Part shown: positions 1 to 64,000 of the stretch, piece by piece
Position numbering within the stretch: the stretch's first letter is position 1
How the letters are laid out: each line of letters starts with the position of its first letter
Assembly (NCBI GenBank): GCA_003635315.1
Contig: PYJD01000031.1
Span: forward strand, 157,958 to 221,957
Direction of reading: 5' to 3'
Length of the DNA stretch: 64,000 nucleotides
Source: Candidatus Poribacteria bacterium
GTDB lineage: Bacteria; Poribacteria; WGA-4E; WGA-3G
Made by a program: the position numbers and the translations under genes
The notes under the pieces: model-generated
Database searches by the model: none
Told to the model about the DNA's origin: nothing
The model's input: only the letters and a program-made list of their open reading frames with translations

Positions 1-96
1 CTTGGAGAATTAATTGAACATAAAGATACCCAAACTCTTTTTGAATCACCTGAACATGAGAGAACTGCAGATTATGTCCAAATGCGGTATGGTTAG
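1..96 (+). CDS. 3' end of a phosphate ABC transporter ATP-binding protein (PstB-like); 5' part lies outside the window
   Basis: Frame 1 translates to LGELIEHKDTQTLFESPEHERTADYVQMRYG*, matching the conserved PstB C-terminus (..TEDYITGRYG). Confidence 0.5.
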   Translation, partial: LGELIEHKDTQTLFESPEHERTADYVQMRYG

Positions 97-236
97 GTTT
101 AAAATAAGAATGCTACATTTTACAATTTACATAGATTTCCTATACACTGTTACTCAATGATCCTTCTTTTAGAGGAGATTATCAACCAAATTTCTGTTGC
201 TAATCTGGTATGATACCAACTTGACATCCAATTATC

Positions 237-971
237 ATGGACAAGACTAAACTGCTGTTTAATATAATTGCAGTTCCAATTCTGATTATAGTCCTAACTG
301 TATACTTGACTCTAACATTCACAGTTCCAACGGTTAATAGTGAAGTTAGTTTTGAGAGCATGAACATCAATCGAATCAACTTAGTGAAGGTTCGTTTGAT
401 GTGGATGATTCCTGTCTTGTGTGTGGCAATAATTGTGAGTGTTGTGATTGCGTTTGTTGTTGAAGAATGGCTATCCACAAATAACTTAATTCGTAGGATT
501 ATCGAACCTCAAATTATCATTCTGTCATCCATACCTTCAATTGTCTATGGAATATTAGCTATTTATTATCTTGTATTTAATCCGATTTCTTCCTCGTATG
601 TAAGTCTTGCTTTTATTGTCATTCTGTTGGTAGTCCCAATTACAACCCTATCTGCTCAAAATGCTATTAGGAATATTGATATATCAATACGACATGCAGC
701 GTATGCCGTAGGTGCTACGAAAACGAAGGTAATCCTTGACCATGTATTACCACTTTCGCTACTTGAAATATTGGGTGGTATCTGTCACACAATATCACGT
801 ACCCTGGCGGTTGCTGCACTTTGTATATTAGTATCAATTTTAGTGGAATCTCCAATTAGTGGACAAACAATAGTCAACATAGTGCACAATATTGGAATTT
901 TACTTTTACTGGTATTGTTATTCAGTATAGTTTCAAGTTTTCTCAGGAAAAACCCGAATGTCATGTATTGA
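237..971 (+). CDS. pstA: Phosphate ABC transporter permease, PstA-like (divergent, 244 aa)
   Basis: Multi-TM protein with EAA-loop signature RHAAYAVGATKTKVILDHVLPLSLLEILGG..RTLAVAA (PstA consensus reAAlALGATrW..VvLP). Lies between a pstB 3' end and pstB-phoU. In-frame stop at 222, so the start is not further upstream. Confidence 0.55.
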   Translation: MDKTKLLFNIIAVPILIIVLTVYLTLTFTVPTVNSEVSFESMNINRINLVKVRLMWMIPVLCVAIIVSVVIAFVVEEWLSTNNLIRRIIEPQIIILSSIPSIVYGILAIYYLVFNPISSSYVSLAFIVILLVVPITTLSAQNAIRNIDISIRHAAYAVGATKTKVILDHVLPLSLLEILGGICHTISRTLAVAALCILVSILVESPISGQTIVNIVHNIGILLLLVLLFSIVSSFLRKNPNVMY

Positions 972-1002
972 TCAACATACAATATGTTCATAGGTATCCA
1001 TA

Positions 1003-1758
1003 ATGACTCCCATAATACAGGTCAATGATCTGAATGTTTGGTTTGGAAAAAGACGAATTCTCAGAAATCTATCATTTGATATCCAACCAAGACAGGTAAC
1101 TGCCTTTATAGGTCCATCAAACTGTGGAAAAACTACAGTAATCCGCTGTCTAAATAGGTTGAATGATTTACAGGTAGATTATAGACATACCGGTGAAATA
1201 CTGATTAATGGTGAGGAGTTATATGCTCGAAAAAATAAAACAACAGAGATTGCCCGAAAAATTAGTATGGTGTTTGAGAAACCTATTCTCTTCAAAAAAT
1301 CAATATATGAAAATGTAGCCTATAGTGCGAGGATACGCGGTATTAAACATGTGACTCAAATCAGTAATATTGTTGATGAATGTTTGATGAAGGCTCATTT
1401 GTGGAATGAAGTTAAGGATCACCTTCACACAGATCCAAGTTTATTATCCATCGGTCAACAACAACAACTCTGTATTGCTCGAGCATTAGCATGTGAACCT
1501 GAAATCTTAATTTTTGACGAACCATGTTCACAATTAGATGCAACTGAGACCCCGAAAATTGAGACATTAATTCAAACACTTAAACAACAGTTTACTATTA
1601 TTTTTGTTACGAATAAAAGAAGGCAGGCAGCACGTGTTTCGGATGTCGCAGGTTTTCTGTACAATGGTGAACTAGTAGAAATTGGGAAGACAGAACAAAT
1701 TTTTACTACCCCAACAGATAATCGGACAGAAAACTACGTAACGGGTAGATTAGGTTAA
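1003..1758 (+). CDS. pstB: Phosphate import ATP-binding protein PstB
   Basis: Walker A GPSNCGKTT, ABC signature, and C-terminal TENYVTGRLG typical of PstB. Followed by phoU. Confidence 0.9.
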   Translation: MTPIIQVNDLNVWFGKRRILRNLSFDIQPRQVTAFIGPSNCGKTTVIRCLNRLNDLQVDYRHTGEILINGEELYARKNKTTEIARKISMVFEKPILFKKSIYENVAYSARIRGIKHVTQISNIVDECLMKAHLWNEVKDHLHTDPSLLSIGQQQQLCIARALACEPEILIFDEPCSQLDATETPKIETLIQTLKQQFTIIFVTNKRRQAARVSDVAGFLYNGELVEIGKTEQIFTTPTDNRTENYVTGRLG

Positions 1759-1782
1759 TGCTCATATTGTTTAGAGGTATAT

Positions 1783-2442
1783 ATGCAAAGTCATCTTGAA
1801 TCGGAATTAAAATCACTGCAGCATCAACTACTCAATATGGGTGGTATCGCTGAAAACATGTTACAGGAGGCTATTCTATCCGTTCTAAATAGAGATGAAA
1901 GTTTGGCTCAAAAAGTCATAACTTTAGACGATACCGTTGATAAACTTGAAAATGAGATCGAAGCTCAATGTATACATATAATAGCACGACACCAACCTGT
2001 CGCTTTTGAATTGCGATTCCTTACGATGACTTTAAAAGTAAACCAGAATATAGAGAGGTTAGCCGATAAATGTGTTTCCATTGCGAGAAGATCAATCGAA
2101 CTTTTACAATTTCCACCGATTCAACCCTTCGTTGATCTCCCATCCGTATGTGGAATTATACAAGAAATGGTTAAAGACTCCCTTGATTCATTGGTGCATC
2201 GAGATGCTAATCTTGCGGTGCAACTTCGTGAACGCGATAATAAGGTGAATGAGATCTATGAACAGACGCTAAGTGATTTATATGGAATACTACGTAGTAA
2301 TCCAGAAAATATACAACCTGGGATAAGCCTATTGTTATTATTTAGACATTTAGAAAGGATAGGAGATCTCGCTGTAAATATCGGGGAAGAAGTGTTTTAT
2401 TTGGTGAAAGGGGAAGTTATACGTCACCCAAATTCTGATTAG
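1783..2442 (+). CDS. phoU: Phosphate transport system regulator PhoU
   Basis: 219-aa two-repeat PhoU-like helical protein immediately downstream of pstB (conserved synteny). Confidence 0.8.
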   Translation: MQSHLESELKSLQHQLLNMGGIAENMLQEAILSVLNRDESLAQKVITLDDTVDKLENEIEAQCIHIIARHQPVAFELRFLTMTLKVNQNIERLADKCVSIARRSIELLQFPPIQPFVDLPSVCGIIQEMVKDSLDSLVHRDANLAVQLRERDNKVNEIYEQTLSDLYGILRSNPENIQPGISLLLLFRHLERIGDLAVNIGEEVFYLVKGEVIRHPNSD

Positions 2443-2469
2443 TTTTATCACAAATTGCTATACCCAAAA

Positions 2470-3687
2470 TCAATTTGATGAATTGTCTTGTTTTGGATAA
2501 AAATGAACATCTCTTTGTGGAAATGGGATTCTTATATTATATTTATTTAGCTTATCCCACACCATAAAATGTAAATCACTCGCTACATCAAACCGCATAA
2601 ATGAATCTGGTATCCATACAAATAATTCAAAGTCTAATGATGATTCACCAAAACTTGTAAACCTGACAAACGGTGCTGTTACATTCTCCATTTCATGAGT
2701 AGGTTCTTTTATTACCTCTTCATGTTCAGCTGCAGCTTCCAATAAAGCATTTTTTACGATTATTACATCTGAATCGTAAGACACTCCCACCGGAATTCGA
2801 ACTCGAAAACGATTATTATAATGGGTGAGATTATGTACGGGTTCAGTAATTAAATTGGAATTTGGCACAATAATTTCCTTCTCATCAAGCGCCATAATAA
2901 CAGTTGACCTTAAGTTAATACTACTGACTCTGCCAAAGATATTCACATCCATAATCTCTACCAAATCACCAATTTTGATTGGTCGTTCAAATATCAAAAT
3001 AAACCCTGATATTAAATTTGCAACTGTATTCTGTAGACCGAACCCAATACCGATACTCAACCCCCCAAAAATAATTGCAAAGCTTGTAAAATTCATACCG
3101 ATGGTTCTAAGACTTATTAGAACACCGATGGTTATCATCACAAAATGGATGAGTCGTAAGATTATAAACTGTGTATGTCGTTCAATTTGAAAGGCTTGCA
3201 ATACCTGGTTCTGGAGTAACCACTGTGTATATTTTGAAAGCACAAACATACCAAATATGATTGCAAAAGCGTAGAATATATTGGCTAAAGTTAAGGTGGG
3301 TTCTTCTAAGTCTGGTTTAGGAGTATCTGTAGGATCATCTACTGTAGGTTCGGTAGAGTCTGTAGTAGATTTGAAGAGTTTAACAAGGTCATATCGAAAA
3401 ACCTTATCAAATATATCTATGTTGATTTCTGAAAATTTGAATGCAAAACTAATTCCCAGAATTAACGTGATGAGGAACAGTATAGCAATTATACGATTTT
3501 TTAGATTATCAGCTATTTTCAGTTTGGAAAACACTCGTCGAAACCATCTACGGAATACTGCTATTCCAAACAACCAAACTGCTACAAATCCAACTAATCT
3601 CACAATTTGTTCTACCTTAACTTCCTCATCTAAGGTAAGAACAGTTTTACTCAGTATTTCGCTAATTTGGCTTAGTAGATTTTCCAT
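2470..3687 (-). CDS. Mechanosensitive ion channel, MscS family
   Basis: N-terminal TM helices plus conserved MscS pore/beta-domain motif LISGFILIFERPIKIGDLVEI; 405 aa. Confidence 0.8.
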   Translation of the reverse strand: MENLLSQISEILSKTVLTLDEEVKVEQIVRLVGFVAVWLFGIAVFRRWFRRVFSKLKIADNLKNRIIAILFLITLILGISFAFKFSEINIDIFDKVFRYDLVKLFKSTTDSTEPTVDDPTDTPKPDLEEPTLTLANIFYAFAIIFGMFVLSKYTQWLLQNQVLQAFQIERHTQFIILRLIHFVMITIGVLISLRTIGMNFTSFAIIFGGLSIGIGFGLQNTVANLISGFILIFERPIKIGDLVEIMDVNIFGRVSSINLRSTVIMALDEKEIIVPNSNLITEPVHNLTHYNNRFRVRIPVGVSYDSDVIIVKNALLEAAAEHEEVIKEPTHEMENVTAPFVRFTSFGESSLDFELFVWIPDSFMRFDVASDLHFMVWDKLNKYNIRIPFPQRDVHFYPKQDNSSN

Positions 3688-3783
3688 ATTGCAAAGTAGG
3701 ATGATTTCGTCAATGGATTATGATTTTTCTGATAACTTAAAAATTGCTACACTCTATTGGTTAACAGTATCTTATAGTGAACA

Positions 3784-3913
3784 TTGAAAATAATAACACA
3801 AAATCCCTGTAGGAGCGATTTCCGAATCGCGATTTAACTCACTGATAGTCGGGAATCGGAGTTCGCTCCTACATCTCAAAATGTTCCATTAATTCAAAAG
3901 CTTACTATAAAAG
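3784..3913. repeat. ~130-bp hairpin repeat (copy A). Acts as a rho-independent terminator on the minus strand for the transporter gene 3999..6275.
   Basis: Long imperfect hairpin GTAGGAGCGAttTCCGA...TCGGagTTCGCTCCTAC. On the minus strand it is followed by GGGAUUUUGUGUUAUUAUUUU. About 93% identical to copy B at 6358..6488. Confidence 0.7.
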
Positions 3914-3998
3914 ATGTAACACCATTATAAATCAATGGGACTACATTGAAGATATATCAATATCTCAAGGAAGTATAGGGGTATTGGATGGCGTCTAT

Positions 3999-6275
3999 TT
4001 AATCTATTGAAATCGTCTGTTTTGTGTGTACGAATAATACATCATTCACACCTGCATATCTTTGCAGGATAAGGTCCAATTCATCAGAATTGAGATCATC
4101 ACTTGTTAAACCAACAATTACTAAATCTGCTTGTGCTGATCTATGTGTAACTTCTTCCTCCATGGTCTCCTCATTTTCATAAGAAACAGAAGTTACATTT
4201 TGCATAGAAATGGGTAATCTACCTTCTTTGATTACAGTTGAAAGATGATCTGTATCCAGTTCAGTATCCCAAGAATCTGCACAAGCAAAAAGACGTATCT
4301 TCGCCTTCTTCCATTCAGGATGACCAACAAGTATATATGCCAGCAACAACATCATGGGAACATTCGAAATGTTGTCATTGGTAACCCATACATGGATAGA
4401 TGATCTGTAACCAAAACGATACTTTGTTGACCGAAGAATCAGAACATTGAAAAGGGAATCTACTGCCAGAAGTGCTCCTTGTTGAACTTCAGCAATCTCT
4501 TCTGGATGCTCTTTATCAAACTCAAGCAATATAGAGTTATTTGGTAAACCCGAAATACCGGGCATTTGCATTACTTGTGACAGAGCGAGTTGGAAATCAG
4601 GACAAATGAGCGAATCCACAAAAACACCCGCACCACTTGCCTCGGATTGTTGAATGAGTGCCTCAACATGCATACGTGCAGATATTTCATCAGTAAATGA
4701 ATAATCCCCTTGGAAATATTGTATAAAATGACCGAATCCATGCCTATGACAAATCCAACGTAATAAATCAAAGTGTCCAAGACGTCTTTCCCCAAATTGT
4801 GTGATTGCAACTATGGAAGGACGCCAACCACTTTCTGATATATTCGCCCGTTCTTTCTGCAATGTTGTTTGCAACCATCGTGTCAATTGAAACATAGCAC
4901 CTTGAAAAATTCCTGACAATCCACGTTGTTCATCACGACCCCTACGTAATCCTATATAGATCGCCATCATGATTGTTATAGAAATGATGGCGGAGAGAAA
5001 ACTGATTTGAAACATCATGATACCACACATGATTGTTCCCAGTAAGGATACATACCATCGAGAATGGAATGTTGGACGATAGGATGGATTTCCTGCGAAA
5101 TATTCAAGGAACGAGACAATACAAAGTGCACCATAGGTTACAAGGAAGAACATTGTCAATATCTTAGCAATGAAGTTTATTCCACCTATAGAAACAAAGA
5201 CCAATGCAATTATTCCTGAGACAAAAGTTGCTGGTACCGGATCCTGTTCTTTACCTACACCAAAACGCAACAATCTATTTATACTTGGGATTGGCATGAC
5301 ATTGTCTCTTGCAAGTGCTTGTAGTGTTCTGGGTGCAACCATAATTGATCCCAAAGCAGATGATAAGGATGCTGCACCTAACCCTATGTAAATAGCAGGT
5401 TCAAAGAGTGAGATCTTCCCCATAATAAACTGATCATTGGCAAGGTCGTTGGGTGTGGCATTCCAGCTTAACTTAACTGCCACCAGAATATATACTACCA
5501 TTCCAGCTAAGGTCGCACTAATTGTACCGAGTGGTATACTCCGCTGTGGATTATTTAGGTCACCAGATAGACCCAAACCTGCAATCATTCCAGTAAAGGC
5601 AGGAAAACATGTGGCGAAAACTATACCGAATCTTTCTGGTTCAGCGATAGTTGCGATGATATTCAAAGCCATTGGCGTATTGCCTTGCTCTGGACTTCCA
5701 AATAAGAATGATAAGAGCGCTGCACCCAGAATAATACAAATTGCCCACAGCATGGATACCCCTATATTCGCTCCCTTAGTCAGCATGATTATCACTAAAA
5801 GCACTGTTCCAGGAATACTTACCCAACGTAGATTAATATCACTTTCAAATTCATAACGTAATTGTATATAATCAAAGATCGGTTTAAATGCTTCTGCAAA
5901 TGCGACCATATAGAAGGCGATTGATATCGCTTGTGAAAGGAATAAAGCTAAACCGATGGTTCCACCAATACTTGTACCAAAGGATCGGCTTACAATATAG
6001 TAGGCACCACCCCCCGCAACTCTTCGGTTAGTTGCTACTTCTGAAACAGCAAGTACAGTAGGAATTGTCACCAAATGACCAAGTACTATAATGGCAAGTG
6101 TCTTCAATAAACCGACATTCCCTACCACATAACCAAAACGCAAAAACAAGATCGCACCAAGAATTGTACTTATTGACGCCAAGAAGACTGGAGCAGTTCC
6201 AAATCCATGACCAAACTGAGGAGTACTATTCCCATTGCCTGATGTACTGGTTTGTTGACCTAACTTTGAAATCAT
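3999..6275 (-). CDS. APC-superfamily transporter with large C-terminal cytoplasmic domain (cation-chloride cotransporter / amino-acid permease-like)
   Basis: 758 aa; ~12 TM N-terminal permease domain with APC-like glycine-rich helices, followed by a ~300-aa soluble C-terminal domain as in the SLC12/CCC family. Confidence 0.55.
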   Translation of the reverse strand: MISKLGQQTSTSGNGNSTPQFGHGFGTAPVFLASISTILGAILFLRFGYVVGNVGLLKTLAIIVLGHLVTIPTVLAVSEVATNRRVAGGGAYYIVSRSFGTSIGGTIGLALFLSQAISIAFYMVAFAEAFKPIFDYIQLRYEFESDINLRWVSIPGTVLLVIIMLTKGANIGVSMLWAICIILGAALLSFLFGSPEQGNTPMALNIIATIAEPERFGIVFATCFPAFTGMIAGLGLSGDLNNPQRSIPLGTISATLAGMVVYILVAVKLSWNATPNDLANDQFIMGKISLFEPAIYIGLGAASLSSALGSIMVAPRTLQALARDNVMPIPSINRLLRFGVGKEQDPVPATFVSGIIALVFVSIGGINFIAKILTMFFLVTYGALCIVSFLEYFAGNPSYRPTFHSRWYVSLLGTIMCGIMMFQISFLSAIISITIMMAIYIGLRRGRDEQRGLSGIFQGAMFQLTRWLQTTLQKERANISESGWRPSIVAITQFGERRLGHFDLLRWICHRHGFGHFIQYFQGDYSFTDEISARMHVEALIQQSEASGAGVFVDSLICPDFQLALSQVMQMPGISGLPNNSILLEFDKEHPEEIAEVQQGALLAVDSLFNVLILRSTKYRFGYRSSIHVWVTNDNISNVPMMLLLAYILVGHPEWKKAKIRLFACADSWDTELDTDHLSTVIKEGRLPISMQNVTSVSYENEETMEEEVTHRSAQADLVIVGLTSDDLNSDELDLILQRYAGVNDVLFVHTKQTISID

Positions 6276-6357
6276 GGTTGATATCCTTCAGCTAATGGTG
6301 TTTCTGACATGATTCTTCTATACATCCTATATTCAATTAACTTTATACTATAGTGTA

Positions 6358-6488
6358 CTTGAAAATAATAACACAAAATCCCTGTAGGAGCGATCTCCGA
6401 ATCGCGACTTAACTCAGTGATAGTCGGGAATCGGAGTTCCCTCCTACATCTAAAAATGTTCCATCAATTCAAGAGTTTACTATAAACA
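6358..6488. repeat. ~130-bp hairpin repeat (copy B). Acts as a terminator on the minus strand for gene 6532..7266.
   Basis: Near-identical to 3784..3913; sits 47 bp beyond the 3' end of the minus-strand gene 6532..7266. Confidence 0.7.
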
Positions 6489-6531
6489 CAACAAGAGATA
6501 GATGTATACGAATTAGCATAAATAGTAAGAG

Positions 6532-7266
6532 TTAGAGTTTAAATCGAAAGATAGTCAGATACTTATGATGTAATTTCTCTGTTAAAGGTTCGCTATTGTA
6601 ACTAATTGAGCCACTTAATCGCAACCCTAATCGAGTCGTTAAGTTAAACGTGAGTGCCGGTTCTGCTAAATACTGAAAGTTCTGAAAACCAACTTGTGGT
6701 GTGAATTTCATGGATATATTCAATTTTCTCCAACCAATTGATGAAAATGCTAACCACCTGAAGGATGTAGGATCAAATTTTCTGACAGTTAGGTCTTTAT
6801 AGGGTTGGATATTTTCAAGAAAATAACCTAATCCTCCAGATATACGCAACACCCCTTTTTCATAAATACCCGGACGAATATATCCACCAATCTGTACTGT
6901 CAGCGCAGTTCCTTGGGTTATATTGCGTTCTAAATCCGTGAATACTTCAACCCCGTATGTACGTATACGCATCCCACCTTGGATACGTCCTTTCGCAATT
7001 TCTGTAATTACACCTTCTTTACCTGAACCACGAGAACCAAATACACCCGCCCATCCATTGATTGTCTTAAAGGGTACTACTGCTGTTAGCGTGATGGTCT
7101 GTAAAGCATCATCACCTGCAATTCCTAAATCTAATGTCTTAGCATCATGTGGCAAATCTGCAAACTGGCTATACGCTGGAATTTCAATGATAATTAAGAA
7201 TATTGACAGAAGTATGATTCTAATTATAATCTTATTCATATCATATAAATGACATCCAACTATCAT
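6532..7266 (-). CDS. Secreted/outer-membrane protein, paralog 1 (possibly a MipA/OmpV-like beta-barrel)
   Basis: Signal peptide (IILLSIFLIIIEIPAYS/QF), alternating beta-strand pattern, 244 aa. About 45% identical to the neighbouring 7596..8348 product. Confidence 0.4.
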   Translation of the reverse strand: MIVGCHLYDMNKIIIRIILLSIFLIIIEIPAYSQFADLPHDAKTLDLGIAGDDALQTITLTAVVPFKTINGWAGVFGSRGSGKEGVITEIAKGRIQGGMRIRTYGVEVFTDLERNITQGTALTVQIGGYIRPGIYEKGVLRISGGLGYFLENIQPYKDLTVRKFDPTSFRWLAFSSIGWRKLNISMKFTPQVGFQNFQYLAEPALTFNLTTRLGLRLSGSISYNSEPLTEKLHHKYLTIFRFKL

Positions 7267-7472
7267 TATTCAATCTTGATTGAGTAAATAAAATACTTAG
7301 TTAAACGCACATATATTACCCATTATAATAGTAAATGTCAAGGAATTACACACAAAATATAACAATATACAATTATATTTTAACGTGTATTCGGTTTAAT
7401 ATTCATTTAATCTTATTTTTTTATACTATGATTTTACCCTTTCCCACCCCCGGTAGGTTCACAAGATTCGTC

Positions 7473-7525
7473 ATTAAATTAAAAAGGGTTTAGTATTTCA
7501 AAACTGTGAAATACCAAACCCTTTT
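7473..7525. terminator. Bidirectional rho-independent terminator
   Basis: AAAAAGGGTTTaGTATTTCA-aaactg-TGAAATACcAAACCCTTTTTAT, about 70 bp past the 3' end of minus-strand gene 7596..8348. Confidence 0.75.
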
Positions 7526-7595
7526 TATGACTCATTTCAAACTAACAATGAATACACATAATAAATTATAAAATATAATATCTATTCTGTATACA

Positions 7596-8348
7596 CTACA
7601 GGGTTATACGTAATATAGAAAGATATACATACTGTAAATTATCTGTTAAGGGTTCACTGTTATAGGTAACAGTTCCACTAACGCGAAAACCGAAACGATT
7701 TGAAAGATCAATGGTTACAGCTGGTTCCGCACAAATCCTGTAGTTTTTAAACCCTATTTCAGGAGTGAAGGTTAACTCAGTATTGATCTTATTCCAGTCA
7801 ACTGTAGAAGTAACTAACCATCTAAATGCCGTAGGGTCAAATTGTCTAACTTTTAACTCTTCAAATGGTCGTATAGTTTCTAAAAAATAACCGAAATTTG
7901 CTGAAATACTCAGTGAACCCTTTTTATACTCACCAGGTTGAATAGTTCCACCAACTTGAGCAGTTAAGGCACTTCCATCCAACATATTACGTTCAAAATA
8001 TGAAAAAGCCTCTACTTCAACTACTTTAACGTCGATGATACTTTCAACATGTAACTTTACTATTTCTGAAAGAACTCCTTCTTCACCTGAGGAACGAGAT
8101 CCGAAAAAACCTGCCCAACCATTGATGTTTGTAACAGGCACAACAGCGGTTAGGGTTACAGTCCTATGAGTTGAATTACCAGTAAGTCCAATATCAACTG
8201 TTTTTTGATCCTCAGGTAAATCAGTAAATTGACCATAAACTGGTAACGATATAAAAAACAAGGATAAAACAATAAGTGTAAGTAGACATTTTCTTAAAAC
8301 ACAATTAAATCGGGATAACCCCACCTGTGTTTCTGTTAAGTAATGCAT
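7596..8348 (-). CDS. Secreted/outer-membrane protein, paralog 2
   Basis: Signal peptide; shared motifs LTAVVP..INGWAG.FGSR.SG.EGV, FDPT.FRWL, SG...YNSEPLT with 6532..7266. Confidence 0.4.
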   Translation of the reverse strand: MHYLTETQVGLSRFNCVLRKCLLTLIVLSLFFISLPVYGQFTDLPEDQKTVDIGLTGNSTHRTVTLTAVVPVTNINGWAGFFGSRSSGEEGVLSEIVKLHVESIIDVKVVEVEAFSYFERNMLDGSALTAQVGGTIQPGEYKKGSLSISANFGYFLETIRPFEELKVRQFDPTAFRWLVTSTVDWNKINTELTFTPEIGFKNYRICAEPAVTIDLSNRFGFRVSGTVTYNSEPLTDNLQYVYLSILRITL

Positions 8349-8816
8349 ACAGGGGGTTTGGAAACTTACGGGTTAGTCCTGAACTATAAAATAATCGAAT
8401 ATGGATTCGATTAAAACACCTGCCAAACAGTGAGTAGCCATACCTCCAAGTATCACCAACAAAATCCAATTGTATATTTGTAATGTAGGATTTAGATTAT
8501 TCAGAAATATCTCAACATCTATGACGATATTCTGTTTATTTATTGTTGTATAACAACGTAATTCTGTATTTATGGTTTCTACATTATAAAATAATTCTTA
8601 TAGAATTTTTTATTCCCCATATTTTGTAAATCACATAAAAAATGATTGTGATATTGTACTCTCTAAATTCTAAAATTTCAAATTGAAATGAAGGTTTTTT
8701 TGCGTTTTTTTTTTTGAATATAATGTCTTTGTCTTGGAAATTCTATTCACTTGTCACAATCACAATTCCATGATAGACTGATGCTGTTTGAGAACTGAAT
8801 TTTGAGGTACAAATTC

Positions 8817-9746
8817 ATGGAATATAATGAACTCGCAACAAAGAAACCATTTATAGTAAACAAGAATCTTGGAAGTGCTTTAGAAGTAGAACCAGAAGAA
8901 TTAACAACTACTAATGCTGATGGATTACCTATAATCCTTCCAACTCAAAAACAAAAATACGATTTCGATCGTAAAGGATGGCTTCTTGTTCCAGATGTCT
9001 TATCCGAACAAGAAATATCTGAAATACAAACATTCTGTAAAGAAATTAAAAATAATGATCCAGATATCACTGAACCCCAAATTTGTGGTTTAGAAGGTCC
9101 AATGCAGAAATTGGCGGATCATCCCGTTGTTGTTGGATTATTAAATGAATTTCTGGCATATCCCCCAACCGCAAGTGAGGAATGCTACGGGTTTCGTCTT
9201 GAAAAATCCGATGTCCAATTGGGGTTTAAAAAGGTGGAGAAACACAAAGACAAAGAAAATAACGCTGGGAATGGTCTGTTTCGTTTGCCAGGTGATTCAC
9301 ATATTTATCGATGTGTTCCCGGAAGAGCATGGAGCGGTTTGACGAGGATTATTTGGGAATTATCTGAAGTCAATACAAAGTCAAACGATATACGATTCAT
9401 TACTGCAAGCCACAAGAGTGCCTATGTTGTTCCACAAACCATTCACAATAACAATACACAGATGTGGGAAACCTATGATTGTCCACCAGGATCATTAATT
9501 CTTCTAACTGAATCCATTACTCAGAAGTATGTTACGATATCCACTGATCAGAATGTAGATAGATTACGGATTACAAATTTATATAATACTATTGCAAGTC
9601 GTTGGTGCAATTGGTTACCATCCCCTAAACTTATCGATTCCATGCCACCGAAACGTCAATCCCTCTTTAGAGAGACTTTTGCTGGGGGTAATGTCGTCAA
9701 AGGACATTTTGGAGATCGTACTTCACCATATCCAATAAATATCTAA
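8817..9746 (+). CDS. PhyH-like / double-stranded beta-helix family protein, paralog 1 (function unknown)
   Basis: N-terminus resembles PhyH-family proteins (LPTQKQKYDFDRKGWLLVPDVLSEQEISEIQ). Track ORF uses a TTG at 8802, so the ATG at 8817 is chosen. The canonical HxD...H iron triad is not obvious. Confidence 0.35.
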   Translation: MEYNELATKKPFIVNKNLGSALEVEPEELTTTNADGLPIILPTQKQKYDFDRKGWLLVPDVLSEQEISEIQTFCKEIKNNDPDITEPQICGLEGPMQKLADHPVVVGLLNEFLAYPPTASEECYGFRLEKSDVQLGFKKVEKHKDKENNAGNGLFRLPGDSHIYRCVPGRAWSGLTRIIWELSEVNTKSNDIRFITASHKSAYVVPQTIHNNNTQMWETYDCPPGSLILLTESITQKYVTISTDQNVDRLRITNLYNTIASRWCNWLPSPKLIDSMPPKRQSLFRETFAGGNVVKGHFGDRTSPYPINI

Positions 9747-9758
9747 GTTAGGTTCAGT

Positions 9759-10637
9759 ATGAATACACAGAAAAACAACATTACCCATACCGGTAAAGAA
9801 GTTATCATCCCACCTGAAACGTTTGAATTACCTACACACAACTCTGATGGTGATCCTATTCCTGCATTGACACCAGAGCAGATCTATGAATTTGATACAC
9901 ATGGATGGATACTATATCCAGAAGTCATTACAGGCGTTGAACTCAAAGAAATGCAGGAGTTCTCATTTCGGTTACATCACGATGCAGATTCGATCCCTGA
10001 ACATGAAAGGAATACACTTGGTGGTCCTCTTCAGAAATTGATTGACCACCCACTTGTGGTATCTCTACTTAATGAATTCACCGCACACCCCTCTGTTACA
10101 AATTCACACTGTTACGGATATACAGTAGAAAGTACAAATCTGTTTTATAGAACAGAGGGTATGGGAAGATTCGGTCCACATAACGGGAACGGTATGCTTC
10201 GATTTCCTGGAGATGTCCACTACTATAACGCTTTTCCCGGTAAAGGATATAGTCCACATACCCGTATTGTATGGGAACTGAATGAAGTAAAGAAAGGACA
10301 AGGTGGTACGCTACTGGTTACAGGCAGCCATAAATCCGTATACACCGCTCCTGCAGAAATCCAAAACCCAAAATCAGACATCTGGAGTACTTACGGCTGT
10401 CCGCCAGGTTCACTCCTATTTTTTACTGAGGCATTAACGCATAGTGCAACACCTTGGACAAATACTGACAACGATAGAATGGCTATTTTCAACCTGTATA
10501 GTCCAGTTGATAGTGGCTATGCAAGAGTGTACCAACCCCATCCCAAACTTCTCGAATCTATGACAGAGATGAGACGCACTCTCTTTAGAAGTCGCTTTGT
10601 TGTTGACAATAGTGATAACACAAGACAAGATGATTGA
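9759..10637 (+). CDS. PhyH-like / double-stranded beta-helix family protein, paralog 2
   Basis: Paralog of 8817..9746 (LTPEQIYEFDTHGWILYPEVITGVELKEMQEF; GPLQKLIDHPLVVSLLNEF; CPPGSLLFFTE). Confidence 0.35.
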   Translation: MNTQKNNITHTGKEVIIPPETFELPTHNSDGDPIPALTPEQIYEFDTHGWILYPEVITGVELKEMQEFSFRLHHDADSIPEHERNTLGGPLQKLIDHPLVVSLLNEFTAHPSVTNSHCYGYTVESTNLFYRTEGMGRFGPHNGNGMLRFPGDVHYYNAFPGKGYSPHTRIVWELNEVKKGQGGTLLVTGSHKSVYTAPAEIQNPKSDIWSTYGCPPGSLLFFTEALTHSATPWTNTDNDRMAIFNLYSPVDSGYARVYQPHPKLLESMTEMRRTLFRSRFVVDNSDNTRQDD

Positions 10638-10654
10638 ATAGAAAGGAGCAACAT

Positions 10655-12028
10655 TTGCCAAATCAACCTAACATTTTATGGATATATGGAGAAGACTTAT
10701 CACCTGATTTAGGATGTTATAATACACCTGCTGTAAACACACCAAACATTGATAGGATTGCTGATGAAGGCACACGTTTCCCTAACGCCTTTGTAACATG
10801 CCCTGTTTGTTCCCCAAGTAGATCGGCATTAATTACTGGAACCTACCAAACCCATTTTGACGCACATAATCATCGGAGTAATCGAGATAAACCTTTGCGC
10901 GAAGATATGAAATTGATCACGGATTGTTTCCGTGAAGCAGGTTACTTCACATGCAATAGTCCGGGTCCACCATACAATCGTAAAGGAAAAACTGATTTCA
11001 ATTTCCATAGAGATGATCCATTCGACGGAATTGATTGGCGTGAACGTCCTGATGATCAACCCTTTTATGCTCAAATTAACATTCCTGATACACATAGAGT
11101 CTTTAAACCTGATCCTGATCGACCAATAAACCCAGAGGATGTAGAATTACCTCCATATTATCCTGATCATCCACTCATCCGTAAGGATTGGGCACTCTAT
11201 CTTGAAAGTATCCAGATCTTAGATAAGAAGATAGGACGAATCCTCAACCGTTTAGACGAAGAGGGCTTAACTGAAAATACAATACTCTTCTTTATGAGTG
11301 ACCATGGACGCGCCCACATACGTTGTAAGCAATTTCTCTATGATGGTGGTATCCATATTCCATTGATTGTAAGATTTCCCGGACAGGTTCAGGCTGGAGA
11401 AGTTAATGAAAATTTGGTGAGTGGTGTGGACTTCATGCCTACTTCACTTTCTATGGCTGGAATTGATATACCGGATTATGTGCAAGGAGAAGTATTCCTC
11501 GGTGAAAAGGCGACTGAACGTGAAGCAATCTTTGCGGCACGAGACAGATGCGATGGCACCGATGACAGGATAAGATGTGTTCGGACAGACAATTATAAAC
11601 TCATACGAAATTATCATCCTGAACTACCCTATATGCAGTTCAATGGATACAAGAAACTTCAATATCCACTTTGGACATTAATCAATATTCTGAATGAAAA
11701 GGGTGAACTTACACCAGCACAGCAACATTTCTGTCAAGATTCCCGTCCCTATGAAGAGTTATACGATCTACAATCTGATCCTTATGAAACAAAAAATCTA
11801 ATTGATGATGAAAAGTATGCAACAGTTAGAAAGGATCTGATAGGAAAATTGGATACTTGGATTGAATCTACTGGAGATATGGGAGTCACACCTGAATCTG
11901 ATGAAGTTAAAACTTATTGGGATAACCACATGTTGCAAGGTTATAATGACAGAATGGAGGATCGCGGTCTATCACCAGATATCAGTGATACGGACTATGT
12001 GAAATGGTGGGAAAACAAACTCCTGTAG
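10655..12028 (+). CDS. Cys-type sulfatase (arylsulfatase family), no signal peptide
   Basis: Sulfatase signature CPVCSPSRSALITG (C-x-P-x-R); metal-binding region FMSDHG. Start ambiguous: TTG at 10634 or, after an AAGGAG ribosome-binding site, TTG at 10655. Confidence 0.8.
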   Translation: MPNQPNILWIYGEDLSPDLGCYNTPAVNTPNIDRIADEGTRFPNAFVTCPVCSPSRSALITGTYQTHFDAHNHRSNRDKPLREDMKLITDCFREAGYFTCNSPGPPYNRKGKTDFNFHRDDPFDGIDWRERPDDQPFYAQINIPDTHRVFKPDPDRPINPEDVELPPYYPDHPLIRKDWALYLESIQILDKKIGRILNRLDEEGLTENTILFFMSDHGRAHIRCKQFLYDGGIHIPLIVRFPGQVQAGEVNENLVSGVDFMPTSLSMAGIDIPDYVQGEVFLGEKATEREAIFAARDRCDGTDDRIRCVRTDNYKLIRNYHPELPYMQFNGYKKLQYPLWTLINILNEKGELTPAQQHFCQDSRPYEELYDLQSDPYETKNLIDDEKYATVRKDLIGKLDTWIESTGDMGVTPESDEVKTYWDNHMLQGYNDRMEDRGLSPDISDTDYVKWWENKLL

Positions 12029-12034
12029 GATGAT

Positions 12035-12420
12035 ATACCACTACCCTCTTGTAGGTCGGGTTGAGGAACGAAACCCATAGGTGTCAACTTAAGAAAATCA
12101 TTCCATTTTATGAGTGTCTTCAGTCCCATAGGGACGATATGTTTATAGAAAAAATGTCAATACAACATTTTGAGTTCCGTAGGAACGGAATGTATATACC
12201 ACAACCCAATTATAAACATTTCGTTCCTACGGAACTCAAGAAAGTTCAGGATAACGGCTTGCTATAAACATATCGTCCCTACAGGACTAAAGAGGATGAC
12301 ATCAACGTCTGTCTATAAACACTCCGTCCTTACCAAATCAACACCAAATGCGCATTTGGCATTTATCGGGACTGAGGCGGCTTTCTGTATTAGAAAATCC
12401 TTAAGTTGACACCTATAGTG
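12035..12420. mobile_element. MITE-like element of family B. It has a leader-like segment, 19-bp perfect terminal inverted repeats (ATAGGTGTCAACTTAAG) and internal GTCCCnnnGGGAC-GGAATGTTTATAG hairpin units in both orientations.
   Basis: CATAGGTGTCAACTTAAG at 12067 and CTTAAGTTGACACCTATAG at 12402 are reverse complements. The interior carries five hairpin units, and the track ORFs inside are spurious. Confidence 0.65.
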
Positions 12421-12467
12421 AGACAGACAAGAATACCGTAAATATCATTCACTTAACCGTTCCTATG

Positions 12468-13478
12468 TCACCTGCCTGTATATGCCTTTTTGATTTCAGA
12501 CCAACGTACCGATTTCTTACCAATAGGTGAAACTGACAGTGCGTCTTCATGCCAATCCGCCCCACTCCCCTCAGTTAAATGTGTGTATAGGTTTGAGGTA
12601 AGGTCGTATTTATAAATCTGTGTTGGATGATGTGGGTTTCGATCTCTTTCATATTCAAATGCACTGAACAGCACGGATCGTCCCTCATCCATCCAAGCAA
12701 GAGACGTGCAATACCAATTATTCGGGATATCCAATCTCTGCATGCCACCTTCATCTACATCTTGAATGAGATAATTAAAATGTCCTATCCCCATACGATT
12801 GATAACTAAATCATTAATTTTTATCTCTACAGGCATCAATTCTAATTCACAATACAGTATCTTTTTACCATCCGGTGACCAGCGTGGATAGGAATGATAC
12901 CGTACATTTCTTTCAGGATTGGGTTTTGTCCAGGCATGTGGATTGTCTCCGTTCGCATCCATCATCCAAAGGTGTTTGTCAATAAATTGATGGTCATCAT
13001 TGACATATATAATCTGTTTGCCATCTGGTGACCAGTCAAGTTGATTTATATGTGATCTGGATATTTGTCTAACTTCCCCTGTTTCAAGGTCTACCACATA
13101 CTGTGCGGATAGTCTTCGGGTGAAAGCGATTTTCTTTCCATCAGAAGAAAACGCCAAGTCAATAATTCCAAAATCAGTGTCCGAGACCTGTTGAACACCA
13201 GTACCATCAGCATGCATCATATAGACATTCGTGTCCCTTCTTTGGTCTGGTAACGATGGGTTACGAATAAATGCAATCCGTTTCCCATTAGGTGACCAAT
13301 AAGGAATCTTGTCATAATATGGCGTATCGGTAATTTGTCTCATATTCTCACCGTCGTCGTCCATGACATAGATGTTGCTATTCTCGTTTTGGTAGAGACT
13401 AAAGACGATTTTCGCGTTTGAATTTTCTATAAAAAGAACTAATAGACCTACCACCAAGATTGTCCGTAGTGAAGACAT
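12468..13478 (-). CDS. Periplasmic PD40/WD40-like beta-propeller protein (TolB-like)
   Basis: Signal peptide MSSLRTILVVGLLVLF; repeated PD40 motifs (YWSPNGKRIAF, AFSSDGKKIAF, DWSPDGKQIIY, RWSPDGKKILY). The 5' extension to 13805 in the track is an open frame through a repeat, so the start is placed at ATG 13478. Confidence 0.7.
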   Translation of the reverse strand: MSSLRTILVVGLLVLFIENSNAKIVFSLYQNENSNIYVMDDDGENMRQITDTPYYDKIPYWSPNGKRIAFIRNPSLPDQRRDTNVYMMHADGTGVQQVSDTDFGIIDLAFSSDGKKIAFTRRLSAQYVVDLETGEVRQISRSHINQLDWSPDGKQIIYVNDDHQFIDKHLWMMDANGDNPHAWTKPNPERNVRYHSYPRWSPDGKKILYCELELMPVEIKINDLVINRMGIGHFNYLIQDVDEGGMQRLDIPNNWYCTSLAWMDEGRSVLFSAFEYERDRNPHHPTQIYKYDLTSNLYTHLTEGSGADWHEDALSVSPIGKKSVRWSEIKKAYTGR

Positions 13479-13624
13479 CAGATTACTCCTATGGTCTGTT
13501 ATTGGTAGAAATATAGCAATTCGTATGCCAAACCTAATGTGATGGATTGTTATGTTGTTGCACAATTTAGGGCAAATGTAGAGGTTAATGCACTTTATGG
13601 TGCAAGATAATTGTGCGATTTCTA

Positions 13625-13662
13625 TCCCTCTTGTAGGTCGGGTAGAGGAACGAAACCCACCG
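13625..13662. repeat. Solo copy of the family-B leader segment (CCTCTTGTAGGTCGGGTaGAGGAACGAAACCC)
   Basis: Matches 12035..12066 and, reverse-complemented, 58640..58680. A further fragment lies at ~18458..18488. Confidence 0.6.
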
Positions 13663-13983
13663 AATTCCATACGCGGATTCGACGTTGATTTGGTATAAGA
13701 ACTATGACTTTTTTCATAGTTACTATAAAATCTGTAATCAAGCAATTTCTCGAAAACACTTACTATGACAGGCTTTACAGATAAATTATAGACAACTTGT
13801 TTCATAGTTACTATGAAAATTCATAATAATCAAGTATGTTTTTACATATGGGTTAAACCAATACACTATACACGCAAAAAGTTAAAATCAAACTCTTACA
13901 AACCCGTATTAGATATATCCCTTGCATCATTATCCCATCCTATCTATAATAATAGTATCTCAAAGGGAATTCCCAAATAAGAA

Positions 13984-16900
13984 ATGCCTTACGTTAACAT
14001 CAAAACAACCCACAAACCTATTAAGACCTATTATGACGAACTGGATAATTACACCCAACTCGGTGCGAAAAACGAAGGCACTGTCCGTTCCGCATTCCAA
14101 AATCTCCTTCAACACTATTGTGGTAAATGCAATCTAACTCTTCTCTGCGAAAGAACAAAATATATCGCTGAAAATAGACGTATAACACCCGATGGTGAAG
14201 TCGTAGATTCATACGGAATACCACACGGATATTGGGAAGCAAAAGACACACAAGACGACCTACATACAGAAGCAACCAAAAAATTCGCTGCCGGATACCC
14301 ATCCAAAAACATTGTCTTACAATCCCCCACACATGCACTTCTATATCAACACGATGAGTTGGTGCATGATCTTAACCTCACAGATCCAAAAAACCTTGTA
14401 CAAGTCCTTGAATCCTTTTTCGCATATCAAGCAGAAAATATATCTGCATGGCATACAGCAGTCGCAGAATTTAAGGAGATGGTACCTGAATTAGGTAATA
14501 AATTAAAAGAATTAATAGAAAACGAACGTCAGAACAACTCACACTTTCATGATGCATTCTCTAAATTCCATCAACAATGCCAAGCATCGATTAATCCTAA
14601 CCTCTCTATCCCTGCTGTAGAAGAAATGCTCATTCAACACCTGTTAACGGAACGGCTTTTCAGAACTGTCTTCGACAATCCAGACTTCACAAGAAGAAAC
14701 ATAATCGCTCGGGAAATTGAGAATGTCATAGATGTGTTAACAGAACGTTCGCTCAATAGATCCGAATTCCTCCGACCTTTGGAACGTTTTTACACTACCA
14801 TCGAAAAAACTGCTAATACCATAACCGATTTCTCACAGAAACAGAGTTTTTTAAATACGGTTTATGAACAGTTTTTTCAAGGTTTCTCAGTCAAAGTCGC
14901 AGATACACATGGGATTGTCTACACACCACAACCGATAGTCGATTTTATGGTGAAAAGTGTAGAACATATCCTTCAGACAGAATTCGGTCGTTCCATAGCA
15001 GATGAAGGTGTCCATATTATTGACCCATTTGTTGGGACGGGCAATTTCATTGTTCGCATCATGCAGGAACTTGATCCCATTGCATTAGAACGTAAATATA
15101 CTGCAAATCCTCCCGAACTCCAGTGTAATGAGGTAATGCTGCTACCCTATTACATCGCAAATATGAATATAGAACAACAGTTTTACACCAAGACCAACAG
15201 ATATGCATCCTATGAAGGTCTCTGCCTTGTAGATACATTCGAGTTAGCAGAGGATAAACAGATTCCACTATTAGCACCAGCAAACACACAACGTGTAGAA
15301 AAACAGAAGCAGACACCTATGTTTGTTGTAATTGGTAATCCACCTTACAATGTTGGACAAGTCAATGAGAACGATAATAACAAGAATCGTAAGTATGAGA
15401 CTATGGATAAACGGGTCGCAGAAACTTATGTAAAAGATTCAAAAGCAACTCTTAGAAATAAATTATCTGATCCTTACGTAAAAGCAATTCGATGGGCATC
15501 AGATAGGATTGGGAAAGAAGGAATTGTTGCTTTTGTAACTAATAATGGATTTCTGGATGGTATAGCTTTTGATGGTATGCGTAAACATCTCGCTCAAGAT
15601 TTTAATATAATATACCATATTGATTTTAAGGGTAATGCTCGAACCTCTGGAGAACGACGGAGACAAGAAGGGGGTAATATCTTTGATGATCAAATCCGGG
15701 TTGGTATCGGGATTAGTTTTTTTATAAAGAAAGGCAATTCTACTTCTAAATCAACAAAGGTCTTTATTCATACAGTGGATGAATATTTAAAAGCAAATGA
15801 GAAACAGTCATTATTAACTCAATTCACAGATATTTCAGCTGTTTCATTCAATAAGATCAAGATTGATGAAAAGTATACTTGGCTCACGGAGGGATTGCAT
15901 TCAGAGTTTTATGACTACATTCCTATCGGTATCAAATCTTCAAAAAACAATAAAGAACCTAAAAGTACAATTTTTAATATTTATTCCTTAGGAGTAGCTA
16001 CAAATAGGGATTACCTTGCCTATTCTTATAATTTATCCCTATTAGAGGATAAGGTAAAAACATTTATAGAAATCTATAATACATCATTAGATAGAAGAAA
16101 AAGGCAAGATAAAAAACACTCTATAGATGATTCAATAGATACTAATGATCCACGCATTAAATGGACGCGACAAGTTAAGAGATCATTAAATAAAATGGAA
16201 TCAAACAATTTTGAAGTGACCCACATACGTAGAGCATTATATCGTCCGTTTAATAGACAATATCTCTATTTTGATAATTTTTGGAATGAGGAACGATATC
16301 AACAATATAGAATTTATCCTACCAAAGATACAGAATTAGAAAACATGGCAATCTGTGTTAGCGGAATAGGAGGGAAAAAACCGTTCCAAACATTGGCAGT
16401 TGGTATGATACCAGATCTTCATTTCACAGGTGATTCACAATGCTTTCCTTTTTATACATACGACGAGGATGGCTCAAACAGACGAGAAAACATTACGGAT
16501 TGGGCATTAAATGCATTTCAAACTCAATACAAAGACAACAGTATTACCAAATGGGACATCTTCCACTATAATTACGGTCTATTACATCATCCCGAATATC
16601 GTGAGAAATACCAAGCCAACCTAAAACGGGACCTACCACACATCCCTTTCGTTAAAGATTTCTGGGGATTTACAAAGGCAGGGGCACGATTAGCTGAAAT
16701 ACATGTCAACTACGAATCACAACCAGAATACGAATATGTTATACTCATTCAAAACCCCGATGTTCCTCTCAATTGGCGGGTAGAAAAAATGAAACTCTCC
16801 AAAGACAAAACTTCCCTTGTCTATAACAACTTCCTAACAATTGACGGTATACCACTAAAAGCCCTCGACTATCGACTCGGTACACGTTCAGCATTGGAAT

Positions 16901-17079
16901 GGATAATCAACCAATATTGTGTCAAAACAGACAAACGGAGCGGTATCGTCAACGACCCCAACCGTGAAGATGATCCACAATACATCGTCAGGTTAATCCG
17001 TCAAGTCATCACAATCAGTTTAGAGACTGTAGACATTGTAGAAGAATTACCTAAATTAGACATTCTCAATATTGAATAA
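13984..17079 (+). CDS. Type IIL (MmeI-like) single-chain restriction-modification enzyme with endonuclease, N6-adenine methyltransferase and target-recognition domains
   Basis: N-terminal PD-ExK motif D-x9-EAK (DSYGIPHGYWEAKD) as in MmeI. Methyltransferase motif I IIDPFVGTGNF and motif IV VIGNPPYNVGQ. 1031 aa with a large C-terminal target-recognition domain. No separate methyltransferase gene adjacent. Confidence 0.8.
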   Translation: MPYVNIKTTHKPIKTYYDELDNYTQLGAKNEGTVRSAFQNLLQHYCGKCNLTLLCERTKYIAENRRITPDGEVVDSYGIPHGYWEAKDTQDDLHTEATKKFAAGYPSKNIVLQSPTHALLYQHDELVHDLNLTDPKNLVQVLESFFAYQAENISAWHTAVAEFKEMVPELGNKLKELIENERQNNSHFHDAFSKFHQQCQASINPNLSIPAVEEMLIQHLLTERLFRTVFDNPDFTRRNIIAREIENVIDVLTERSLNRSEFLRPLERFYTTIEKTANTITDFSQKQSFLNTVYEQFFQGFSVKVADTHGIVYTPQPIVDFMVKSVEHILQTEFGRSIADEGVHIIDPFVGTGNFIVRIMQELDPIALERKYTANPPELQCNEVMLLPYYIANMNIEQQFYTKTNRYASYEGLCLVDTFELAEDKQIPLLAPANTQRVEKQKQTPMFVVIGNPPYNVGQVNENDNNKNRKYETMDKRVAETYVKDSKATLRNKLSDPYVKAIRWASDRIGKEGIVAFVTNNGFLDGIAFDGMRKHLAQDFNIIYHIDFKGNARTSGERRRQEGGNIFDDQIRVGIGISFFIKKGNSTSKSTKVFIHTVDEYLKANEKQSLLTQFTDISAVSFNKIKIDEKYTWLTEGLHSEFYDYIPIGIKSSKNNKEPKSTIFNIYSLGVATNRDYLAYSYNLSLLEDKVKTFIEIYNTSLDRRKRQDKKHSIDDSIDTNDPRIKWTRQVKRSLNKMESNNFEVTHIRRALYRPFNRQYLYFDNFWNEERYQQYRIYPTKDTELENMAICVSGIGGKKPFQTLAVGMIPDLHFTGDSQCFPFYTYDEDGSNRRENITDWALNAFQTQYKDNSITKWDIFHYNYGLLHHPEYREKYQANLKRDLPHIPFVKDFWGFTKAGARLAEIHVNYESQPEYEYVILIQNPDVPLNWRVEKMKLSKDKTSLVYNNFLTIDGIPLKALDYRLGTRSALEWIINQYCVKTDKRSGIVNDPNREDDPQYIVRLIRQVITISLETVDIVEELPKLDILNIE

Positions 17080-17211
17080 TTAGATGATTCTATATCAATT
17101 CACACTAAAAACAATTACTTACCAAAAACTAATTCTGATTAACTTGACAACATACAACCCAACAATATATAATCAATAGAAGACATTCTTGGATAGGTTA
17201 TAGCACTTTAC

Positions 17212-18105
17212 ATGGCACAATACGATGAAATCGTAAAACATCTGATGGATAGGTTCGCAGGTGATTTCGCAAGCTTATCTTTTGATACACCCGATGTTGA
17301 AGTTATAGAGACACTTGACACAGAACAACAAACAGTAAAAGTACATCGTAACGACATGACATTTAAAGTGTTATGGAATAATGAAACAGTTATACTACAT
17401 ATAGAAGTACAAACCCAAGATAGTAAAGATAAACCGATGCCGCTACGTGTACTCTCGTATGCTGCTGAACTCTTACTACGTTATGAACTTCCAGTCTATT
17501 CAGTCGTACTATATCTAAGTTCAAATGCCGGACAAACCGATCCAGGTGGCTATAGTTACGGAAATGATCAGTTTGGATTACAACATAGATATCAGGTGAT
17601 TCGGTTGGTAGATTTAGAGGGTGAATCATATTTAGAATCAGCATCTGTAGGATTATTGCCATTCACACCATTAATGAGACCACCTTTAAACTTGAACACG
17701 GAAGCATGGTTGCAGAAATGTGTTGAAACAACAGAATCCGCACCTGTTGACCCACAAACGCGGAGCACACTGCTGTATGCGTTAACCACCTTGGGTAGTC
17801 TAAACTATGATCCTAATCTTTTTCAGAAACTAATATCGGAGGAAATGATGCAAGAATCTCCTTTTTACGAAATCATCATGCAGCGCGGCATTGAACGGGG
17901 CATTGTACAAGGTTCACTTCAAGTCTGCATAAAGAACATACTATCTGTTCTTACAGAACGTTTTCCGTCGAGTGATACGACACCCGTAGCAGAAATCCTT
18001 GAATCCATTCAAGACCTTGATCGTTTATCAGAGCTGCTTCGTTTAGCAGTCCAAACATCCAGCGTGGATACATTTCTACAAGAAATAGATACATCGGAAG
18101 AATAA
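17212..18105 (+). CDS. Rpn/YhgA-like PD-(D/E)xK nuclease (recombination-promoting nuclease / transposase_31 family) with DUF4351-like C-terminus
   Basis: Motifs FKVLWNN...ILHIEVQTQDSKD (hiEfQ signature) and a C-terminal helical LLRLAVQTSSVDTFLQEI region; 297 aa. Confidence 0.7.
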   Translation: MAQYDEIVKHLMDRFAGDFASLSFDTPDVEVIETLDTEQQTVKVHRNDMTFKVLWNNETVILHIEVQTQDSKDKPMPLRVLSYAAELLLRYELPVYSVVLYLSSNAGQTDPGGYSYGNDQFGLQHRYQVIRLVDLEGESYLESASVGLLPFTPLMRPPLNLNTEAWLQKCVETTESAPVDPQTRSTLLYALTTLGSLNYDPNLFQKLISEEMMQESPFYEIIMQRGIERGIVQGSLQVCIKNILSVLTERFPSSDTTPVAEILESIQDLDRLSELLRLAVQTSSVDTFLQEIDTSEE

Positions 18106-18187
18106 AAAAACACCAGATTTCCAATGGTGAGATGTTTTTCAATCACGACGAATCCGTCCCAATCCCTCTTCTCCGCGGAATCCGCGT

Positions 18188-18291
18188 AATACCATTTCCA
18201 ATTAAAAAACTCTCTTTTTGTAGCACAAACTTTCAGTTTTTGTCTTCCCTGTTTCATTCCTAACAGTCGGTAATGAGATAATCATAAATAG
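18188..18291 (+). mobile_element. MITE-A copy (terminal inverted repeat ATACCATTTCTAATT / TAGAAATGGTAT; core hairpin CACAAACT-ttc-AGTTTGTG)
   Basis: Nested inverted repeats; partial copies follow at 18296..18350 and 18430..18460. The track ORF 18009..18257 (peptide GRQKLKVCATK) is an artefact of this repeat. Confidence 0.65.
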
Positions 18292-18549
18292 AAATAGGTA
18301 TTCCTAATACCATTTCTACATGAATATGTCACTTCTTGTAGCATAAACTACCAGACCAAATGCTGATTACATATTTTTTTAATAAAATTGAAAATTAAAT
18401 GAAGAAAATAACTATATCTAACAACTAACATTACCAAAAGCTACTTTTTTAGCATAAACTTCGAGAAGGTAGGGAAGGAACGAACCCACCATCCACAGTT
18501 CCACCTTTCCAATCTTCCAATTCCGTACTTTTATGGGAAGTATATAATT

Positions 18550-18968
18550 AGAGAATAAATGATGAAAATCTATAAAAACGATCCTAAATACCAATACCCT
18601 CTTTATGTCAAAAAAACAGCTTTAATATGCAGTTTGAAAAACACAAAATCAGCAAGGAAAGAAAAACACAAAATCACACTTTTTGGAAATTCTTATAAAG
18701 TCAATTCAAAATGGAGTGAACTCAGTCTATGACAGAGGTTAGAGGGGTAATTTACACTAATTTCAATCCTACAAAATGTAGGAAAAAGTGTAACTTTTTT
18801 CACTTTTTACACACTTTTTCACCACAGGGAAAAATCAACATTTTCACGATTTATTATATGGGAATTTAGGATTAAAGGTCTGTTTTTGACCCCTATTCGT
18901 TCGTCTGGATATTAGGATTAAATGTTCAATTTACGAATATGAGTTTTAATACAATTTCTAAATGAAAA
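18550..18968 (+). repeat. ~420-bp non-coding element, copy 1. About 80-85% identical to the reverse complement of 59455..59883.
   Basis: Colinear match across the whole length (AGAGAATAAATGATGAaAAtCTATAAAAACGATCCTAAATACCA ... GGGAATTTAGGATTAAAGGTCTGTTTTTG ... TATTAGGATTAAA). Contains hairpin + AAAAGTGTAACTTTTTTCAC motif. Confidence 0.7.
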
Positions 18969-19015
18969 TGTCTCTCTTTGTAGCATAAACTGATAGTTTG
19001 TGCCACATTACGCTT
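18935..19015 (+). mobile_element. MITE-A variant copy (core CATAAACT-gat-AGTTTGTG)
   Basis: Same architecture as other MITE-A copies, with compensatory substitutions in the stem. Confidence 0.5.
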
Positions 19016-19252
19016 CAGTTCTACTGTAACTATTGTAAAAATTAAGGCAGGATATCTAAAACTGAATAGTCCTGCAAATATATTAAAAGTACTTGTCAAA
19101 ATAGAGGAATTATACAATACTATATTGTAGAATCTTTAAGAATCTCAAATGAATAATTTAAAATACAAAAATAATACATACAAAAGAACATCACATTACT
19201 TACCGAAATCGTTTAGAAAAAATATCAATCAAGCTAAACGAAGGAGAATAAA

Positions 19253-22210
19253 TTGAAAGTCTTAAAACTTATTCTATTTTTCTCATTTATCTTTTCTGTT
19301 CCAGTTTCAATAGCCTATGAATACCAGTGGATAAATAATGAAGAAATCGAAGGGGCAGACAGCGTTACAGAGGTTAAGCCTCTCCAAGTCATTTTTCTTG
19401 ATGAACCCATTGAGGTGGTAACACACAGTGCCTCTTTGCGTTTGATGCAAAAGTATTCTGTATACCTTGGCACAGAATGGAGTCCGGGGAACGCATATCG
19501 ACTGCTTAAAACTTTCGAATCCATACCCCAACTGACAAACAATCCTTATCATGTTGAACCCACAGTACCTTATTCCTTATGGAAACTGACCCGAAAACAC
19601 ATTCAGGGTGACATCGAAATAGATGTTAGAAATAGACAGACTATTGTTACTGTTTCAGAGGGTGCGTTTACCTATACTGAACCGAGATTGGCAGAGATTG
19701 AAGGTGTGGAAGGACGCTACTTTTCGAAACGACTACATCACGCAGTTGTTCGGTTCGTAACAGATGACGGTAGAGACAGACAAGCAATTGAGTACATATT
19801 GAACAAACGTTATGGGATCAGTTTAAATGTACCCGACTACACAGAATTGACGCGACACACAACAGGTGAGCACGCTGCGCGTTTCACAACCTTTAAAGAC
19901 GAAGAGGTGTTGGATCTCGTCAATATGATTGAGGAATTCCCAACTGGCATGCATAAAATTACGGGACTGAATTACATCATTCGACGTTTAGATGGAACAC
20001 CCCACCCACTTTATCCCACTGCTCCCGCAGTCGCATGGACACAGAGCGGTTACATTGAGTTCATGGAATCCGCATTTCTGGAACAAGGAGCAGACTATAT
20101 CCACCGTTTAATCCTTCATGAAAAGGCACACTTTTTGTGGGAATACCTATTTGATGATCAACTCAAACAGGATTGGATTGAGCTTGGAGGTTGGTATGAA
20201 AATCCAGACGATGTGGATGGGTGGTCTACGACAAAACAGCTTGAGTTTGTTTCCGCGTATGCACACGGCAAGAATCCTAATGAGGATATGGCAGAGAGTA
20301 TCAGTCATTACATCGTTCGACCTGACATACTCCGGTCACGCGCACCAGACAAATATCAATTCATCCAAGATCGGATTATGCACGGCACACGTTATATATC
20401 ACGCATACGCGAAGATCTAACCTTCCAGGTCTACAACCTTTATCCTGATGTCGTGTATCCAGGACGAATTATACGGGTGAATATAGATGTTAGTGGTGAA
20501 CCGGAAGCAGATAAACGTATAGTGATTGAAATAGAACTACACCAGACAGGAGATTTAGACACAGCACAAGCATCAAGTGTCAGAATATTTAGTGACAAAG
20601 GCACATACTTTGACATCTGGCTGTATCCAATAAAAAACGGTATATATACGGATACAGGACATATTCTGCGAGGTGAGGTAGTTTTATCGCGCTATGCTGC
20701 ACACGGATATTGGGGTCCAGATGCGATTACTCTCAAAGATGCTCAAGGAAATGAACGACACCAATCACAAACCGATTTTGGATGGAAACTCTATATCAAC
20801 AGTCCGTTAGCTGACACGGAGGCACCGATTTATGTAAAAAACTCTATGCGTCTTTCCTTGTCAGATGATATGGAAAATGGAAGGCCACTGCAAATATTGA
20901 CGGCTCAGTGGAAGATCATTGAGCAAAATGATATTGAATCCATTTCAGCACGAGCAAACGACGAAAGTGATGAGACTTATTCACGACATTCGTTTAACTT
21001 TGGAACATACGATAAACAGACCGGTTTAGCGACTGTTAAGCTTATTATCCCTGATTACTTCCAAACCGGGATATATTCACTGAACCATATAAGTATGAAA
21101 GATATCGCATTAAACACACGCGGCGTCTACTTTACTAAACCGCATTCCAGCATAAGGGACGAAGAAGAAATCCTTGATGAGAAACCTGCCACCATCCATA
21201 TTAAAACAACAAACCCTGATAGCAATCCCCCTATTCTTGATTTGAACTGGATTACTGTAACAGCAGAACCGACAAATCCTGATGAACCAAACGGGGAAAC
21301 ACGAGTTGATATTACCTTCAGAATTAAGGATGACATCAGTGGATATAGTAAGACATATATTGATTTACGTGATCCACATGGCGTGGTTCACACCTTTTCA
21401 CATCTTCATAGCGATTATTACAAAACCTATTTCACAGAGGATCCATTTGACTTTAAAATCTACAACAAAACGATTATTCTTCCTGTTGGTAGCGTCCCGG
21501 GTACATGGGGTATTTCTCAGATGACAGTTCAAGATAAGGCACAAAACATCCTACGCGCCGACTTCACAGAAATTGTCCGTTTTGTTGTGAATGATATGTC
21601 TGTCATATCTCAATACGACGTCAATGGTGATGGAAAGATAGACATACTGGATTTAATAATGGTAGCAAATGCATTTGGAACGACTGAGAATGATAGTGCG
21701 GATGTCAACGGTGATGGTGCTGTCAATATACAAGATTTAGTAGGAGTTGCCAGTCATATCGGTGAAGGATCTTTAGAGGCACCGACTACACACAATCTAA
21801 CTGCCAACCAAATACAAAGTTGGATCACACAAGCAACACAAGTCGATGACGGTAGTCCTGCTTTCCAGTCAGGTATTCGTGTGTTACAAGACCTCTTACT
21901 CGAACTGCAACCAGAAAAGACTGAACTGTTGCCAAATTATCCTAACCCGTTTAACCCGGAGACATGGATTCCCTATAAATTGGCAAATCCAAGTGATATA
22001 ATAATAAATATCTATGATTCGAGTGGCAGCCTTGTGCGTCAACTTGACTTGGGTCATCAGTCAACCGGTATATACCAGATTCGTAGTCGTGCTGCATATT
22101 GGGATGGTCGGAATAAGCTTGGGGAACGGGTGGCGAATGGAATCTATTTTTATCAACTGCAGACGGATAGTGTTTCACCACCACTTAGGAAAATGGTTAT
22201 TCTGAAATAA
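19253..22210 (+). CDS. Secreted multidomain zinc metalloprotease (HExxH) with dockerin-type repeats and a T9SS (Por) C-terminal sorting domain
   Basis: Signal peptide; HEKAHFLWEY (HExxH); dockerin repeats DVNGDGKIDILDLIMV and DVNGDGAVNIQDLVGV; C-terminus LLPNYPNPFNPETWIPYKL...NGIYFYQL...KMVILK typical of a T9SS sorting domain. Confidence 0.75.
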   Translation: MKVLKLILFFSFIFSVPVSIAYEYQWINNEEIEGADSVTEVKPLQVIFLDEPIEVVTHSASLRLMQKYSVYLGTEWSPGNAYRLLKTFESIPQLTNNPYHVEPTVPYSLWKLTRKHIQGDIEIDVRNRQTIVTVSEGAFTYTEPRLAEIEGVEGRYFSKRLHHAVVRFVTDDGRDRQAIEYILNKRYGISLNVPDYTELTRHTTGEHAARFTTFKDEEVLDLVNMIEEFPTGMHKITGLNYIIRRLDGTPHPLYPTAPAVAWTQSGYIEFMESAFLEQGADYIHRLILHEKAHFLWEYLFDDQLKQDWIELGGWYENPDDVDGWSTTKQLEFVSAYAHGKNPNEDMAESISHYIVRPDILRSRAPDKYQFIQDRIMHGTRYISRIREDLTFQVYNLYPDVVYPGRIIRVNIDVSGEPEADKRIVIEIELHQTGDLDTAQASSVRIFSDKGTYFDIWLYPIKNGIYTDTGHILRGEVVLSRYAAHGYWGPDAITLKDAQGNERHQSQTDFGWKLYINSPLADTEAPIYVKNSMRLSLSDDMENGRPLQILTAQWKIIEQNDIESISARANDESDETYSRHSFNFGTYDKQTGLATVKLIIPDYFQTGIYSLNHISMKDIALNTRGVYFTKPHSSIRDEEEILDEKPATIHIKTTNPDSNPPILDLNWITVTAEPTNPDEPNGETRVDITFRIKDDISGYSKTYIDLRDPHGVVHTFSHLHSDYYKTYFTEDPFDFKIYNKTIILPVGSVPGTWGISQMTVQDKAQNILRADFTEIVRFVVNDMSVISQYDVNGDGKIDILDLIMVANAFGTTENDSADVNGDGAVNIQDLVGVASHIGEGSLEAPTTHNLTANQIQSWITQATQVDDGSPAFQSGIRVLQDLLLELQPEKTELLPNYPNPFNPETWIPYKLANPSDIIINIYDSSGSLVRQLDLGHQSTGIYQIRSRAAYWDGRNKLGERVANGIYFYQLQTDSVSPPLRKMVILK

Positions 22211-22260
22211 ACTACCCAAGTAATTACACGCTTTACACCTAACCATTCAACCAACCCGGT

Positions 22261-22287
22261 AGGAGCGGTTTGGAACCGCTCCGAATA
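22261..22287 (+). terminator. Hairpin GGAGCGGTTTGGAACCGCTCC downstream of the protease gene (putative terminator; weak U-tract)
   Basis: Perfect 7-bp GC-rich stem 50 bp past the stop. Confidence 0.4.
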
Positions 22288-22331
22288 TAATATAACATGC
22301 GTATTTATGACAACTATTCATTTAGAAATGG

Positions 22332-22772
22332 TTGATATGGAGAAATCTAATGTATAAATTATTTCTACCCATTATGTTGTTGAGTATACTTATCATGGGT
22401 TGTATACCAGATTCACCATTAGATCCTGATGAAACCTCCAATCCGACTTACATTACAACACAATTTATCATGCAAGGTGCTAAAGTAGTTTCAAACGATG
22501 GAACTGACACATTTCTTGGAGAAATCACAGGAAAATATAATAGCAACTCTATATTCAACAATTATGGTATATACGGGAGTAAATATAGTGTAACGTCTAT
22601 TTGGAATCCATATAGCATATATGGAAGTAAATATAGTATATATAGTGCCTTTAATGACTACACAATTACCCCTCCACAGATAATAAAAAACAATACAAGA
22701 ATCGGTTATCTCACAACCAACAAACATTTACATGGAGGAGTAAGCCCCAACCTTCTAAAGTCACTTTTCTAA
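22332..22772 (+). CDS. Small lipoprotein with Y/S-rich repeats (hypothetical)
   Basis: Lipobox LIMGC; repeats YGIYGSKYSVTSIWNPYSIYGSKYSIYS. Confidence 0.45.
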   Translation: MIWRNLMYKLFLPIMLLSILIMGCIPDSPLDPDETSNPTYITTQFIMQGAKVVSNDGTDTFLGEITGKYNSNSIFNNYGIYGSKYSVTSIWNPYSIYGSKYSIYSAFNDYTITPPQIIKNNTRIGYLTTNKHLHGGVSPNLLKSLF

Positions 22773-22841
22773 CCGGGAACATCTATCTTCATAATAAGCA
22801 CACGTAGGGTTCCAACCTATAAGAACCCCAAAATAAAACAA

Positions 22842-22955
22842 TACCATTTCTAATTTATAAACTCTCTTTTTTGTAGCACAAACTTTCAGTTTGTGTCTTC
22901 CTTGTTTCATTTCTAACAGCCAGTAATGAGAGAAATAATAAATTTGAAATGGTAT
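22842..22955 (+). mobile_element. MITE-A copy (reference copy)
   Basis: ATACCATTTCTAATT...CTCTCTTTTTTGTAGCACAAACTTTCAGTTTGTGTCTTCC...AATGAGAG...TTTGAAATGGTAT; a degenerate second copy lies at ~23040..23110 (core CATAATCTG-tca-GATTGTG). Confidence 0.7.
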
Positions 22956-23287
22956 AATCAACCTTTCAACATACCTTACGATCCCTAAAATTCACACATA
23001 AAGTGCAGTTTCCCGATCACACGGATTTTATATATAACCTTAGTTGCCACCTATGTAGCATAATCTGTCAGATTGTGCCTAAGGTAATGTGACAAAATCA
23101 ATAGAAATGGCATCATTATATGAGTACACTAATCCTGTCTAATTAAAATATCGTCACAGATCGTATAAACTGCTAAAATAGTTTATACTATTAGGCTATC
23201 ATCTTGTATAGATAGACATTATTTAAAATGACCTATGGTTTTATTATATATTTTATATGTGGCAACTTATAATAGAAGAGGTGGAGA

Positions 23288-24427
23288 ATGAACAATAAGA
23301 GGATTATCATCATCGGTGGTGGTGTGATTGGACTTGGCATAGGGTGGCAGTTAGCAAAAGCAGGTGCAGCTGTCACCATACATGAACGAGGACAAGCCGG
23401 ACGCGGGGCATCATGGGCAGCCGGTGGGATGCTCGGTCCTATCGCTGAGGCACACATTGACGAACTTGATCTGCTGAAACTCAGTAATCAAAGTTTAGAA
23501 CGCTATCCAGAATGGGTTGATGAGTTAGAATCTGAAACAGAAATGACTATCGGTTACAGAGCAGAAGGTACGCTCATAATTGGAATTAACCCTGATGATT
23601 CATATCAACTCAAACACGCATATAACTTATATAAAGATTTAGGATTAAATGTTGAGTGGTTGAGTGGACAAGAAGCACGAAAAATTGAAGGTGCACTCTC
23701 ACCATACGTAACGGCAGCGATTCGTTGTGAAACTGACCATCAAGTCGATAACCGTCTGATGGTCCAAGCACTGGAACATGCATATCTGGGGCGAGGTGGT
23801 GTGCTCCAGCAAAACAGCAATGTGGAGAAAATTGTCATTGAAAACGGTAACGTAACTGGTATTCAAACACAAGATGGTTTTCAAGATGCGGATGTATGTA
23901 TTCTCGCTGCTGGATGCTGGTCGGGACAGATCAACGGGTTACCGGATTCTATGATTCCTCCCGTGCGTCCCGTAAAAGGGCAGATGTTAGCATTACAAAT
24001 GCGTGAAGATAATATGATTAGTAATGTCGTTCGTACCGTCAAGGCAAGGTATCCGATGCCTGTATATTTAGTACCGAGAAAAGACGGAAGACTTGTCATC
24101 GGAGCAACAACCGAGGAGTTAGGGTTTGACACAGATCTGATCGTCGGTGGTATATATGAACTCCTTCACGGTGCGTTTGAAGCTGTACCGAGCTTTTACG
24201 ATCTACCGCTAATAGAGACCTGGACAGGTTTACGTCCCGGTAGCAGTGACAATGCACCCATCCTTGGCAAAACACCGGTTGGAAATTTAATCTATGCAAC
24301 AGGTCACTATCGAAACGGCATCTTACTCACCCCCATCACAGCATACGAAATATCTAAACTGATCCTGACGGGAGAGACACCAGAAACAATAGCACCCTTC
24401 CATCTGGATCGGTTTTCAGACGAGTAG
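23288..24427 (+). CDS. thiO: FAD-dependent glycine oxidase / D-amino-acid oxidase family (ThiO-like)
   Basis: N-terminal dinucleotide-binding fold IIIIGGGVIGLGIGWQLAKAG; C-terminal GHYRNGILLTP motif; 379 aa. Confidence 0.6.
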   Translation: MNNKRIIIIGGGVIGLGIGWQLAKAGAAVTIHERGQAGRGASWAAGGMLGPIAEAHIDELDLLKLSNQSLERYPEWVDELESETEMTIGYRAEGTLIIGINPDDSYQLKHAYNLYKDLGLNVEWLSGQEARKIEGALSPYVTAAIRCETDHQVDNRLMVQALEHAYLGRGGVLQQNSNVEKIVIENGNVTGIQTQDGFQDADVCILAAGCWSGQINGLPDSMIPPVRPVKGQMLALQMREDNMISNVVRTVKARYPMPVYLVPRKDGRLVIGATTEELGFDTDLIVGGIYELLHGAFEAVPSFYDLPLIETWTGLRPGSSDNAPILGKTPVGNLIYATGHYRNGILLTPITAYEISKLILTGETPETIAPFHLDRFSDE

Positions 24428-24629
24428 CATCTTTAGAATCTACATGTTTATCCTACCGTGTACCACATTTTCACTTGAATTATCAGACCAATATGGACAA
24501 TGGTAGAACATAATGATAATTTTACCATACCGATATCAATTATACCATAGGGTTATTTAGTTTTCTAAATTTCCACTACTTTTTATTTATTCCGTAATTG
24601 TATATATTGTTATCTTATATAGGTCTTTA

Positions 24630-24980
24630 GTCCCATCGGGACGGAATGTTTATAGCAAAAGTGTATACACCATAGGGAGTTCCATCAGGACGGAATGTTT
24701 ATAGAAAAAATGCGAACCCCTATCTTGAGTTCCGACATATGCTATATGCTTATTTGACGTTGATTAGGTAGGGACGGAATGTCTATAGAAGAACGTATTC
24801 ACACAGTCTTGAGTCCCATCGGGACGGAATGTTTATAGAAAAATGCGAACCCCTATCTTGAGTTCCGTAGGAACGGAATGTTTATAAAAGAACGTATTCA
24901 CACAGTCTTGAGTCCCATCGGGACGGAATGTCTATAGAAAAATGCGAACCCTATCTTGAGTTCTGTATGAACAGCATAAT
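24630..24980 (+). repeat. Family-B tandem array. It carries about 7 units of a ~26-bp hairpin repeat (GTCCCATCGGGACGGAATGTTTATAG) separated by ~23-bp segments that themselves recur in alternation. CRISPR-like but not CRISPR.
   Basis: Stem variants GTCCC/GGGAC and GTTCC/GGAAC (compensatory). 'Spacers' AAAAATGCGAACCCCTATCTTGA and AAGAACGTATTCACACAGTCTTGA each occur 3 times. Confidence 0.7.
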
Positions 24981-25529
24981 CAAAAAACATATCGTCACGG
25001 GTGGGTATAAACTTTGAGTAAATAACAATAACGGAAGCCCCTTAAAAATATGACATTTTCATCAACTATTCATGAAATCCTACAAATCGTTGTAGGTTCT
25101 TCCTATTGAGGATCTAACAAATCATCATATAAGTCAATAAAGTATCGTAAAATATTGTTCTTGACAAATACAACCAAATATGTTTTAATTTTGATTGATG
25201 AGTTACGATGTGCCACAGTTTAGAGGGTTTTTGCATCATTATTACGTTAATTCCCTCCTAATGCTTAACAAAATTTACCACTTTTCTAAGGAAAAATAAA
25301 AACGGGGAGATTTCATAAATAGATATAGGAACGAGTGGATCACATGGCGTAGAAATAACAATTATGATTGTAATGAGGTTGCCATGGGAGCACATGTTGA
25401 CGATGTTTTGAGATCGTTAGTTAGTTCAAACAAACTTAAAAGATTAGGTAATGGATGGGATAGAGTTGTTAGTACTGAAGCAATAAACATAGAAGTACCA
25501 TCGATATTTTAGAACATGATTTCGTAAAG

Positions 25530-25651
25530 TTAAGACAAGTATTCTTTCTCAAATTCAATTGGTGTTAAATAGCCTAATGCTGAGTGAGATCGTTTATGGT
25601 TATACACTTTTTCACTAAACTGTCCAATGCGTATATGGTATCGTGATATCA
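25530..25651 (-). pseudogene. C-terminal fragment of an IS3-family transposase (integrase-core end)
   Basis: Minus-strand translation MTMMISRYHIRIGQFSEKVYNHKRSHSALGYLTPIEFEKEYLS* matches the conserved rve-domain C-terminus (YNxxRxHSALGYxTPxEF). An in-frame stop lies immediately upstream, so only a ~43-aa remnant remains. Confidence 0.6.
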
Positions 25652-25689
25652 TCATAGTCATTCAGATGGATTTCACCCCTCCTTGACAG

Positions 25690-26334
25690 AAGGTTGAAAA
25701 TGCAGAGATAACTGAAGCACCCCAACTCAAAGGTGATGTAAACGGCGATGGTATCGTCAACATACAAGATTTGGTGTTAGTCACTTCTAATCTTGGGAAA
25801 TAGGGACAAATGCTGCGGATGTGAACGGTGATGGCATCGTTAATATTCAGGATCTCGTCCTTGTTGCTGGTGCATTAGGTACAAGTGCAGCCTCACCATC
25901 TATACTTTCCCAATCATTAGAGACACTACAACTGCAGATGTCAAATTGTGGTTATCTCAAGCACAACAACTAAATCTCACGGATACTACCTCCCAGCGCA
26001 GTAGCCTGTTCTTAGAACAACTCCCTGAGACGTTAACACCGAAAGAGACAGCACTGCTACCAAACTATCCAAATCCGTTCAACCCAGAGACGTGGATACC
26101 GTATCAGTTAGCGAAGGATGCGAATGTTGCACTGCATATCTATGCTGTAAACGGCACATTGGTGAGAACATTAGCACTCGGATATCAGGCTGCGGTCGGT
26201 ATCAGAACCGTAGTCGTGCCGCGTATTGGGATGGTAAGAATGAATTCGGTGAACGCGTGGCGAGTGCAGTGTATTTCTATACACATACAGCAGGTAATTT
26301 CACTGCTACGCGTAAGATGTTGATACGGAAGTAA
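25690..26334 (+). pseudogene. Frameshifted remnant of a dockerin + T9SS C-terminal domain, copied from the 3' end of the 19253..22210 gene
   Basis: Frames contain GDVNGDGIVNIQDLVLV, ADVNGDGIVNIQDLVLVAG, then LLPNYPNPFNPETWIPYQL...HIYAVNGTLVRTLALGYQ, and in another frame RSRAAYWDGKNEFGERVASAVYFY...RKMLIRK. Confidence 0.7.
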
Positions 26335-26443
26335 ACCTTATCAACGAAACACGGAAGAGTGTAAGCTAACACCCTTCTATTAACAACCTGACTGCACAAC
26401 TACACATTGCATTCATAAATCAATAAAGGAGTTTATGTTGAAA

Positions 26444-27076
26444 ACTTTAGTTGTAAATGTAAATAATTTTGTATCAAGACCACTAATTTTGAGTTTTATT
26501 ATAGTCGTTTTAGTTATGTTCTCTAAAGCTTCTGTTTCGGTAGCTGAATTTGAGGTAGGAACACAATTCGGATTTACCCGACTTGTTCCCACAGATGAAA
26601 CTTAATCTTCAGTATCGGTTCTACAGGTACCCTCAGGAGAAATATCTGGTGTTGGTGCCTCGCCTTACCTAACTTTCTTTCCTCATAAGCAGCTTGCTGT
26701 TAGTCCTGCATTCGATTTTACACGGCTAACGACAACAACGTCTTTTACACTTTGGGGAGAAAGTGAAAAAGTAACCGTGAGTGCAAGCCAACTCTACTTA
26801 GGAAGTAAATTTCATTATTTTTTTATCGGTCATCAAGTGTCTAATCCTTATTTATTTGGAAAAGTGTCCATAACCGCTCCATTTAGTGAAAACAGTGACA
26901 GTGAAGTATTATTTCATACTGGGATTGGTCTTGGTTACCAATTGCCCATTGTCCCTGCTTATTTTCTTCGGTTGGAAGGACAGTACAACCGTTTGATAAA
27001 TGAAGACGAAAACGCTAACGGTTTTTCAGTAATGATGGGTATTGGTGTGCGGTTTGGAAACAACGAAGAAAGATAG
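26444..27076 (+). pseudogene. Probable disrupted outer-membrane beta-barrel gene (signal peptide in one frame, rest of protein in another)
   Basis: MLKTLVVNV...VLVMFSKASVSVAEFEVGTQFGFTRLVPTDET* stops at 26604. Beta-barrel-like sequence continues in a different frame to 27076 (…GIGLGYQLPIVPAYFLRLEGQYNR…GIGVRFGNNEER). Confidence 0.4.
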
Positions 27077-27344
27077 CACACTGAGAGAACACGTGGTAAC
27101 GATTTTACCACTACAGCAAAATGTTGATATAATGTAGTAGGTTGGGTCGGTTCTCCTTAACGCTCAATCCAACCTACGAAATCCACTATACCTCACCTAC
27201 AACGGAAATACGCAAAATGAATCAATACGCAAAATCTAATATAATAGCGTTATTTACAATACCTTTGTAAAATTAGGTAGCAACATAGGTTAGTATAAAT
27301 CAATATAAGGCACTATATCGGTAAGGTTCTATAATCTGTAAACC

Positions 27345-27385
27345 CAAAAACAGGTAGGTAATATATCAATTACCTACCTGTTTTT
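27345..27385. terminator. Bidirectional rho-independent terminator
   Basis: AAAAACAGGTAGGTAAT-atatca-ATTACCTACCTGTTTTT (perfect 15-bp stem flanked by A/T runs). Confidence 0.8.
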
Positions 27386-27639
27386 ATATAAAAGTTATTC
27401 AAACACATTAACAAGCCGTGTCCGGACAATCAAGTTTTCATATTTTTGCCAATATTGATAACACCAATCCGTCCATCTTAAGGTAATCCTTACAGAGAAA
27501 CATAAACATACACCCAGATAGCCAGAAACGATCTTATACATTTTTTTATCATTGTTATGTCATTGAAGATTAACTATTGGTTGGGTATAGTATGTATTTT
27601 GATTTACGCATCAATTAATACCATTACAGATATAAAATA

Positions 27640-27720
27640 TCTCTCCCTTGTAACCTAAACTGCCAGTTTGTGGCACAATCCGCTTTCTCTCTAACAACAG
27701 GTAATCGAAAAAATATAATA
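27640..27720 (+). mobile_element. MITE-A variant copy (core CCTAAACT-gcc-AGTTTGTG)
   Basis: Same spacing and flanks as other copies, with stem covariation. Confidence 0.5.
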
Positions 27721-27766
27721 AAAATTGAAGAAATATTAAAGAACAAACATCACATTTATAAATTAG

Positions 27767-27797
27767 TTGACAGAATAGTAAACATACGTTACAATAC
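27767..27797 (+). promoter_or_regulatory. Sigma-70-like promoter (TTGACA-17-TACAAT)
   Basis: TTGACAgaatagtaaacatacgtTACAAT; the nearest downstream ORF is 27910..28200. Confidence 0.45.
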
Positions 27798-27909
27798 CAG
27801 ATAGTGAATTATTTTAATACTCAAACTAATGCCAAACCAGTATGAATTAAGTATACATATACACTGTTTTACAAATATGACTTCTATCACACAAATTAAT
27901 GGACATTAA

Positions 27910-28200
27910 ATGTTAAAGAATCCATCAAGAACACTTTTTTATTTTTTTACACAAATTCGTAAATTGGCTATAAACATAGGTGGCTACTTACCTAACAGCG
28001 AATATACAAAAATTGAGGTGACAGAAAAAAGTTACGATTTCGTAACTTTTTCAAACAATAGTAATAAAGAAATTACAAACTTTCCGAAGCGGTCAAAATC
28101 ATCTAAAAATAAGAACAGCAAAACTGGTAAAAGTGTATATTGGATCTTCATCGGAAATGTAAGGAAGATACAAAATCCCACAATTTCCGAATTATTATAA
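27910..28200 (+). CDS. Hypothetical small basic protein (96 aa)
   Basis: ORF downstream of a consensus promoter; no recognisable domain and no ribosome-binding site. Confidence 0.25.
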   Translation: MLKNPSRTLFYFFTQIRKLAINIGGYLPNSEYTKIEVTEKSYDFVTFSNNSNKEITNFPKRSKSSKNKNSKTGKSVYWIFIGNVRKIQNPTISELL

Positions 28201-28477
28201 TTCTAATAAAAACACCGATGAACACAGACTGTGACAGGGCGGACAGCGGTTTTTATAATGACACACAATGTGTCAAAAAGTGTAACATTTTAAACATACT
28301 AATATATAATATATTACTATTGTTAATTAGAAAAATGGTGTAAATTACGGAGAATTACTTGGTTAAATATATAGGTATAGTGAAAAATAAAGATACCTTA
28401 AAAATAAGATTTAGGTGATATATTCCAAACTGATAATATAGGTTTTTGAGATATGTGATAGATAACAAATTACATCT

Positions 28478-28587
28478 AATACCATTTCTAATTGATGAAC
28501 TCTATTTTTTGTAGCACAAACTTTTAGTTTGTGTCTTCCCAGTTTCATTCCTAACTGCCGGTAATGGGACAATAATAAATAGAAATG
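28478..28587 (+). mobile_element. MITE-A copy
   Basis: ATACCATTTCTAATT...TGTAGCACAAACTTTTAGTTTGTGTC...AAATAGAAATGGTAT; track ORF 28411..28617 is spurious. Confidence 0.7.
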
Positions 28588-28876
28588 GTATAACAACAGA
28601 CAATAACTATAATCCAATAATATACTATTAGATAAACCAGAATCCTACTATTTTCACGCTTTCTAAACTTGCAATTATGGATAAAATAAGGTATAATAAT
28701 ACTGAAATTGTACAATAAATTAATAATATTCGAAGATATTTTTGGTTAAAATTCTACTGCTTACTCCTTACCTCAAGAGCAACTACTTCTCAACTTATAC
28801 TTATAGGATTTTAGCTTACTTGAATGATAGAAAGATATTATTAAACGCTCTCTCAGGTAAATGTATTGAGGAATAA

Positions 28877-29890
<1,014 letters not shown>

Positions 29891-29895
29891 TAGGT

Positions 29896-30657
29896 ATGAA
29901 TATGCGAACCCCAATCATAGCAGGTAATTGGAAACTTAATAAGACCGTTTCAGAGGCTGTTTCACTTACAATCGATTTAATTAAATTAGTTGATAAGATT
30001 TCAGATGTTGAAATAGTAATCGCACCCGTTTTTACGGCTTTATCCGATGTACATGATGCAATTAATGGCAGTAACATTCAATTGGCTGCACAAGATGTCT
30101 ACTGGGAGGACAGCGGGGCTTTTACAGGAGAAGTTTCTGCACCGATGCTAAAGGATGTCGGTTGTGATTACGTTATAATAGGACATTCTGAAAGACGCCA
30201 ATACTTTGCTGAAACAAATGAGTCTGTGAATCAGAAAGTTAAAGCTGCATTATCTCATGATTTAAAGCCTATTATCTGTGTCGGTGAACTTCTTGAAGAA
30301 CGAGAAGCAGGAAAAACAGAATCTGTAATAGAAGATCATGTTAAAGGAGCAATTGTTGATCTAAGTGTTTCTGAAATGGAATCTTGTGTCATTGCTTATG
30401 AACCTGTCTGGGCAATTGGGACAGGTAAAACTGCCACTCCTGATCAAGCACAAGAAGTTCACAATTTTATCAGAAATATCCTGGAAGATTGCTATTCTGA
30501 TAAACTCGCATCACAAATCAGGATTCAGTATGGCGGAAGTGTAAAACCTGAAAATGCAGAAGAACTAATGTCTCAACCAGATGTAGACGGGGCACTTGTA
30601 GGGGGTGCAAGTCTTGACGCTGAATCTTTTGCCGAAATTGTCAAACAATCAAGATAG
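29896..30657 (+). CDS. tpiA: Triosephosphate isomerase
   Basis: IAGNWKLN, GHSERR, AYEPVWAIGTGKTAT motifs. Start placed at ATG 29896 (MNMRTPIIAGNWK) rather than the overlapping 29842. Confidence 0.9.
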   Translation: MNMRTPIIAGNWKLNKTVSEAVSLTIDLIKLVDKISDVEIVIAPVFTALSDVHDAINGSNIQLAAQDVYWEDSGAFTGEVSAPMLKDVGCDYVIIGHSERRQYFAETNESVNQKVKAALSHDLKPIICVGELLEEREAGKTESVIEDHVKGAIVDLSVSEMESCVIAYEPVWAIGTGKTATPDQAQEVHNFIRNILEDCYSDKLASQIRIQYGGSVKPENAEELMSQPDVDGALVGGASLDAESFAEIVKQSR

Positions 30658-30814
30658 TTTATATAAAATATATGAAAATAATGTGAGTTCTAACTAAGTG
30701 TCATAAAATACTAATGACTTGAATACTGTTTTACATCCAGGGTATATGTGTTTCTAACTGTCCTGATGCAAAATAGTGGTAATACCGAACTCATAAAGAA
30801 TTAAAGAGGGAAAA

Positions 30815-31255
30815 ATGGGAGCAATAGTAACATTAGTCATAATCGTTTTTGTACCTGTATGTGTTGTCCTAACACTTATTATACTTTTACAAGACAGTAA
30901 GGGTGAGGGACTCTCTTCAAGTGCATTCGGCGGATCAGGAATGGAATCCGTTTTAGGTGGTCATGGTGCAGCTTCTTTTTTAAGTAAACTGACAACTTGG
31001 GTTGCAATAGGTTTCATGGTTATTTCACTGTTTCTAATGCGGTTTTATGGTGAATCAGTTGATGGAACACTGACTCCTTACGAAGAGGAAAATACTGAAC
31101 AGACCCAACAAGCAACAGTTGAAGATCAGGAAAATGCAGAAGATTCTAAGGGCGCAATAACAGACATTTCTGAAGAATCAACCGATGATGGTACAACTAC
31201 AGAAGAAACAACTGATACAACCGATGAAGATACTAAAGGTACCATCTCTCCATAG
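30815..31255 (+). CDS. secG: Preprotein translocase subunit SecG with a ~70-aa acidic C-terminal extension
   Basis: Two TM helices with LLQDSKGEGL...FGGSG SecG motif. Conserved gap-tpiA-secG synteny. D/E/T-rich tail. Confidence 0.75.
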   Translation: MGAIVTLVIIVFVPVCVVLTLIILLQDSKGEGLSSSAFGGSGMESVLGGHGAASFLSKLTTWVAIGFMVISLFLMRFYGESVDGTLTPYEEENTEQTQQATVEDQENAEDSKGAITDISEESTDDGTTTEETTDTTDEDTKGTISP

Positions 31256-31273
31256 GAAGTTACTGAATATTAC

Positions 31274-31768
31274 GTGTCTGAAAAACAACAGAACAAAGTT
31301 AGTCAAGATTCATCTGATACAATTGGGAATCAACAATCAACTCCTGAACTCTCTTGGAGAGTCCACCCCATTGTAGAAAATAGGATAAAAACAGTTCTGT
31401 TACTGTTGTTTCTATCCACTATACTTAGTATCATCTACTTCAGTTTTCAATCCGTTGTCGTCCTATTTCTATCTGCGTGTCTACTCATTGGACCACTGTA
31501 CAAGTATTTCCTTCCATACAACTACCATTGTAGGATAGACACGCTTACTGTCTCAACTTGTTGCTCCAACACAGATCGTATGTGGGATTCTTTTAGAAGT
31601 TCCTACGTCGACAAAAATGGTATTCTGCTCAGTCCATTTGCTAAACCTACACGTCTCGAAAACTTCCGTGGCATCTATGTCCGTTTCGGAAAACACCCTC
31701 CAGAAGAAATCGTTAATTATATCCAAACCAAAATTAGTACGGAGTTAAAAGATGACTCTCCAAAATAA
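31274..31768 (+). CDS. Hypothetical membrane protein
   Basis: Two predicted TM helices; no recognisable motif. Confidence 0.35.
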   Translation: MSEKQQNKVSQDSSDTIGNQQSTPELSWRVHPIVENRIKTVLLLLFLSTILSIIYFSFQSVVVLFLSACLLIGPLYKYFLPYNYHCRIDTLTVSTCCSNTDRMWDSFRSSYVDKNGILLSPFAKPTRLENFRGIYVRFGKHPPEEIVNYIQTKISTELKDDSPK

Positions 31769-33032
31769 CAATTCAGATGGAATAATCAGATCTGATGAAA
31801 AGTTAAAGATTGCTATTGAGAATATCGTAGAAAATCAAGAAATCATTGACATACATACACACCTTTTCAGTCCCCCTTTTGGGGATCTCTTGTTATGGGG
31901 TATTGACGAACTTCTCACTTACCATTACCTAATAGCAGAAGTATTTCGTAAATCAGATGTTACCTACGATGAATTTTGGGCAATGGATAAGACACAACAA
32001 GCAGATCTGATATGGCAGAAACTTTTTATTGAGAATTCACCAATTAGTGAAGCCTGTCGTGGGGTTGTTACCACATTAGATAAATTAGGATTGGATGTTA
32101 GTTCAAGGAATCTTCAAGACTACCGCGATTATTTCAGTAGTACATCGGTTGAAGCATTTATTGATACAGTTTTTAAACAGTCGAATGTCAATAAAGTTGT
32201 CATGACAAACGATCCCTTTGATCCTGAAGAAGGACCTGTATGGGAAACAGGAGATACCGGTGATACACGTTTTGAAGCAGCACTTCGTATGGATGTTCTA
32301 ATTAATAACTATGAAGAAACGGCGTATGAACACTTACGCGGTCTCGGGTATGATGTTGACCCGACCCTTTCAACCGAAAAAGGATATAAAGAGGTGAGAC
32401 GTTTTTTAGAATCCTGGATCCAACGTATGAATCCAAGATATATGGCAGTTTCACTCCCACCTGATTTCCAATATCCTGATGATGGCGTACTTGGAAGGTT
32501 GTTCGACAACTGTATATTGCCGATTTCACGGGAGTACAATGTACCATTTGCACTTATGATAGGCGTTAAACGTGCAGTAAATCCCAATCTTAGAATGGCT
32601 GGGGATGGAACAGGTAAAGCTGATTTAGATAGTCTTGAAACGCTACTCCGTGAGAATCAAGACAACAAGTTTCTCGTCACACTCCTATCTCGTGAAAACC
32701 AGCATGAACTCTGTGTTATTGGTAGAAAATTCAAGAATCTAATGATATTTGGATGTTGGTGGTTTATGAACAATCCCAGTGTAATTGAGGAAATCACACG
32801 TGAAAGGATGGAGCTGCTCGGATTAAGCATTATCCCCCAACATTCGGATGCAAGAATCTTAGATCAACTCATTTATAAATGGAGTCATTCACGGCAAATC
32901 ATTTCTGATGTGCTTTACGAGAAATACAAGACACTTCTAAATGTAGGTTGGTCACTAACCCCCTCAGAAATCGAACGAGATGTTAACAACTTATTTGGTG
33001 GTAACTTTGAACATTTCCTGAGTAAAAATTAG
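31752..33032 (+). CDS. Glucuronate isomerase (UxaC)-like TIM-barrel amidohydrolase-superfamily protein
   Basis: IIDIHTHLFSP resembles UxaC IFDYHCHLPP; FGCWWFMNN resembles UxaC GSGWWFND; 426 aa. Confidence 0.45.
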   Translation: MTLQNNNSDGIIRSDEKLKIAIENIVENQEIIDIHTHLFSPPFGDLLLWGIDELLTYHYLIAEVFRKSDVTYDEFWAMDKTQQADLIWQKLFIENSPISEACRGVVTTLDKLGLDVSSRNLQDYRDYFSSTSVEAFIDTVFKQSNVNKVVMTNDPFDPEEGPVWETGDTGDTRFEAALRMDVLINNYEETAYEHLRGLGYDVDPTLSTEKGYKEVRRFLESWIQRMNPRYMAVSLPPDFQYPDDGVLGRLFDNCILPISREYNVPFALMIGVKRAVNPNLRMAGDGTGKADLDSLETLLRENQDNKFLVTLLSRENQHELCVIGRKFKNLMIFGCWWFMNNPSVIEEITRERMELLGLSIIPQHSDARILDQLIYKWSHSRQIISDVLYEKYKTLLNVGWSLTPSEIERDVNNLFGGNFEHFLSKN

Positions 33033-33039
33033 TTATTTC

Positions 33040-33076
33040 TAATTTGAGTTAATTCATGAAAATGTCTATATTTATG
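33040..33076. terminator. Hairpin between convergent genes (GTTAATTCAT-16 nt-ATGAATTAAC)
   Basis: Perfect 10-bp stem. Confidence 0.5.
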
Positions 33077-33078
33077 AA

Positions 33079-33390
33079 TTAACAACCACACGGAGTTGAG
33101 CTGCATTTAGGACATCCATCCGTATAAATCTCTGCTGCATCTTCAAGAGAAATCCCCAGCAAACTCGCTAAAGTAGATAACCACGCAAATACATCTGCCA
33201 ATTCTTCACGCAATCGTTCCAAATCCCGCGGACACTTTCGTATCTCTTTAGCTAATTCTCCTACTTCCTCAACAAACCAAGTAAAAGTAAGAGGTACACC
33301 GCGTTCTGCATCCCGTTCATAATAGATAGCTTCTATCTGTTCTTGAAATTTTTGAATTGTCATACTACTCCTTTGTTTGTATAATAGCAT
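33079..33390 (-). CDS. MazG-like nucleotide pyrophosphohydrolase (short form) with Cys-rich C-terminus
   Basis: EEVGELAKEI...ELADVFAWL MazG EExxE/ELxD motifs; C-terminal CPKCSSTPCGC. Confidence 0.65.
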   Translation of the reverse strand: MLLYKQRSSMTIQKFQEQIEAIYYERDAERGVPLTFTWFVEEVGELAKEIRKCPRDLERLREELADVFAWLSTLASLLGISLEDAAEIYTDGCPKCSSTPCGC

Positions 33391-33514
33391 AGGTTTTTAG
33401 AGGTATCAAATCTAAAATCTTGCCGATTCAAACCTAAAATCCAACTAACCATATAATCTCATACATGTTATAAAAACACAGTAATCTGTATGTCTATACT
33501 TCAAGGAATAATCA

Positions 33515-34585
33515 ATGCAGACACACCTATATCTATCAATAGCCGGTGAAAATCGAATAGCTATATATACATTTGACATTAGTAATGGAAAGATTGAGTT
33601 TCAAGAAAATGTAGAGGTTACCGGTTCTCCCGGTCCATTAACATTATCACCATGCGGTAATTATCTATATGCAGGACTCCGATCAAGTAAAGAAATTGCA
33701 TCCTTCAAAATTGATGAAAAAACAAAGAAACTCACATTATTACAAACAACTGAACTTGATGCAGACACATGCTATATAGCCACCGATAACACGGGTAAAT
33801 TCTTATTATCGGCATATTACGGGGCAGGTAAGGTTACAATTCATAAAATAGGGGATGATAAGACAGTACAAAGTGATACACTTCAAACCATCGAAACCGC
33901 ACCACACGCTCATTACATTGAAACTGATGCGTCCAACCGTTATGTTTTTGTCCCACACACTGTACCTGAAAATGCTATCTACCAGTTCCTCTTTGATCAG
34001 GATACGGGGATGTTGACTGAAAACCCTTTTGGGCATTATCATCCTGATGAACCACTTGGTCCTCGACATTATAGCGAAAGTCCGAATAAACCAATAATCT
34101 ATTCATCTAATGAACAAGGATCAAGTGTTTCTGCTTACAGATATAAGACAGCAGAAGACAATTCAAAATCAGATGGGGGGAAGACACCAGATAAACCGAA
34201 CTACACTGCACATGATGCACCTGGACTTTTATGGGAATTTCAAACAATTTCAAACCTACCAGACGATTTTGATGGAGATAATAGCTGTGCACAAATCCAT
34301 ATTGATCCTCACGGTAAGTTTCTCTATGCTACAAACCGTGGACATAATAGTGTTGCTATGTATTCAATTGATGAAAACACTGGGGAATTAACTGCTTTAG
34401 GACATCAACCCACAGAACCAGTTCCTCGGGTTTTTAATATAGATGAAACAGGGAACTTTCTTTTTGTCGGTGGTCGTGACTCTGGTAAACTGGCAACCTA
34501 CAAGATCAACCGTCAGAATGGGATATTATCTGAATTAGAGGTTTATGAAGTTGGAGAGACACCCATGTGGGTATTATTTCTATAG
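33515..34585 (+). CDS. 6-phosphogluconolactonase-type lactonase (7-bladed beta-propeller, YbhE/Pgl family)
   Basis: N-terminus LYLSIAGENRIAIYTFD...GSPGPLTLSPCGNYLYAG and repeated propeller blades, characteristic of Lactonase/3-carboxymuconate cyclase-like proteins. Confidence 0.6.
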   Translation: MQTHLYLSIAGENRIAIYTFDISNGKIEFQENVEVTGSPGPLTLSPCGNYLYAGLRSSKEIASFKIDEKTKKLTLLQTTELDADTCYIATDNTGKFLLSAYYGAGKVTIHKIGDDKTVQSDTLQTIETAPHAHYIETDASNRYVFVPHTVPENAIYQFLFDQDTGMLTENPFGHYHPDEPLGPRHYSESPNKPIIYSSNEQGSSVSAYRYKTAEDNSKSDGGKTPDKPNYTAHDAPGLLWEFQTISNLPDDFDGDNSCAQIHIDPHGKFLYATNRGHNSVAMYSIDENTGELTALGHQPTEPVPRVFNIDETGNFLFVGGRDSGKLATYKINRQNGILSELEVYEVGETPMWVLFL

Positions 34586-34678
34586 TTGCGTAGGAATTTT
34601 CAGATAGGAAGTATTCTTTGATTACCTATCGTATAGGTGTTTAACAAAAGTTTCAAATTCTTTGTATTCATATAAAAA

Positions 34679-34709
34679 ATGGGTATGGTAAAAAACCATA
34701 CCCATGAAT
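34679..34709 (-). terminator. Rho-independent terminator for the selenoprotein gene (ATGGGTATGGT-loop-ACCATACCCAT, then UUUUUUAU on the minus strand)
   Basis: Perfect 11-bp stem 11 bp past the stop codon of 34720..34950. Confidence 0.75.
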
Positions 34710-34719
34710 ACATTAATTA

Positions 34720-34950
34720 CTATAGCTTATCAATTGAGGTTGTAATCTGTTCATCTGATGGGAATTTCCCAGTCTCTAACTTGGAATAGAGCAAGTCATC
34801 ATTCACAAATACCTCAAATGCCCCACCACTACTGGGAATTAAGTTAACTTTTTTTACTTGTCCACCATACTTTGATTCTAAGGCTTCTGCCAAACTGGCT
34901 GCCTTCGGTTTATAGTTTCAAGAAGTGCAATACTCAATTCTAATATCCAT
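34720..34950 (-). CDS. selW: SelW/Rdx-family selenoprotein (76 aa) with in-frame UGA = Sec at codon 11 (CxxU motif). Not in the ORF track.
   Basis: Minus-strand translation MDIRIEYCTS-U(TGA at 34918..34920)-NYKPKAASLAEALESKYGGQVKKVNLIPSSGGAFEVFVNDDLLYSKLETGKFPSDEQITTSIDKL*. Strong match to SelW (vYCGAUGYKPKY...GfFEVtVaGkLVhSK). AGGAGG ribosome-binding site 10 nt upstream; TTGCAC-17-TAAAAT promoter; hairpin starting 11 nt after the UGA. Confidence 0.8.
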
Positions 34951-34987
34951 TTTATATAATCCTCCTAACTGAATGTCAGATTAATTA

Positions 34988-35016
34988 ATTTTACCAAATA
35001 ACCCCAAGAAGTGCAA
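34988..35016 (-). promoter_or_regulatory. Sigma-70-like promoter for the selenoprotein gene (TTGCAC-17-TAAAAT on the minus strand)
   Basis: The -10 element ends ~38 nt upstream of the ATG. Confidence 0.5.
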
Positions 35017-35089
35017 GTTTTTCTACCGTCTTGCTCTTGACACACCTAACATTCAACAGGTATAATATTCTAAGAAATTAAGGTAAAAA

Positions 35090-37132
35090 ATGAAAGATTT
35101 AATGACAAATAATAACACTACTTATACTTCCATCCGACATATATCTATTATCGTATTCCTATCCGCATTCCTGATATTAAAAAATACTTATGCCATAGAT
35201 TATATCAAATATGAACGAGAATTCTCTGGTAAAGGATCTACACAAGGTTCATTTGGGAAGGATATCCATCTTACATTCAATAACGGCATTTACGTCTCTG
35301 ATACAGAAAACAGATTAATCCAGAAACTATCACCAACCGGTGAATTCCTATTCCAAATACCCGCCAATCCTGAATCAAACGAGAATTTGTTAGAAAAACC
35401 AGGACATCTGGTTGTTGATAGCTCTGGGAACATATATGTCACAGATATTACTGCTCATCATATTGCAGAAACTGCAGAACCCAAAATCTATATTTTCACA
35501 CCATGTGTATTTAAGTTCAATTCCTCAGGTGAACTATTACATACATACTTTGTTGATCCTGTAGACGAACAACCAGGTGTTGTTCTACCTGCGAAATTAA
35601 TTATTGATGAAAATGGCAAAACAGCATTTGGTATACAACCCACTGGTCATGACAGATCATTACGTGTTGCAATTAACCCACAAAACCATCTGTTTGTATT
35701 GGATGCTAAACGCGGACGAATACATAAATTTGATGTTGATGGAACTAAGTTGAAAACCTTTGGTAGATATGGGGCAGGGGAAGGGGAATTCGATAAGGAT
35801 TCTGCTGATATTGCAATTGATCTCAGAGGAAATGTCTTTGTAGCTGATACCGGTAATAACCGTATTGTGAAATTTGATTCCAATGGGAATTTTGTGCGTG
35901 CATTTGGTACAAAAGGTAGAGATAACAGTGAATTTATTAGACCTAATAGTCTGATTGCATTACCAACTGGTGAGATTTTAGTAAAGGATTCCAGTAAATT
36001 CCGTAGAAAAGTTGGGGGCTTACCAGAAGTTATCGCACTATCTCCCACCTTAACCCAGCTTGGGGATAGTACACCCAGACAAATAGAACTGGCTAATACC
36101 ATCTCAAATGCAACCCGTCCACAATATGGTCCATTTGCACATAATGACCTTACTCTCGGTGATACAGCAACAATGAACCGTCGGCTAAGATTACTTGAAG
36201 AGGCTGAGTATCGACGATATTATGAAGATTATGAAACAGATGACGAAAATGATGAAGAATTTGCCGATGAATTAAAACGGGTTGACATCCGTTTAACAAT
36301 GTTACATAATGTCGTCTCACGAATCCAGAAATTCGATAACAATGGGAATTACATAGATCGAATTATATATGAAATTGACCAGTTGAGTGAAGAAAAACAT
36401 GATCTGACTTTCCTCGATATTGATCCATCTGGGTTTTTGTATTTACGGGATACCAGCGACTTTACAATTACGCAATATTCTGTTACAGGTTTCACTGTGA
36501 AACCTTCCCATATGAATGGGTTTTATAGCACACGTGCTATCAATTTCAACAATAACTATCTTGAAGATTATGAGGATATAGACTTCTCTATAGATGTAGA
36601 TGATAAATTAAATCAGTTAGAACTTAAGAACTTATTTGGATGGACATATAGTCTTTCTGAAAAATGGTATCTAACCTTACTTGATGAGTTTACCTATGGA
36701 GAACAGGATGAACGTTATGTAACACCACCGAAGATAGAAGATAGTTTTGATTTTGAGACACAAGCTTTGGAGAATGCCTTTGCTGCAAATCTGAAATACA
36801 TTACAAATCCCAATCCTTATAGATATAAGGAATTTAACCTATCTGTGGGTAGAATCAATGGAACTTCAGACTTAACACAGGATGCTCTGTTCCCAGAAGT
36901 AAATAGACAACATAGGATTGATAGTGGAGATGCAAATTCTACTGTTCTTGAGGTGAATTGGGATGTTTGGTCACGAACGAATATATGGTTTAGATATGCG
37001 GATCTAAATCCTGCTGAGACAAGTAGGAATTTTATACGACGATTCTACGATGTGTCTGGGGATCTATATGAAGTATTTGGTAGTCGTAATGAAGCCAGAC
37101 AGTTCCTTGGTGAATTTACTATAAAGTTCTAA
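35090..37132 (+). CDS. Secreted NHL-repeat protein with an additional C-terminal domain ending in a beta-barrel-like ...TIKF
   Basis: Signal peptide; NHL repeats (RLIQKLSPTGEFLF, GHLVVDSSGNIYVTDI, GNNRIVKFDSNGNFV); acidic linker; C-terminal aromatic residue. Confidence 0.6.
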   Translation: MKDLMTNNNTTYTSIRHISIIVFLSAFLILKNTYAIDYIKYEREFSGKGSTQGSFGKDIHLTFNNGIYVSDTENRLIQKLSPTGEFLFQIPANPESNENLLEKPGHLVVDSSGNIYVTDITAHHIAETAEPKIYIFTPCVFKFNSSGELLHTYFVDPVDEQPGVVLPAKLIIDENGKTAFGIQPTGHDRSLRVAINPQNHLFVLDAKRGRIHKFDVDGTKLKTFGRYGAGEGEFDKDSADIAIDLRGNVFVADTGNNRIVKFDSNGNFVRAFGTKGRDNSEFIRPNSLIALPTGEILVKDSSKFRRKVGGLPEVIALSPTLTQLGDSTPRQIELANTISNATRPQYGPFAHNDLTLGDTATMNRRLRLLEEAEYRRYYEDYETDDENDEEFADELKRVDIRLTMLHNVVSRIQKFDNNGNYIDRIIYEIDQLSEEKHDLTFLDIDPSGFLYLRDTSDFTITQYSVTGFTVKPSHMNGFYSTRAINFNNNYLEDYEDIDFSIDVDDKLNQLELKNLFGWTYSLSEKWYLTLLDEFTYGEQDERYVTPPKIEDSFDFETQALENAFAANLKYITNPNPYRYKEFNLSVGRINGTSDLTQDALFPEVNRQHRIDSGDANSTVLEVNWDVWSRTNIWFRYADLNPAETSRNFIRRFYDVSGDLYEVFGSRNEARQFLGEFTIKF

Positions 37133-38122
37133 TTGAGATTGGATATGGAATATAGAGCACTTAATCCTTATGAATTTGAAGCATGGCTTGATCATGTAAC
37201 ACATGTATTTTCTGCTGGTCGTCAATATTTCTCAAATCATTGGTACAACGATCCTTGGAAGGACTTTGAGGGAATTCGCGTTGCTGTTGACAATGGACAA
37301 ATTGTTAGTACTGTTCGTGTTTTTATTCGAAAAATGTATTTTCATGGTGAACAAATAACTGTTGGTGGTATAGGAGAAGTCAGTACAAGAACTGAATATA
37401 GGAAAAAAGGTATTGCTACGCAGTTATTATTGGACTCCATTGAATTTATGAAATCCAGAAACATTGCCATCTCAATGTTACACGGAAGTCAACGAATCTA
37501 CTCAATTGAGGGATGGGAAAAAGTTGACAGATATATAGCTAAAAATACTATAATTGGAAAAGAGCAGCAAGAGTGGAATATTCGTCCAATAAACTTTGAG
37601 GACACCAACGAAGTAAAACAGATTGCAGATCTACACCATCATTATTCACGAAGATTCAACGGTATCTTTGTAAGGGATGAAATGGATTATTGGACTAACT
37701 GGGTAAAAACAGAATCCTCAAATATGTGGATTGCAGAACGAAACGGTAATATTGATGGATATGTTTCTGCAAATAGACATAATGGACATCTCAACATTAA
37801 GGAGTTTGCTGCATCAGATTCAGTATTTCAGGATGGGACTGAGAATTTATTCTTTGAAACTATGATTTCTGATATAATTACCAAATTGGATGAAGAAAAA
37901 CTTGACATAGACTATCCTGCTCCTATTGGTGCCGGATTTAATGCACCAGTAGTCGAAAAATATGGTAGTACGATGTATCGAGTAATACAACCCACAGCGT
38001 TCAAAGATAAAATGCAGCAAGAATTATCCGATGAGCTGCCGAATCTTCTGCATAGCCAATCTGCATCAAATGCAAAGGATATCAAATCACATCATATCTT
38101 CTGGACTACTGATGGGTTTTAG
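37133..38122 (+). CDS. GNAT-family N-acetyltransferase (extended, Eis-like architecture)
   Basis: Acetyl-CoA binding motif RTEYRKKGIATQLL (R/Q-x-x-G-x-G/A); 329 aa. Confidence 0.5.
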   Translation: MRLDMEYRALNPYEFEAWLDHVTHVFSAGRQYFSNHWYNDPWKDFEGIRVAVDNGQIVSTVRVFIRKMYFHGEQITVGGIGEVSTRTEYRKKGIATQLLLDSIEFMKSRNIAISMLHGSQRIYSIEGWEKVDRYIAKNTIIGKEQQEWNIRPINFEDTNEVKQIADLHHHYSRRFNGIFVRDEMDYWTNWVKTESSNMWIAERNGNIDGYVSANRHNGHLNIKEFAASDSVFQDGTENLFFETMISDIITKLDEEKLDIDYPAPIGAGFNAPVVEKYGSTMYRVIQPTAFKDKMQQELSDELPNLLHSQSASNAKDIKSHHIFWTTDGF

Positions 38123-38133
38123 AGGAGTAAATT

Positions 38134-39123
38134 ATGGCAAAATTACGCGTAGGTGTAATAGGTTGTAGTGGTATTGGTACAACACACGCATCCGGATTAG
38201 TTGGATTAGATAACATAGAATTGGCTGCAGGTTGTGATTTTGTTCAAGACACATTGGATGCATTTAAAGCAAAATATCAAGATAACTGGGGTAATATCTC
38301 TCTATATACCAATCATCAGGAGATGTTAGCACAAGAGAAATTGGATGTGGTAACCGTTGCAACATCTGATCATCGGCATGCGGATCTTGTTGTAGATGCT
38401 GCAAATGCTGGTGTGAAAGGAATCTTTTGTGAAAAGCCGATGGCTACTTCAGTTGAAGATGCAAAAAGAATGTTAGATGCATCCGAAAAGAACGACACAT
38501 ATCTCTCAATTGACCATACTCGTAGATGGCAACCACTATGGCGACATACTAAGGATGAAATCGTGGATGGCGGCCAAATTGGTGATGTCCGTTATGTTAT
38601 TGGCACTCTAAGTGGTGGACGCGCAATGCTGTTCCGAAACGGTACGCATTGTATTGATGCTATCTGTTATTATGCTGATTCAGATCCTGAATGGGTTTCT
38701 GCCGAATTAGAAGATGGGTACGAAGATTATAACGAATATAAGGGAGATGGAGGACACGTCCCTGCAACAGAACCCTCTGCACATGGGTACATTCATTTTG
38801 CTAACGGGGTTAGAGGATATTATGCAGGTGGTCCAAAGAATACACCAGCCGGCTTTAGGGCAGAAATTGTGGGTACCAATGGTTATGTTCTCATAAATGA
38901 CCAAGGTGCTACAATTCATAAAGGAGATTCAGTTGAGAAAATAGAAGCACCTACATGGGAGGTGACAGGAATTCCAGCGGGTGTACAGGAAACAGTTAAA
39001 CTTGTTGCGGAAGGTGGAACACCTGTATCCCCTGCAACTGCTGGCTATAATGTAGTTCAAATAATAATTGGATTCCTAACATCACAACAACAGGATAATG
39101 GTAAAGTTAAGCTGCCATTATAA
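38134..39123 (+). CDS. Gfo/Idh/MocA-family NAD(P)-dependent oxidoreductase
   Basis: N-terminal Rossmann LRVGVIGCSGIG and the family's conserved GIFCEKPMA motif. Confidence 0.8.
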   Translation: MAKLRVGVIGCSGIGTTHASGLVGLDNIELAAGCDFVQDTLDAFKAKYQDNWGNISLYTNHQEMLAQEKLDVVTVATSDHRHADLVVDAANAGVKGIFCEKPMATSVEDAKRMLDASEKNDTYLSIDHTRRWQPLWRHTKDEIVDGGQIGDVRYVIGTLSGGRAMLFRNGTHCIDAICYYADSDPEWVSAELEDGYEDYNEYKGDGGHVPATEPSAHGYIHFANGVRGYYAGGPKNTPAGFRAEIVGTNGYVLINDQGATIHKGDSVEKIEAPTWEVTGIPAGVQETVKLVAEGGTPVSPATAGYNVVQIIIGFLTSQQQDNGKVKLPL

Positions 39124-39128
39124 AGAAG

Positions 39129-40274
39129 TTAATCGGAATCCTCTATTAATACGACACCATTTTCTGGTGTCCAAGTTAGGTATACAGAATCACCTATTTG
39201 GAATAGGTTTTTTCCTTCATTGATATTATATTCAGACTCACTATTGTTAGGCGAGGTAGTTATACCTCGCCTTTGTTTGTTAACAATCACCGGTTGATTA
39301 AACTCCGTCTTAACGGTGTATTGAAGTGTGGTGCCTAAATAACTCACATCTTGAATCACACCGTCTATAGAATTCTGAGCATCTATATCCTTTTCAGATG
39401 TGATATCTATTCGTTCTGGTCGAACAGCGATAGTGACTGATGCATTAAGTTCTATATCCCTCTGGAAACTACTCACAAAGGTAAAAGAAGGATCAGTTTC
39501 TGATTGAATTATTAAGTATTGGTCATCGAGTTTGGTAATTGTACCATCAAAAAAGTTTGTAGTACCAATGAAGTCTGCGACGAAACGATTCTCTGGATTA
39601 TCATAAATTTCAGATGGTGTTCCAACTTGTAGTATTTTACCTTCATTCATGACTGCAATTCGATCCGATAGAGCTAACGCCTCTCCCTGATCATGCGTAA
39701 CATATACGAAAGTAATTCCCACTTTACGCTGTAACTCCTTTAGTTCCAATTGCATCTGTTTTCGGAGTTTAAGATCGAGTGCTGAAAGGGGTTCGTCTAA
39801 CAGAAGGATAGAAGGTTCATTTATCAATGCCCTGGCAAGAGCCACTCGTTGTCTTTCACCACCAGAGAGTTCATTAGGTTTTCGTTTTCCATAATTTGGT
39901 AATTGAATTAAATCAAGAAAATGCTCTACTGCCTTAGCTATTCCTGTTTTTGCAACCTTCTTCATTTGTAAACCAAAAGCAATATTCTCTGCAACAGTTT
40001 TATGGGGAAATAGTGCGTAATTTTGGAAAACCGTATTTACTGGACGTCGATATGGCGGGATTTCATGCATCGGTTTTGAGTTGATAAATACTTCACCATC
40101 AGTAGGAATAACAAACCCACCGATAATCCGTAATGTTGTGGTTTTACCACATCCACTTGGACCGAGTAAAGAAAAGAACTCACCCCCCTCTATCTGTAAT
40201 GAGATATTATCTACAGCAACAGCATCACCATACTGTTGTGTTACAGATGAAAGGATAATTTGTCCATTTTGCAT
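39129..40274 (-). CDS. ABC transporter ATP-binding protein, PotA/MalK-like, with C-terminal TOBE-type domain. Orphan, with no adjacent permease.
   Basis: Walker A GPSGCGKTT, signature LSGGERQRVALARAL, Walker B ILLLDEP; 381 aa. Confidence 0.8.
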   Translation of the reverse strand: MQNGQIILSSVTQQYGDAVAVDNISLQIEGGEFFSLLGPSGCGKTTTLRIIGGFVIPTDGEVFINSKPMHEIPPYRRPVNTVFQNYALFPHKTVAENIAFGLQMKKVAKTGIAKAVEHFLDLIQLPNYGKRKPNELSGGERQRVALARALINEPSILLLDEPLSALDLKLRKQMQLELKELQRKVGITFVYVTHDQGEALALSDRIAVMNEGKILQVGTPSEIYDNPENRFVADFIGTTNFFDGTITKLDDQYLIIQSETDPSFTFVSSFQRDIELNASVTIAVRPERIDITSEKDIDAQNSIDGVIQDVSYLGTTLQYTVKTEFNQPVIVNKQRRGITTSPNNSESEYNINEGKNLFQIGDSVYLTWTPENGVVLIEDSD

Positions 40275-40350
40275 GTTTGAATTTATTATAGATATAGTTG
40301 GAGGGAAAATAGAAAGGTATTATCTGAAAATAGATGGCTGACAGCCTTTT

Positions 40351-41796
40351 TTAATCTTGCGATAATACCTGAGTAAGAATCTGATTTACTGCTTGTGGAT
40401 TTGCTTTTCCTTGTGTTGCGCGCATCACTTGTCCTACAAGAAATCCAATTGCTTTTTTTGTTCCATCCCTGACATCTTGTGCTGGTCCTGGATTGTCTTC
40501 AATTACTTTCTGCACAATAACTTCAAGCTCGGATGTATCAGAAATCTGCGACAATCCTTTCTCCTCAATAATTTCTTTGGGTAGTTTTCCAGTTTCGAAT
40601 GCCTCATCTATAACTGATTTTGCGATCTTCCCACTAATTGTGTTATCTTCGATATATTCTATAAGTTCACTTAGATGTGTTGGGGATATCTTTGAATCTT
40701 GTATTTCTATTTCAGCATTATTTAGTAATCGACTTATATCACCCATTATCCAATTAGCACAGATAGACGGATTATCGCTTAGTTGAGTTGCTTCATCAAA
40801 GAAATCCGCAATTTGACGTGTAGACGTAAGGAATTCCACTTGTTCAGGGGTTAAATTGTAGTCTTTGGAGAACCGTTCTCTTCTGGTAGCAGGTAGTTCA
40901 GGAATAGAAGGTTGGATTTCATCAATCCATTCATCACCAATTTGAATATGTACAAGATCTGGTTCAGGAAAATAACGATAATCATCAGCTTCCTCTTTTC
41001 CACGCATTGCCACCGTCTTACCAGTTTCTGCATCGAATAACAAAGTTTCTTGCACTACCTTACCACCTGAATCAAGTATTCTGGCTTGGCGTTTAACCTC
41101 ATATTCCATAGCAACGATCAACTCTTGAAATGAGTTTTTATTTTTTATTTCTGTACGTGTACCCAATTCTTGACTACCACGGGGACGTAATGAGATATTA
41201 GGTTCACATCGAAGACTACCTTCCTCCATATTGCAATCACTAACTTCGATATATTCTAAGATCTCTTTAACAGCACGACAATAGGCAATTGCTTCTTCAG
41301 GTGAATGTATTTCTGGTTCACTCACAATTTCCATAAGTGGGACACCAGCACGATTGAAGTCCATAAAACTACGGGTAGGGTCACCCGTTACTTCAGCATG
41401 GATAGATTTACCAGCATCTTCCTCAAGGTGAATTCTACGTAAAGCAACTGTTTTTGTTTCTCCATTGAGTTCAAACTGTACCTCTCCATTCCTGCATAAT
41501 GGAAGATCATATTGTGAAATCTGATAGTTTTTGGGTAAATCTGGATAGAAATAGTTTTTACGGTCAAACTTACTATATGATGTAATCTCACAATTCATTG
41601 CCAAACCTGTCCGTATAGCAAATTCTAATGCCCGTTGATTGATAACAGGTAGAGTACCTGGTAATCCTAAACATATAGGACAGGTGCAGTCATTTGCAGA
41701 CGAACCAAATGTGTATGCGCAATTACAGAATAACTTACTTTCTGTACAAAGCTCAGCATGTATTTCTAAACCGATAACTATTTCATACTTATCCAT
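40351..41796 (-). CDS. gatB: Asp-tRNA(Asn)/Glu-tRNA(Gln) amidotransferase subunit B
   Basis: N-terminus MDKYEIVIGLEIHAEL...SKLFCNC and C-terminal YqeY-like domain. Start moved to ATG 41796 (track ORF begins 17 codons upstream). Confidence 0.85.
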   Translation of the reverse strand: MDKYEIVIGLEIHAELCTESKLFCNCAYTFGSSANDCTCPICLGLPGTLPVINQRALEFAIRTGLAMNCEITSYSKFDRKNYFYPDLPKNYQISQYDLPLCRNGEVQFELNGETKTVALRRIHLEEDAGKSIHAEVTGDPTRSFMDFNRAGVPLMEIVSEPEIHSPEEAIAYCRAVKEILEYIEVSDCNMEEGSLRCEPNISLRPRGSQELGTRTEIKNKNSFQELIVAMEYEVKRQARILDSGGKVVQETLLFDAETGKTVAMRGKEEADDYRYFPEPDLVHIQIGDEWIDEIQPSIPELPATRRERFSKDYNLTPEQVEFLTSTRQIADFFDEATQLSDNPSICANWIMGDISRLLNNAEIEIQDSKISPTHLSELIEYIEDNTISGKIAKSVIDEAFETGKLPKEIIEEKGLSQISDTSELEVIVQKVIEDNPGPAQDVRDGTKKAIGFLVGQVMRATQGKANPQAVNQILTQVLSQD

Positions 41797-41904
41797 GTGA
41801 AAACTCTCAAATAATAAAGTATAACGAAAAACTGCGCGAGTATCCACTCACACAATACTGTGAGAAAAACTCGCGCTCAATTACAAACAAATTGTGTTTT
41901 ATTT

Positions 41905-42672
41905 CTATATTTCCGATAATTCGTTTACAACAGCAACATTTGCATCAACTTCCGCTTGTGATGTCATACCAATAGTCATTGCATGGACACAAGGTAGACC
42001 CATCACAAATTCAATTGCTTCCCGTTGGCTTTCTGTATCTTTGGCTAATTTACCCATACCCAACACTTTCATTCCATAAATACCTTTGCCAACGTTTGCC
42101 ATATGTTCCATTGTTCTTATGACATCAGCTGGAGAAGCATCCATTTGTACACCGGAATGATTGATTCGTGCCAACACAACTTCTACCCAATCGGTCATAG
42201 CAGATGTTTGAAATGCACCAAAATCGTGACATGACACCCCATGAGCACGAATTAGTCCTTGTTCTTTACACCTTAATAGAGCCTCCATCGCATCCGGATA
42301 GCGTCTTGGCCAATCAACCTGTGTTAAGCAGTGCAAAAGTACTATATCAACATAATCCGTGTCTATCTCTTTGAGAAACCGTTTAATATCTTCCTCAACA
42401 GTTTCACGTGTCCTTGATACTGTTTTCGATGTGATAGTTACACTTTCTCGAGGAACTTCTTTTAAGGCTTCTTTTATATGCTGATGACTACCATACTGGT
42501 CAGCAGAATCCCAAAAAGTCACACCTTTTTCGTGTGAATAAAGGAGTAAATCCCGAAAAGCTTCTAATCCTAAGTCAGTTTGATTTGATCTTCCGTTCCA
42601 ACCGTTTGAACCAGTACCAATAGAAAGTCGTGATACATCTATACCTGTATTACCCAGAGCAACAATTTCCAT
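41905..42672 (-). CDS. Aldo/keto reductase family oxidoreductase
   Basis: IGTGSNGW, DSADQYG, IVLLH-like aldo/keto reductase motifs; 255 aa. Confidence 0.7.
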   Translation of the reverse strand: MEIVALGNTGIDVSRLSIGTGSNGWNGRSNQTDLGLEAFRDLLLYSHEKGVTFWDSADQYGSHQHIKEALKEVPRESVTITSKTVSRTRETVEEDIKRFLKEIDTDYVDIVLLHCLTQVDWPRRYPDAMEALLRCKEQGLIRAHGVSCHDFGAFQTSAMTDWVEVVLARINHSGVQMDASPADVIRTMEHMANVGKGIYGMKVLGMGKLAKDTESQREAIEFVMGLPCVHAMTIGMTSQAEVDANVAVVNELSEI

Positions 42673-43016
42673 AGTCGTATCCTCCGTGTCACCTTATTGA
42701 TTGTAAAGTATACCATATTATTATAAAACTGACAACTATTGCACAAGAATCCTCGTTATATTTGAAAGCACTATAGAGAATAGAAAGTGTGAATCCACTG
42801 ATAATTTGAGATCCATACAATGATTCTATATTATTTTAGCAAGAAACAGAAAACCATGAACCTTTAAAATCACAGTAATATCAACTAATTCTGTTGTCTT
42901 ACGTCAAAAAATATCGTTACAATAGGATGTTAGAATAATTTACTCAACTTATACTTTATAGAATAAAACTATAGGATTGTATCATTTTACTTTTTATCGG
43001 GAGAAAAGAAAGCAAA

Positions 43017-45263
43017 ATGCATTATTATGCTAAAGCATATACATTGAGAAAACACAATAGAGGAATAGGATTATATATATTTCTATCTACCATACTATTC
43101 ATCTGTTCTATCTCATTTGCACAAGAAGGACGTAGTAAACAATGGATGGATGCCTTTGCATCTATCGACAAAGGAAATCTAAGAGAAGCCGTATCACAAT
43201 TAGAGACATTAAAGAATTCAAACATTAGTAAGGAAGAGAAGTTTGAAATTCATCATACTCTTGGCTACTTATATGAGAAGCTAAATAATAGACCTAAAGC
43301 TGTAGGTAATTATGTACGTGTAATTACACAAAAGTACCCTCTTGCAGACAGTGCTGCTTTCCGTCTTGCTAAACTATACGAAAGAATGAATAATAAGGAT
43401 AAAGCAATTAGTTGGTACTCAGAATTGATAAGGGATTACCCCGATAGTTACTACTTAATAGATGCAAAATGGAATCTCACCAAACTATTTCTTGATAAGA
43501 AACAGTATAGTGATGCTAAGTCAACTGTCTTAGGTATATTAAATGAACCCAATTATAATAGAAGAGCCACATACGCATTGGCAAGATGTGAAGAAGGCTT
43601 GAAACAGTATTCAACAGCCTTTAAGATACACCAGAAACTTATCTCAGAAAACCAGACTGATTCAATTGCAGATGATGCTATGGGTAAATTAATTATGCTT
43701 GCTAATGGTCATAAATCCTTAGTCCGAACTGCAATTGATAGATTAAACTGTGGATTAGTTCTCTATAATCAAGGAAGTTGGAAATCAGCGATAAATGAAC
43801 TTATGCCGGTTACTACAAATTCAGATGTAAAATTGAAGGGTCGAGCTTTATACTATATTGGGAAGAGTAACCAAGGGAGAAAGTGGTATAATACCGCATT
43901 AAAGCAATATAATTCGGTTGTTAGTCTTGGAGATAAGACTGAGTATTTAACACGTTCATATTATCAGATTGCACAATGTTATCGAGCAAAGGGTAGTCTT
44001 ACAACTGCAACCAAGCACCTTGAGAGTTTCGTAAAAACCTATTCTTGGAGTGAATTAGCAGATAATGCGTTATACGATATAGCTCAAATTTATGAAAAAC
44101 GTGAGAAAACTGAATTAGCATTAAATGCTTATTCACGATTAATTGATATTGATCCAGGTGGAGAATATGCTGACTTAGCTGCTTGGCGTATTGGTTGGTA
44201 TCGTTTTGATCAGAAGAAGTATGAGGAAAGTTATCAAGCTTTTAAAGGACTCAAAGAGAATTTCCCCAATAATCGGTATGCTATGGGGGCACACTTTTGG
44301 ATGGCAAAAATACGTGAACGGCAGAATCAACCAGAAGTTGCACATCAAATTTATACCGAAGTTGCCAAGGCACGGTATTGGTATTATAGTGCTCGAGCAA
44401 AAGCTATATTAAAACTTACAAATTCAGAATTAGTACCAAAAGCAGTTCCTGATTCCAAGTTGACTGCCCAAGATGATTGTCCTGAACAAGTCTTACCACT
44501 CATGGGATTAAGATTGTATGAAGATGCAATATACCATTTAAACAAACATATTTCATTGACACCGAATCCTGAACCACTCTGCTTTTTTGCATTAATTATG
44601 TCATACGAAAGCTTAGCAATGTATGACAAAGCCAGAGAGGTAGCTGATATGGTACTTGTTAGTCCATCTTTTGAGAAACACTTGGGCTCAGATTTAGAAA
44701 AACTTCGACGTTGGCTTTATCCTTTACATTATGAGAAATTTGTCACAAAATACTCCAAACAATATAATGTAGATAAAGCATTAATATTTGCCATGATATT
44801 AGAAGAAAGTAGATACCGTAGGGATGCAATTAGTTGGGCAGGTGCTATTGGCTTGATGCAGATAATGCCTTCCACTGGAAGAGAACTTGCACGACAGTTA
44901 AAAATTCGTAGATTTAGATCTTCCATGTTAAAAGATCCTGAAATAAATATACGTATGGGAACAAAGTATCTTGGATATCTAAATTCAATATTCGATAACG
45001 ATCCTATGCTGGTTTCAGGCGCATATAATGGTGGACCGGGACGGATGAAACGATGGTTGGCGTCAAAACAGATTAAAGATATTGATGAGTTCGTTGAGAA
45101 GATTACTATCAGAGAGACACGATTACATATTAAAAAGGTAATCAACAGTTATGATAACTATATTGAGATTTATGGTCATACAGAAGCACCGGCTGTAAAT
45201 TCTGCATTTGATAAATCTATTCAACAAAGTAGGAATCCTATCTTAGTCAACCTTACAAAGTAG
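43017..45263 (+). CDS. Soluble lytic murein transglycosylase (TPR/superhelical N-domain + SLT catalytic domain)
   Basis: Signal peptide; TPR-like repeats; catalytic SLT motif ILEESRYRRDAISWAGAIGLMQIMPSTG ... AYNGGPG. Confidence 0.8.
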   Translation: MHYYAKAYTLRKHNRGIGLYIFLSTILFICSISFAQEGRSKQWMDAFASIDKGNLREAVSQLETLKNSNISKEEKFEIHHTLGYLYEKLNNRPKAVGNYVRVITQKYPLADSAAFRLAKLYERMNNKDKAISWYSELIRDYPDSYYLIDAKWNLTKLFLDKKQYSDAKSTVLGILNEPNYNRRATYALARCEEGLKQYSTAFKIHQKLISENQTDSIADDAMGKLIMLANGHKSLVRTAIDRLNCGLVLYNQGSWKSAINELMPVTTNSDVKLKGRALYYIGKSNQGRKWYNTALKQYNSVVSLGDKTEYLTRSYYQIAQCYRAKGSLTTATKHLESFVKTYSWSELADNALYDIAQIYEKREKTELALNAYSRLIDIDPGGEYADLAAWRIGWYRFDQKKYEESYQAFKGLKENFPNNRYAMGAHFWMAKIRERQNQPEVAHQIYTEVAKARYWYYSARAKAILKLTNSELVPKAVPDSKLTAQDDCPEQVLPLMGLRLYEDAIYHLNKHISLTPNPEPLCFFALIMSYESLAMYDKAREVADMVLVSPSFEKHLGSDLEKLRRWLYPLHYEKFVTKYSKQYNVDKALIFAMILEESRYRRDAISWAGAIGLMQIMPSTGRELARQLKIRRFRSSMLKDPEINIRMGTKYLGYLNSIFDNDPMLVSGAYNGGPGRMKRWLASKQIKDIDEFVEKITIRETRLHIKKVINSYDNYIEIYGHTEAPAVNSAFDKSIQQSRNPILVNLTK

Positions 45264-45376
45264 TTTTAGTACTCTTATATATTGTCAACAGGTGTATTCC
45301 TTATATCACCTGTTGATTTTTTTATAATGTGTGATTATCTGTCATAGTAATAGCATTAGCACCATCAAAATAGATA

Positions 45377-47050
45377 CTATAAGCATACTATATCTGGTTC
45401 AAAGTCCTTATTCAAGAGTACTCTATTTAACCAGTCATTATCATTTTGTTCTGGATAATCAGAACGGTAATGTCCTCCACGACTTTCGGTTCGAATGAGT
45501 GCCGACTTTGTTATCAACCATGCAGTAGCAAGCATGTTAATTGTTTCATAGTTTTCAATGTAGCTTGTGTTTGGAGTTACTGTCTTAGTTGCATGAGGTT
45601 TTATATTTGATCCTATTAATTCTAAGTCTTGCAATGTTACTTCCAAACCTTCTTCACTACGTTCGATACCTACGTTCTCCCACAATGTCTCTCGCATGGC
45701 ATCCTTCACAGATTGTATATCTAATTCAGATTCCGGGGAGAATTCTTGCGTAACATCAAAATGTTCCATATCCAATTCAGATAGTTTTGAAGAACCAATT
45801 GACGAAGCATGTTCAGCAGCATTAACTCCTGCCCGTACACCATATACCAGACATTCTAACAATGAATTACTTGCTAACCTATTTGCTCCATGTACACCAG
45901 TACAAGCAACTTCTCCACACGCATATAACCCCTTAATATTTGTCTCTGTTTCAATATTTGTTTGTACGCCACCCATCATAAAATGCGCGCCAGGTCTAAC
46001 TGGAATTACATCTTTGCTGATATCCAAACCATAGTTTTTCGTAGTTTCATAAATTGTTGGAAATCTCTCTATTATATAATCCTGTGTCATGTGTGTAATA
46101 TCCAAGTAAACACACGGAAATCCTGTGAGGTACATCTCATTTTGTATAGCACGACTCACTACATCACGAGGAGCAAGTTCACCTTTTTCATGGTACTTAT
46201 CCATAAATTGCTCTCCGATGATATTGACAAGTTTACCACCTTCTCCCCGTACTGCTTCAGAAATTAGAAAACTTGGTGCATTGTTAAGATATAAGGTAGT
46301 TGGATGAAATTGTACAAATTCCATATCAATCATATTACATCCGGCACGCCATGCAGCAGCAAACCCATCACCTGTAGCAACTTCAGGATTTGAAGTACAT
46401 GGGTAAATTTTTCCGAGTCCACCAGTAGCCAAAATAGTAGCCTTAGCAAGTATGGGTCTAATTTCACCATTTAGAATTGCGTAAACCCCATGACAAACTT
46501 TCTGTTCACTATTTGAAGTATTTTCGATAGATGTAATGAAATCTGTTGCGAATGTGTTTGAAATAACACGGATTCGATCATTGTTTAAAACCTTTTGAAT
46601 GAGAACGTCCGTCGTTTCTCTACCGGTTGCGTCTCCTTTATGTACAATTCGTTTACGACTATGCGCAGCCTCTTGTGTGAACCGAGGTAACGTTCCTTCC
46701 CAATCAAAGTTTGCTCCCCAGTCAACTAATTCTGAAACACGTGGGATACCTTCAGATACCATTATCTCTACAGCCGTCACATCACATAATCCACAACCTG
46801 CATTACAAGTATCTTCTACATGAAGATCTACAGTGTCATCGATGTTCATAGCAACAGCAATGCCACCTTGTGCGTATATTGAATTGCTTTCCTTGAGAGT
46901 AGTTTTTGTGATAAGGGTAACTTCTACATGCTCACTTGCAGCCAGTGCAGCACGCAATCCTGCAGCACCACTGCCAATAATTAGTACATCTGTATCCAAA
47001 TTTATGGGATCATTGGATTTCACTACAGAATCATCTGTTTCGATGTCCAT
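45377..47050 (-). CDS. nadB: L-aspartate oxidase
   Basis: FAD-binding VLIIGSGAAGLRAA; fumarate-reductase/succinate-dehydrogenase flavoprotein family motifs (HFMMGGV, RGGHYRSDYP); 557 aa without Fe-S/anchor partners nearby. Confidence 0.7.
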   Translation of the reverse strand: MDIETDDSVVKSNDPINLDTDVLIIGSGAAGLRAALAASEHVEVTLITKTTLKESNSIYAQGGIAVAMNIDDTVDLHVEDTCNAGCGLCDVTAVEIMVSEGIPRVSELVDWGANFDWEGTLPRFTQEAAHSRKRIVHKGDATGRETTDVLIQKVLNNDRIRVISNTFATDFITSIENTSNSEQKVCHGVYAILNGEIRPILAKATILATGGLGKIYPCTSNPEVATGDGFAAAWRAGCNMIDMEFVQFHPTTLYLNNAPSFLISEAVRGEGGKLVNIIGEQFMDKYHEKGELAPRDVVSRAIQNEMYLTGFPCVYLDITHMTQDYIIERFPTIYETTKNYGLDISKDVIPVRPGAHFMMGGVQTNIETETNIKGLYACGEVACTGVHGANRLASNSLLECLVYGVRAGVNAAEHASSIGSSKLSELDMEHFDVTQEFSPESELDIQSVKDAMRETLWENVGIERSEEGLEVTLQDLELIGSNIKPHATKTVTPNTSYIENYETINMLATAWLITKSALIRTESRGGHYRSDYPEQNDNDWLNRVLLNKDFEPDIVCL

Positions 47051-47075
47051 ATAAGCTAATTACCTTAGTGGCATT

Positions 47076-47516
47076 TTATAAAGTATTGTGGATTGGAGCG
47101 AAGCTATCACTTACAGGCATTACTTTACCGATTCCAGTAGCAATTACTGTGTTATCAGTAAGTTTTACAACTGCAGTTGCCTCTATTAGACGTCGAGACA
47201 TTTTAATTCTTTCAGCGGTAACAAGCAGTTTGACACCTGTTGGAGCAGGATTACGAAAACGAACTTCAAGCTGCGCGGTTACAGCAGGTCCTGAAAATGA
47301 CTCTATACCTATGTGGGTAATAACTTCATCTAATAGAGTACTAATTATTCCACCATGAAGAATCCCAGCCCAACCCTGCATATGATTAGGAGGAGTGCAT
47401 TCGATAAATACTTCTGCCCCACTATCTCTAACTTCGGGTTTGACCTTAAATCCATACGGATTATTTTCTCCGCATACAAAGCATTTATTGTTGTTTTCTA
47501 TCGCCATATCTTCCAA
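47076..47516 (-). CDS. Hotdog-fold thioesterase (PaaI/YbgC-like)
   Basis: HMQGWAGILHGGIISTLLDE motif typical of PaaI-family thioesterases. Confidence 0.65.
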   Translation of the reverse strand: MEDMAIENNNKCFVCGENNPYGFKVKPEVRDSGAEVFIECTPPNHMQGWAGILHGGIISTLLDEVITHIGIESFSGPAVTAQLEVRFRNPAPTGVKLLVTAERIKMSRRLIEATAVVKLTDNTVIATGIGKVMPVSDSFAPIHNTL

Positions 47517-47596
47517 ACCTTATTTTGATGATAACTCCAGGAGGTGTCCAATACATACTACAAATCTAAAATAATTCACGAATACATTAGATTATA

Positions 47597-50254
47597 TTAT
47601 GAATTATCTAACATAGCAAGACTACGTTCTAATTTGTCATGTTCTATTGACAGTCTGTCAAGTAAATCCTTCTTCTGTTGAACCACGATTTCAGGTGCAC
47701 GTTCAACAAACTGTGGATTCTCTAAGGTTTTCTGAGCAGCTTTGATATCTTTTACAATCTGTTGATAACGTTTAGATAATCGCGTCTTTTCTTCATCTAG
47801 ATCAATCACACCTTCAAGCGGAATATAGATTACAAGGTTGCCAATAACAGCTTCTGCGGATGCTTTAGGTTTTGGTAGAGACTCAGAAATAACAACATCA
47901 TTAACCCGAGTGAATGCTGGTAAATACTGTTCAAGATATGAATCAAGATGATTTCTAACCATTGGATCAGGAGATTGTATATGTATATCTATTGTTGCTC
48001 CATTTGGAACATTTAATTCCCCACGAATACTTCTAATGTTTTCAATTACATTCATTAGAGTACTCATTGTTTTCTCTGCAATAGTATCTTCAACATCAGA
48101 TTGTGGCCATTCAGCAACTGTTACCGATGGTTCAATGTTCGTACCGATTACATCATAATCTTTAGGTAACTGCTGCCATATTTCCTCAGTTAGAAATGGC
48201 ATAATAGGATGTAATAATCTCATCGTTTGCTCTAATACATCTGCAGCTATCCATAAAGCATAAGGTTGATTGTTAGCAATCCGTTGCTTAACGAATTCCA
48301 AATACCAATCACAGAATTCATGCCATAAAAAAGCATAGAGAGTTTGTGCTAATTCATGAAACCTGAAGTTGTCTAATGCATCAGTTGCTGAGTTAATAGT
48401 TTGAGCAAGTCTACTCTTGATCCAATTAACTTCAAGGATATTTTCATGCATGGAATCCAGATTTTCTCTCCGAATTGGGTATTTATCCAAATTCATGAGT
48501 ATAAATCGAGCAGCATTCCATATCTTGTTTGTGAATCTCCTGCCAGATTCAATTTGTGCTTCAGGTAAGGGTACATAAGGAATTGGTGTACTTGCATTTA
48601 CGAGAGCAAACCGAAAAGCATCAGTTCCATATTTTTGAATAGTTTCCAAAGGATCAATTGCATTCCCTTTGGATTTACTCATTTTTTGTCCTTTGTCATC
48701 AGCCACAAGTCCATGAAGATATACAGTATTGAATGGCACTTCATCCGTACACGCCAATCCAAACATAATCATTCTTGCTACCCAGAAAAACAGAATGTCC
48801 CATCCAGTAACAAGAACAGAAGTCGGATAGAATGTCTGTAACTCATCGGTTTTCTGGGGCCACCCCATAGTAGAGAAGGGCCATAATCCTGAACTGAACC
48901 AAGTATCAAGAACATCTTCTTCTTGAAGTAAGTTAGTTCCGCCACATTCACATTTTACAGGAGTATCCATTGCTGCAGTAGATTTTTGACAAACCTCACA
49001 AACCCAGATTGGTAGTCGGTGTCCCCACCATCTCTGCCGTGAAATAGGCCACGGTTCAATATTCTCCATCCAATGTAAAAACCGTGTAGTCTCTCGCTCA
49101 GGAATAAATTTAACATCACCATTTTTTGTTGCTTCGATGGCTCTTTGTGCGAGTGGTTTAACATTCATGAACCATTGTGGAGAAATGGTTGGTTCAACGA
49201 TTGCACCGCATCTGTCATGGTGTCCTACCGCGTGTGGATGAGGAACAATCTTAACCAAGTAATCTAACTTCTGTAAATCCTCGACAACTTTTTCACGACA
49301 CTTTAGACGGGACAATCCAGAATATTCTTGACCAGCATTCTCATTCATATGTCCATCTGAAGTAAAAACAACACATTGTTCTAAATCATGTCTCAGACCT
49401 ATTTCATAATCGTTGACATCATGTGCAGGTGTAACCTTTAGTGCTCCAGTACCAAATTCCATGTCAACAAATGAATCCGAGATTATTGGTACTTCTCTAT
49501 TAGATAACGGAAGGCATACTGTCTTTCCAATGAGGCGTTGATATCGTTCATCCTCAGGATGAACGGCAACTGCTGTATCTCCTAACATAGTCTCTGGTCG
49601 TGTGGTTGCAATTTCAAGCACTATGTCAGAATCTACAACAGGATATCGTATATGATAGAAATTACCATCAATTTCGATCGGTTCAACCTCAAGGTTACTG
49701 ACAGCAGTATCACACTGAGGACACCAATTAACCATATATGTATCTTGGTATATAAGATCCTGCTCATATAATTTTACAAAGGCTGTTCTAACTGCTTTGG
49801 ACAATCCATCATCCATTGTAAAACGTTCTCGTTCCCAGTCACATGAACATCCGAGTTGCTGTAATTGGGACACAATATTACCTGCAGATTCAGATTTCCA
49901 CAGCCACATACGTTTTATGAATTCTTCTCGTCCTATTTCTTTTCTGCTTGTCCCTTCTTCAGCAAGTTTTCGCTCCATAATTAGTTCGGTAACAATACCC
50001 GCATGATCTGTACCAGGGATCCAAAGAACGTTGAATCCATTCATACGATGCCAACGAATAAGACAATCTTGGAGTGTATTATCTAAAGCGTGTCCTATAT
50101 GTAGGATACCTGTTATATTGGGTGGTGGGATAACTATTGTATAGGAAGGTTTATCTGATATAACTTCGGCGTGAAAATATCTTTTCTCTTCCCAAAATTT
50201 ATACCATTTACCCTCTATTTCTTGAGGGTCGTAGATCTTTGGAAGATTTGTCAT
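47597..50254 (-). CDS. valS: Valyl-tRNA synthetase
   Basis: HIGH motif PPPNITGILHIGHAL, KMSKSKGN, editing domain, C-terminal coiled coil; 885 aa. Confidence 0.9.
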   Translation of the reverse strand: MTNLPKIYDPQEIEGKWYKFWEEKRYFHAEVISDKPSYTIVIPPPNITGILHIGHALDNTLQDCLIRWHRMNGFNVLWIPGTDHAGIVTELIMERKLAEEGTSRKEIGREEFIKRMWLWKSESAGNIVSQLQQLGCSCDWERERFTMDDGLSKAVRTAFVKLYEQDLIYQDTYMVNWCPQCDTAVSNLEVEPIEIDGNFYHIRYPVVDSDIVLEIATTRPETMLGDTAVAVHPEDERYQRLIGKTVCLPLSNREVPIISDSFVDMEFGTGALKVTPAHDVNDYEIGLRHDLEQCVVFTSDGHMNENAGQEYSGLSRLKCREKVVEDLQKLDYLVKIVPHPHAVGHHDRCGAIVEPTISPQWFMNVKPLAQRAIEATKNGDVKFIPERETTRFLHWMENIEPWPISRQRWWGHRLPIWVCEVCQKSTAAMDTPVKCECGGTNLLQEEDVLDTWFSSGLWPFSTMGWPQKTDELQTFYPTSVLVTGWDILFFWVARMIMFGLACTDEVPFNTVYLHGLVADDKGQKMSKSKGNAIDPLETIQKYGTDAFRFALVNASTPIPYVPLPEAQIESGRRFTNKIWNAARFILMNLDKYPIRRENLDSMHENILEVNWIKSRLAQTINSATDALDNFRFHELAQTLYAFLWHEFCDWYLEFVKQRIANNQPYALWIAADVLEQTMRLLHPIMPFLTEEIWQQLPKDYDVIGTNIEPSVTVAEWPQSDVEDTIAEKTMSTLMNVIENIRSIRGELNVPNGATIDIHIQSPDPMVRNHLDSYLEQYLPAFTRVNDVVISESLPKPKASAEAVIGNLVIYIPLEGVIDLDEEKTRLSKRYQQIVKDIKAAQKTLENPQFVERAPEIVVQQKKDLLDRLSIEHDKLERSLAMLDNS

Positions 50255-50463
50255 ATTAATTCCTGAAAATCACCAATACTTTAAAAGAATGTTGTGGATA
50301 ATGAGAGTTAAGTTTATCCTACGAATAGAAGGACTCTTAACGTATCTAAAGACAGAACCATATATTACCTGAATAACTTTATAGTAGATTTTAGAATTTA
50401 TTATTCATACAACATTGTAGTATGGAAGATTCAGTGAATCCGCGTGTGGAATTCACTGTGGAT

Positions 50464-51021
50464 TTAGGTAAAAGATGGTTCAACCCAACCATAGGCTCCA
50501 TCATCAGATTGATAAAGTAGGTTCACCTGACGGGTCTCAGAGTTAAGGAACATAAGCAATGAATCTCCAGACGTATGTAATTCGGCTACCGCTTCATTAA
50601 CAGTAAGGGGTTTAGCAGCGAACTTTTCAGATGTGGGAACCACAGTTGGTTCATCTCCTGTGTCTATATCAGAGTGGGTTTCATCTGATTCAGGATTCAA
50701 TTGTGCTACGACCTCACGATGTGGTGCATTATGTCGTCTGTCTTTTACCCTTTCCTTGTTTTTCCTAATTTGACTGATAACCTTTTCAACAGCTCCATCA
50801 ATTGCGGTTCTCAGGTCATGTGTAGTATTCTTTGCATAGAACGATACACGTGGAGCAGTTACAATTGTTTCAGCCTCAAAACGATGCTTTTCAGATTTGA
50901 GAATAACATTAAACTCCTCCATTTCACTGAAACGTGATTCTATTTTTTCTGCTCGATTAATAATGTAATTGTGTATATCGTCAGTGATCTTCAGTTGATG
51001 TCCTGTATATGTAATTTTCAT
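50464..51021 (-). CDS. hpf: Ribosome hibernation promoting factor (long HPF / sigma-54 modulation protein)
   Basis: N-terminal MKITYTGHQLKITDDIHNYI... RaiA/HPF fold plus C-terminal dimerisation domain; located downstream of rpoN. Confidence 0.8.
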   Translation of the reverse strand: MKITYTGHQLKITDDIHNYIINRAEKIESRFSEMEEFNVILKSEKHRFEAETIVTAPRVSFYAKNTTHDLRTAIDGAVEKVISQIRKNKERVKDRRHNAPHREVVAQLNPESDETHSDIDTGDEPTVVPTSEKFAAKPLTVNEAVAELHTSGDSLLMFLNSETRQVNLLYQSDDGAYGWVEPSFT

Positions 51022-51216
51022 CTGTGTCTCCTAATATATTTGTTATTTGAGTATAGTTTACACTGTAACTCAAGCAGCTGTGTATAAACACTGACTATAT
51101 AAAACTTAATGATATACCATATTCTATATCCTATGTATCACACTTCAGAATTGGATGAATGAATTACCATTTACAAAATATCTCTTACATTAAGTTTAAG
51201 TCATTTCATATAGTCA

Positions 51217-53010
51217 TTAAGTCTCTTTTCTTTGACGCGAGGAGAGAATTCCCAATTCTTCTCGATATTTTTGAACTGTTCGTCTTGCGACAACAATTCC
51301 TTTTTCTTTTAAGGCTGCACTTACACTTTGATCACTAAGTGGTTTTGCTGGATTCTCCTTGCGTATCATCTCTCTAATTTCAGCCTTCACTTGTTTAGCA
51401 GAAACGGATTTTCCTTGTGTTGTTGGTAATTGATTACTAAAAAAGAACTTCAGAGGAAAAGTGCCGATGGGGGTCTGAACATATTTATTACTTGTCACCC
51501 TACTTACAGTTGATTCGTGAACATCAGCCATTTCTGCGATCGTTTTAAGTGTTAATGGTTTAATGCTTTCTGGACCATTCGTTAAAAATTCAGACTGAAC
51601 TTTAAAGATTGCCTCTGTAACTCTTTCAAGGGTTCGTCCACGTTGTGTAATGCTACTTAGCAAATCAGTTGCATCATTGTATTTTTTCAGTATCCAGTTC
51701 TTTGTTTCATCATCTACAGTATTATCTTCATCACGCATAAGGTTTATGTAGTGTGGATTTATCCGCAATCGAGGAAAATAATTATCCATTGTAAGTATAT
51801 AATTATGATCATCAAATTCTACGATTCTTACATCAGGCGTAATTCCCTGAATTGTTTCTGGCGAACGAATTAAATCTTTAACATTAGGATCGGTAAAATA
51901 CCTACCTGGATACGGAGATAAAGTGCCGATGAATTCCGTTACCTTCTGTATGTCTGATCTATCTAACTCCAATTCCTGTGCAATGTTTAATATTCGTCCA
52001 TTAAGCAATTCATCCAAATGATCTTCAACGATTATCTTGGCTAAATGAAATGGCAATTTAGTTTCAAGCGGCATACCACCATTGAATTTATGATGTTGTA
52101 CCTCTAAGTGCGTGATTTGTATCATCAATGTTTCTTTTAAATCTCTGTATGCAATACCGACAGGTTCAAATGTCTCTTGAATTTTAGTTAATACTGATTC
52201 AACATCCGATAGGGTGGAATTAGCACTACTGGCAATATCTTCTAAAGTGAGTTGATATAAGTTTAATTCTGTTCCTTCATCCTTTATAGTATATTTCAGT
52301 TTATTTGTTACATCCTTGATCATCCATGTATTTGGTTCTATATTATCTGTAGAATTTGACCTGTTCTTGACTGTTTCGATTTGGTATTCTATTTTATTAG
52401 TTTCTATTTCTGTATTTCTGTAATTAATTGAAGTTGTAGATAGGTTTTTATTTATTAGATTCTTAAGTTCATCAGATATGTTTTCCTGAAGCAAACAATT
52501 CTTAAATTCATAAGGAAGTGTGAACAGTTTCAGTTGTAGTTCACCATCATCATTTAGATTTCCTATTATCAGTTCTCCAATTGCCCTTTCATTATCATTT
52601 AATGGAGCGAGGTCCAGTTGTTGATATAGGAATTCATGTAATGTAATTGATTCAGCAATATCCGGTTCGGGAGAATCTAAGTCACTCTGTTCATATACGT
52701 TTTGTTGATTAATTACAGGAGTATCATCATACAGAGAGTTCCAATCTATATCTACCTCTGGATCAACTCTATTAAGGTCTACTTCTGGATTGTTCCATTC
52801 AGTTGCAGGATCATATTCTTGCTGAGATAGGAATGTTTCTTCATCCTCTTCGATATCCAGTAGAGGATTCAGTTCCAGTTCTTGCTCAATGAATTGTTGT
52901 AATTCAAGCTGTGGCATCATAAGCACCTTTATTGCTTGTTGCAACTTTGGTGTCATGACGATTTTATTTGTAAGCTGAGGAGTTTGCGTTAGTTTCGGCT
53001 GAATTTTCAT
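51217..53010 (-). CDS. rpoN: RNA polymerase sigma-54 factor (597 aa, with ~120-aa lineage-specific insertion)
   Basis: RpoN box ARRTVQKYRE, HTH region, N-terminal Q/L-rich activator-interacting region. Confidence 0.9.
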   Translation of the reverse strand: MKIQPKLTQTPQLTNKIVMTPKLQQAIKVLMMPQLELQQFIEQELELNPLLDIEEDEETFLSQQEYDPATEWNNPEVDLNRVDPEVDIDWNSLYDDTPVINQQNVYEQSDLDSPEPDIAESITLHEFLYQQLDLAPLNDNERAIGELIIGNLNDDGELQLKLFTLPYEFKNCLLQENISDELKNLINKNLSTTSINYRNTEIETNKIEYQIETVKNRSNSTDNIEPNTWMIKDVTNKLKYTIKDEGTELNLYQLTLEDIASSANSTLSDVESVLTKIQETFEPVGIAYRDLKETLMIQITHLEVQHHKFNGGMPLETKLPFHLAKIIVEDHLDELLNGRILNIAQELELDRSDIQKVTEFIGTLSPYPGRYFTDPNVKDLIRSPETIQGITPDVRIVEFDDHNYILTMDNYFPRLRINPHYINLMRDEDNTVDDETKNWILKKYNDATDLLSSITQRGRTLERVTEAIFKVQSEFLTNGPESIKPLTLKTIAEMADVHESTVSRVTSNKYVQTPIGTFPLKFFFSNQLPTTQGKSVSAKQVKAEIREMIRKENPAKPLSDQSVSAALKEKGIVVARRTVQKYREELGILSSRQRKET

Positions 53011-53237
53011 TATGAGTCACTCCGTATAGATCCACCAGTGCAAAGAGTATGAGTGATGCTAACGCCATTATAGCAATTCTTAAGCGACTATTGAGGCTAA
53101 ATTGGAGTTAATTTATAGTGAACTTTGGAATTAATAAAACACTACACAACGTGCGAGGAAGCCTCGCCCCTACGCTGGGTAGTCTTCGTCAACGTAGAAT
53201 GTCTCATTAATTATTAACTTTACTATAGTTCTCCTCT

Positions 53238-53972
53238 TTAGCATAATGAAAAGTTTTGACCGAAATAGAGTTCTCTGGCAACTTCGCTATTTAGAAGCTC
53301 CTCTGGCGTACCTGATAATGTAATCTTCCCATCAGCAATTAGATAAGCGCGATCAACAATATTGAGAGTTTCAACAGCATTATGATCGGTAATAAGTATC
53401 CCCAAATTTCTGTTTCTTAAATGTAGGATGAGTTGTTTGATGTCAGCAACTGCAATTGGATCAATCCCGGAAAGTGGTTCGTCAAGAAGAATAAAATCCG
53501 GTTGTGCTGCGAGGGCACGTGCAATTTCGGCTCTTCGACATTCACCACCAGATAGTGTATATGCTTTACGATCCAATAGGTTGGAAATACCTAATTCCTC
53601 AGTAAATTCGTATATCCTTTCTTCACGATCATTTTTCGGCATACCTCTTGCTTCCAAAATCGCTTCTATGTTCTGTCGGACAGTCAATTTCCTAAAGATA
53701 GATGTCTCTTGGGAGAGGTATCCGATCCCTAACCGTGCTCTTTTATACATTGGTAGAAATGTAATATCTCTATCACCGTATGTAATATTACCAGAATTCG
53801 GTTTAATTAATCCAACGACCATATAGAATGTCGTTGATTTTCCAGCACCATTTGGACCTAATAAACCGACAATTTCTCCTTGTTGAACTGAAAGACTCAC
53901 TTCATTTACAACGATTGGGCCACGTCGTGTATATTTTTTAATAAGATTATGTGTCTGTATTTCTGTACCCAC
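53238..53972 (-). CDS. lptB: LPS export ABC transporter ATP-binding protein LptB
   Basis: Walker A GPNGAGKST, LSGGECRR signature, 244 aa; immediately upstream of rpoN (conserved lptB-rpoN-hpf synteny). Confidence 0.85.
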   Translation of the reverse strand: MGTEIQTHNLIKKYTRRGPIVVNEVSLSVQQGEIVGLLGPNGAGKSTTFYMVVGLIKPNSGNITYGDRDITFLPMYKRARLGIGYLSQETSIFRKLTVRQNIEAILEARGMPKNDREERIYEFTEELGISNLLDRKAYTLSGGECRRAEIARALAAQPDFILLDEPLSGIDPIAVADIKQLILHLRNRNLGILITDHNAVETLNIVDRAYLIADGKITLSGTPEELLNSEVARELYFGQNFSLC

Positions 53973-54039
53973 GTTTAACTATATTACTCCATTTACCTGA
54001 TATTTATATATTGTATAAATCTAAGTTATACATTTTCTA

Positions 54040-54139
54040 TTAATTTGTATCTCATTACCGGTTGTTAGGAATGAAAAGGGAAGGCACAAACTAACAGATT
54101 ATGCTTCTACAATGAGATATTTTCAATTAGAAATGGTAT
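54040..54139 (-). mobile_element. MITE-A copy (reverse orientation) between lptA and lptB
   Basis: Reverse complement gives ATACCATTTCTAATT...TGTAGAAGCATAATCTGTTAGTTTGTGCC...GGTAATGAGAT. Confidence 0.6.
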
Positions 54140-54269
54140 TAGATAAACACATCTGGTTATCAACCTACTTAGAAAACCTTTATCATCTAATACAACTATT
54201 TCTCAATACATATAATTTGTTGTTAAGTAATCCTATATTGGATTAAAAACATTTCGATTTATTAACAGT

Positions 54270-55133
54270 TTAACCCTCTGAGGATTCATCACTAATTGAC
54301 TCATCATCCGTTTCATCTTCTTCCTCAGATTCTTCATTTTCATTATCACTTGTATCTGAATCGGAATTATCTTCGGTAGATGTATCCTGTTTCTCAGTTT
54401 CCTTAGAATTGTCTTTAGAACTCTCTTGAGTAGCATCAGATTTTTCAGACTCCGAATCATTGGAAGTAGATTCATCATCGGGTTTGTCTTTTTTATCTTC
54501 TGAGTTTTCCTCTTGAATTGGATTTGCCTGTGTGATAGAGACTTTAAATTTTACATCCCCTTCACCAGTTTGCTTCCCGGTGGTACGATTATATGTGAAT
54601 AATTTTGTTTCAAGTTTGTCTTTATTCTGTGTAACGATCACCTTATCTTTTAAGACAATAATATTTGTAAGATTATTCATAATAGCATGTTCACATGTAG
54701 CAAACATATCCTGATCTCGTATCTCCACATTTCCTTCAGCAATGATTTCAACAGTTTCCCCAGTTTCAGTATCACTTTTGAGTGTAATTTTATCAGCATT
54801 TAGAAATCCTATCTCAACGTCCTCTTCATTCTTACGAACAGTTCTTGCATTACCGATGAGGATTGTGATCCCATTTTTTTGATCCCTTTCCATTCTATCA
54901 GATGTACCAGTAATTACTTCTTTAGTAGGTTCAGACTGATTATCATTGTCATCAGATGTAGGTTTGACAGTTTCTTCCTGATTCTTATCAGGAATAGGTG
55001 TTTCCTCAGCCTCAACAGGAATAGACAATATACAGATCGAAGCCAGAATAATTGCAATCTTTATATATACGAGACTTATTGCATTTGAAATTGTTTCTAT
55101 ATTTAATAATGGTTTAGACTTACTGCTTTTCAT
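54270..55133 (-). CDS. lptA: LptA-like periplasmic LPS transport protein (OstA-like fold) with ~100-aa acidic (D/E/S-rich) C-terminal tail
   Basis: Signal/anchor segment; beta-jellyroll-like region; positioned between lptC and lptB. Confidence 0.5.
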   Translation of the reverse strand: MKSSKSKPLLNIETISNAISLVYIKIAIILASICILSIPVEAEETPIPDKNQEETVKPTSDDNDNQSEPTKEVITGTSDRMERDQKNGITILIGNARTVRKNEEDVEIGFLNADKITLKSDTETGETVEIIAEGNVEIRDQDMFATCEHAIMNNLTNIIVLKDKVIVTQNKDKLETKLFTYNRTTGKQTGEGDVKFKVSITQANPIQEENSEDKKDKPDDESTSNDSESEKSDATQESSKDNSKETEKQDTSTEDNSDSDTSDNENEESEEEDETDDESISDESSEG

Positions 55134-55716
55134 TTATGTCCTCATCTTTTGGAAAGAGTTTGAATCTGTTATTAGACATTTTGATAGTTTCGAGATTTGG
55201 ATTTCCTTCCATTTTTTCTCCATACCATGTTGAATCTCCTCGTACTATCTTTACTTCAGTTGGTGAATATAGTGTACCGTCCTTATTTCTCCATTGTAAT
55301 TTTTCGGTATATAACTTACCATTCTCGTTTACACCAACTACATCCCCCTCAAGGTACAAATTATCTTTATTTTTCCCTTGAGTATAGTAATGTCCAATTT
55401 TGCTGGTTAAAGTAATAGATATCTTCCCATCTTCATAAATATCAACTTCAGGAGACACTACTGTAACTAAAGTCCCATGGAATTCAGAAGACTTTCCAAC
55501 CAAGTCCCATTTTAAAACACCAGCTTCTTTATGTTGAGTAGTAAAAGTCTCAAGTTGTTGAATTGGTATTTTTTCGTCAGTTGGAGTTTCTTCCTCTTCA
55601 CGATTACATCCAATAACTGAAATAGAACTTAGAAGAATTAATACCAATATTTTAATCAAGAACGTATCTTGGTAAGGTGTGTTTACACTCCTATGATTGT
55701 GTTTTCCACCGTTCAT
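55120..55716 (-). CDS. lptC: LptC-like membrane-anchored LPS transport protein
   Basis: Single N-terminal TM anchor then beta-rich periplasmic domain; located between lpxL and lptA. Start taken at internal ATG 55716 to limit overlap with lpxL. Confidence 0.45.
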   Translation of the reverse strand: MNGGKHNHRSVNTPYQDTFLIKILVLILLSSISVIGCNREEEETPTDEKIPIQQLETFTTQHKEAGVLKWDLVGKSSEFHGTLVTVVSPEVDIYEDGKISITLTSKIGHYYTQGKNKDNLYLEGDVVGVNENGKLYTEKLQWRNKDGTLYSPTEVKIVRGDSTWYGEKMEGNPNLETIKMSNNRFKLFPKDEDINEKQ

Positions 55717-56563
55717 GCATCCAGATCCATTGTTCAGGATATTTTCGTATATAGGTTTCAATAATCTTCGTGAATTTCTGAGTATTCTCAATTATATCTT
55801 TTTCTTTATCATCTGTTTGTTTTAATTCCATCGGTGGTTCAATAATTGCCTGATGTGATCCATCAGGTTGTCGAATAATAAATGATGGTAATATGACTGC
55901 TCCCGTCTTTAATGCAAATGCGATTGGACTATAAGGTGTATATGCGGGTCTACCAAAAAAGTCAACGAAAACACCATTTACTGTTGTATCAACATCTGCT
56001 ACGATTCCGAGAAGATTGTTAGTTCTAAGACATCTTAGTGCATCTCTAACACCAGTATTCCTGTCAATTGTGGAGTAACCGGCTTTCTTTCGATATTTAG
56101 TTACTAATTCGTTTAGCCTTGGTGAACGTAATTCTCGGACAATTGGTTTTAAGGGTGCTATTTTCGTACTGATTGATGCAGCCAACAATTCCCAATTACC
56201 GAAATGACCTGTTAGAATAATTGCACCATTTCCCAGAGATAATGCGTTTTCTATATGGTGTATACCTTCAAATTCAACAAATTCTTGAATCAATTTTTGA
56301 CTTGTCTTAGGAAACCGCATGAACTCTACAACAGTTTTACCTAAATTTTGATAACACCTTTTAGTATATAACTTTACCAGTTTTTCATCATCAAGGTTTA
56401 GACTGTGTCTGATATTATCATAGGCTATTTTTCTCTGATGAGAAGAGAATTTGAAAACTATACTCCCAAAAAGACAGCCAATTCTTAATAGAATCTTCCG
56501 AGGAAGTAGAGCTACACAATGACCAGTAAGTTTGGCTATAAATAAATAACACCAATCTTTCAT
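55691..56563 (-). CDS. lpxL: Lipid A biosynthesis (Kdo)2-lipid IVA acyltransferase, LpxL/LpxM (HtrB) family
   Basis: HFGNWE catalytic motif; ~290 aa; upstream of lptC-lptA-lptB. Confidence 0.7.
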   Translation of the reverse strand: MKDWCYLFIAKLTGHCVALLPRKILLRIGCLFGSIVFKFSSHQRKIAYDNIRHSLNLDDEKLVKLYTKRCYQNLGKTVVEFMRFPKTSQKLIQEFVEFEGIHHIENALSLGNGAIILTGHFGNWELLAASISTKIAPLKPIVRELRSPRLNELVTKYRKKAGYSTIDRNTGVRDALRCLRTNNLLGIVADVDTTVNGVFVDFFGRPAYTPYSPIAFALKTGAVILPSFIIRQPDGSHQAIIEPPMELKQTDDKEKDIIENTQKFTKIIETYIRKYPEQWIWMHERWKTQS

Positions 56564-56952
56564 TAGGATAATAGTATACTAAATTCTCTGTGAAATTACA
56601 AAGAAAATATAAGTACTAAATGGTATGTTCATGGTATGAAATTTCTGGTCGTAACTCTCTCAATATAATGTCAGTAATGATTATTCTATTGAATCATTAT
56701 AGACCTTAATATATTTTTGACTACAATCAATTCAATATGAACTTCGATAGTTAGATACACATTGATCGAAACTTCTTCATTATTTTTTATATATAATCTG
56801 CAAATAATCAAAAATCCTGATGCAGGATCATTGATAGGTGCAACATTTTGTAAGAGAAAAGTTATATAGAAATCTGATGTATACCTAAAAAATATAAACT
56901 TATATAAAGGTAAGTTGACATTTATTGTAGTTGGATTCTATAGCAGGTAATT

Positions 56953-58257
56953 ATGAGTGAATCACATGAGCTAAACAGACAAATATTTCGTCTTGCAATC
57001 CCTAATATAATTAGTAATTTCTCAGTTCCACTTTTAGGTGCAGTGGATACAGCGTTAATGGGGCGTTTAGAAACAGAACATTACTTAGGTGCAGTGGGTA
57101 TTGGTGGTGCAATCTTCAGTTTTATCTATTGGGGATTTGGCTTTCTACGAATGGCAACCACAGGAATGGTCGCACAATCCTATGGAGAAGAGGATCATTT
57201 AGAATGCGGTTTTCTGTTAATTCGGGGACTATCATTAAGTTTTTTAATTGGTCTATTTCTATTATGTATCCAGTGGTTGATTATAGACATTAGTTTTTAT
57301 CTGATGACTACAAGTGCTGAAGTAGAACAATTGGGTCGAGTATATTTCCATATACGGATCTATGCTGCACCGGCAGTTCTATGTTTACATGTATTTCATG
57401 GGGTCTTTTTAGGACTTCAGAATGCACACTACCCCATGTTATTAACAATTACTGTCAATGCAATAAACATAATTCTGAATATTCTTTTTGTCAAAGTCTA
57501 TGGGATGAAAGTAGAAGGAGTTGCTTTGGCTACAGTCATTGCTCAGTATATTGGACTCTTGTTTGCAATCATCCTTTTCATAGGTAAATATCCTGATCTA
57601 CTGAAAACCTGGGAAGTTAAAGAGATTTTTGCTTTTCCGAAACTAAATCGTTTTTTGAGTATCAGCAACGATATATTCATACGGACGCTATGTCTTGTAT
57701 TTAGTAATGCGTATTTCACTGCAAAATCAGCAGCTTTGAGTGATACATTCTTGGCAATAAATACAATATTGCTACAATATATCAATCTAATGTCCTATGC
57801 AATTGATGGTTTTGCTTTTGCTGCAGAGAGTATGATTGGTAAGTATAAGGGTGCCGGCGATTTACGTCGTATAAAGGATTCGATTAGGCACATCTTTTTA
57901 TTTGGTTTTATCTTTAGTGGGTTATTCTCATTGATATTCCTTCTATATGATGATAAATTGTTATACCTATTCACTGATAAGCAGGAACTGATTTCCCAAA
58001 CGAAACCGTATCTTATTTGGATAATTATTGCACCAGTGATTAATATTACGGCATATATTTGGGATGGTATTTATCTTGGGGCAACTGCTTCAAAATCCTT
58101 GCGTAATTCTATGTTCGTTGCAATGGTACTGTTTCTATGTAGTATATATGTGTTGTCCCCATACGGAAATCATGGACTTTGGGCTGCGTTAACAATTCTG
58201 CTTATTGTTAGGGGAGTAATATTAAGTGTAATGGCCCCTAAGAGTATATTTAAGTAA
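56953..58257 (+). CDS. MATE-family multidrug/toxin efflux transporter
   Basis: 12 TM helices; 434 aa; MATE-like duplicated 6-TM halves. Confidence 0.75.
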   Translation: MSESHELNRQIFRLAIPNIISNFSVPLLGAVDTALMGRLETEHYLGAVGIGGAIFSFIYWGFGFLRMATTGMVAQSYGEEDHLECGFLLIRGLSLSFLIGLFLLCIQWLIIDISFYLMTTSAEVEQLGRVYFHIRIYAAPAVLCLHVFHGVFLGLQNAHYPMLLTITVNAINIILNILFVKVYGMKVEGVALATVIAQYIGLLFAIILFIGKYPDLLKTWEVKEIFAFPKLNRFLSISNDIFIRTLCLVFSNAYFTAKSAALSDTFLAINTILLQYINLMSYAIDGFAFAAESMIGKYKGAGDLRRIKDSIRHIFLFGFIFSGLFSLIFLLYDDKLLYLFTDKQELISQTKPYLIWIIIAPVINITAYIWDGIYLGATASKSLRNSMFVAMVLFLCSIYVLSPYGNHGLWAALTILLIVRGVILSVMAPKSIFK

Positions 58258-58322
58258 TTTAAATGAGGATGTTTCATAATTGTAGAGCCATAGGCGTAAA
58301 TTAGCTCCTTTCCCAAACCTGG

Positions 58323-58680
58323 TAGAGTTGGTTTGGAACCGAATGGAACTCCTTATGGTGTATACACCTTTGCTATAAACATTCCGTCCCTACGAGACTC
58401 CTTATGGTGTTTACACCTTTGCTATAAACATTCCGTCCCTATGGAACTCACTATGGTGTTTACACCTTTGCTATAAACATTCCGTCCCTACGGGACTCAC
58501 TATGGTGTTTACACCTTTGCTATAAACATTCCGTCCCTACGGGACTCCTTATGGTGTATACACTTTTGCTATAAACATATCGTCCCAATGGGACTAAAGA
58601 CATCAATATCAGACAACTATAAACCACTAAGTTGACACTTATGGGGTTTCGTTCCTCAACCCAACCTACAAGAGGTGCTG
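58323..58680 (-). repeat. Family-B tandem array: 6 units of 49 bp (27-bp hairpin repeat + 22-bp palindromic GGTGTATACACC-containing segment) ending in the family-B leader/terminal-inverted-repeat segment
   Basis: Plus strand reads (CTATAAACATTCCGTCCCTACGGGACT + CCTTATGGTGTATACACCTTTG) x~5, then ...CTAAGTTGACACTTATGGGGTTTCGTTCCTCAACCCAACCTACAAGAGG. The 22-bp segments are near-identical, so they are not CRISPR spacers. Confidence 0.7.
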
Positions 58681-59454
58681 CCATATACCTTTCGTCTCTC
58701 CGTGGATTTGACTCATCCAACTTGAGAGATGCAGTATTAATTACTATAACGTTAATTTATATTGGATATCAATCTCCTTTCAGAAGTTTCGATTCATCAA
58801 TTTAGAATTTGTCTAAAAACGGGAAAATGTTACACTTTTTCCTACATTCTGTAGGATTTTTTTTCGGTGAAATTATGGCTTTTAGACCAGTGCTGTACTG
58901 GGTTCAGCACCATCAATTTAGAGGAAAGCACAATTATGTATTTTTTCATTTTTGTGTTATTTTTCTGATTTCTGTTTTTTGTGTAAAATTATCACATATG
59001 TTAATATTTCGTTGATAATTATGAGTTGTTAGTTTATAGTTATCAATTAGCGATTGTTGGTTGTCAGATAAAGGAATATCTGCCCAAGGAATTACTGTAT
59101 ATCTCATGGTCTTTTTTTGAGATATTTCTATATATTTTCTGATCCAGAATGAGCTGAATTTAATTGAGAAAGTTACGATACTGTAACTTTTTTCATGTAT
59201 ATCTTTCATTTTGAAATAGTATAATCCTTGATTTTAGTTTTTCAAGTTTTTCAAGTCGGTTTTTAAAATCTCCCAATTTGGAGTGTCTTTCAGTAATTCT
59301 GGCACTATGCTCTTAAAGGAAATCATTTACAGTGCGAATGAATTGACTTTATATGGTTCGTTATTGTTTATAGATGTTGTACCGATTCTAAGAATGATGT
59401 TGCATAACAAGCTAATTTGGATATCATCTCATACTGTCTAACCTAAAGGTTATG

Positions 59455-59883
59455 CTAAAATAAAGAAACATATTCATTTAGAAATAGTATTAGAACTCAT
59501 AGTCGAAAATTACACTTTTAATCCTAATATACAGACAACGTAATAAGGTGCAAAAACAGACCTTTAATCCTAAATTCCCCATTGAAAAATTGTGAAAATG
59601 TTGAATTTTTCAATTCGCTGAAAAAGTGAAAAAAGTTACACCTTTTGACACATTCTGTGTCATTGAAATTGGTGTAAATAACCCCTCTAAGCTCTTTCAT
59701 AGACTGACTTTACTCCACTTTGAATTAACTTTTTAAGAATTTGTAAAAAGTGTGATTTTGTGTTTTTGTTGTCCATGCTAATTTTGACAATTTCAACATG
59801 GGTATTATAGTTGATTTTTCGACATAAATATAGTTGTGGTATTTAGGATCGTTTTTATAGGTTGTCATCATTTATTCTCTTAT
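59455..59883 (-). repeat. ~420-bp non-coding element, copy 2 (inverted relative to 18550..18968)
   Basis: See copy 1. The adjacent 59400..59455 carries a MITE-A-like core (TAGCATAACCtttaGGTTAGAC). Confidence 0.7.
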
Positions 59884-60204
59884 TATTTCTTTCTTATTAA
59901 GGTTATGATTTTAAGTTTTACATATCTCATAAATCAGATATTTGGTGATGTTTTTATCTTGCTCTTTGCTTTATATGGAAACAACGGGCGGGTTTTTTAT
60001 ATATAATTTGGCCGCCCCAACGAATTTGATCAACTAAAAATAAACAATCGTTAATAAGTATTATACAAATATATTTTGATTTTGACAAGTTAATTTGCTG
60101 AATTTATTTGTCTTATGTCTTTTAGTGGGTTGTGGTTTGGATTTTATTCAATTTTTTTTAATTAGGTATCAGACTTTTAGTTTATTTTCTTAATTGCGGA
60201 TTTT

Positions 60205-60470
60205 ACGGAGAAGAGGGTTGGTGGCAAGTGGGTGGTTTTGTTAAGTGATGGTTTCTTGTCATGTCTGAATCGCGGAATACGCGGATGACATGGAATACAC
60301 GGATAAGAGGGTTGGGATAAGGTGAGTGGTCTTGATAAGTTCTGGTTTCTTGGGATGTCTGAATCTTGGATTTCACGGATTTCTCGGAACTGGGTTTGTC
60401 TGAATCGCAGATTACGCGGATGACACGGTTAAGAGGTTTTTGTTGGCGGAACGATCGAATCAAGGAATCA
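60205..60470. repeat. Non-coding tandem repeat, ~92 bp x ~2.7 (…TGTCTGAATCGCGGAATACGCGGATGACATGG…)
   Basis: Three recurrences of TTTCTTGnnATGTCTGAATC...ACGCGGATGACA(T/C)GG with GGTTGG-rich spacers. Confidence 0.6.
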
Positions 60471-60538
60471 ACAGTATGAATGCCATTTAGACATTCCCTG
60501 CTTTAACGTAAACACCTGTAGTTTCAACCGAAAATAAC

Positions 60539-60942
60539 CTAAAATTGTTCTATTGTATTTGTCCAAGTTAATTCTTGTTGTATACGTTGTTGTCCTGCTC
60601 TGCCAAACTGTTTTCGTTTCTCTGGGTTTTCTAATAGCGTTATAATAGCGGTTGCTAAAGCATCCACGTTTTTCTCACCTACCAAGAGACCTGTTTCGCC
60701 ATCTTTTACGACAATAGGTATACCTGAAATATTTGAGGAAACCACAGGTTTCCACACGCCATCGCTTCTAAAATTACAATTGGACATCCATCCACATTGC
60801 CTTTGGGATCAAAGACTGCGGGGAGCACAAAGAGATCACAAAAATGAAAGTAGGTGGGAACGTTTTCGCGGTTTATCGTGCCGGGGAATCGAAAGATATT
60901 TGCGACGTTATGTTCATCTGCAAGCGTTTTCAGACGCGGCAA
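60539..60942 (-). pseudogene. Truncated, frameshifted GT4 (group 1) glycosyltransferase remnant (C-terminal domain only)
   Basis: Two overlapping frames give ...CDLFVLPAVFDPKGNVDGCPIVILEAMACG / ...VVSSNISGIPIVVKDGETGLLVGEKNVDALATAI... (EAMAxG and GG..E..DG.TG GT4 motifs). The N-terminal domain is absent. Confidence 0.6.
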
Positions 60943-61229
60943 GTCAGTCCCATCTCCACCAATAATGACTGTTACATTCCGAACCTTTTTTGAACATGAG
61001 GCAGTGCATGAATCAGAACGTCATATCCTTTTTTTACACAATCCGTCCTAAAGCGAAAACAACGAGATCATTAAGTTTTCGCTCCGCTGCAGCCACCGTG
61101 CCTCATCACTATTCCAATGTGCGTCTAACGATAATAACCTTGGAATACTAATTATCAATAGGTGCAGCATACAAACACTGGGATAAATTTTCTCATATTG
61201 CGTTTTCAATGTGTAAGGCTTTTTTTAGT

Positions 61230-62222
61230 TTAATCTGGGAAACGCAGGTCTTTTTCATCAATTGGGATGTTAAAGACGGCTTTATGTACCTGCATTGTTG
61301 TTTTTCTGAATCCTTGTTGTGTAACAGGATCGTAACCTAATGATAAGGTTGCAGTTTTCGGAAACCAGAGATCCTGATTAAACTGTTCAATGTGGAATGC
61401 GGTATTAATTCGACTGATGACAATCCTAGGTGGTCGGCGTATACGGGTTCCATCTGAACGTTTTATACTACTTTGTGCTATCTGTTTTGTAGTTCTTAGA
61501 GTGCGTGTCGGACGATAACCTTTCATCGGATCTACCCATAGCTGTTCGGTCATGGAACTCTTCTCGCTATGAACTCGATGTAAAGTAAGTAAATAGAGTG
61601 GAACACCATCGACTTCAACTTGTTCAACCTTAATTGGAGGCGCGAACTTGATTAGGAATGCAAAACTGAACACACCAGGATTCCATCCCCAACTGCGGGG
61701 GGTAAACTCTGATCTAAAGATGAGTTTATCTATTGGTTGTGGATGCTGAACCCAGCCGGTATCCTTTAGTTCTCTAATCAACATTTTTTCATTATGAATC
61801 TGAAATTGGTAGTGTTTCTCTGTCCAGTTTCGAAGAGGCTCTCCGTTGAATTCCATCTTTTTACGTATTCTAACGTCGTAAAATCGTCGCGATCCCTCAA
61901 AATTATAAACGATGTGCCAAGTGCCTACGTTTTCAAACTCTACTTTTTTTACCTTCTGTTTCTGATTCTGTAAAAGTTTACCCAGCGTGACGGTAAACTC
62001 GACTTTACCGCTTTTGAGTTTTTTGTTATAATCCTCAACACCTTTTTTAATTTGTTCTAACAATTGTGCGCTTTCTTTAGATAACTCTACTTCATTCTCA
62101 GGGAAGAGACTGCCTCCAGATTCAGCTTTCTCAGATGCGAAGATGTCATAATGAAACAGGAAAGATAGCGTCAAACTTAATAACAGAAATGGAATCTTGT
62201 TTGATTTGTTGTTTAATAACAT
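61230..62222 (-). CDS. Secreted hypothetical protein (paralog of 62222..63403); possible LolA/LppX-like lipoprotein-carrier fold
   Basis: Signal peptide. Shared motifs with the upstream gene: GTW...F.G, PR.WGWN, GYRP.R, DLWFP. Confidence 0.3.
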   Translation of the reverse strand: MLLNNKSNKIPFLLLSLTLSFLFHYDIFASEKAESGGSLFPENEVELSKESAQLLEQIKKGVEDYNKKLKSGKVEFTVTLGKLLQNQKQKVKKVEFENVGTWHIVYNFEGSRRFYDVRIRKKMEFNGEPLRNWTEKHYQFQIHNEKMLIRELKDTGWVQHPQPIDKLIFRSEFTPRSWGWNPGVFSFAFLIKFAPPIKVEQVEVDGVPLYLLTLHRVHSEKSSMTEQLWVDPMKGYRPTRTLRTTKQIAQSSIKRSDGTRIRRPPRIVISRINTAFHIEQFNQDLWFPKTATLSLGYDPVTQQGFRKTTMQVHKAVFNIPIDEKDLRFPD

Positions 62223-63403
62223 TAGTCGTTTTCTCCTACTGTGTATGTTTCTCGGCTATGCATATCAACAACTGTTGTTCCGGATGGCGGATCTATTGAG
62301 AAACGAGATGAAGGGATGTGTTCGTTAACCCTAACGTCTGTAAGGGTCATCGTGGCAGATTCAATATTTGTTGCTTCACCTGTTTCAGTATTGATTATAG
62401 TTGTAACTGATTGAGCGGATGCAGGGAACCAAAGATCAGGCGCAACTTCTTGAAAATTGAAGTCTTTCGTCACCCGTACCTGAGACGTTCCTTCACTATG
62501 TAAAGAATACACAAATCGTTCTGGTCTATAACTTTTTTCTGGATTCAACCATAGATAAACATCAGCTCCTGCCTCTGAAGAGCTGCCTTTAATATGATAA
62601 ACCTGACTTCCATTCCATTCCACTGGTTGGATGTCTTTAATGTCCAATCTATCAATCAGATTAACAAGAGGTTCTTCCCCACTGAGATTCCAACCCCAGA
62701 AACGAGGATCGTGAGAAGGATTATGCATTATTTTGTTGCGGCGTGTTAACTTTTTACCGTTGGGTGTATCACGGAGCAGCTCAAAAGTTTCCCCATTGTT
62801 TGCAAATTCGTGTGTACCCGAACGTTGAGTTTCCTCAAATTTACCACCATATTGTGTAGCATTTTCTGTCACGGTACCTCTAACTTGACTCCCTGAAAAT
62901 TCAAAAGTCCCTTCCCAAGTTCCCGATGGAATTCTTGGTATACCAGGGTAGTCATTACTCGTCATTACCAGTGAAAACTTCACACTTGCACTTTCAAGGA
63001 AACTGTCGTAGTAAGAAATACCTTCACGTACGAGTTCAATCATCTCATCTTGACTGGTGGTAACATTTGATGCTATTCCATTCGGTATGGTATCAGTTCT
63101 TTCATCCTGGGTTTCTTGTTGTATTTCATCTAAAAAATCAAGTGCTTCTTTTATTTCATTATCATCTGGTGCCTTTTCAGATGTCTGAGCATTTTCCTTT
63201 TCCGGATTCGTGGATAAAATTCCGGTAGCTTGTTTAGAATCCGAGACTTGAATCTCATCAGTACCACGTTGCTTTTTATTTACTTTTTCAACTATAACGG
63301 CATTATTAGATGTCTTCCAATAGATGAAAAATAATAGTGACATGAGTATAAACACAGCCATAGCACCTATTAATATTCTTCTTTGTGAAAGTTTTCTGAG
63401 CAT
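62222..63403 (-). CDS. Membrane-anchored hypothetical protein (N-terminal TM + acidic linker + domain paralogous to 61230..62222)
   Basis: TM helix ILIGAMAVFILMSLLFFIYW; same motif set as the downstream paralog. Confidence 0.3.
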   Translation of the reverse strand: MLRKLSQRRILIGAMAVFILMSLLFFIYWKTSNNAVIVEKVNKKQRGTDEIQVSDSKQATGILSTNPEKENAQTSEKAPDDNEIKEALDFLDEIQQETQDERTDTIPNGIASNVTTSQDEMIELVREGISYYDSFLESASVKFSLVMTSNDYPGIPRIPSGTWEGTFEFSGSQVRGTVTENATQYGGKFEETQRSGTHEFANNGETFELLRDTPNGKKLTRRNKIMHNPSHDPRFWGWNLSGEEPLVNLIDRLDIKDIQPVEWNGSQVYHIKGSSSEAGADVYLWLNPEKSYRPERFVYSLHSEGTSQVRVTKDFNFQEVAPDLWFPASAQSVTTIINTETGEATNIESATMTLTDVRVNEHIPSSRFSIDPPSGTTVVDMHSRETYTVGEND

Positions 63404-63727
63404 GTTTAGTTCTCCTTACTATAATTCGCGCAATTTATTGGTTTTCCAAGTAAATCTTCAATTGTAATAAATCCGAATATGTAGAACTTATATCATAATC
63501 ATATATTTGGAAGATTCTTTAATCTTACCAACTATATATTGAAACAACGAACGAGTCGTATTTATGAGATATACTGTAGAAAGTACAGATGATGGAGTTA
63601 AAAAAGCAATTAAAACTCCATCATCTGTTCTATTAAAAAGACAAGTTATGAACTGGTAACTGGGACTAAGTTGCCATTTTCATCAAGAACACAGGGTTTA
63701 TCTCGTGGTTCATTTGTAACGCCATTA

Positions 63728-64000
63728 TTTTTCCTCTGTTTCAGGACTTACAGTGCCTCCACCAAAAAGTGAGGGGAGGTTAAGATGTACTTCTTTTCCA
63801 TTTTTGTCAGTGTAACTGACTTTACGCACTTCAATGCAAGTCACCGTGCGTTCCAAGAAAGTATCCCCAACGTTAACAGTGAGCCTGCGGTGTTTTGGAT
63901 GATTGCTCAGTATAATAGCCTTATTTTTTGAAGGGTCAGCATACGTTATTGTACCGATGAGTTCTAACTTTAACGTCCACTGGTATTTCTTATATCCGAG
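63728..64000 (-). CDS. 3' end of an unidentified gene (partial; 5' part outside window)
   Basis: Open frame on minus strand to window edge: ...KVSYTDKNGKEVHLNLPSLFGGGTVSPETEEK*. Confidence 0.3.

Follow-up and report, generated by a model that had tools for sequence, protein, structure and literature searches.

A CRISPR-like array of hairpin units in a Poribacteria genome is probably the locally amplified interior of a decayed MITE

In the BOX elements of Streptococcus pneumoniae and S. suis, TIR-bearing terminal modules enclose tandem boxB modules of ~45 bp, the number of which varies by slippage or unequal crossover; in S. suis, the same internal module is found within different terminal modules, and insertions of one element into another occur (Croucher et al. 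2011, PMC3049150). The array described here, which lies in a 64-kb stretch of Poribacteria DNA (the window), resembles BOX in architecture only, as a composite MITE-like repeat with a variable internal tandem array. There is no sequence similarity, the phylum is another one, and the present module combines a covarying 5-bp hairpin with a conserved box and also occurs in inverted pairs. A second family of relevance is Acido-Lenti-1 (RF01687), a candidate sRNA described from 89 instances in few genomes and without demonstrated function (Weinberg et al. 2010, PMC2864571). Like the present units, it is multi-copy, often tandem, and present in Acidobacteria; the TIR-bounded elements and palindromic cores of the present family are unmentioned in the 2010 description (PMC2864571).

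Other known systems share features with the locus as well. REP, BIME, and REPIN elements are likewise short, dispersed, intergenic hairpins with compensatory changes, arranged in direct and inverted clusters and with loops targeted by IS; the present module differs from them in its much shorter stem, in that no RAYT was found, and in a 13-nt single-stranded box that is as conserved as the hairpin. REPs are usually species-specific, whereas the present module family is common to several phyla. DDE-family MITEs have in common with the elements reported below their TIRs, target duplications, small size, non-coding nature, and multiple copies, and one of the element types (X) belongs with IS630. 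CRISPR arrays, too, have direct repeats that are partly palindromic and evenly interspaced, and an AT-rich region lies upstream of them; the module family differs from them in its recurring spacers, its use of both orientations, the lack of cas, and its many dispersed mini-clusters. Literature searches for the repeat sequence and for repeats of Poribacteria brought up no relevant work.

Structure of the array and its genomic context

The initial annotation had placed about seven hairpin units with covarying stems at this locus, and on reading the sequence we found its coordinates, unit count, and covarying stems to be correct (Table 1). Each hairpin comprises a 5-bp stem (GTCCC/GGGAC or GTTCC/GGAAC) and a 3-nt loop. 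Spacer S1, CAAAAGTGTATACACCATAGGGA, is unlike the two other spacer types of the array, which read AAAAA(A)TGCGAACC(C)CTATCTTGA in S2, S4, and S6 and AAGAACGTATTCACACAGTCTTGA in S3 and S5. Spacers 2 to 6 are hence two sequences in alternation, which produces a 99-bp period, in agreement with the alternation and ~100-bp super-period originally proposed, and the array as a whole consists of unit 1 plus about 2.5 to 3 copies of a 99-bp two-unit block. Tandem Repeats Finder (TRF) reported a period of 99 with 2.1 copies and 93% matches at 24768-24972, as well as periods of 49 and 50, and the 85-nt blocks 24768-24852 and 24867-24951 are 95% identical. Throughout the 64-kb window, the box (≤2 mismatches) occurs 17 times versus 2.85 expected, a count reached in 0 of 100 shuffles.

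For comparison we used 8-kb pieces of other genomes, about 0.9 Mb altogether, which are designated by L-numbers. Inserts of the kind found in the hairpin loop of U3 (..CCGTTGATTTGGTA) occupy the same place within units of loci L001, L026, L042, and L064.

Between positions 24428 and 25614, no ORF of ≥50 aa is present on either strand. The array is neighbored by genes for a thiO-like oxidoreductase (upstream), a sulfatase, PD40, and MatE, and the window codes for tRNA synthetase, GatB, GAPDH, TIM, and sigma-54, a housekeeping context; a tRNA scan of the window found none. Exact-sequence look-up of the thiO protein and GAPDH returned no record, and the nearest relatives in metagenomes (85% and 71% identity) had only thiO in common with the window.

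Table 1. Features of the module family in the 64-kb window
Feature	Position	Strand	Description
Second locus of module family	12077-12416	.	2 units (+), then 2 full and 1 partial (-); units within 12123-12330, convergent
Left TIR of W-type MITE	24548-24564	+	TAGGGTTATTTAGTTTT; matches TIR CAGGGTTATTTAGTTTT of complete Poribacteria copies L019, L064, L037, and L101
W-type MITE left arm ("leader")	24565-24629	+	ends TCTTTA directly before unit 1
Hairpin-unit array	24630-24985	+	seven ~49-50-bp units, each hairpin + GGAATGTYTATAG + 22-24 nt
U1	hairpin 24630-24642, box 24643-24655	+	from sequence reading
U2	start 24679	+	one stem mismatch
U3	24729-24788	+	hairpin interrupted by 34-nt insertion
34-nt insertion in U3 hairpin loop	24734-24767	+	ends ...CGTTGATTAG, then loop GTA
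U4	start 24813	+	
U5	start 24862	+	stem GTTCC/GGAAC
U6	start 24912	+	
U7	24960-24985	+	degenerate
Inverted-unit remnant, degenerate	24986-25005	-	AACATATCGTCACGGGTGGG; aligns with CTATAAACATATCGTCCCTACGGGAC of L019 and L064
Probable decayed MITE right arm	25006-25095	+	weak alignment to L019 and L064 right arms; end uncertain
Third locus of module family	58290-58642	-	five 49-bp units at 58348-58600

A probable W-type MITE frame of the array

The region 24535-24660, which spans the left end of the array and what precedes it, aligns with L019 and L064 at a mean column identity of 84%, and the last ~35 nt of the left arm resemble the leader of another array in the window (58601-58629). Complete W-type copies in Poribacteria MAGs have 17-bp TIRs, with the inverted TIR at the far end. 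Exact 9-bp TSDs flank copies L064 (CTTTCAGAG) and L037 (AAGTGGTAA), and the flanking duplication of L019 matches at 7 of 9 bases; two copies within one genome have ~400 bp in common. The interiors of complete copies vary in module content and hold one or two units per arm, versus six to seven in the window array. With its CAGGG ends and 9-bp duplication, the W type presumably resembles the ISAs1 family of the ISfinder table. Neither the window nor the other-genome loci searched contained an autonomous W-type element or any transposase bounded by W-type ends.

On the right side, repeat matches end at about 24990. The inverted-unit remnant that follows U7 would, from its alignment, represent the right half of an ancestral convergent core. 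No right TIR could be recognized when this side was aligned with the right arms of L019 and L064, and since the target duplication of the window copy is equally unrecognizable, its MITE status is drawn from the left half. Judging from the left arm and TIR that precede the array, and from the complete copies with TIRs, 9-bp TSDs, and one or two units per arm, the array probably arose by local amplification inside a non-autonomous mobile element (MITE), now a decayed remnant; a tandemly amplified MITE interior was one of the options that the initial annotation had offered. The elements are small and non-coding and occur in many dispersed copies (at least 105 loci), as MITEs do.

In related genomes, one or two modules per arm, often forming a convergent ++-- core, lie between terminal arms of several MITE types, and the type with TIR CAGGGTTATTTAGTTTT would be moved in trans by a DDE transposase, since it makes 9-bp target duplications. 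The window copy has kept the W-type left TIR and left arm, an expanded set of left units, and the inverted-unit stump. We propose that a block of 99 bp (GTCCC unit, spacer A, GTTCC unit, spacer B) was duplicated about 2.5 to 3 times, the identical 26-nt repeats allowing either replication slippage or unequal recombination. Later, the U3 loop would have received a small hairpin element, and the right arm would have decayed. An array of this origin would need no host function; if transcription from the thiO-like gene upstream runs through it, the array would supply the 3' UTR with small stem-loops.

Likeness to CRISPR and protein-binding arrays

With its repeat-spacer regularity, palindromic repeat, AT-rich conserved "leader," and degenerate last repeat, the array could be read as a genuine CRISPR array, either degenerate or of an unrecognized type, with short repeats of 26 to 28 nt and spacers of 22 to 24 nt. 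The repeat length and the 49-50-bp period fall within the CRISPR pattern of regularly spaced repeats of about 23 to 50 nt, and there are copies that have identical flanks and yet another spacer, as CRISPR would produce. However, the spacers are not unique. They recur within the array, between arrays of the window, and, over more than 100 loci, as diverged homologous families with conserved ends. Among 139 spacers of 20 to 28 nt (133 of them 23 to 26 nt long), 300 pairs are related at an edit distance of ≤7, versus 0 after shuffling; related spacers have the ends AAAACGT...CTTGA in common, and spacer A resembles the first spacer of loci L008 and L019. Two spacers and the repeat found no match in viral contigs, phages, or plasmids. 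The annotated absence of cas genes from the window was borne out by PADLOC, which matched none of the 44 window ORFs to cas, and no neighbor gene recurs among the 105 listed loci. While the array at 24630-24985 alone runs in one orientation, although an inverted-unit stump follows it, the family does not: its units lie on both strands in convergent pairs and are spread over more than 100 mini-clusters, mostly of one or two units. We therefore give the CRISPR reading next to no probability; the array at 24630-24985 looks like CRISPR and is not, as the description of a CRISPR mimic with recurring spacers had implied.

Arrays with such short repeats and short spacers may be mistaken for orphan CRISPR arrays in Poribacteria and Acidobacteriota MAGs, and repeat-type arrays can be told from CRISPR by their recurring spacers, convergent copies, and MITE arms. 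These observations are relevant to RNA-family curators and to researchers of bacterial repeats and reveal no new kind of system.

The regular ~50-bp phasing and the strongly conserved 13-nt box would also suit a DNA-level protein-binding array (iteron-like or operator) or the RNA repeat of a type III antitoxin (ToxI-like). Against this, no rep, par, or toxN-like gene lies beside any of the three window arrays, the context is chromosomal and housekeeping, and the family is dispersed over unrelated loci. Instead of an initiator gene or origin there are housekeeping genes, with no plasmid or phage matches, and within 600 bp downstream of the array there is no ORF of ≥50 aa that could serve as a ToxN-type partner. 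Stem covariation, moreover, favors a folded single strand over a duplex operator. Such a function is very improbable, and the earlier suggestion of an iteron-like or protein-binding array gained no support from the housekeeping context and the dispersal of the family at more than 100 loci.

Dispersal of the module family

The 26-nt pattern was found in at least 105 stretches, from about 20 Poribacteria MAGs, about 20 Acidobacteriota MAGs (Blastocatellia/Pyrinomonadaceae), and one Flavobacterium. The conserved half of the module consists of (T)TTGA/TTTA, the A-GTCCC-GTA-GGGAC hairpin, GGAATGTYTATAG, and AAAA, and the other half, of ~12 to 15 nt, is less conserved. Among the matches listed, 331 of 349 units lie outside ORFs. 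They are about twice as frequent as background in convergent intergenic regions and show no strong strand bias, sharing the strand of the upstream gene in 160 of 284 cases. When the 1143 ORFs of the 105 listed loci were clustered, no protein family recurred beside the units; the clusters near units were large paralogous families only (Gfo/Idh/MocA, sulfatase, TPR, SDR, and sigma-54 activators).

Most same-strand runs are short. The 239 runs listed contain one (123 runs), two (97), three (12), four (4), five (2), or six units (1), and the sole run of six, the longest, is the array at 24630-24985. Convergent, palindromic arrangements (++-- clusters) are common. Modules occur in at least four differently bounded elements, namely, W, X, a TAATACCATTT type, and an ACGAGTTGTGC type, and their form in Acidobacteriota is a palindromic element of ~170 bp with neither outer TIR nor TSD. 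Given these many element types and the TIR-less form, the module may be the primary entity, with the MITE arms incidental. A search for filled versus empty sites of the bare module gave no clean case and found copy-number and spacer variants instead.

Hairpin covariation and possible readers of the module

Among 656 box matches, 294 have all five stem pairs at the exact offset, versus 2 to 10 at shifted offsets, and the stems include GTCCC/GGGAC, GCCCC/GGGGC, GCTCC/GGAGC, ACTCC/GGAGT, and GTTCC/GGAAC. In an alignment of 45 sequences, 94.6% of stem cells pair, versus 84.3% in shuffles, none of 500 of which reached 94.6%; double changes occur in four of the five stem pairs, and slid controls pair at 35 to 53%. 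By this comparison of sequences, the module hairpin is under selection for pairing, most likely because a putative module-propagating protein reads folded ssDNA or RNA. Self-templated repair of palindromes could be another source of stem covariation. The near-identity of the 26-mer across phyla and the covariation of its stem amount to more constraint than would be expected of a passive interior and count against the MITE reading.

One possibility is that mobility belongs to the hairpin module itself, or to a palindromic core of four hairpins, as in REP or REPIN elements. The folded ssDNA would then be read by an HUH/Y1 transposase (RAYT or IS200/IS605 type), the MITE arms would be other elements that host the module or landed around it, and arrays would grow as each module recreates its own TTGA/TTTA target. 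Such mobility is consistent with the stem covariation, with a core in Acidobacteriota and Flavobacterium that has no TSD and no TIR beyond the hairpin, and with the T-T-n-A that, in the consensus, precedes every unit, including the first of each cluster. It is consistent also with the presence of modules inside several unrelated TIR-bounded elements, with different spacers in copies that have near-identical flanks, and with the mismatches on the strand used in the initial annotation (G:T 14 versus A:C 6; p = 0.12). However, when the window and loci totaling about 0.9 Mb were searched by tblastn with a RAYT query from E. coli, a weak test, nothing significant for a Y1/RAYT gene emerged, the 5-bp stem is shorter than in typical REPs, and no pair of filled and empty sites with module-exact boundaries was found. 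We regard this alternative to an amplified MITE interior as rather unlikely.

It is likewise doubtful, and in our view quite unlikely, that the 26-nt module (A-GTCCC-GTA-GGGAC-GGAATGTTTATAG) is the recognition signal of a putative trans-acting protein and not passive cargo. Candidate readers would be an HUH/Y1-type enzyme that recognizes hairpins or a protein that binds RNA, and the reader would be common to Poribacteria, Acidobacteriota, and some Bacteroidota. The window and the other-genome loci searched yielded no hairpin-specific protein. If true, this would make the family a cross-phylum REP-like system, with Acido-Lenti-1 as one branch of widespread mobile hairpin modules, and the arrays would be repeated module insertion sites or multi-copy RNA genes and not simple slippage products.

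Relationship to Acido-Lenti-1

On the strand opposite to that of the initial annotation, the unit has the sequence CUAUAAACAUUCC-GUCCC-UAC-GGGAC-U, and Acido-Lenti-1 seed members read, e.g., CUAUUUCAUUCC-GUCGC-UGC-GCGAC-U or ...GUCCC-UAC-GGGAC-G; in both, a 12- to 13-nt linker starting with CUA leads into a 5-bp stem with a 3-nt loop, and a U follows. With cmscan, this strand aligns to positions 22/24 to 45 of RF01687, with scores of 13.1 bits for the window and of 15.5 and 12.3 bits for L073. Identity to the 3' halves of 20 seed sequences is 14 to 21 of 27 positions (18 to 21 for 17 of the 20), with z values of 3.4 to 6.1 against shuffles for 19 of 20. The seed coordinates in Lentisphaera show periods of 69 to 74, 110 to 115, and 192 nt.

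The unit might therefore be a structured RNA related to Acido-Lenti-1, acting as a small RNA or a protein-binding hairpin, with arrays as multi-copy genes or as 3'-UTR elements that stabilize or terminate transcripts. Besides these matches, such a role is favored by the stem covariation, the approximately twofold enrichment of units between convergent genes, a count of three terminator-like hairpins on the array's minus strand (0.7 expected), and the two-hairpin layout of RF01687 in the units at 58348-58600. However, RF01687 has a gathering score of 37, far above the 12.3 to 15.5 bits obtained here. Its 5' hairpin (8-bp stem, 4-nt loop, model positions 1 to 21) is absent, and in the units the variable spacer takes its place; only the units at 58348-58600 have a hairpin there, of 5 bp and 4 nt away, where that of the family abuts the GCUA linker. 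At the gathering threshold, Rfam matched nothing in the window and 18 loci but two tRNAs in L001. The units have no consistent orientation relative to genes, the whole array folds no better than shuffles on either strand (z = −0.09 and −1.24), a promoter scan found no promoter-like sites inside units, and mobile DNA typically shows such palindromic and nested arrangements and such a TIR/TSD context. An RNA function thus has a low probability. As the 26-nt module is near-identical across phyla and links to Acido-Lenti-1, the motif may be a mobile-repeat module and not a free-standing sRNA.

Other arrays of the window and X-type ends

Four features go beyond the initial annotation: the match of spacer S1 to another array, the two further arrays of the window, the U3 loop insertion, and the inverted-unit remnant. 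The locus at 12077-12416 has inverted X-type TIRs (ATAGGTGTCAACTTAAG and CTTAAGTTGACACCTAT), which are IS630-like and TA-flanked. The locus at 58290-58642 has an X-type TIR (ATAAGTGTCAACTTAG) at 58642-58627 and a degenerate inverted TIR at 58304-58290; its units carry a second hairpin, GGTGT-TT-ACACC, and its five spacers are all near-identical (CAAAGGTGTAAACACCATAGTGA) and match S1 of the array at 24630-24985. X-type TIRs bracket both of these arrays and many further loci, and in locus L043 they bracket an IS630-family transposase gene; the two arrays sit within an IS630-type MITE.

The intergenic DNA of Poribacteria seems to be a mosaic in which hairpin modules and MITEs are nested.

A different IS630-type element, in L057 (TIR TGAAGATTAAG), was considered as the parent of the units and rejected. 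This IS and its ~110-bp MITE enter TA in many unrelated hairpin loops, and the units are therefore their targets and not parts of them.

The array and its spacers

The array of hairpin units at 24630-24985 (plus strand) agrees with its description in the initial annotation, which placed it at 24630-24980. Every intact box is preceded by a 13-nt hairpin, GTCCC-ATC-GGGAC or GTTCC-GTA-GGAAC, with one mismatch in unit 2; both of the stem types reported there as covarying are thus present. The two alternating intervening sequences and the ~100-bp periodicity also held: spacers 2, 4, and 6 form one type and spacers 3 and 5 another, TRF returned a period of 99 (24768-24972; 2.1 copies, 93% matches), and a pair of 85-nt blocks in the array shares 95% identity. 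No ORF of at least 50 aa crosses the array region. The window contains 17 boxes versus 2.85 expected by chance, and its 13 intact units, as identified by a structure-aware scan, all lie within three loci. The spacer shared by the five units of the third cluster is spacer 1 of the array.

Features of the window discussed in the text
Feature	Position	Strand	Basis
Six intact boxes (GGAATGTTTATAG or one-base variants)	24643, 24692, 24776, 24826, 24875, 24925	+	box search
Seventh unit, degenerate	24960-24985	+	sequence reading
34-nt insertion splitting unit 3 hairpin	24734-24767	+	sequence reading
Spacer 1, CAAAAGTGTATACACCATAGGGA			
Spacers 2, 4, 6, AAAAA(A)TGCGAACC(C)CTATCTTGA			
Spacers 3, 5, AAGAACGTATTCACACAGTCTTGA			
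Second cluster: 2 units facing 2 full and 1 partial unit (-)	12123-12330	+/-	
Third cluster: five 49-bp units, 89-92% identical to reference copy	58348-58600	-	
Second W-type TIR end	~19058-19074	-	
Hairpin motif CTCTTGTAGGTYGGGTTGAGGAACGAAACCC, 5' of X-type TIRs	12044-12077, 13626-13659, ~58655-58690		
Other repeat family: TAATACCATTTC ends, GTAGCACAAACTTTCAGTTTGTG hairpin	18187-18991, 22840-22934, 28478-28594, 54025-54144		
Inverted repeat, ~450 bp, arms ~40 kb apart, 77-87% complementary	18527-18975 / 59464-59903		
Tandem and dispersed TGTCTGAATCGCGGAT..ACGCGGATGACA-type repeats, 94-bp period	60186-60430		
Type ISP/IIG restriction-modification enzyme gene	13984-17079		Pfam Type_ISP_C, 8.9e-98; PADLOC REase_MTase_IIG, 7e-243
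thiO-like gene	23288-24427		
Gene-poor stretch, ~4.4 kb, 3' of thiO-like gene	24430-28880		

The array is real, and it is not a CRISPR. As had been noted from the sequence, its spacers are not unique: they recur within the array and in the third cluster, and they form large families across the loci, with 300 pairs of intervals falling within edit distance 7, versus 0 after shuffling. Intervals between same-strand neighboring units (n = 139) measure 20 to 28 nt, with 133 of them at 23 to 26 nt, and commonly begin with AAAACGT and end with CTTGA or TTTA. Spacer A, one of the two alternating types, resembles the first core spacer in two loci from other genomes (L008 and L019), and a GTTCC-type unit comes next in all three. 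Given this spacer homology and the shared ends, the ~50-bp unit is a single repeat, one half of which is conserved while the other evolves fast. Near-identical flanks and repeats with differing variable halves (loci L044/L093 versus L070/L059) may reflect recombination between identical 26-mers. The absence of cas genes from the window was likewise borne out, as none of its ORFs has a cas match.

The insert in the unit 3 loop is a small hairpin (GGGGAATGCCTAAATGGCATTCATACCGTTGATT.. type) that recurs exactly within unit loops in loci L001, L026, L042, L064, and L096, which suggests either an insertion specific to the loop or a variant unit that has been propagated.

Stem covariation and folding

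The sequence comparisons argue that the unit hairpin is selected and that its stem covaries. A fully paired 5-bp stem occurs at the exact offset in 294 of 656 box matches, versus 2 to 10 at offsets shifted by 1 to 3 nt; stems include GTCCC/GGGAC (195), GCCCC/GGGGC (34), GCTCC/GGAGC (16), ACTCC/GGAGT (10), and GTTCC/GGAAC (10). In a hand-picked but diverse alignment of 45 sequences, 94.6% of cells were paired versus 84.3% in shuffles, none of 500 of which reached that value, and four of the five stem pairs changed on both sides (slid controls, 35 to 53%). Single mismatches on the strand first read were G:T in 14 cases and A:C in 6 (P = 0.12), an excess that gives a weak hint as to which strand folds. 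Folding of the whole array was no better than that of shuffles, and its minus strand carries three terminator-like hairpins, in each of which spacer A combines with the stem that follows it, versus 0.7 expected.

A dispersed repeat family

Scanning species-representative genomes for exact matches to the pattern GTYCCNNNGGRACGGAATGTYTATAG yielded at least 105 stretches, with ~0.1 random matches expected by our estimate from the information content of the pattern. The pattern demanded GTYCC/GGRAC stems, other stem types coming from extra units in the matched loci, and the stem diversity of the family is probably underestimated. Among the matches listed, which leave out the window's own genome, are ~20 “Candidatus Poribacteria” MAGs, ~20 Acidobacteriota MAGs (Pyrinomonadaceae and Blastocatellia), and one Flavobacterium. 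Neither the unit nor the two array spacers were found in viral contigs, phage records, or plasmid records.

The usual forms in Poribacteria are unit pairs 50 to 51 bp apart or a convergent ++-- core. In Acidobacteriota and the one Flavobacterium, the form is a ~170-bp palindromic element (outer hairpin and CGAATGTTTATAG, ~23 nt, inner hairpin and GAAATGT, ~27 nt, and then the mirror image) that lacks any additional TIR or target duplication. The four-hairpin copy in the cultured Flavobacterium sp. Sd200 (locus L078, 3560-3800) matches the Acidobacteriota element, and the hairpin module is therefore present in at least three phyla. Single units account for 123 of the 239 same-strand runs and pairs for 97; 12 runs have three units, 4 have four, and 2 have five; the only six-unit run, the longest seen, is the array itself. 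Of 349 units, 331 are intergenic. The array is a member of a dispersed, noncoding, intergenic repeat family, and its spacers recur.

The array within a probable decayed MITE

The sequence upstream of the array (24548-24629) can be aligned, at a mean column identity of 84%, with the left arms of MITEs in loci L019 and L064. Complete copies of this MITE type (W) have the TIR CAGGGTTATTTAGTTTT at either end; their 9-bp target duplications are perfect in L064 (CTTTCAGAG) and L037 (AAGTGGTAA) and agree at 7 of 9 positions in L019. Two copies in one MAG have ~400 bp in common. The W type may belong to the ISAs1 family, which has CAGGG ends and 8- to 10-bp duplications. Its interiors vary, being a ++-- core of GTCCC/GTTCC units in L019 and L064, two GCCCC-type units in L101, and a mixture in L037. 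Downstream of the array, AACATATCGTCACGGGTGGG is the stump of an inverted unit, followed by a poorly conserved right arm in which no right W-type TIR is recognizable.

The array lies next to the arm and TIR of a MITE type whose copies elsewhere carry TIRs and target duplications. Of the options raised in the initial annotation, a tandemly amplified MITE interior is the one that fits: the array is best read as an amplified hairpin-module array in a decayed MITE. A normal ++-- core would have become the array when a 99-bp block of two units was duplicated, and insertion into the unit 3 loop and decay of the right arm would have followed.

Other elements that carry or target units

Around the other two arrays (12077-12416 and 58290-58642) the TIR is a different one, (A)TA-GGYGTCAAYTTAAG (X type), which also brackets unit clusters in ~20 Poribacteria loci and, in L043, an IS630-family transposase gene consisting of two ORFs that meet at an A9 run, the C-terminal part being DDE_3-like. 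Units also lie within elements bounded by TAATACCATTT and by ACGAGTTGTGC and in one TGAAGATTAAG-type MITE. An IS630-type element with TGAAGATTAAG ends was rejected as the owner of the units; its insertions lie at TA within many hairpin loops, those of the units included, and it therefore targets them. Locus L057 has a full IS of this type (4297-5810; transposase at 4407-5459, Pfam DDE_3 and HTH), which, like a ~165-bp derivative, interrupts GTCCCG-TA-GGGAC hairpins at the loop TA, and a ~110-bp MITE with the same TIR occupies loops of other hairpin repeats at many loci.

IS630-family elements and MITEs with the TIR GGCGTCAATTTAAG (L043, 1373-2720; L100, 2138-2631; L087, 1155-1610; L080, 5381-5788) are flanked by direct repeats of ~17 to 22 bp, e.g., TGTCATCATTAGAAYTAAT, GACCCGGGTTACAAACC, and the hairpin GGTGCGGTTAGGAAACCGCACC, whereas the duplication expected for the IS630 family is a bare TA. 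A 97% identical copy of the CTCTTGTAGGTYGGGTTGAGGAACGAAACCC motif lies inside the predicted 5' end of the ORF at 12468-13805 (minus strand), so the start of this ORF may be overextended. In three Poribacteria loci (L042, L052, and L043), modules of two units lie between TAATACCATTTC ends. Motifs similar to the repeats at 60186-60430 ('gtctgaatcacggatt') occur in L070, L093, and L106.

Relation to described families

The family belongs to a known general kind but is undescribed; its sequence shows a relationship to one half of the Acido-Lenti-1 motif. No unit in the window and 18 loci matched Rfam at curated thresholds; at permissive thresholds, the sole thematically consistent match was Acido-Lenti-1 (RF01687), on the opposite strand, covering only model positions 22/24-45 at 12.3 to 15.5 bits versus a threshold of 37. 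In the seed alignment (supplementary file of Weinberg et al. 2010, PMC2864571), the Koribacter sequence reads CUAUUUCAUUCC-GUCGC-UGC-GCGAC-U, compared with CUAUAAACAUUCC-GUCCC-UAC-GGGAC-U here. Identity to the 20 seed 3' halves is 14 to 21 of 27 positions (18 to 21 for 17 of them), with z scores against shuffles of 3.4 to 6.1 for 19. The 5' hairpin of Acido-Lenti-1 is missing from our units, so the family is a relative rather than a member. By its seed coordinates, Acido-Lenti-1 is also tandem in Lentisphaera, with periods of 69 to 74, 110 to 115, and 192 nt, and no function was given for it (PMC2864571).

In architecture, the family comes closest, among described systems, to the BOX element of pneumococci. 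There, TIR-bearing terminal modules surround a tandem array in which the number of 45-bp boxB modules shifts by slippage or unequal crossover; in S. suis, the same boxB occurs within different terminal modules (PMC3049150).

Gene context

Unit strand equals that of the upstream gene in 160 of 284 cases, with no strong orientation bias, and intervals between convergent genes are about twice as frequent for units (23/106) as in the background (47/416). No neighboring protein family recurs at unit loci, where common neighbors belong to large paralogous families. The window is a housekeeping region (tRNA synthetase, GatB, GAPDH, TIM, and sigma-54) that also encodes sulfatases, PD40 proteins, and FlgD_ig/Por-tail proteins; the type ISP/IIG gene is the only defense-type gene found in it. 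Taken with the repeats, the sulfatase, PD40, and FlgD_ig/Por-tail genes suggest that the host is Poribacteria-like. The nearest metagenome relatives, of which L106 is the closest, have only thiO in common with the window, and in the relative L107, thiS and thiG lie directly 3' of thiO. A short ORF at 25946-26323 resembles the C-terminal part of a 985-aa Dockerin/FlgD_ig protein (22066-22153; 76% over 88 nt) and is possibly a gene fragment.

Follow-up and report, generated by a model that had tools for sequence, protein, structure and literature searches.

Among the prokaryotic selenoprotein families of marine metagenomes, the SelW-like one (PF10262, formerly PF05169; TIGR02174, CXXU_selWTH; NF041051) is described as the most abundant, with 48 genes from the Sargasso Sea and, in the GOS survey, 427 Sec versus 56 Cys forms (PMC1088965, PMC2398784). 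The genes are known to be overlooked by annotation (PMC4607533), and both the bacterial family and its annotation gaps have been on record since 2005. The bacterial SECIS consensus is a hairpin of 5-6 bp located a few nucleotides past the UGA and carrying an invariant loop G (PMC4607533; PMC13582414). In eukaryotes, the SECIS lies in the 3' UTR as a kink-turn element that SBP2 and eEFSec read (PMC1088965). No description of a Poribacterial SelW-like ortholog group was found in the searchable literature.

Here, a gene of this kind was analysed in a stretch of 64,000 nt (the window) from a Candidatus Poribacteria bacterium, a sponge symbiont. The locus holds a genuine small gene, whose product is a Sec-containing redox protein of the bacterial SelW-like family. 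With the described members it shares the same domain at full length, the CxxU motif near the N-terminus, a size of ~76 aa, an in-frame UGA and, behind it, a small hairpin that has G in its loop; nothing essential differs. Comparisons were made with a Poribacterial set of 82 sequences (81 loci plus the window) and a distant set of 83 metagenomic homologs from other lineages. The best 80 genome matches were all Poribacteria MAGs or MAGs without a taxon name.

By translation and profile matching, the coding sequence was placed on the minus strand at 34720..34950 (76 residues, stop codon included in the coordinates). It starts with ATG at 34950 and stops with TAG at 34720-34722. Codon 11 is an in-frame TGA (34918..34920, minus strand), aligned with its homologs as the last position of a C8-T-S-U11 motif, and the read-through translation is MDIRIEYCTS-U-NYKPKAASLAEAL...GGAFEVFVNDDLLYSK... 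Both the reading frame and the TGA were present as proposed in the preliminary description. Its statement that the gene is invisible to ORF callers needs a correction: the full gene is missed, but a shortened ORF of 57 aa with a TTG start at 34893 (34720..34893, minus strand) is still listed by plain, standard ORF calling. Gene finders shorten the SelW-like gene because its 11th codon is UGA, and orthologs P0014-P0019 stand in databases in this 57-residue form.

Searched with the Pfam Rdx profile (PF10262), the read-through product gave 89.3 bits (E=1.8e-25; cut-off 22.6) in one alignment that covers profile positions 2-73 of 74, begins at residue 3 and runs across the UGA. The full product also scored 87.1 bits against TIGR02174 (cut-off 34.2) and 89.8 bits against NF041051 (cut-off 88). 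These full-length matches above the cut-offs bear out the SelW/Rdx identity assigned to it beforehand.

For structural comparison, a model was made from ortholog P0001, which is 96% identical to the window protein (pLDDT 87.9). Strand 1 of the model comprises residues 2-8 and helix 1 residues 14-28; the CxxU motif would therefore sit where strand 1 ends, ahead of helix 1, at the junction of the two. On this model, the predicted fold is the thioredoxin-like beta-alpha-beta-beta-beta-alpha fold. Superposition on five bacterial SelW-related structures gave TM 0.89-0.92 and rmsd 1.1-1.3 A. The solved Rdx proteins Atu0228 (2fa8), BpR68 (2ojl), 2obk, SAV_2001 (3dex) and VcR75 (2p0g) have the same fold as the P0001 model and, together with 2oka, are found at sequence E-values of 1e-10 to 2e-6. 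They carry their redox motif at the same place as the window protein, to which they are 27-32% identical, and are 20-30 residues longer. The nearest solved sequence is 2fa8 (E=1.4e-10; TM 0.91 and rmsd 1.1 A against the model). Its CxxC (CTQC) aligns with the CTSU motif, the Sec position corresponding to the second Cys. Mammalian SelW (2npb, E=4e-4) belongs to the same family, likewise carries CxxU and has a thioredoxin-like fold (TM 0.73 for the model against mouse SelW). Unlike the 3' UTR SECIS of mammalian SelW, the window element is located within the coding sequence, immediately past the UGA, in bacterial style.

Codon 11 is TGA in 82/82 sequences of the Poribacterial set, and the aligned codon is TGA in 83/83 distant homologs. 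No Cys form was found at this site among the 165 homologs, down to ~40% identity. Within the Poribacterial set, synonymous variation with fixed amino acids was observed 5' of the TGA at codons 5, 6, 7, 9 and 10, and 3' of it at codons 24-72. Both parts are therefore translated, and in one frame; the single profile match, too, spans the UGA.

The same data bear on whether the locus is a pseudogene, that is, the dead fragment of a CxxC Rdx protein whose Cys codon (TGT/TGC) had become TGA by mutation. A single base change would convert TGC to TGA, and the more distant solved Rdx proteins do carry CxxC at the site, as in the CTQC of 2fa8. Against such decay stand the TGA in every homolog at ~40% identity and above, the purifying selection with synonymous change on both flanks of the TGA, and the retention of promoter, ribosome-binding site and terminator (see below). 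In Sec users, moreover, Cys forms of SelW-like proteins are reported to be few or absent (PMC1794560). The probability that the gene is dead is negligible. An alignment in which Cys is the norm had been named as the observation that would speak for a nonsense mutation; what the alignment contained was TGA throughout, and the codon is read here as Sec.

A second reading of the codon is that of an alternative genetic code, with TGA standing for Trp (code 4) or Gly (code 25). Fifteen database orthologs (P0001-P0013, P0020, P0021) do show W at codon 11. The codon under this W is TGA, however, and the loci do not yield the query under table 11; the W arises because gene callers, faced with short contigs, switch to code 4. 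The 37 long ORFs that occupy most of the 64 kb of the window include none with an in-frame TGA and 4 that end with TGA, a pattern impossible for a code in which TGA is a sense codon. Outside the SelW-like gene, TGA serves the window as a normal stop codon, so code 4 or 25 is not in use. Trp or Gly as second redox residue of a CxxC/U centre would also disable the motif. A changed code is accordingly given next to no probability.

That the real product is only 57 residues long, made from an internal TTG or ATG with the first 10 codons serving as a leader or mini-ORF, is extremely unlikely. Such an ORF exists, it reaches 55.6 bits against TIGR02174 even on its own, and several databases annotate orthologs in this way. 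The short form would, however, be without strand 1 and the CxxU centre, whereas the full form matches the profile from residue 3 onward, and the first 10 codons are kept as protein, with synonymous changes. The conserved AGGAGG precedes the ATG at 34950, none precedes the TTG, and the internal start codon is missing or different (Leu/Met) in many orthologs. The product is thus taken to be the full 76-residue protein.

Past the UGA, a SECIS-like hairpin was located on the minus strand at 34880..34905 by folding, synonymous entropy and covariation. It consists of a lower stem AAGGC/GCCUU, an internal loop A/AGAA, an upper stem GCCA/UGGC and the apical loop GUU (34893-34895, minus strand). Cross-phylum comparison showed that the part conserved family-wide is the core at 34887-34901 (minus strand). 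The hairpin is short (4+5 bp), and its G-first triloop lies 22 nt 3' of the UGA. The preliminary description was right in placing a SECIS-like stem-loop 3' of the UGA, but not in its start at 11 nt: pairing begins 12 nt past the UGA, and the family-conserved core 16 nt past it. As a criterion for a bacterial SECIS, a hairpin of 5-6 bp shortly 3' of the UGA with G at loop position 1 or 2 was used. Judged from its sequence, the candidate hairpin matches the bacterial consensus.

Folded as a single sequence, the hairpin was close to shuffled controls (z = -1.46 for 45 nt and +0.27 for 66 nt; not significant). Since the stability of the lone fold was not significant, synonymous sites and covariation were analysed instead. 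Across codons 16-23, synonymous entropy in the Poribacterial set was near zero, with CGG in 77/77, GCC in 82/82, AGT in 82/82, TTG in 80/81 and GCC in 80/80 sequences, whereas fourfold-degenerate sites elsewhere in the gene showed 1-2 bits. The hairpin core is invariant within Poribacteria, and the covariation signal therefore comes from other phyla only. Among 105 unique sequences across phyla, pair 24:30, which in the window joins 34897 and 34891, was C-G or G-C in 105/105; pair 21:33 alternated between C-G, U-A and A-U; and pair 23:31 was C-G, U-G or U-A. The loop was GUN, with G as its first base in 105/105; in the window this G is 34895. The 6-column core was 90.7% paired, with compensatory changes in 3/6 pairs, and its covariation score was 0.222 versus 0.079 in shuffles (0/500 shuffles as high). 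As a control, the 3' partner was slid by 1-3 columns, after which only 16-43% of cells paired. RNAalifold recovered the 4-bp core unaided. The frozen synonymous sites, the covarying pairs and the invariant loop G support the reading of the hairpin as a SECIS. The Poribacterial version differs from those of other lineages by an A-A mismatch at 21:33 and an added lower stem GGC/GCC. Rfam gave 0 matches at gathering score over the whole window, and a permissive Rfam search of 34650-35050 returned noise only (E >= 0.12).

The E. coli fdhF SECIS is the paradigm of a SelB-bound element and is likewise a stem-loop of the coding region that follows the UGA directly. The window hairpin has in common with it a short upper stem, an apical loop opened by G-U and a distance of ~20 nt between UGA and loop. 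Liu et al. 1998 reportedly placed the minimal E. coli SECIS 11 nt past the UGA. In the window hairpin, neither this 11 nt spacing nor the bulged U that the fdhF element has in its upper stem was found; the conserved stem starts 16 nt past the UGA (12 nt with the lower stem), and the loop has 3 nt (5 nt with the closing A-U pair open), unlike that of fdhF. The two share no sequence similarity. Given the 12/16 nt spacing and the unbulged upper stem, the window hairpin would therefore work like the fdhF SECIS, but is not the same element.

For the Sec machinery, the window and the 81 Poribacterial loci (+-10 kb) were searched by tblastn with E. coli SelA, SelB and SelD, and no selA, selB or selD was found. 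A lone match to the GTPase domain of SelB turned out to be IF-2. A tRNA search of the window and all Poribacterial loci found none, so no tRNA-Sec is present there. The support for Sec machinery in this genome is indirect. For Ca. Poribacteria WGA3G, COG matches to SelA (2), SelB (1) and SelD (1) are on record (Slaby et al. 2017, Table S4), and a 2026 paper describes Sec-type hydrogenases in Poribacteria. SelA and SelB occur in most sponge-symbiont bins and are absent from most closely related reference genomes (PMC5649159). In other lineages, homologs with the same core hairpin adjoin selD, selA, selB or tRNA-Sec in 42/83 loci, unlike the Poribacterial gene, which does not adjoin sel genes. 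Two layouts were seen. In one, selD and the SelW-like gene stand back to back with selA downstream; in the other, SelW-like gene, tRNA-Sec, selD, selA and selB follow each other in the same direction.

These observations weigh on whether the UGA might be recoded to a residue other than Sec, either by tRNA(ReC)-type Cys insertion or by near-cognate read-through, in an organism that has lost selA or selD. That neither the window nor the +-10 kb around the 81 loci contains Sec machinery would fit such a loss, and tRNA(ReC)-like tRNAs do decode UGA together with a SECIS (PMC13582414). The TGA and the SECIS are strictly kept over ~80 Poribacterial species, however, which favours a canonical, selected system. 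The SelA, SelB and SelD COGs of a Poribacteria genome and the selC-selD-selA-selB clusters that house the homologs of other phyla also speak against such recoding. Decoding as anything but Sec is thus considered very unlikely, and insertion of selenocysteine is the reading retained.

Further selenoprotein genes were sought by reading ORFs through TGA and by CxxU-type motifs, and no second one was found in the window. A clustering screen of 1.6 Mb of Poribacterial flanks for conserved in-frame TGA returned the SelW-like gene only. Other TGA clusters in these flanks were TGAs 5' of the true start codon or ordinary TGA stops. Mis-annotation of other selenoprotein genes genome-wide, as proposed earlier, is plausible.

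Upstream of the gene, sequence reading and ortholog conservation place a -35 hexamer TTGCAC at 35011..35016 and an extended -10 element TGgTAAAAT at 34988..34996 (both minus strand). TAAAAT lies at 34988-34993, the preceding TG at 34995-34996, and the spacer to the -35 hexamer is 17 nt. The block AAAAACTTGCAa-17-TGGTAaAAT is conserved 5' of nearly all 81 Poribacterial orthologs, at a varying distance from the ATG. The -35 hexamer of most orthologs is TTGCAA with an A-rich stretch before it, and their -10 hexamer is TAAAAT, TAGAAT or TACAAT with TG in front. In the window, TTGCAC agrees with TTGACA at 3/6 positions only, and a consensus promoter scan did not list this promoter among its results. 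The promoter named earlier is credible because of its conservation in orthologs.

A ribosome-binding site AGGAGG (34961..34966, minus strand) lies 10 nt 5' of the ATG at 34950. It had been noted before, and nearly all orthologs carry (A/G)GGAGG 7-11 nt 5' of their ATG. Past the stop codon, scanning and folding identified an intrinsic terminator at 34673..34705 (minus strand), with an 11-bp stem ATGGGTATGGT/ACCATACCCAT at 34679-34705 and the T-run next to it. Its fold has -18.3 kcal/mol (z = -4.5; 0/200 shuffles as stable). A hairpin plus T-run past the stop is retained in at least 54/82 orthologs, with differing stem sequences, in agreement with the claim that the gene has a terminator of its own. 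Promoter, AGGAGG and terminator being conserved among orthologs, the gene therefore forms a monocistronic unit.

Taken together, the locus is very probably a monocistronic Poribacterial gene for a 76-residue SelW-like Sec protein of thioredoxin-like fold, whose UGA is decoded by means of a SECIS. Every testable part of the earlier interpretation was supported. Transcription would start from the conserved sigma-70-type promoter with extended -10 and would end at the intrinsic terminator ~15 nt past the stop codon; translation would begin at ATG 34950 behind AGGAGG. At codon 11, the UGA would be decoded as selenocysteine, with the hairpin in the coding sequence, its GUU loop 22 nt past the UGA, predicted to act as a bacterial SECIS that should bring SelB-GTP-Sec-tRNA(Sec) to the ribosome. 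The product, whose putative Cys8-x-x-Sec11 redox centre lies where strand 1 gives way to helix 1, is most likely a thiol/selenol oxidoreductase. We infer that SelB binds, that selenium is actually inserted, that this genome carries selABCD and that the protein has the redox function.

A functional tie of the SelW-like subfamily to selenium utilisation itself is possible, if rather doubtful. It is suggested by comparative sequence data, namely the adjacency to sel genes in 42/83 loci, the Sec-only nature of the subfamily and the SECIS core kept across phyla at the nucleotide level. No statement of a linkage between SelW-like and sel genes was found in the literature; a published analogue is fdhA or selD co-travelling with selABC (PMC1794560). 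If the link is true, the protein might take care of selenide or redox chemistry on behalf of SelD; alternatively, the gene may serve as an 'anchor' selenoprotein that keeps the Sec trait selected and co-travels in horizontal transfer. The Poribacterial gene may then have been uncoupled from the sel genes under a strong promoter of its own.

For annotation, the gene should be entered as a 76-residue selenoprotein with transl_except Sec at codon 11. The same correction applies to ~80 Poribacterial species, in which orthologs are deposited at 57 residues or with a spurious Trp. This is a sound annotation correction; it leaves the knowledge of selenoproteins unchanged and introduces no new kind of biology. 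The locus is also a clean example of a bacterial SECIS that holds synonymous sites constant and imposes a peptide motif: with the SECIS core conserved at the nucleotide level, the peptide AAS(L/F)A that it encodes is therefore fixed, and this stretch is not retained in the aligned 2fa8. The invariant, Sec-only gene marks these sponge symbionts as selenium users, so that other UGA-containing genes are probably under-called in their genomes, and this reading agrees with the SelA and SelB reported from most sponge-symbiont bins (PMC5649159).

The SelW-like gene was read on the minus strand from an ATG at 34950 (ATG GAT ATT AGA ATT GAG TAT TGC ACT TCT TGA) and in the same frame on to a TAG stop codon, placed at 34720-34722 by sequence reading. 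Sequence and translation confirmed the minus-strand ORF with TGA as codon 11 that had been proposed in the preliminary description. The read-through product is MDIRIEYCTS-U-NYKPKAASLAEALESKYGGQVKKVNLIPSSGGAFEVFVNDDLLYSKLETGKFPSDEQITTSIDKL. For family profile searches, Cys was put in place of the in-frame stop. The product matched Pfam Rdx (PF10262) over profile positions 2-73 of 74 with E=1.8e-25 and 89.3 bits (cut-off 22.6), TIGR02174 (CXXU_selWTH) with 87.1 bits and the equivalog NF041051 with 89.8 bits (cut-off 88), in line with the membership in the SelW/Rdx family claimed for it. A single Rdx match runs across the TGA, and every family-defining feature that could be tested is present. The ORF had also been called invisible to stop-to-stop ORF calling; this is true of the full form only, since plain ORF calling picks up a truncated 57-aa ORF starting at TTG 34893 (minus strand). 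The 57-residue form would be without strand 1 and the redox centre. Upstream of the TGA, the amino acids at codons 5, 6, 7, 9 and 10 (I, E, Y, T and S/A) are kept in the 82 sequences of the Poribacterial set while the codons vary, with ATT/ATA/ATC, GAA/GAG, TAC/TAT and four Thr codons as synonymous variants. This pattern supports translation of both parts in a single frame.

Relatives were collected with a one-genome-per-species pattern scan, which yielded 175 sequences. The working pattern (GGAFEV...) lies far from the TGA and is therefore unbiased about it. The best 80 of the 175 were Candidatus Poribacteria MAGs or MAGs without taxon (62-93% protein identity), to which one extra locus, L001, from a 6.4-Mb contig was added. 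Metagenomes were then scanned with the most distant homologs as seeds; together with three loci reached via the database proteins P0013, P0020 and P0021, this gave 83 distant loci from varied environments (roughly 40-60% identity). Codon 11 is TGA in 82/82 sequences of the Poribacterial set, window counted; C-x-x-TGA was found in 83/83 distant loci and Cys at that codon in 0/83. A pseudogene, in which a Cys codon normal for the family would have become a stop by nonsense mutation, is excluded by this alignment. The result agrees with the few or no Cys forms of SelW-like proteins reported for Sec-using organisms (PMC1794560). An alternative genetic code was likewise rejected, because none of 37 non-overlapping long ORFs, covering most of the window, has an in-frame TGA and four end at TGA.

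Database orthologs fall into two misannotated classes. Public protein collections hold 76-residue entries with Trp at the Sec position (P0001-P0013, P0020 and P0021), and P0014-P0019 were deposited shortened to 57-58 residues, starting after the TGA. The codon underneath the 'W' is TGA, and under table 11 these loci do not yield the deposited protein; the 'W' at position 11 is an artefact of gene callers applying code 4 to short contigs. P0020 was extended still further, past later TGA codons, and so became a spurious protein of 123 residues. That SelW-like selenoproteins are overlooked or truncated in annotation is already on record (PMC4607533).

The hairpin 3' of the UGA was located at 34880-34905 (minus strand; single-sequence fold, -9.4 kcal/mol). 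Numbered from the T of the TGA (position 1), the window fold pairs 16-20 with 37-41 in a lower stem (AAGGC/GCCUU) and 22-25 with 29-32 in an upper stem (GCCA/UGGC), with an internal loop A/AGAA between them and GUU at 26-28 as the apical loop. The stem-loop was present as described, and its start needed correction from exactly 11 nt: the first paired base lies 12 nt after the UGA. Taken alone, the window hairpin is not significantly stable (z = -1.46), and it is comparison with other sequences that decisively favours the predicted structure. Codons 16-23 are near-invariant in the Poribacterial set (CGG 77/77, GCA 77/82, GCC 82/82, AGT 82/82, TTG 80/81, GAT 45/45, GCC 80/80), whereas the entropy at fourfold-degenerate sites in the rest of the gene is 1-2 bits. 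These frozen synonymous sites are an RNA-level constraint sitting exactly on the hairpin.

Across phyla the core reads GC[N] GC[C/G] AGU [U/C]U[G/C] GC[N] G, in which 20-25 pair with 29-34. Among 105 unique sequences, pair 22:32 is G-C and the first loop base G in all 105, pair 23:31 is C-G, U-G or U-A, and pair 24:30 is C-G in 83, G-C in 22 and broken in none. The 24:30 swap is made by Ala GCC->GCG plus Leu UUG->CUC, or Leu->Phe UUC. Pair 21:33, formed by the third positions of two Ala codons, is C-G, U-A or A-U outside Poribacteria and A-A within. Covariation was tested on a 61-sequence alignment: 90.7% of cells were paired, a share that fell to 16-43% on sliding the 3' partner by 1-3 columns, and both-sided changes occurred in three pairs (28 cells). 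The covariation score of 0.222 (0.079 for shuffles) was reached by 0/500 shuffles, and RNAalifold independently predicted the 4-bp core. An Rfam search gave no match to the hairpin region or the window. The common bacterial SECIS is a 5-6 bp hairpin a few nt past the UGA with an invariant loop G (PMC4607533; PMC13582414; PMC1088965), and by these sequence features the hairpin appears to be such an element, as had been proposed.

Transcription signals named in the preliminary description were all found on the minus strand. The -35 hexamer TTGCAC (35011-35016) lies 17 nt from the -10 hexamer TAAAAT (34988-34993), which has a TG two bases upstream. The -35 matches only 3/6 consensus positions, and the promoter was therefore unlisted by a consensus scan; the block AAAAACTTGCAa-17-TGGTAaAAT is nonetheless kept upstream of nearly all orthologs, at a distance to the ATG varying from ~38 to 65 nt. 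The AGGAGG ribosome-binding site (34961-34966, 10 nt before the ATG) is likewise conserved. The terminator (34679-34705; 11 bp, -18.3 kcal/mol, z = -4.5, then a T-run) is strong, and at least 54/82 orthologs have a hairpin and T-run after the stop codon, with differing stem sequences. Having its own signals, a convergent lactonase-family gene (33515-34585) and a divergent NHL-repeat gene (35090-37132), the SelW-like gene stands alone. The NHL-repeat gene is preceded by a promoter of its own that matches the consensus at every position (TTGACA-18-TATAAT, 12/12; 35037-35066, plus strand, 24 nt before the gene start); it and the SelW-like promoter point away from each other within a 140-bp intergenic region. 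The order SelW-like gene, lactonase and, further on, MazG is common to the window (28886-34950) and L001 (10001-18933), with GAPDH and TIM a few kb off in both. A 426-aa ORF at 31752-33032 (plus strand) had no Pfam match at E <= 0.001.

Elsewhere in the window, a 4.4-kb stretch without any ORF >=150 aa (24427-28886) separates GAPDH from a 379-aa gene, whose N-terminus resembles that of a dinucleotide-binding oxidoreductase. Within it, a frameshifted fragment in two frames (25946-26334) contains ...PNYPNPFNPETWIPYQL..., which resembles a C-terminal secretion-sorting (T9SS-type) domain. The stretch may represent gene decay or a non-coding region. Other gaps in the long-ORF map are 58257-61230, 18105-19445 and 22210-23288.

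For the fold, ortholog P0001 (96% identical to the window protein) was modelled (mean pLDDT 87.9; order beta-alpha-beta-beta-beta-alpha-alpha). The model superimposed on five bacterial SelW-related crystal structures with TM 0.89-0.92 and rmsd 1.1-1.3 A, on mouse SelW with TM 0.73 and on thioredoxins with about 0.6. CxxU sits at the junction of strand 1 (residues 2-8) with helix 1 (14-28) and aligns with the CTQC of Atu0228.

With E. coli SelA/SelB/SelD queries and ARAGORN, neither the window nor the 10-kb surroundings of the gene in 81 Poribacterial genomes yielded selA, selB, selD or a tRNA; the sole match was IF-2, not SelB. No second selenoprotein gene was found in the window or the Poribacterial flanks. 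Support for the presumed Sec machinery of this genome is indirect and comes from three sides. Candidatus Poribacteria WGA3G is listed with two SelA (COG1921), one SelB (COG3276) and one SelD (COG0709), and SelA and SelB occur together in most bins of sponge symbionts (Slaby et al. 2017, Table S4; PMC5649159). Sec-type group 4 [NiFeSe] hydrogenases in Poribacteria were described in a 2026 paper. In 42/83 non-Poribacterial loci (among L087-L111 and L126-L161, e.g. L141 3028-6210, L088 and L100), a SelW-like gene carrying this SECIS core directly adjoins selD, selA, selB or tRNA-Sec; the hairpin thus serves organisms that certainly decode Sec. In one layout the SelW-like gene and selD diverge, with selA downstream; in the other, SelW-like, tRNA-Sec, selD, selA and selB share one orientation. 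Such adjacency was not seen in the 81 Poribacterial loci, and no paper was found that describes it for SelW-like genes. Given this frequent place in sel clusters of other phyla, a functional link of the Sec-only SelW-like subfamily to selenium utilisation is conceivable, if rather doubtful. At the homolog locus L086 (602-1696, minus strand), a SelD homolog beside the SelW-like gene has an active-site in-frame TGA (...STKAG-U-GCKIGP...), making it a Sec-containing SelD, read through by the gene caller with code 4.

SelW-like selenoproteins with a CxxU motif were reported from bacteria in 2005, with 48 genes in the Sargasso Sea (PMC1088965). In marine metagenomes no prokaryotic selenoprotein family is more abundant (PMC1088965; PMC2398784); the GOS survey counted 427 Sec forms and 56 Cys forms (PMC2398784). 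Judged from its sequence, the window gene is a Poribacterial member of this known family. Its presence is unsurprising to specialists; it provides a correct, useful annotation fix and a neat case of a SECIS constraining codons.
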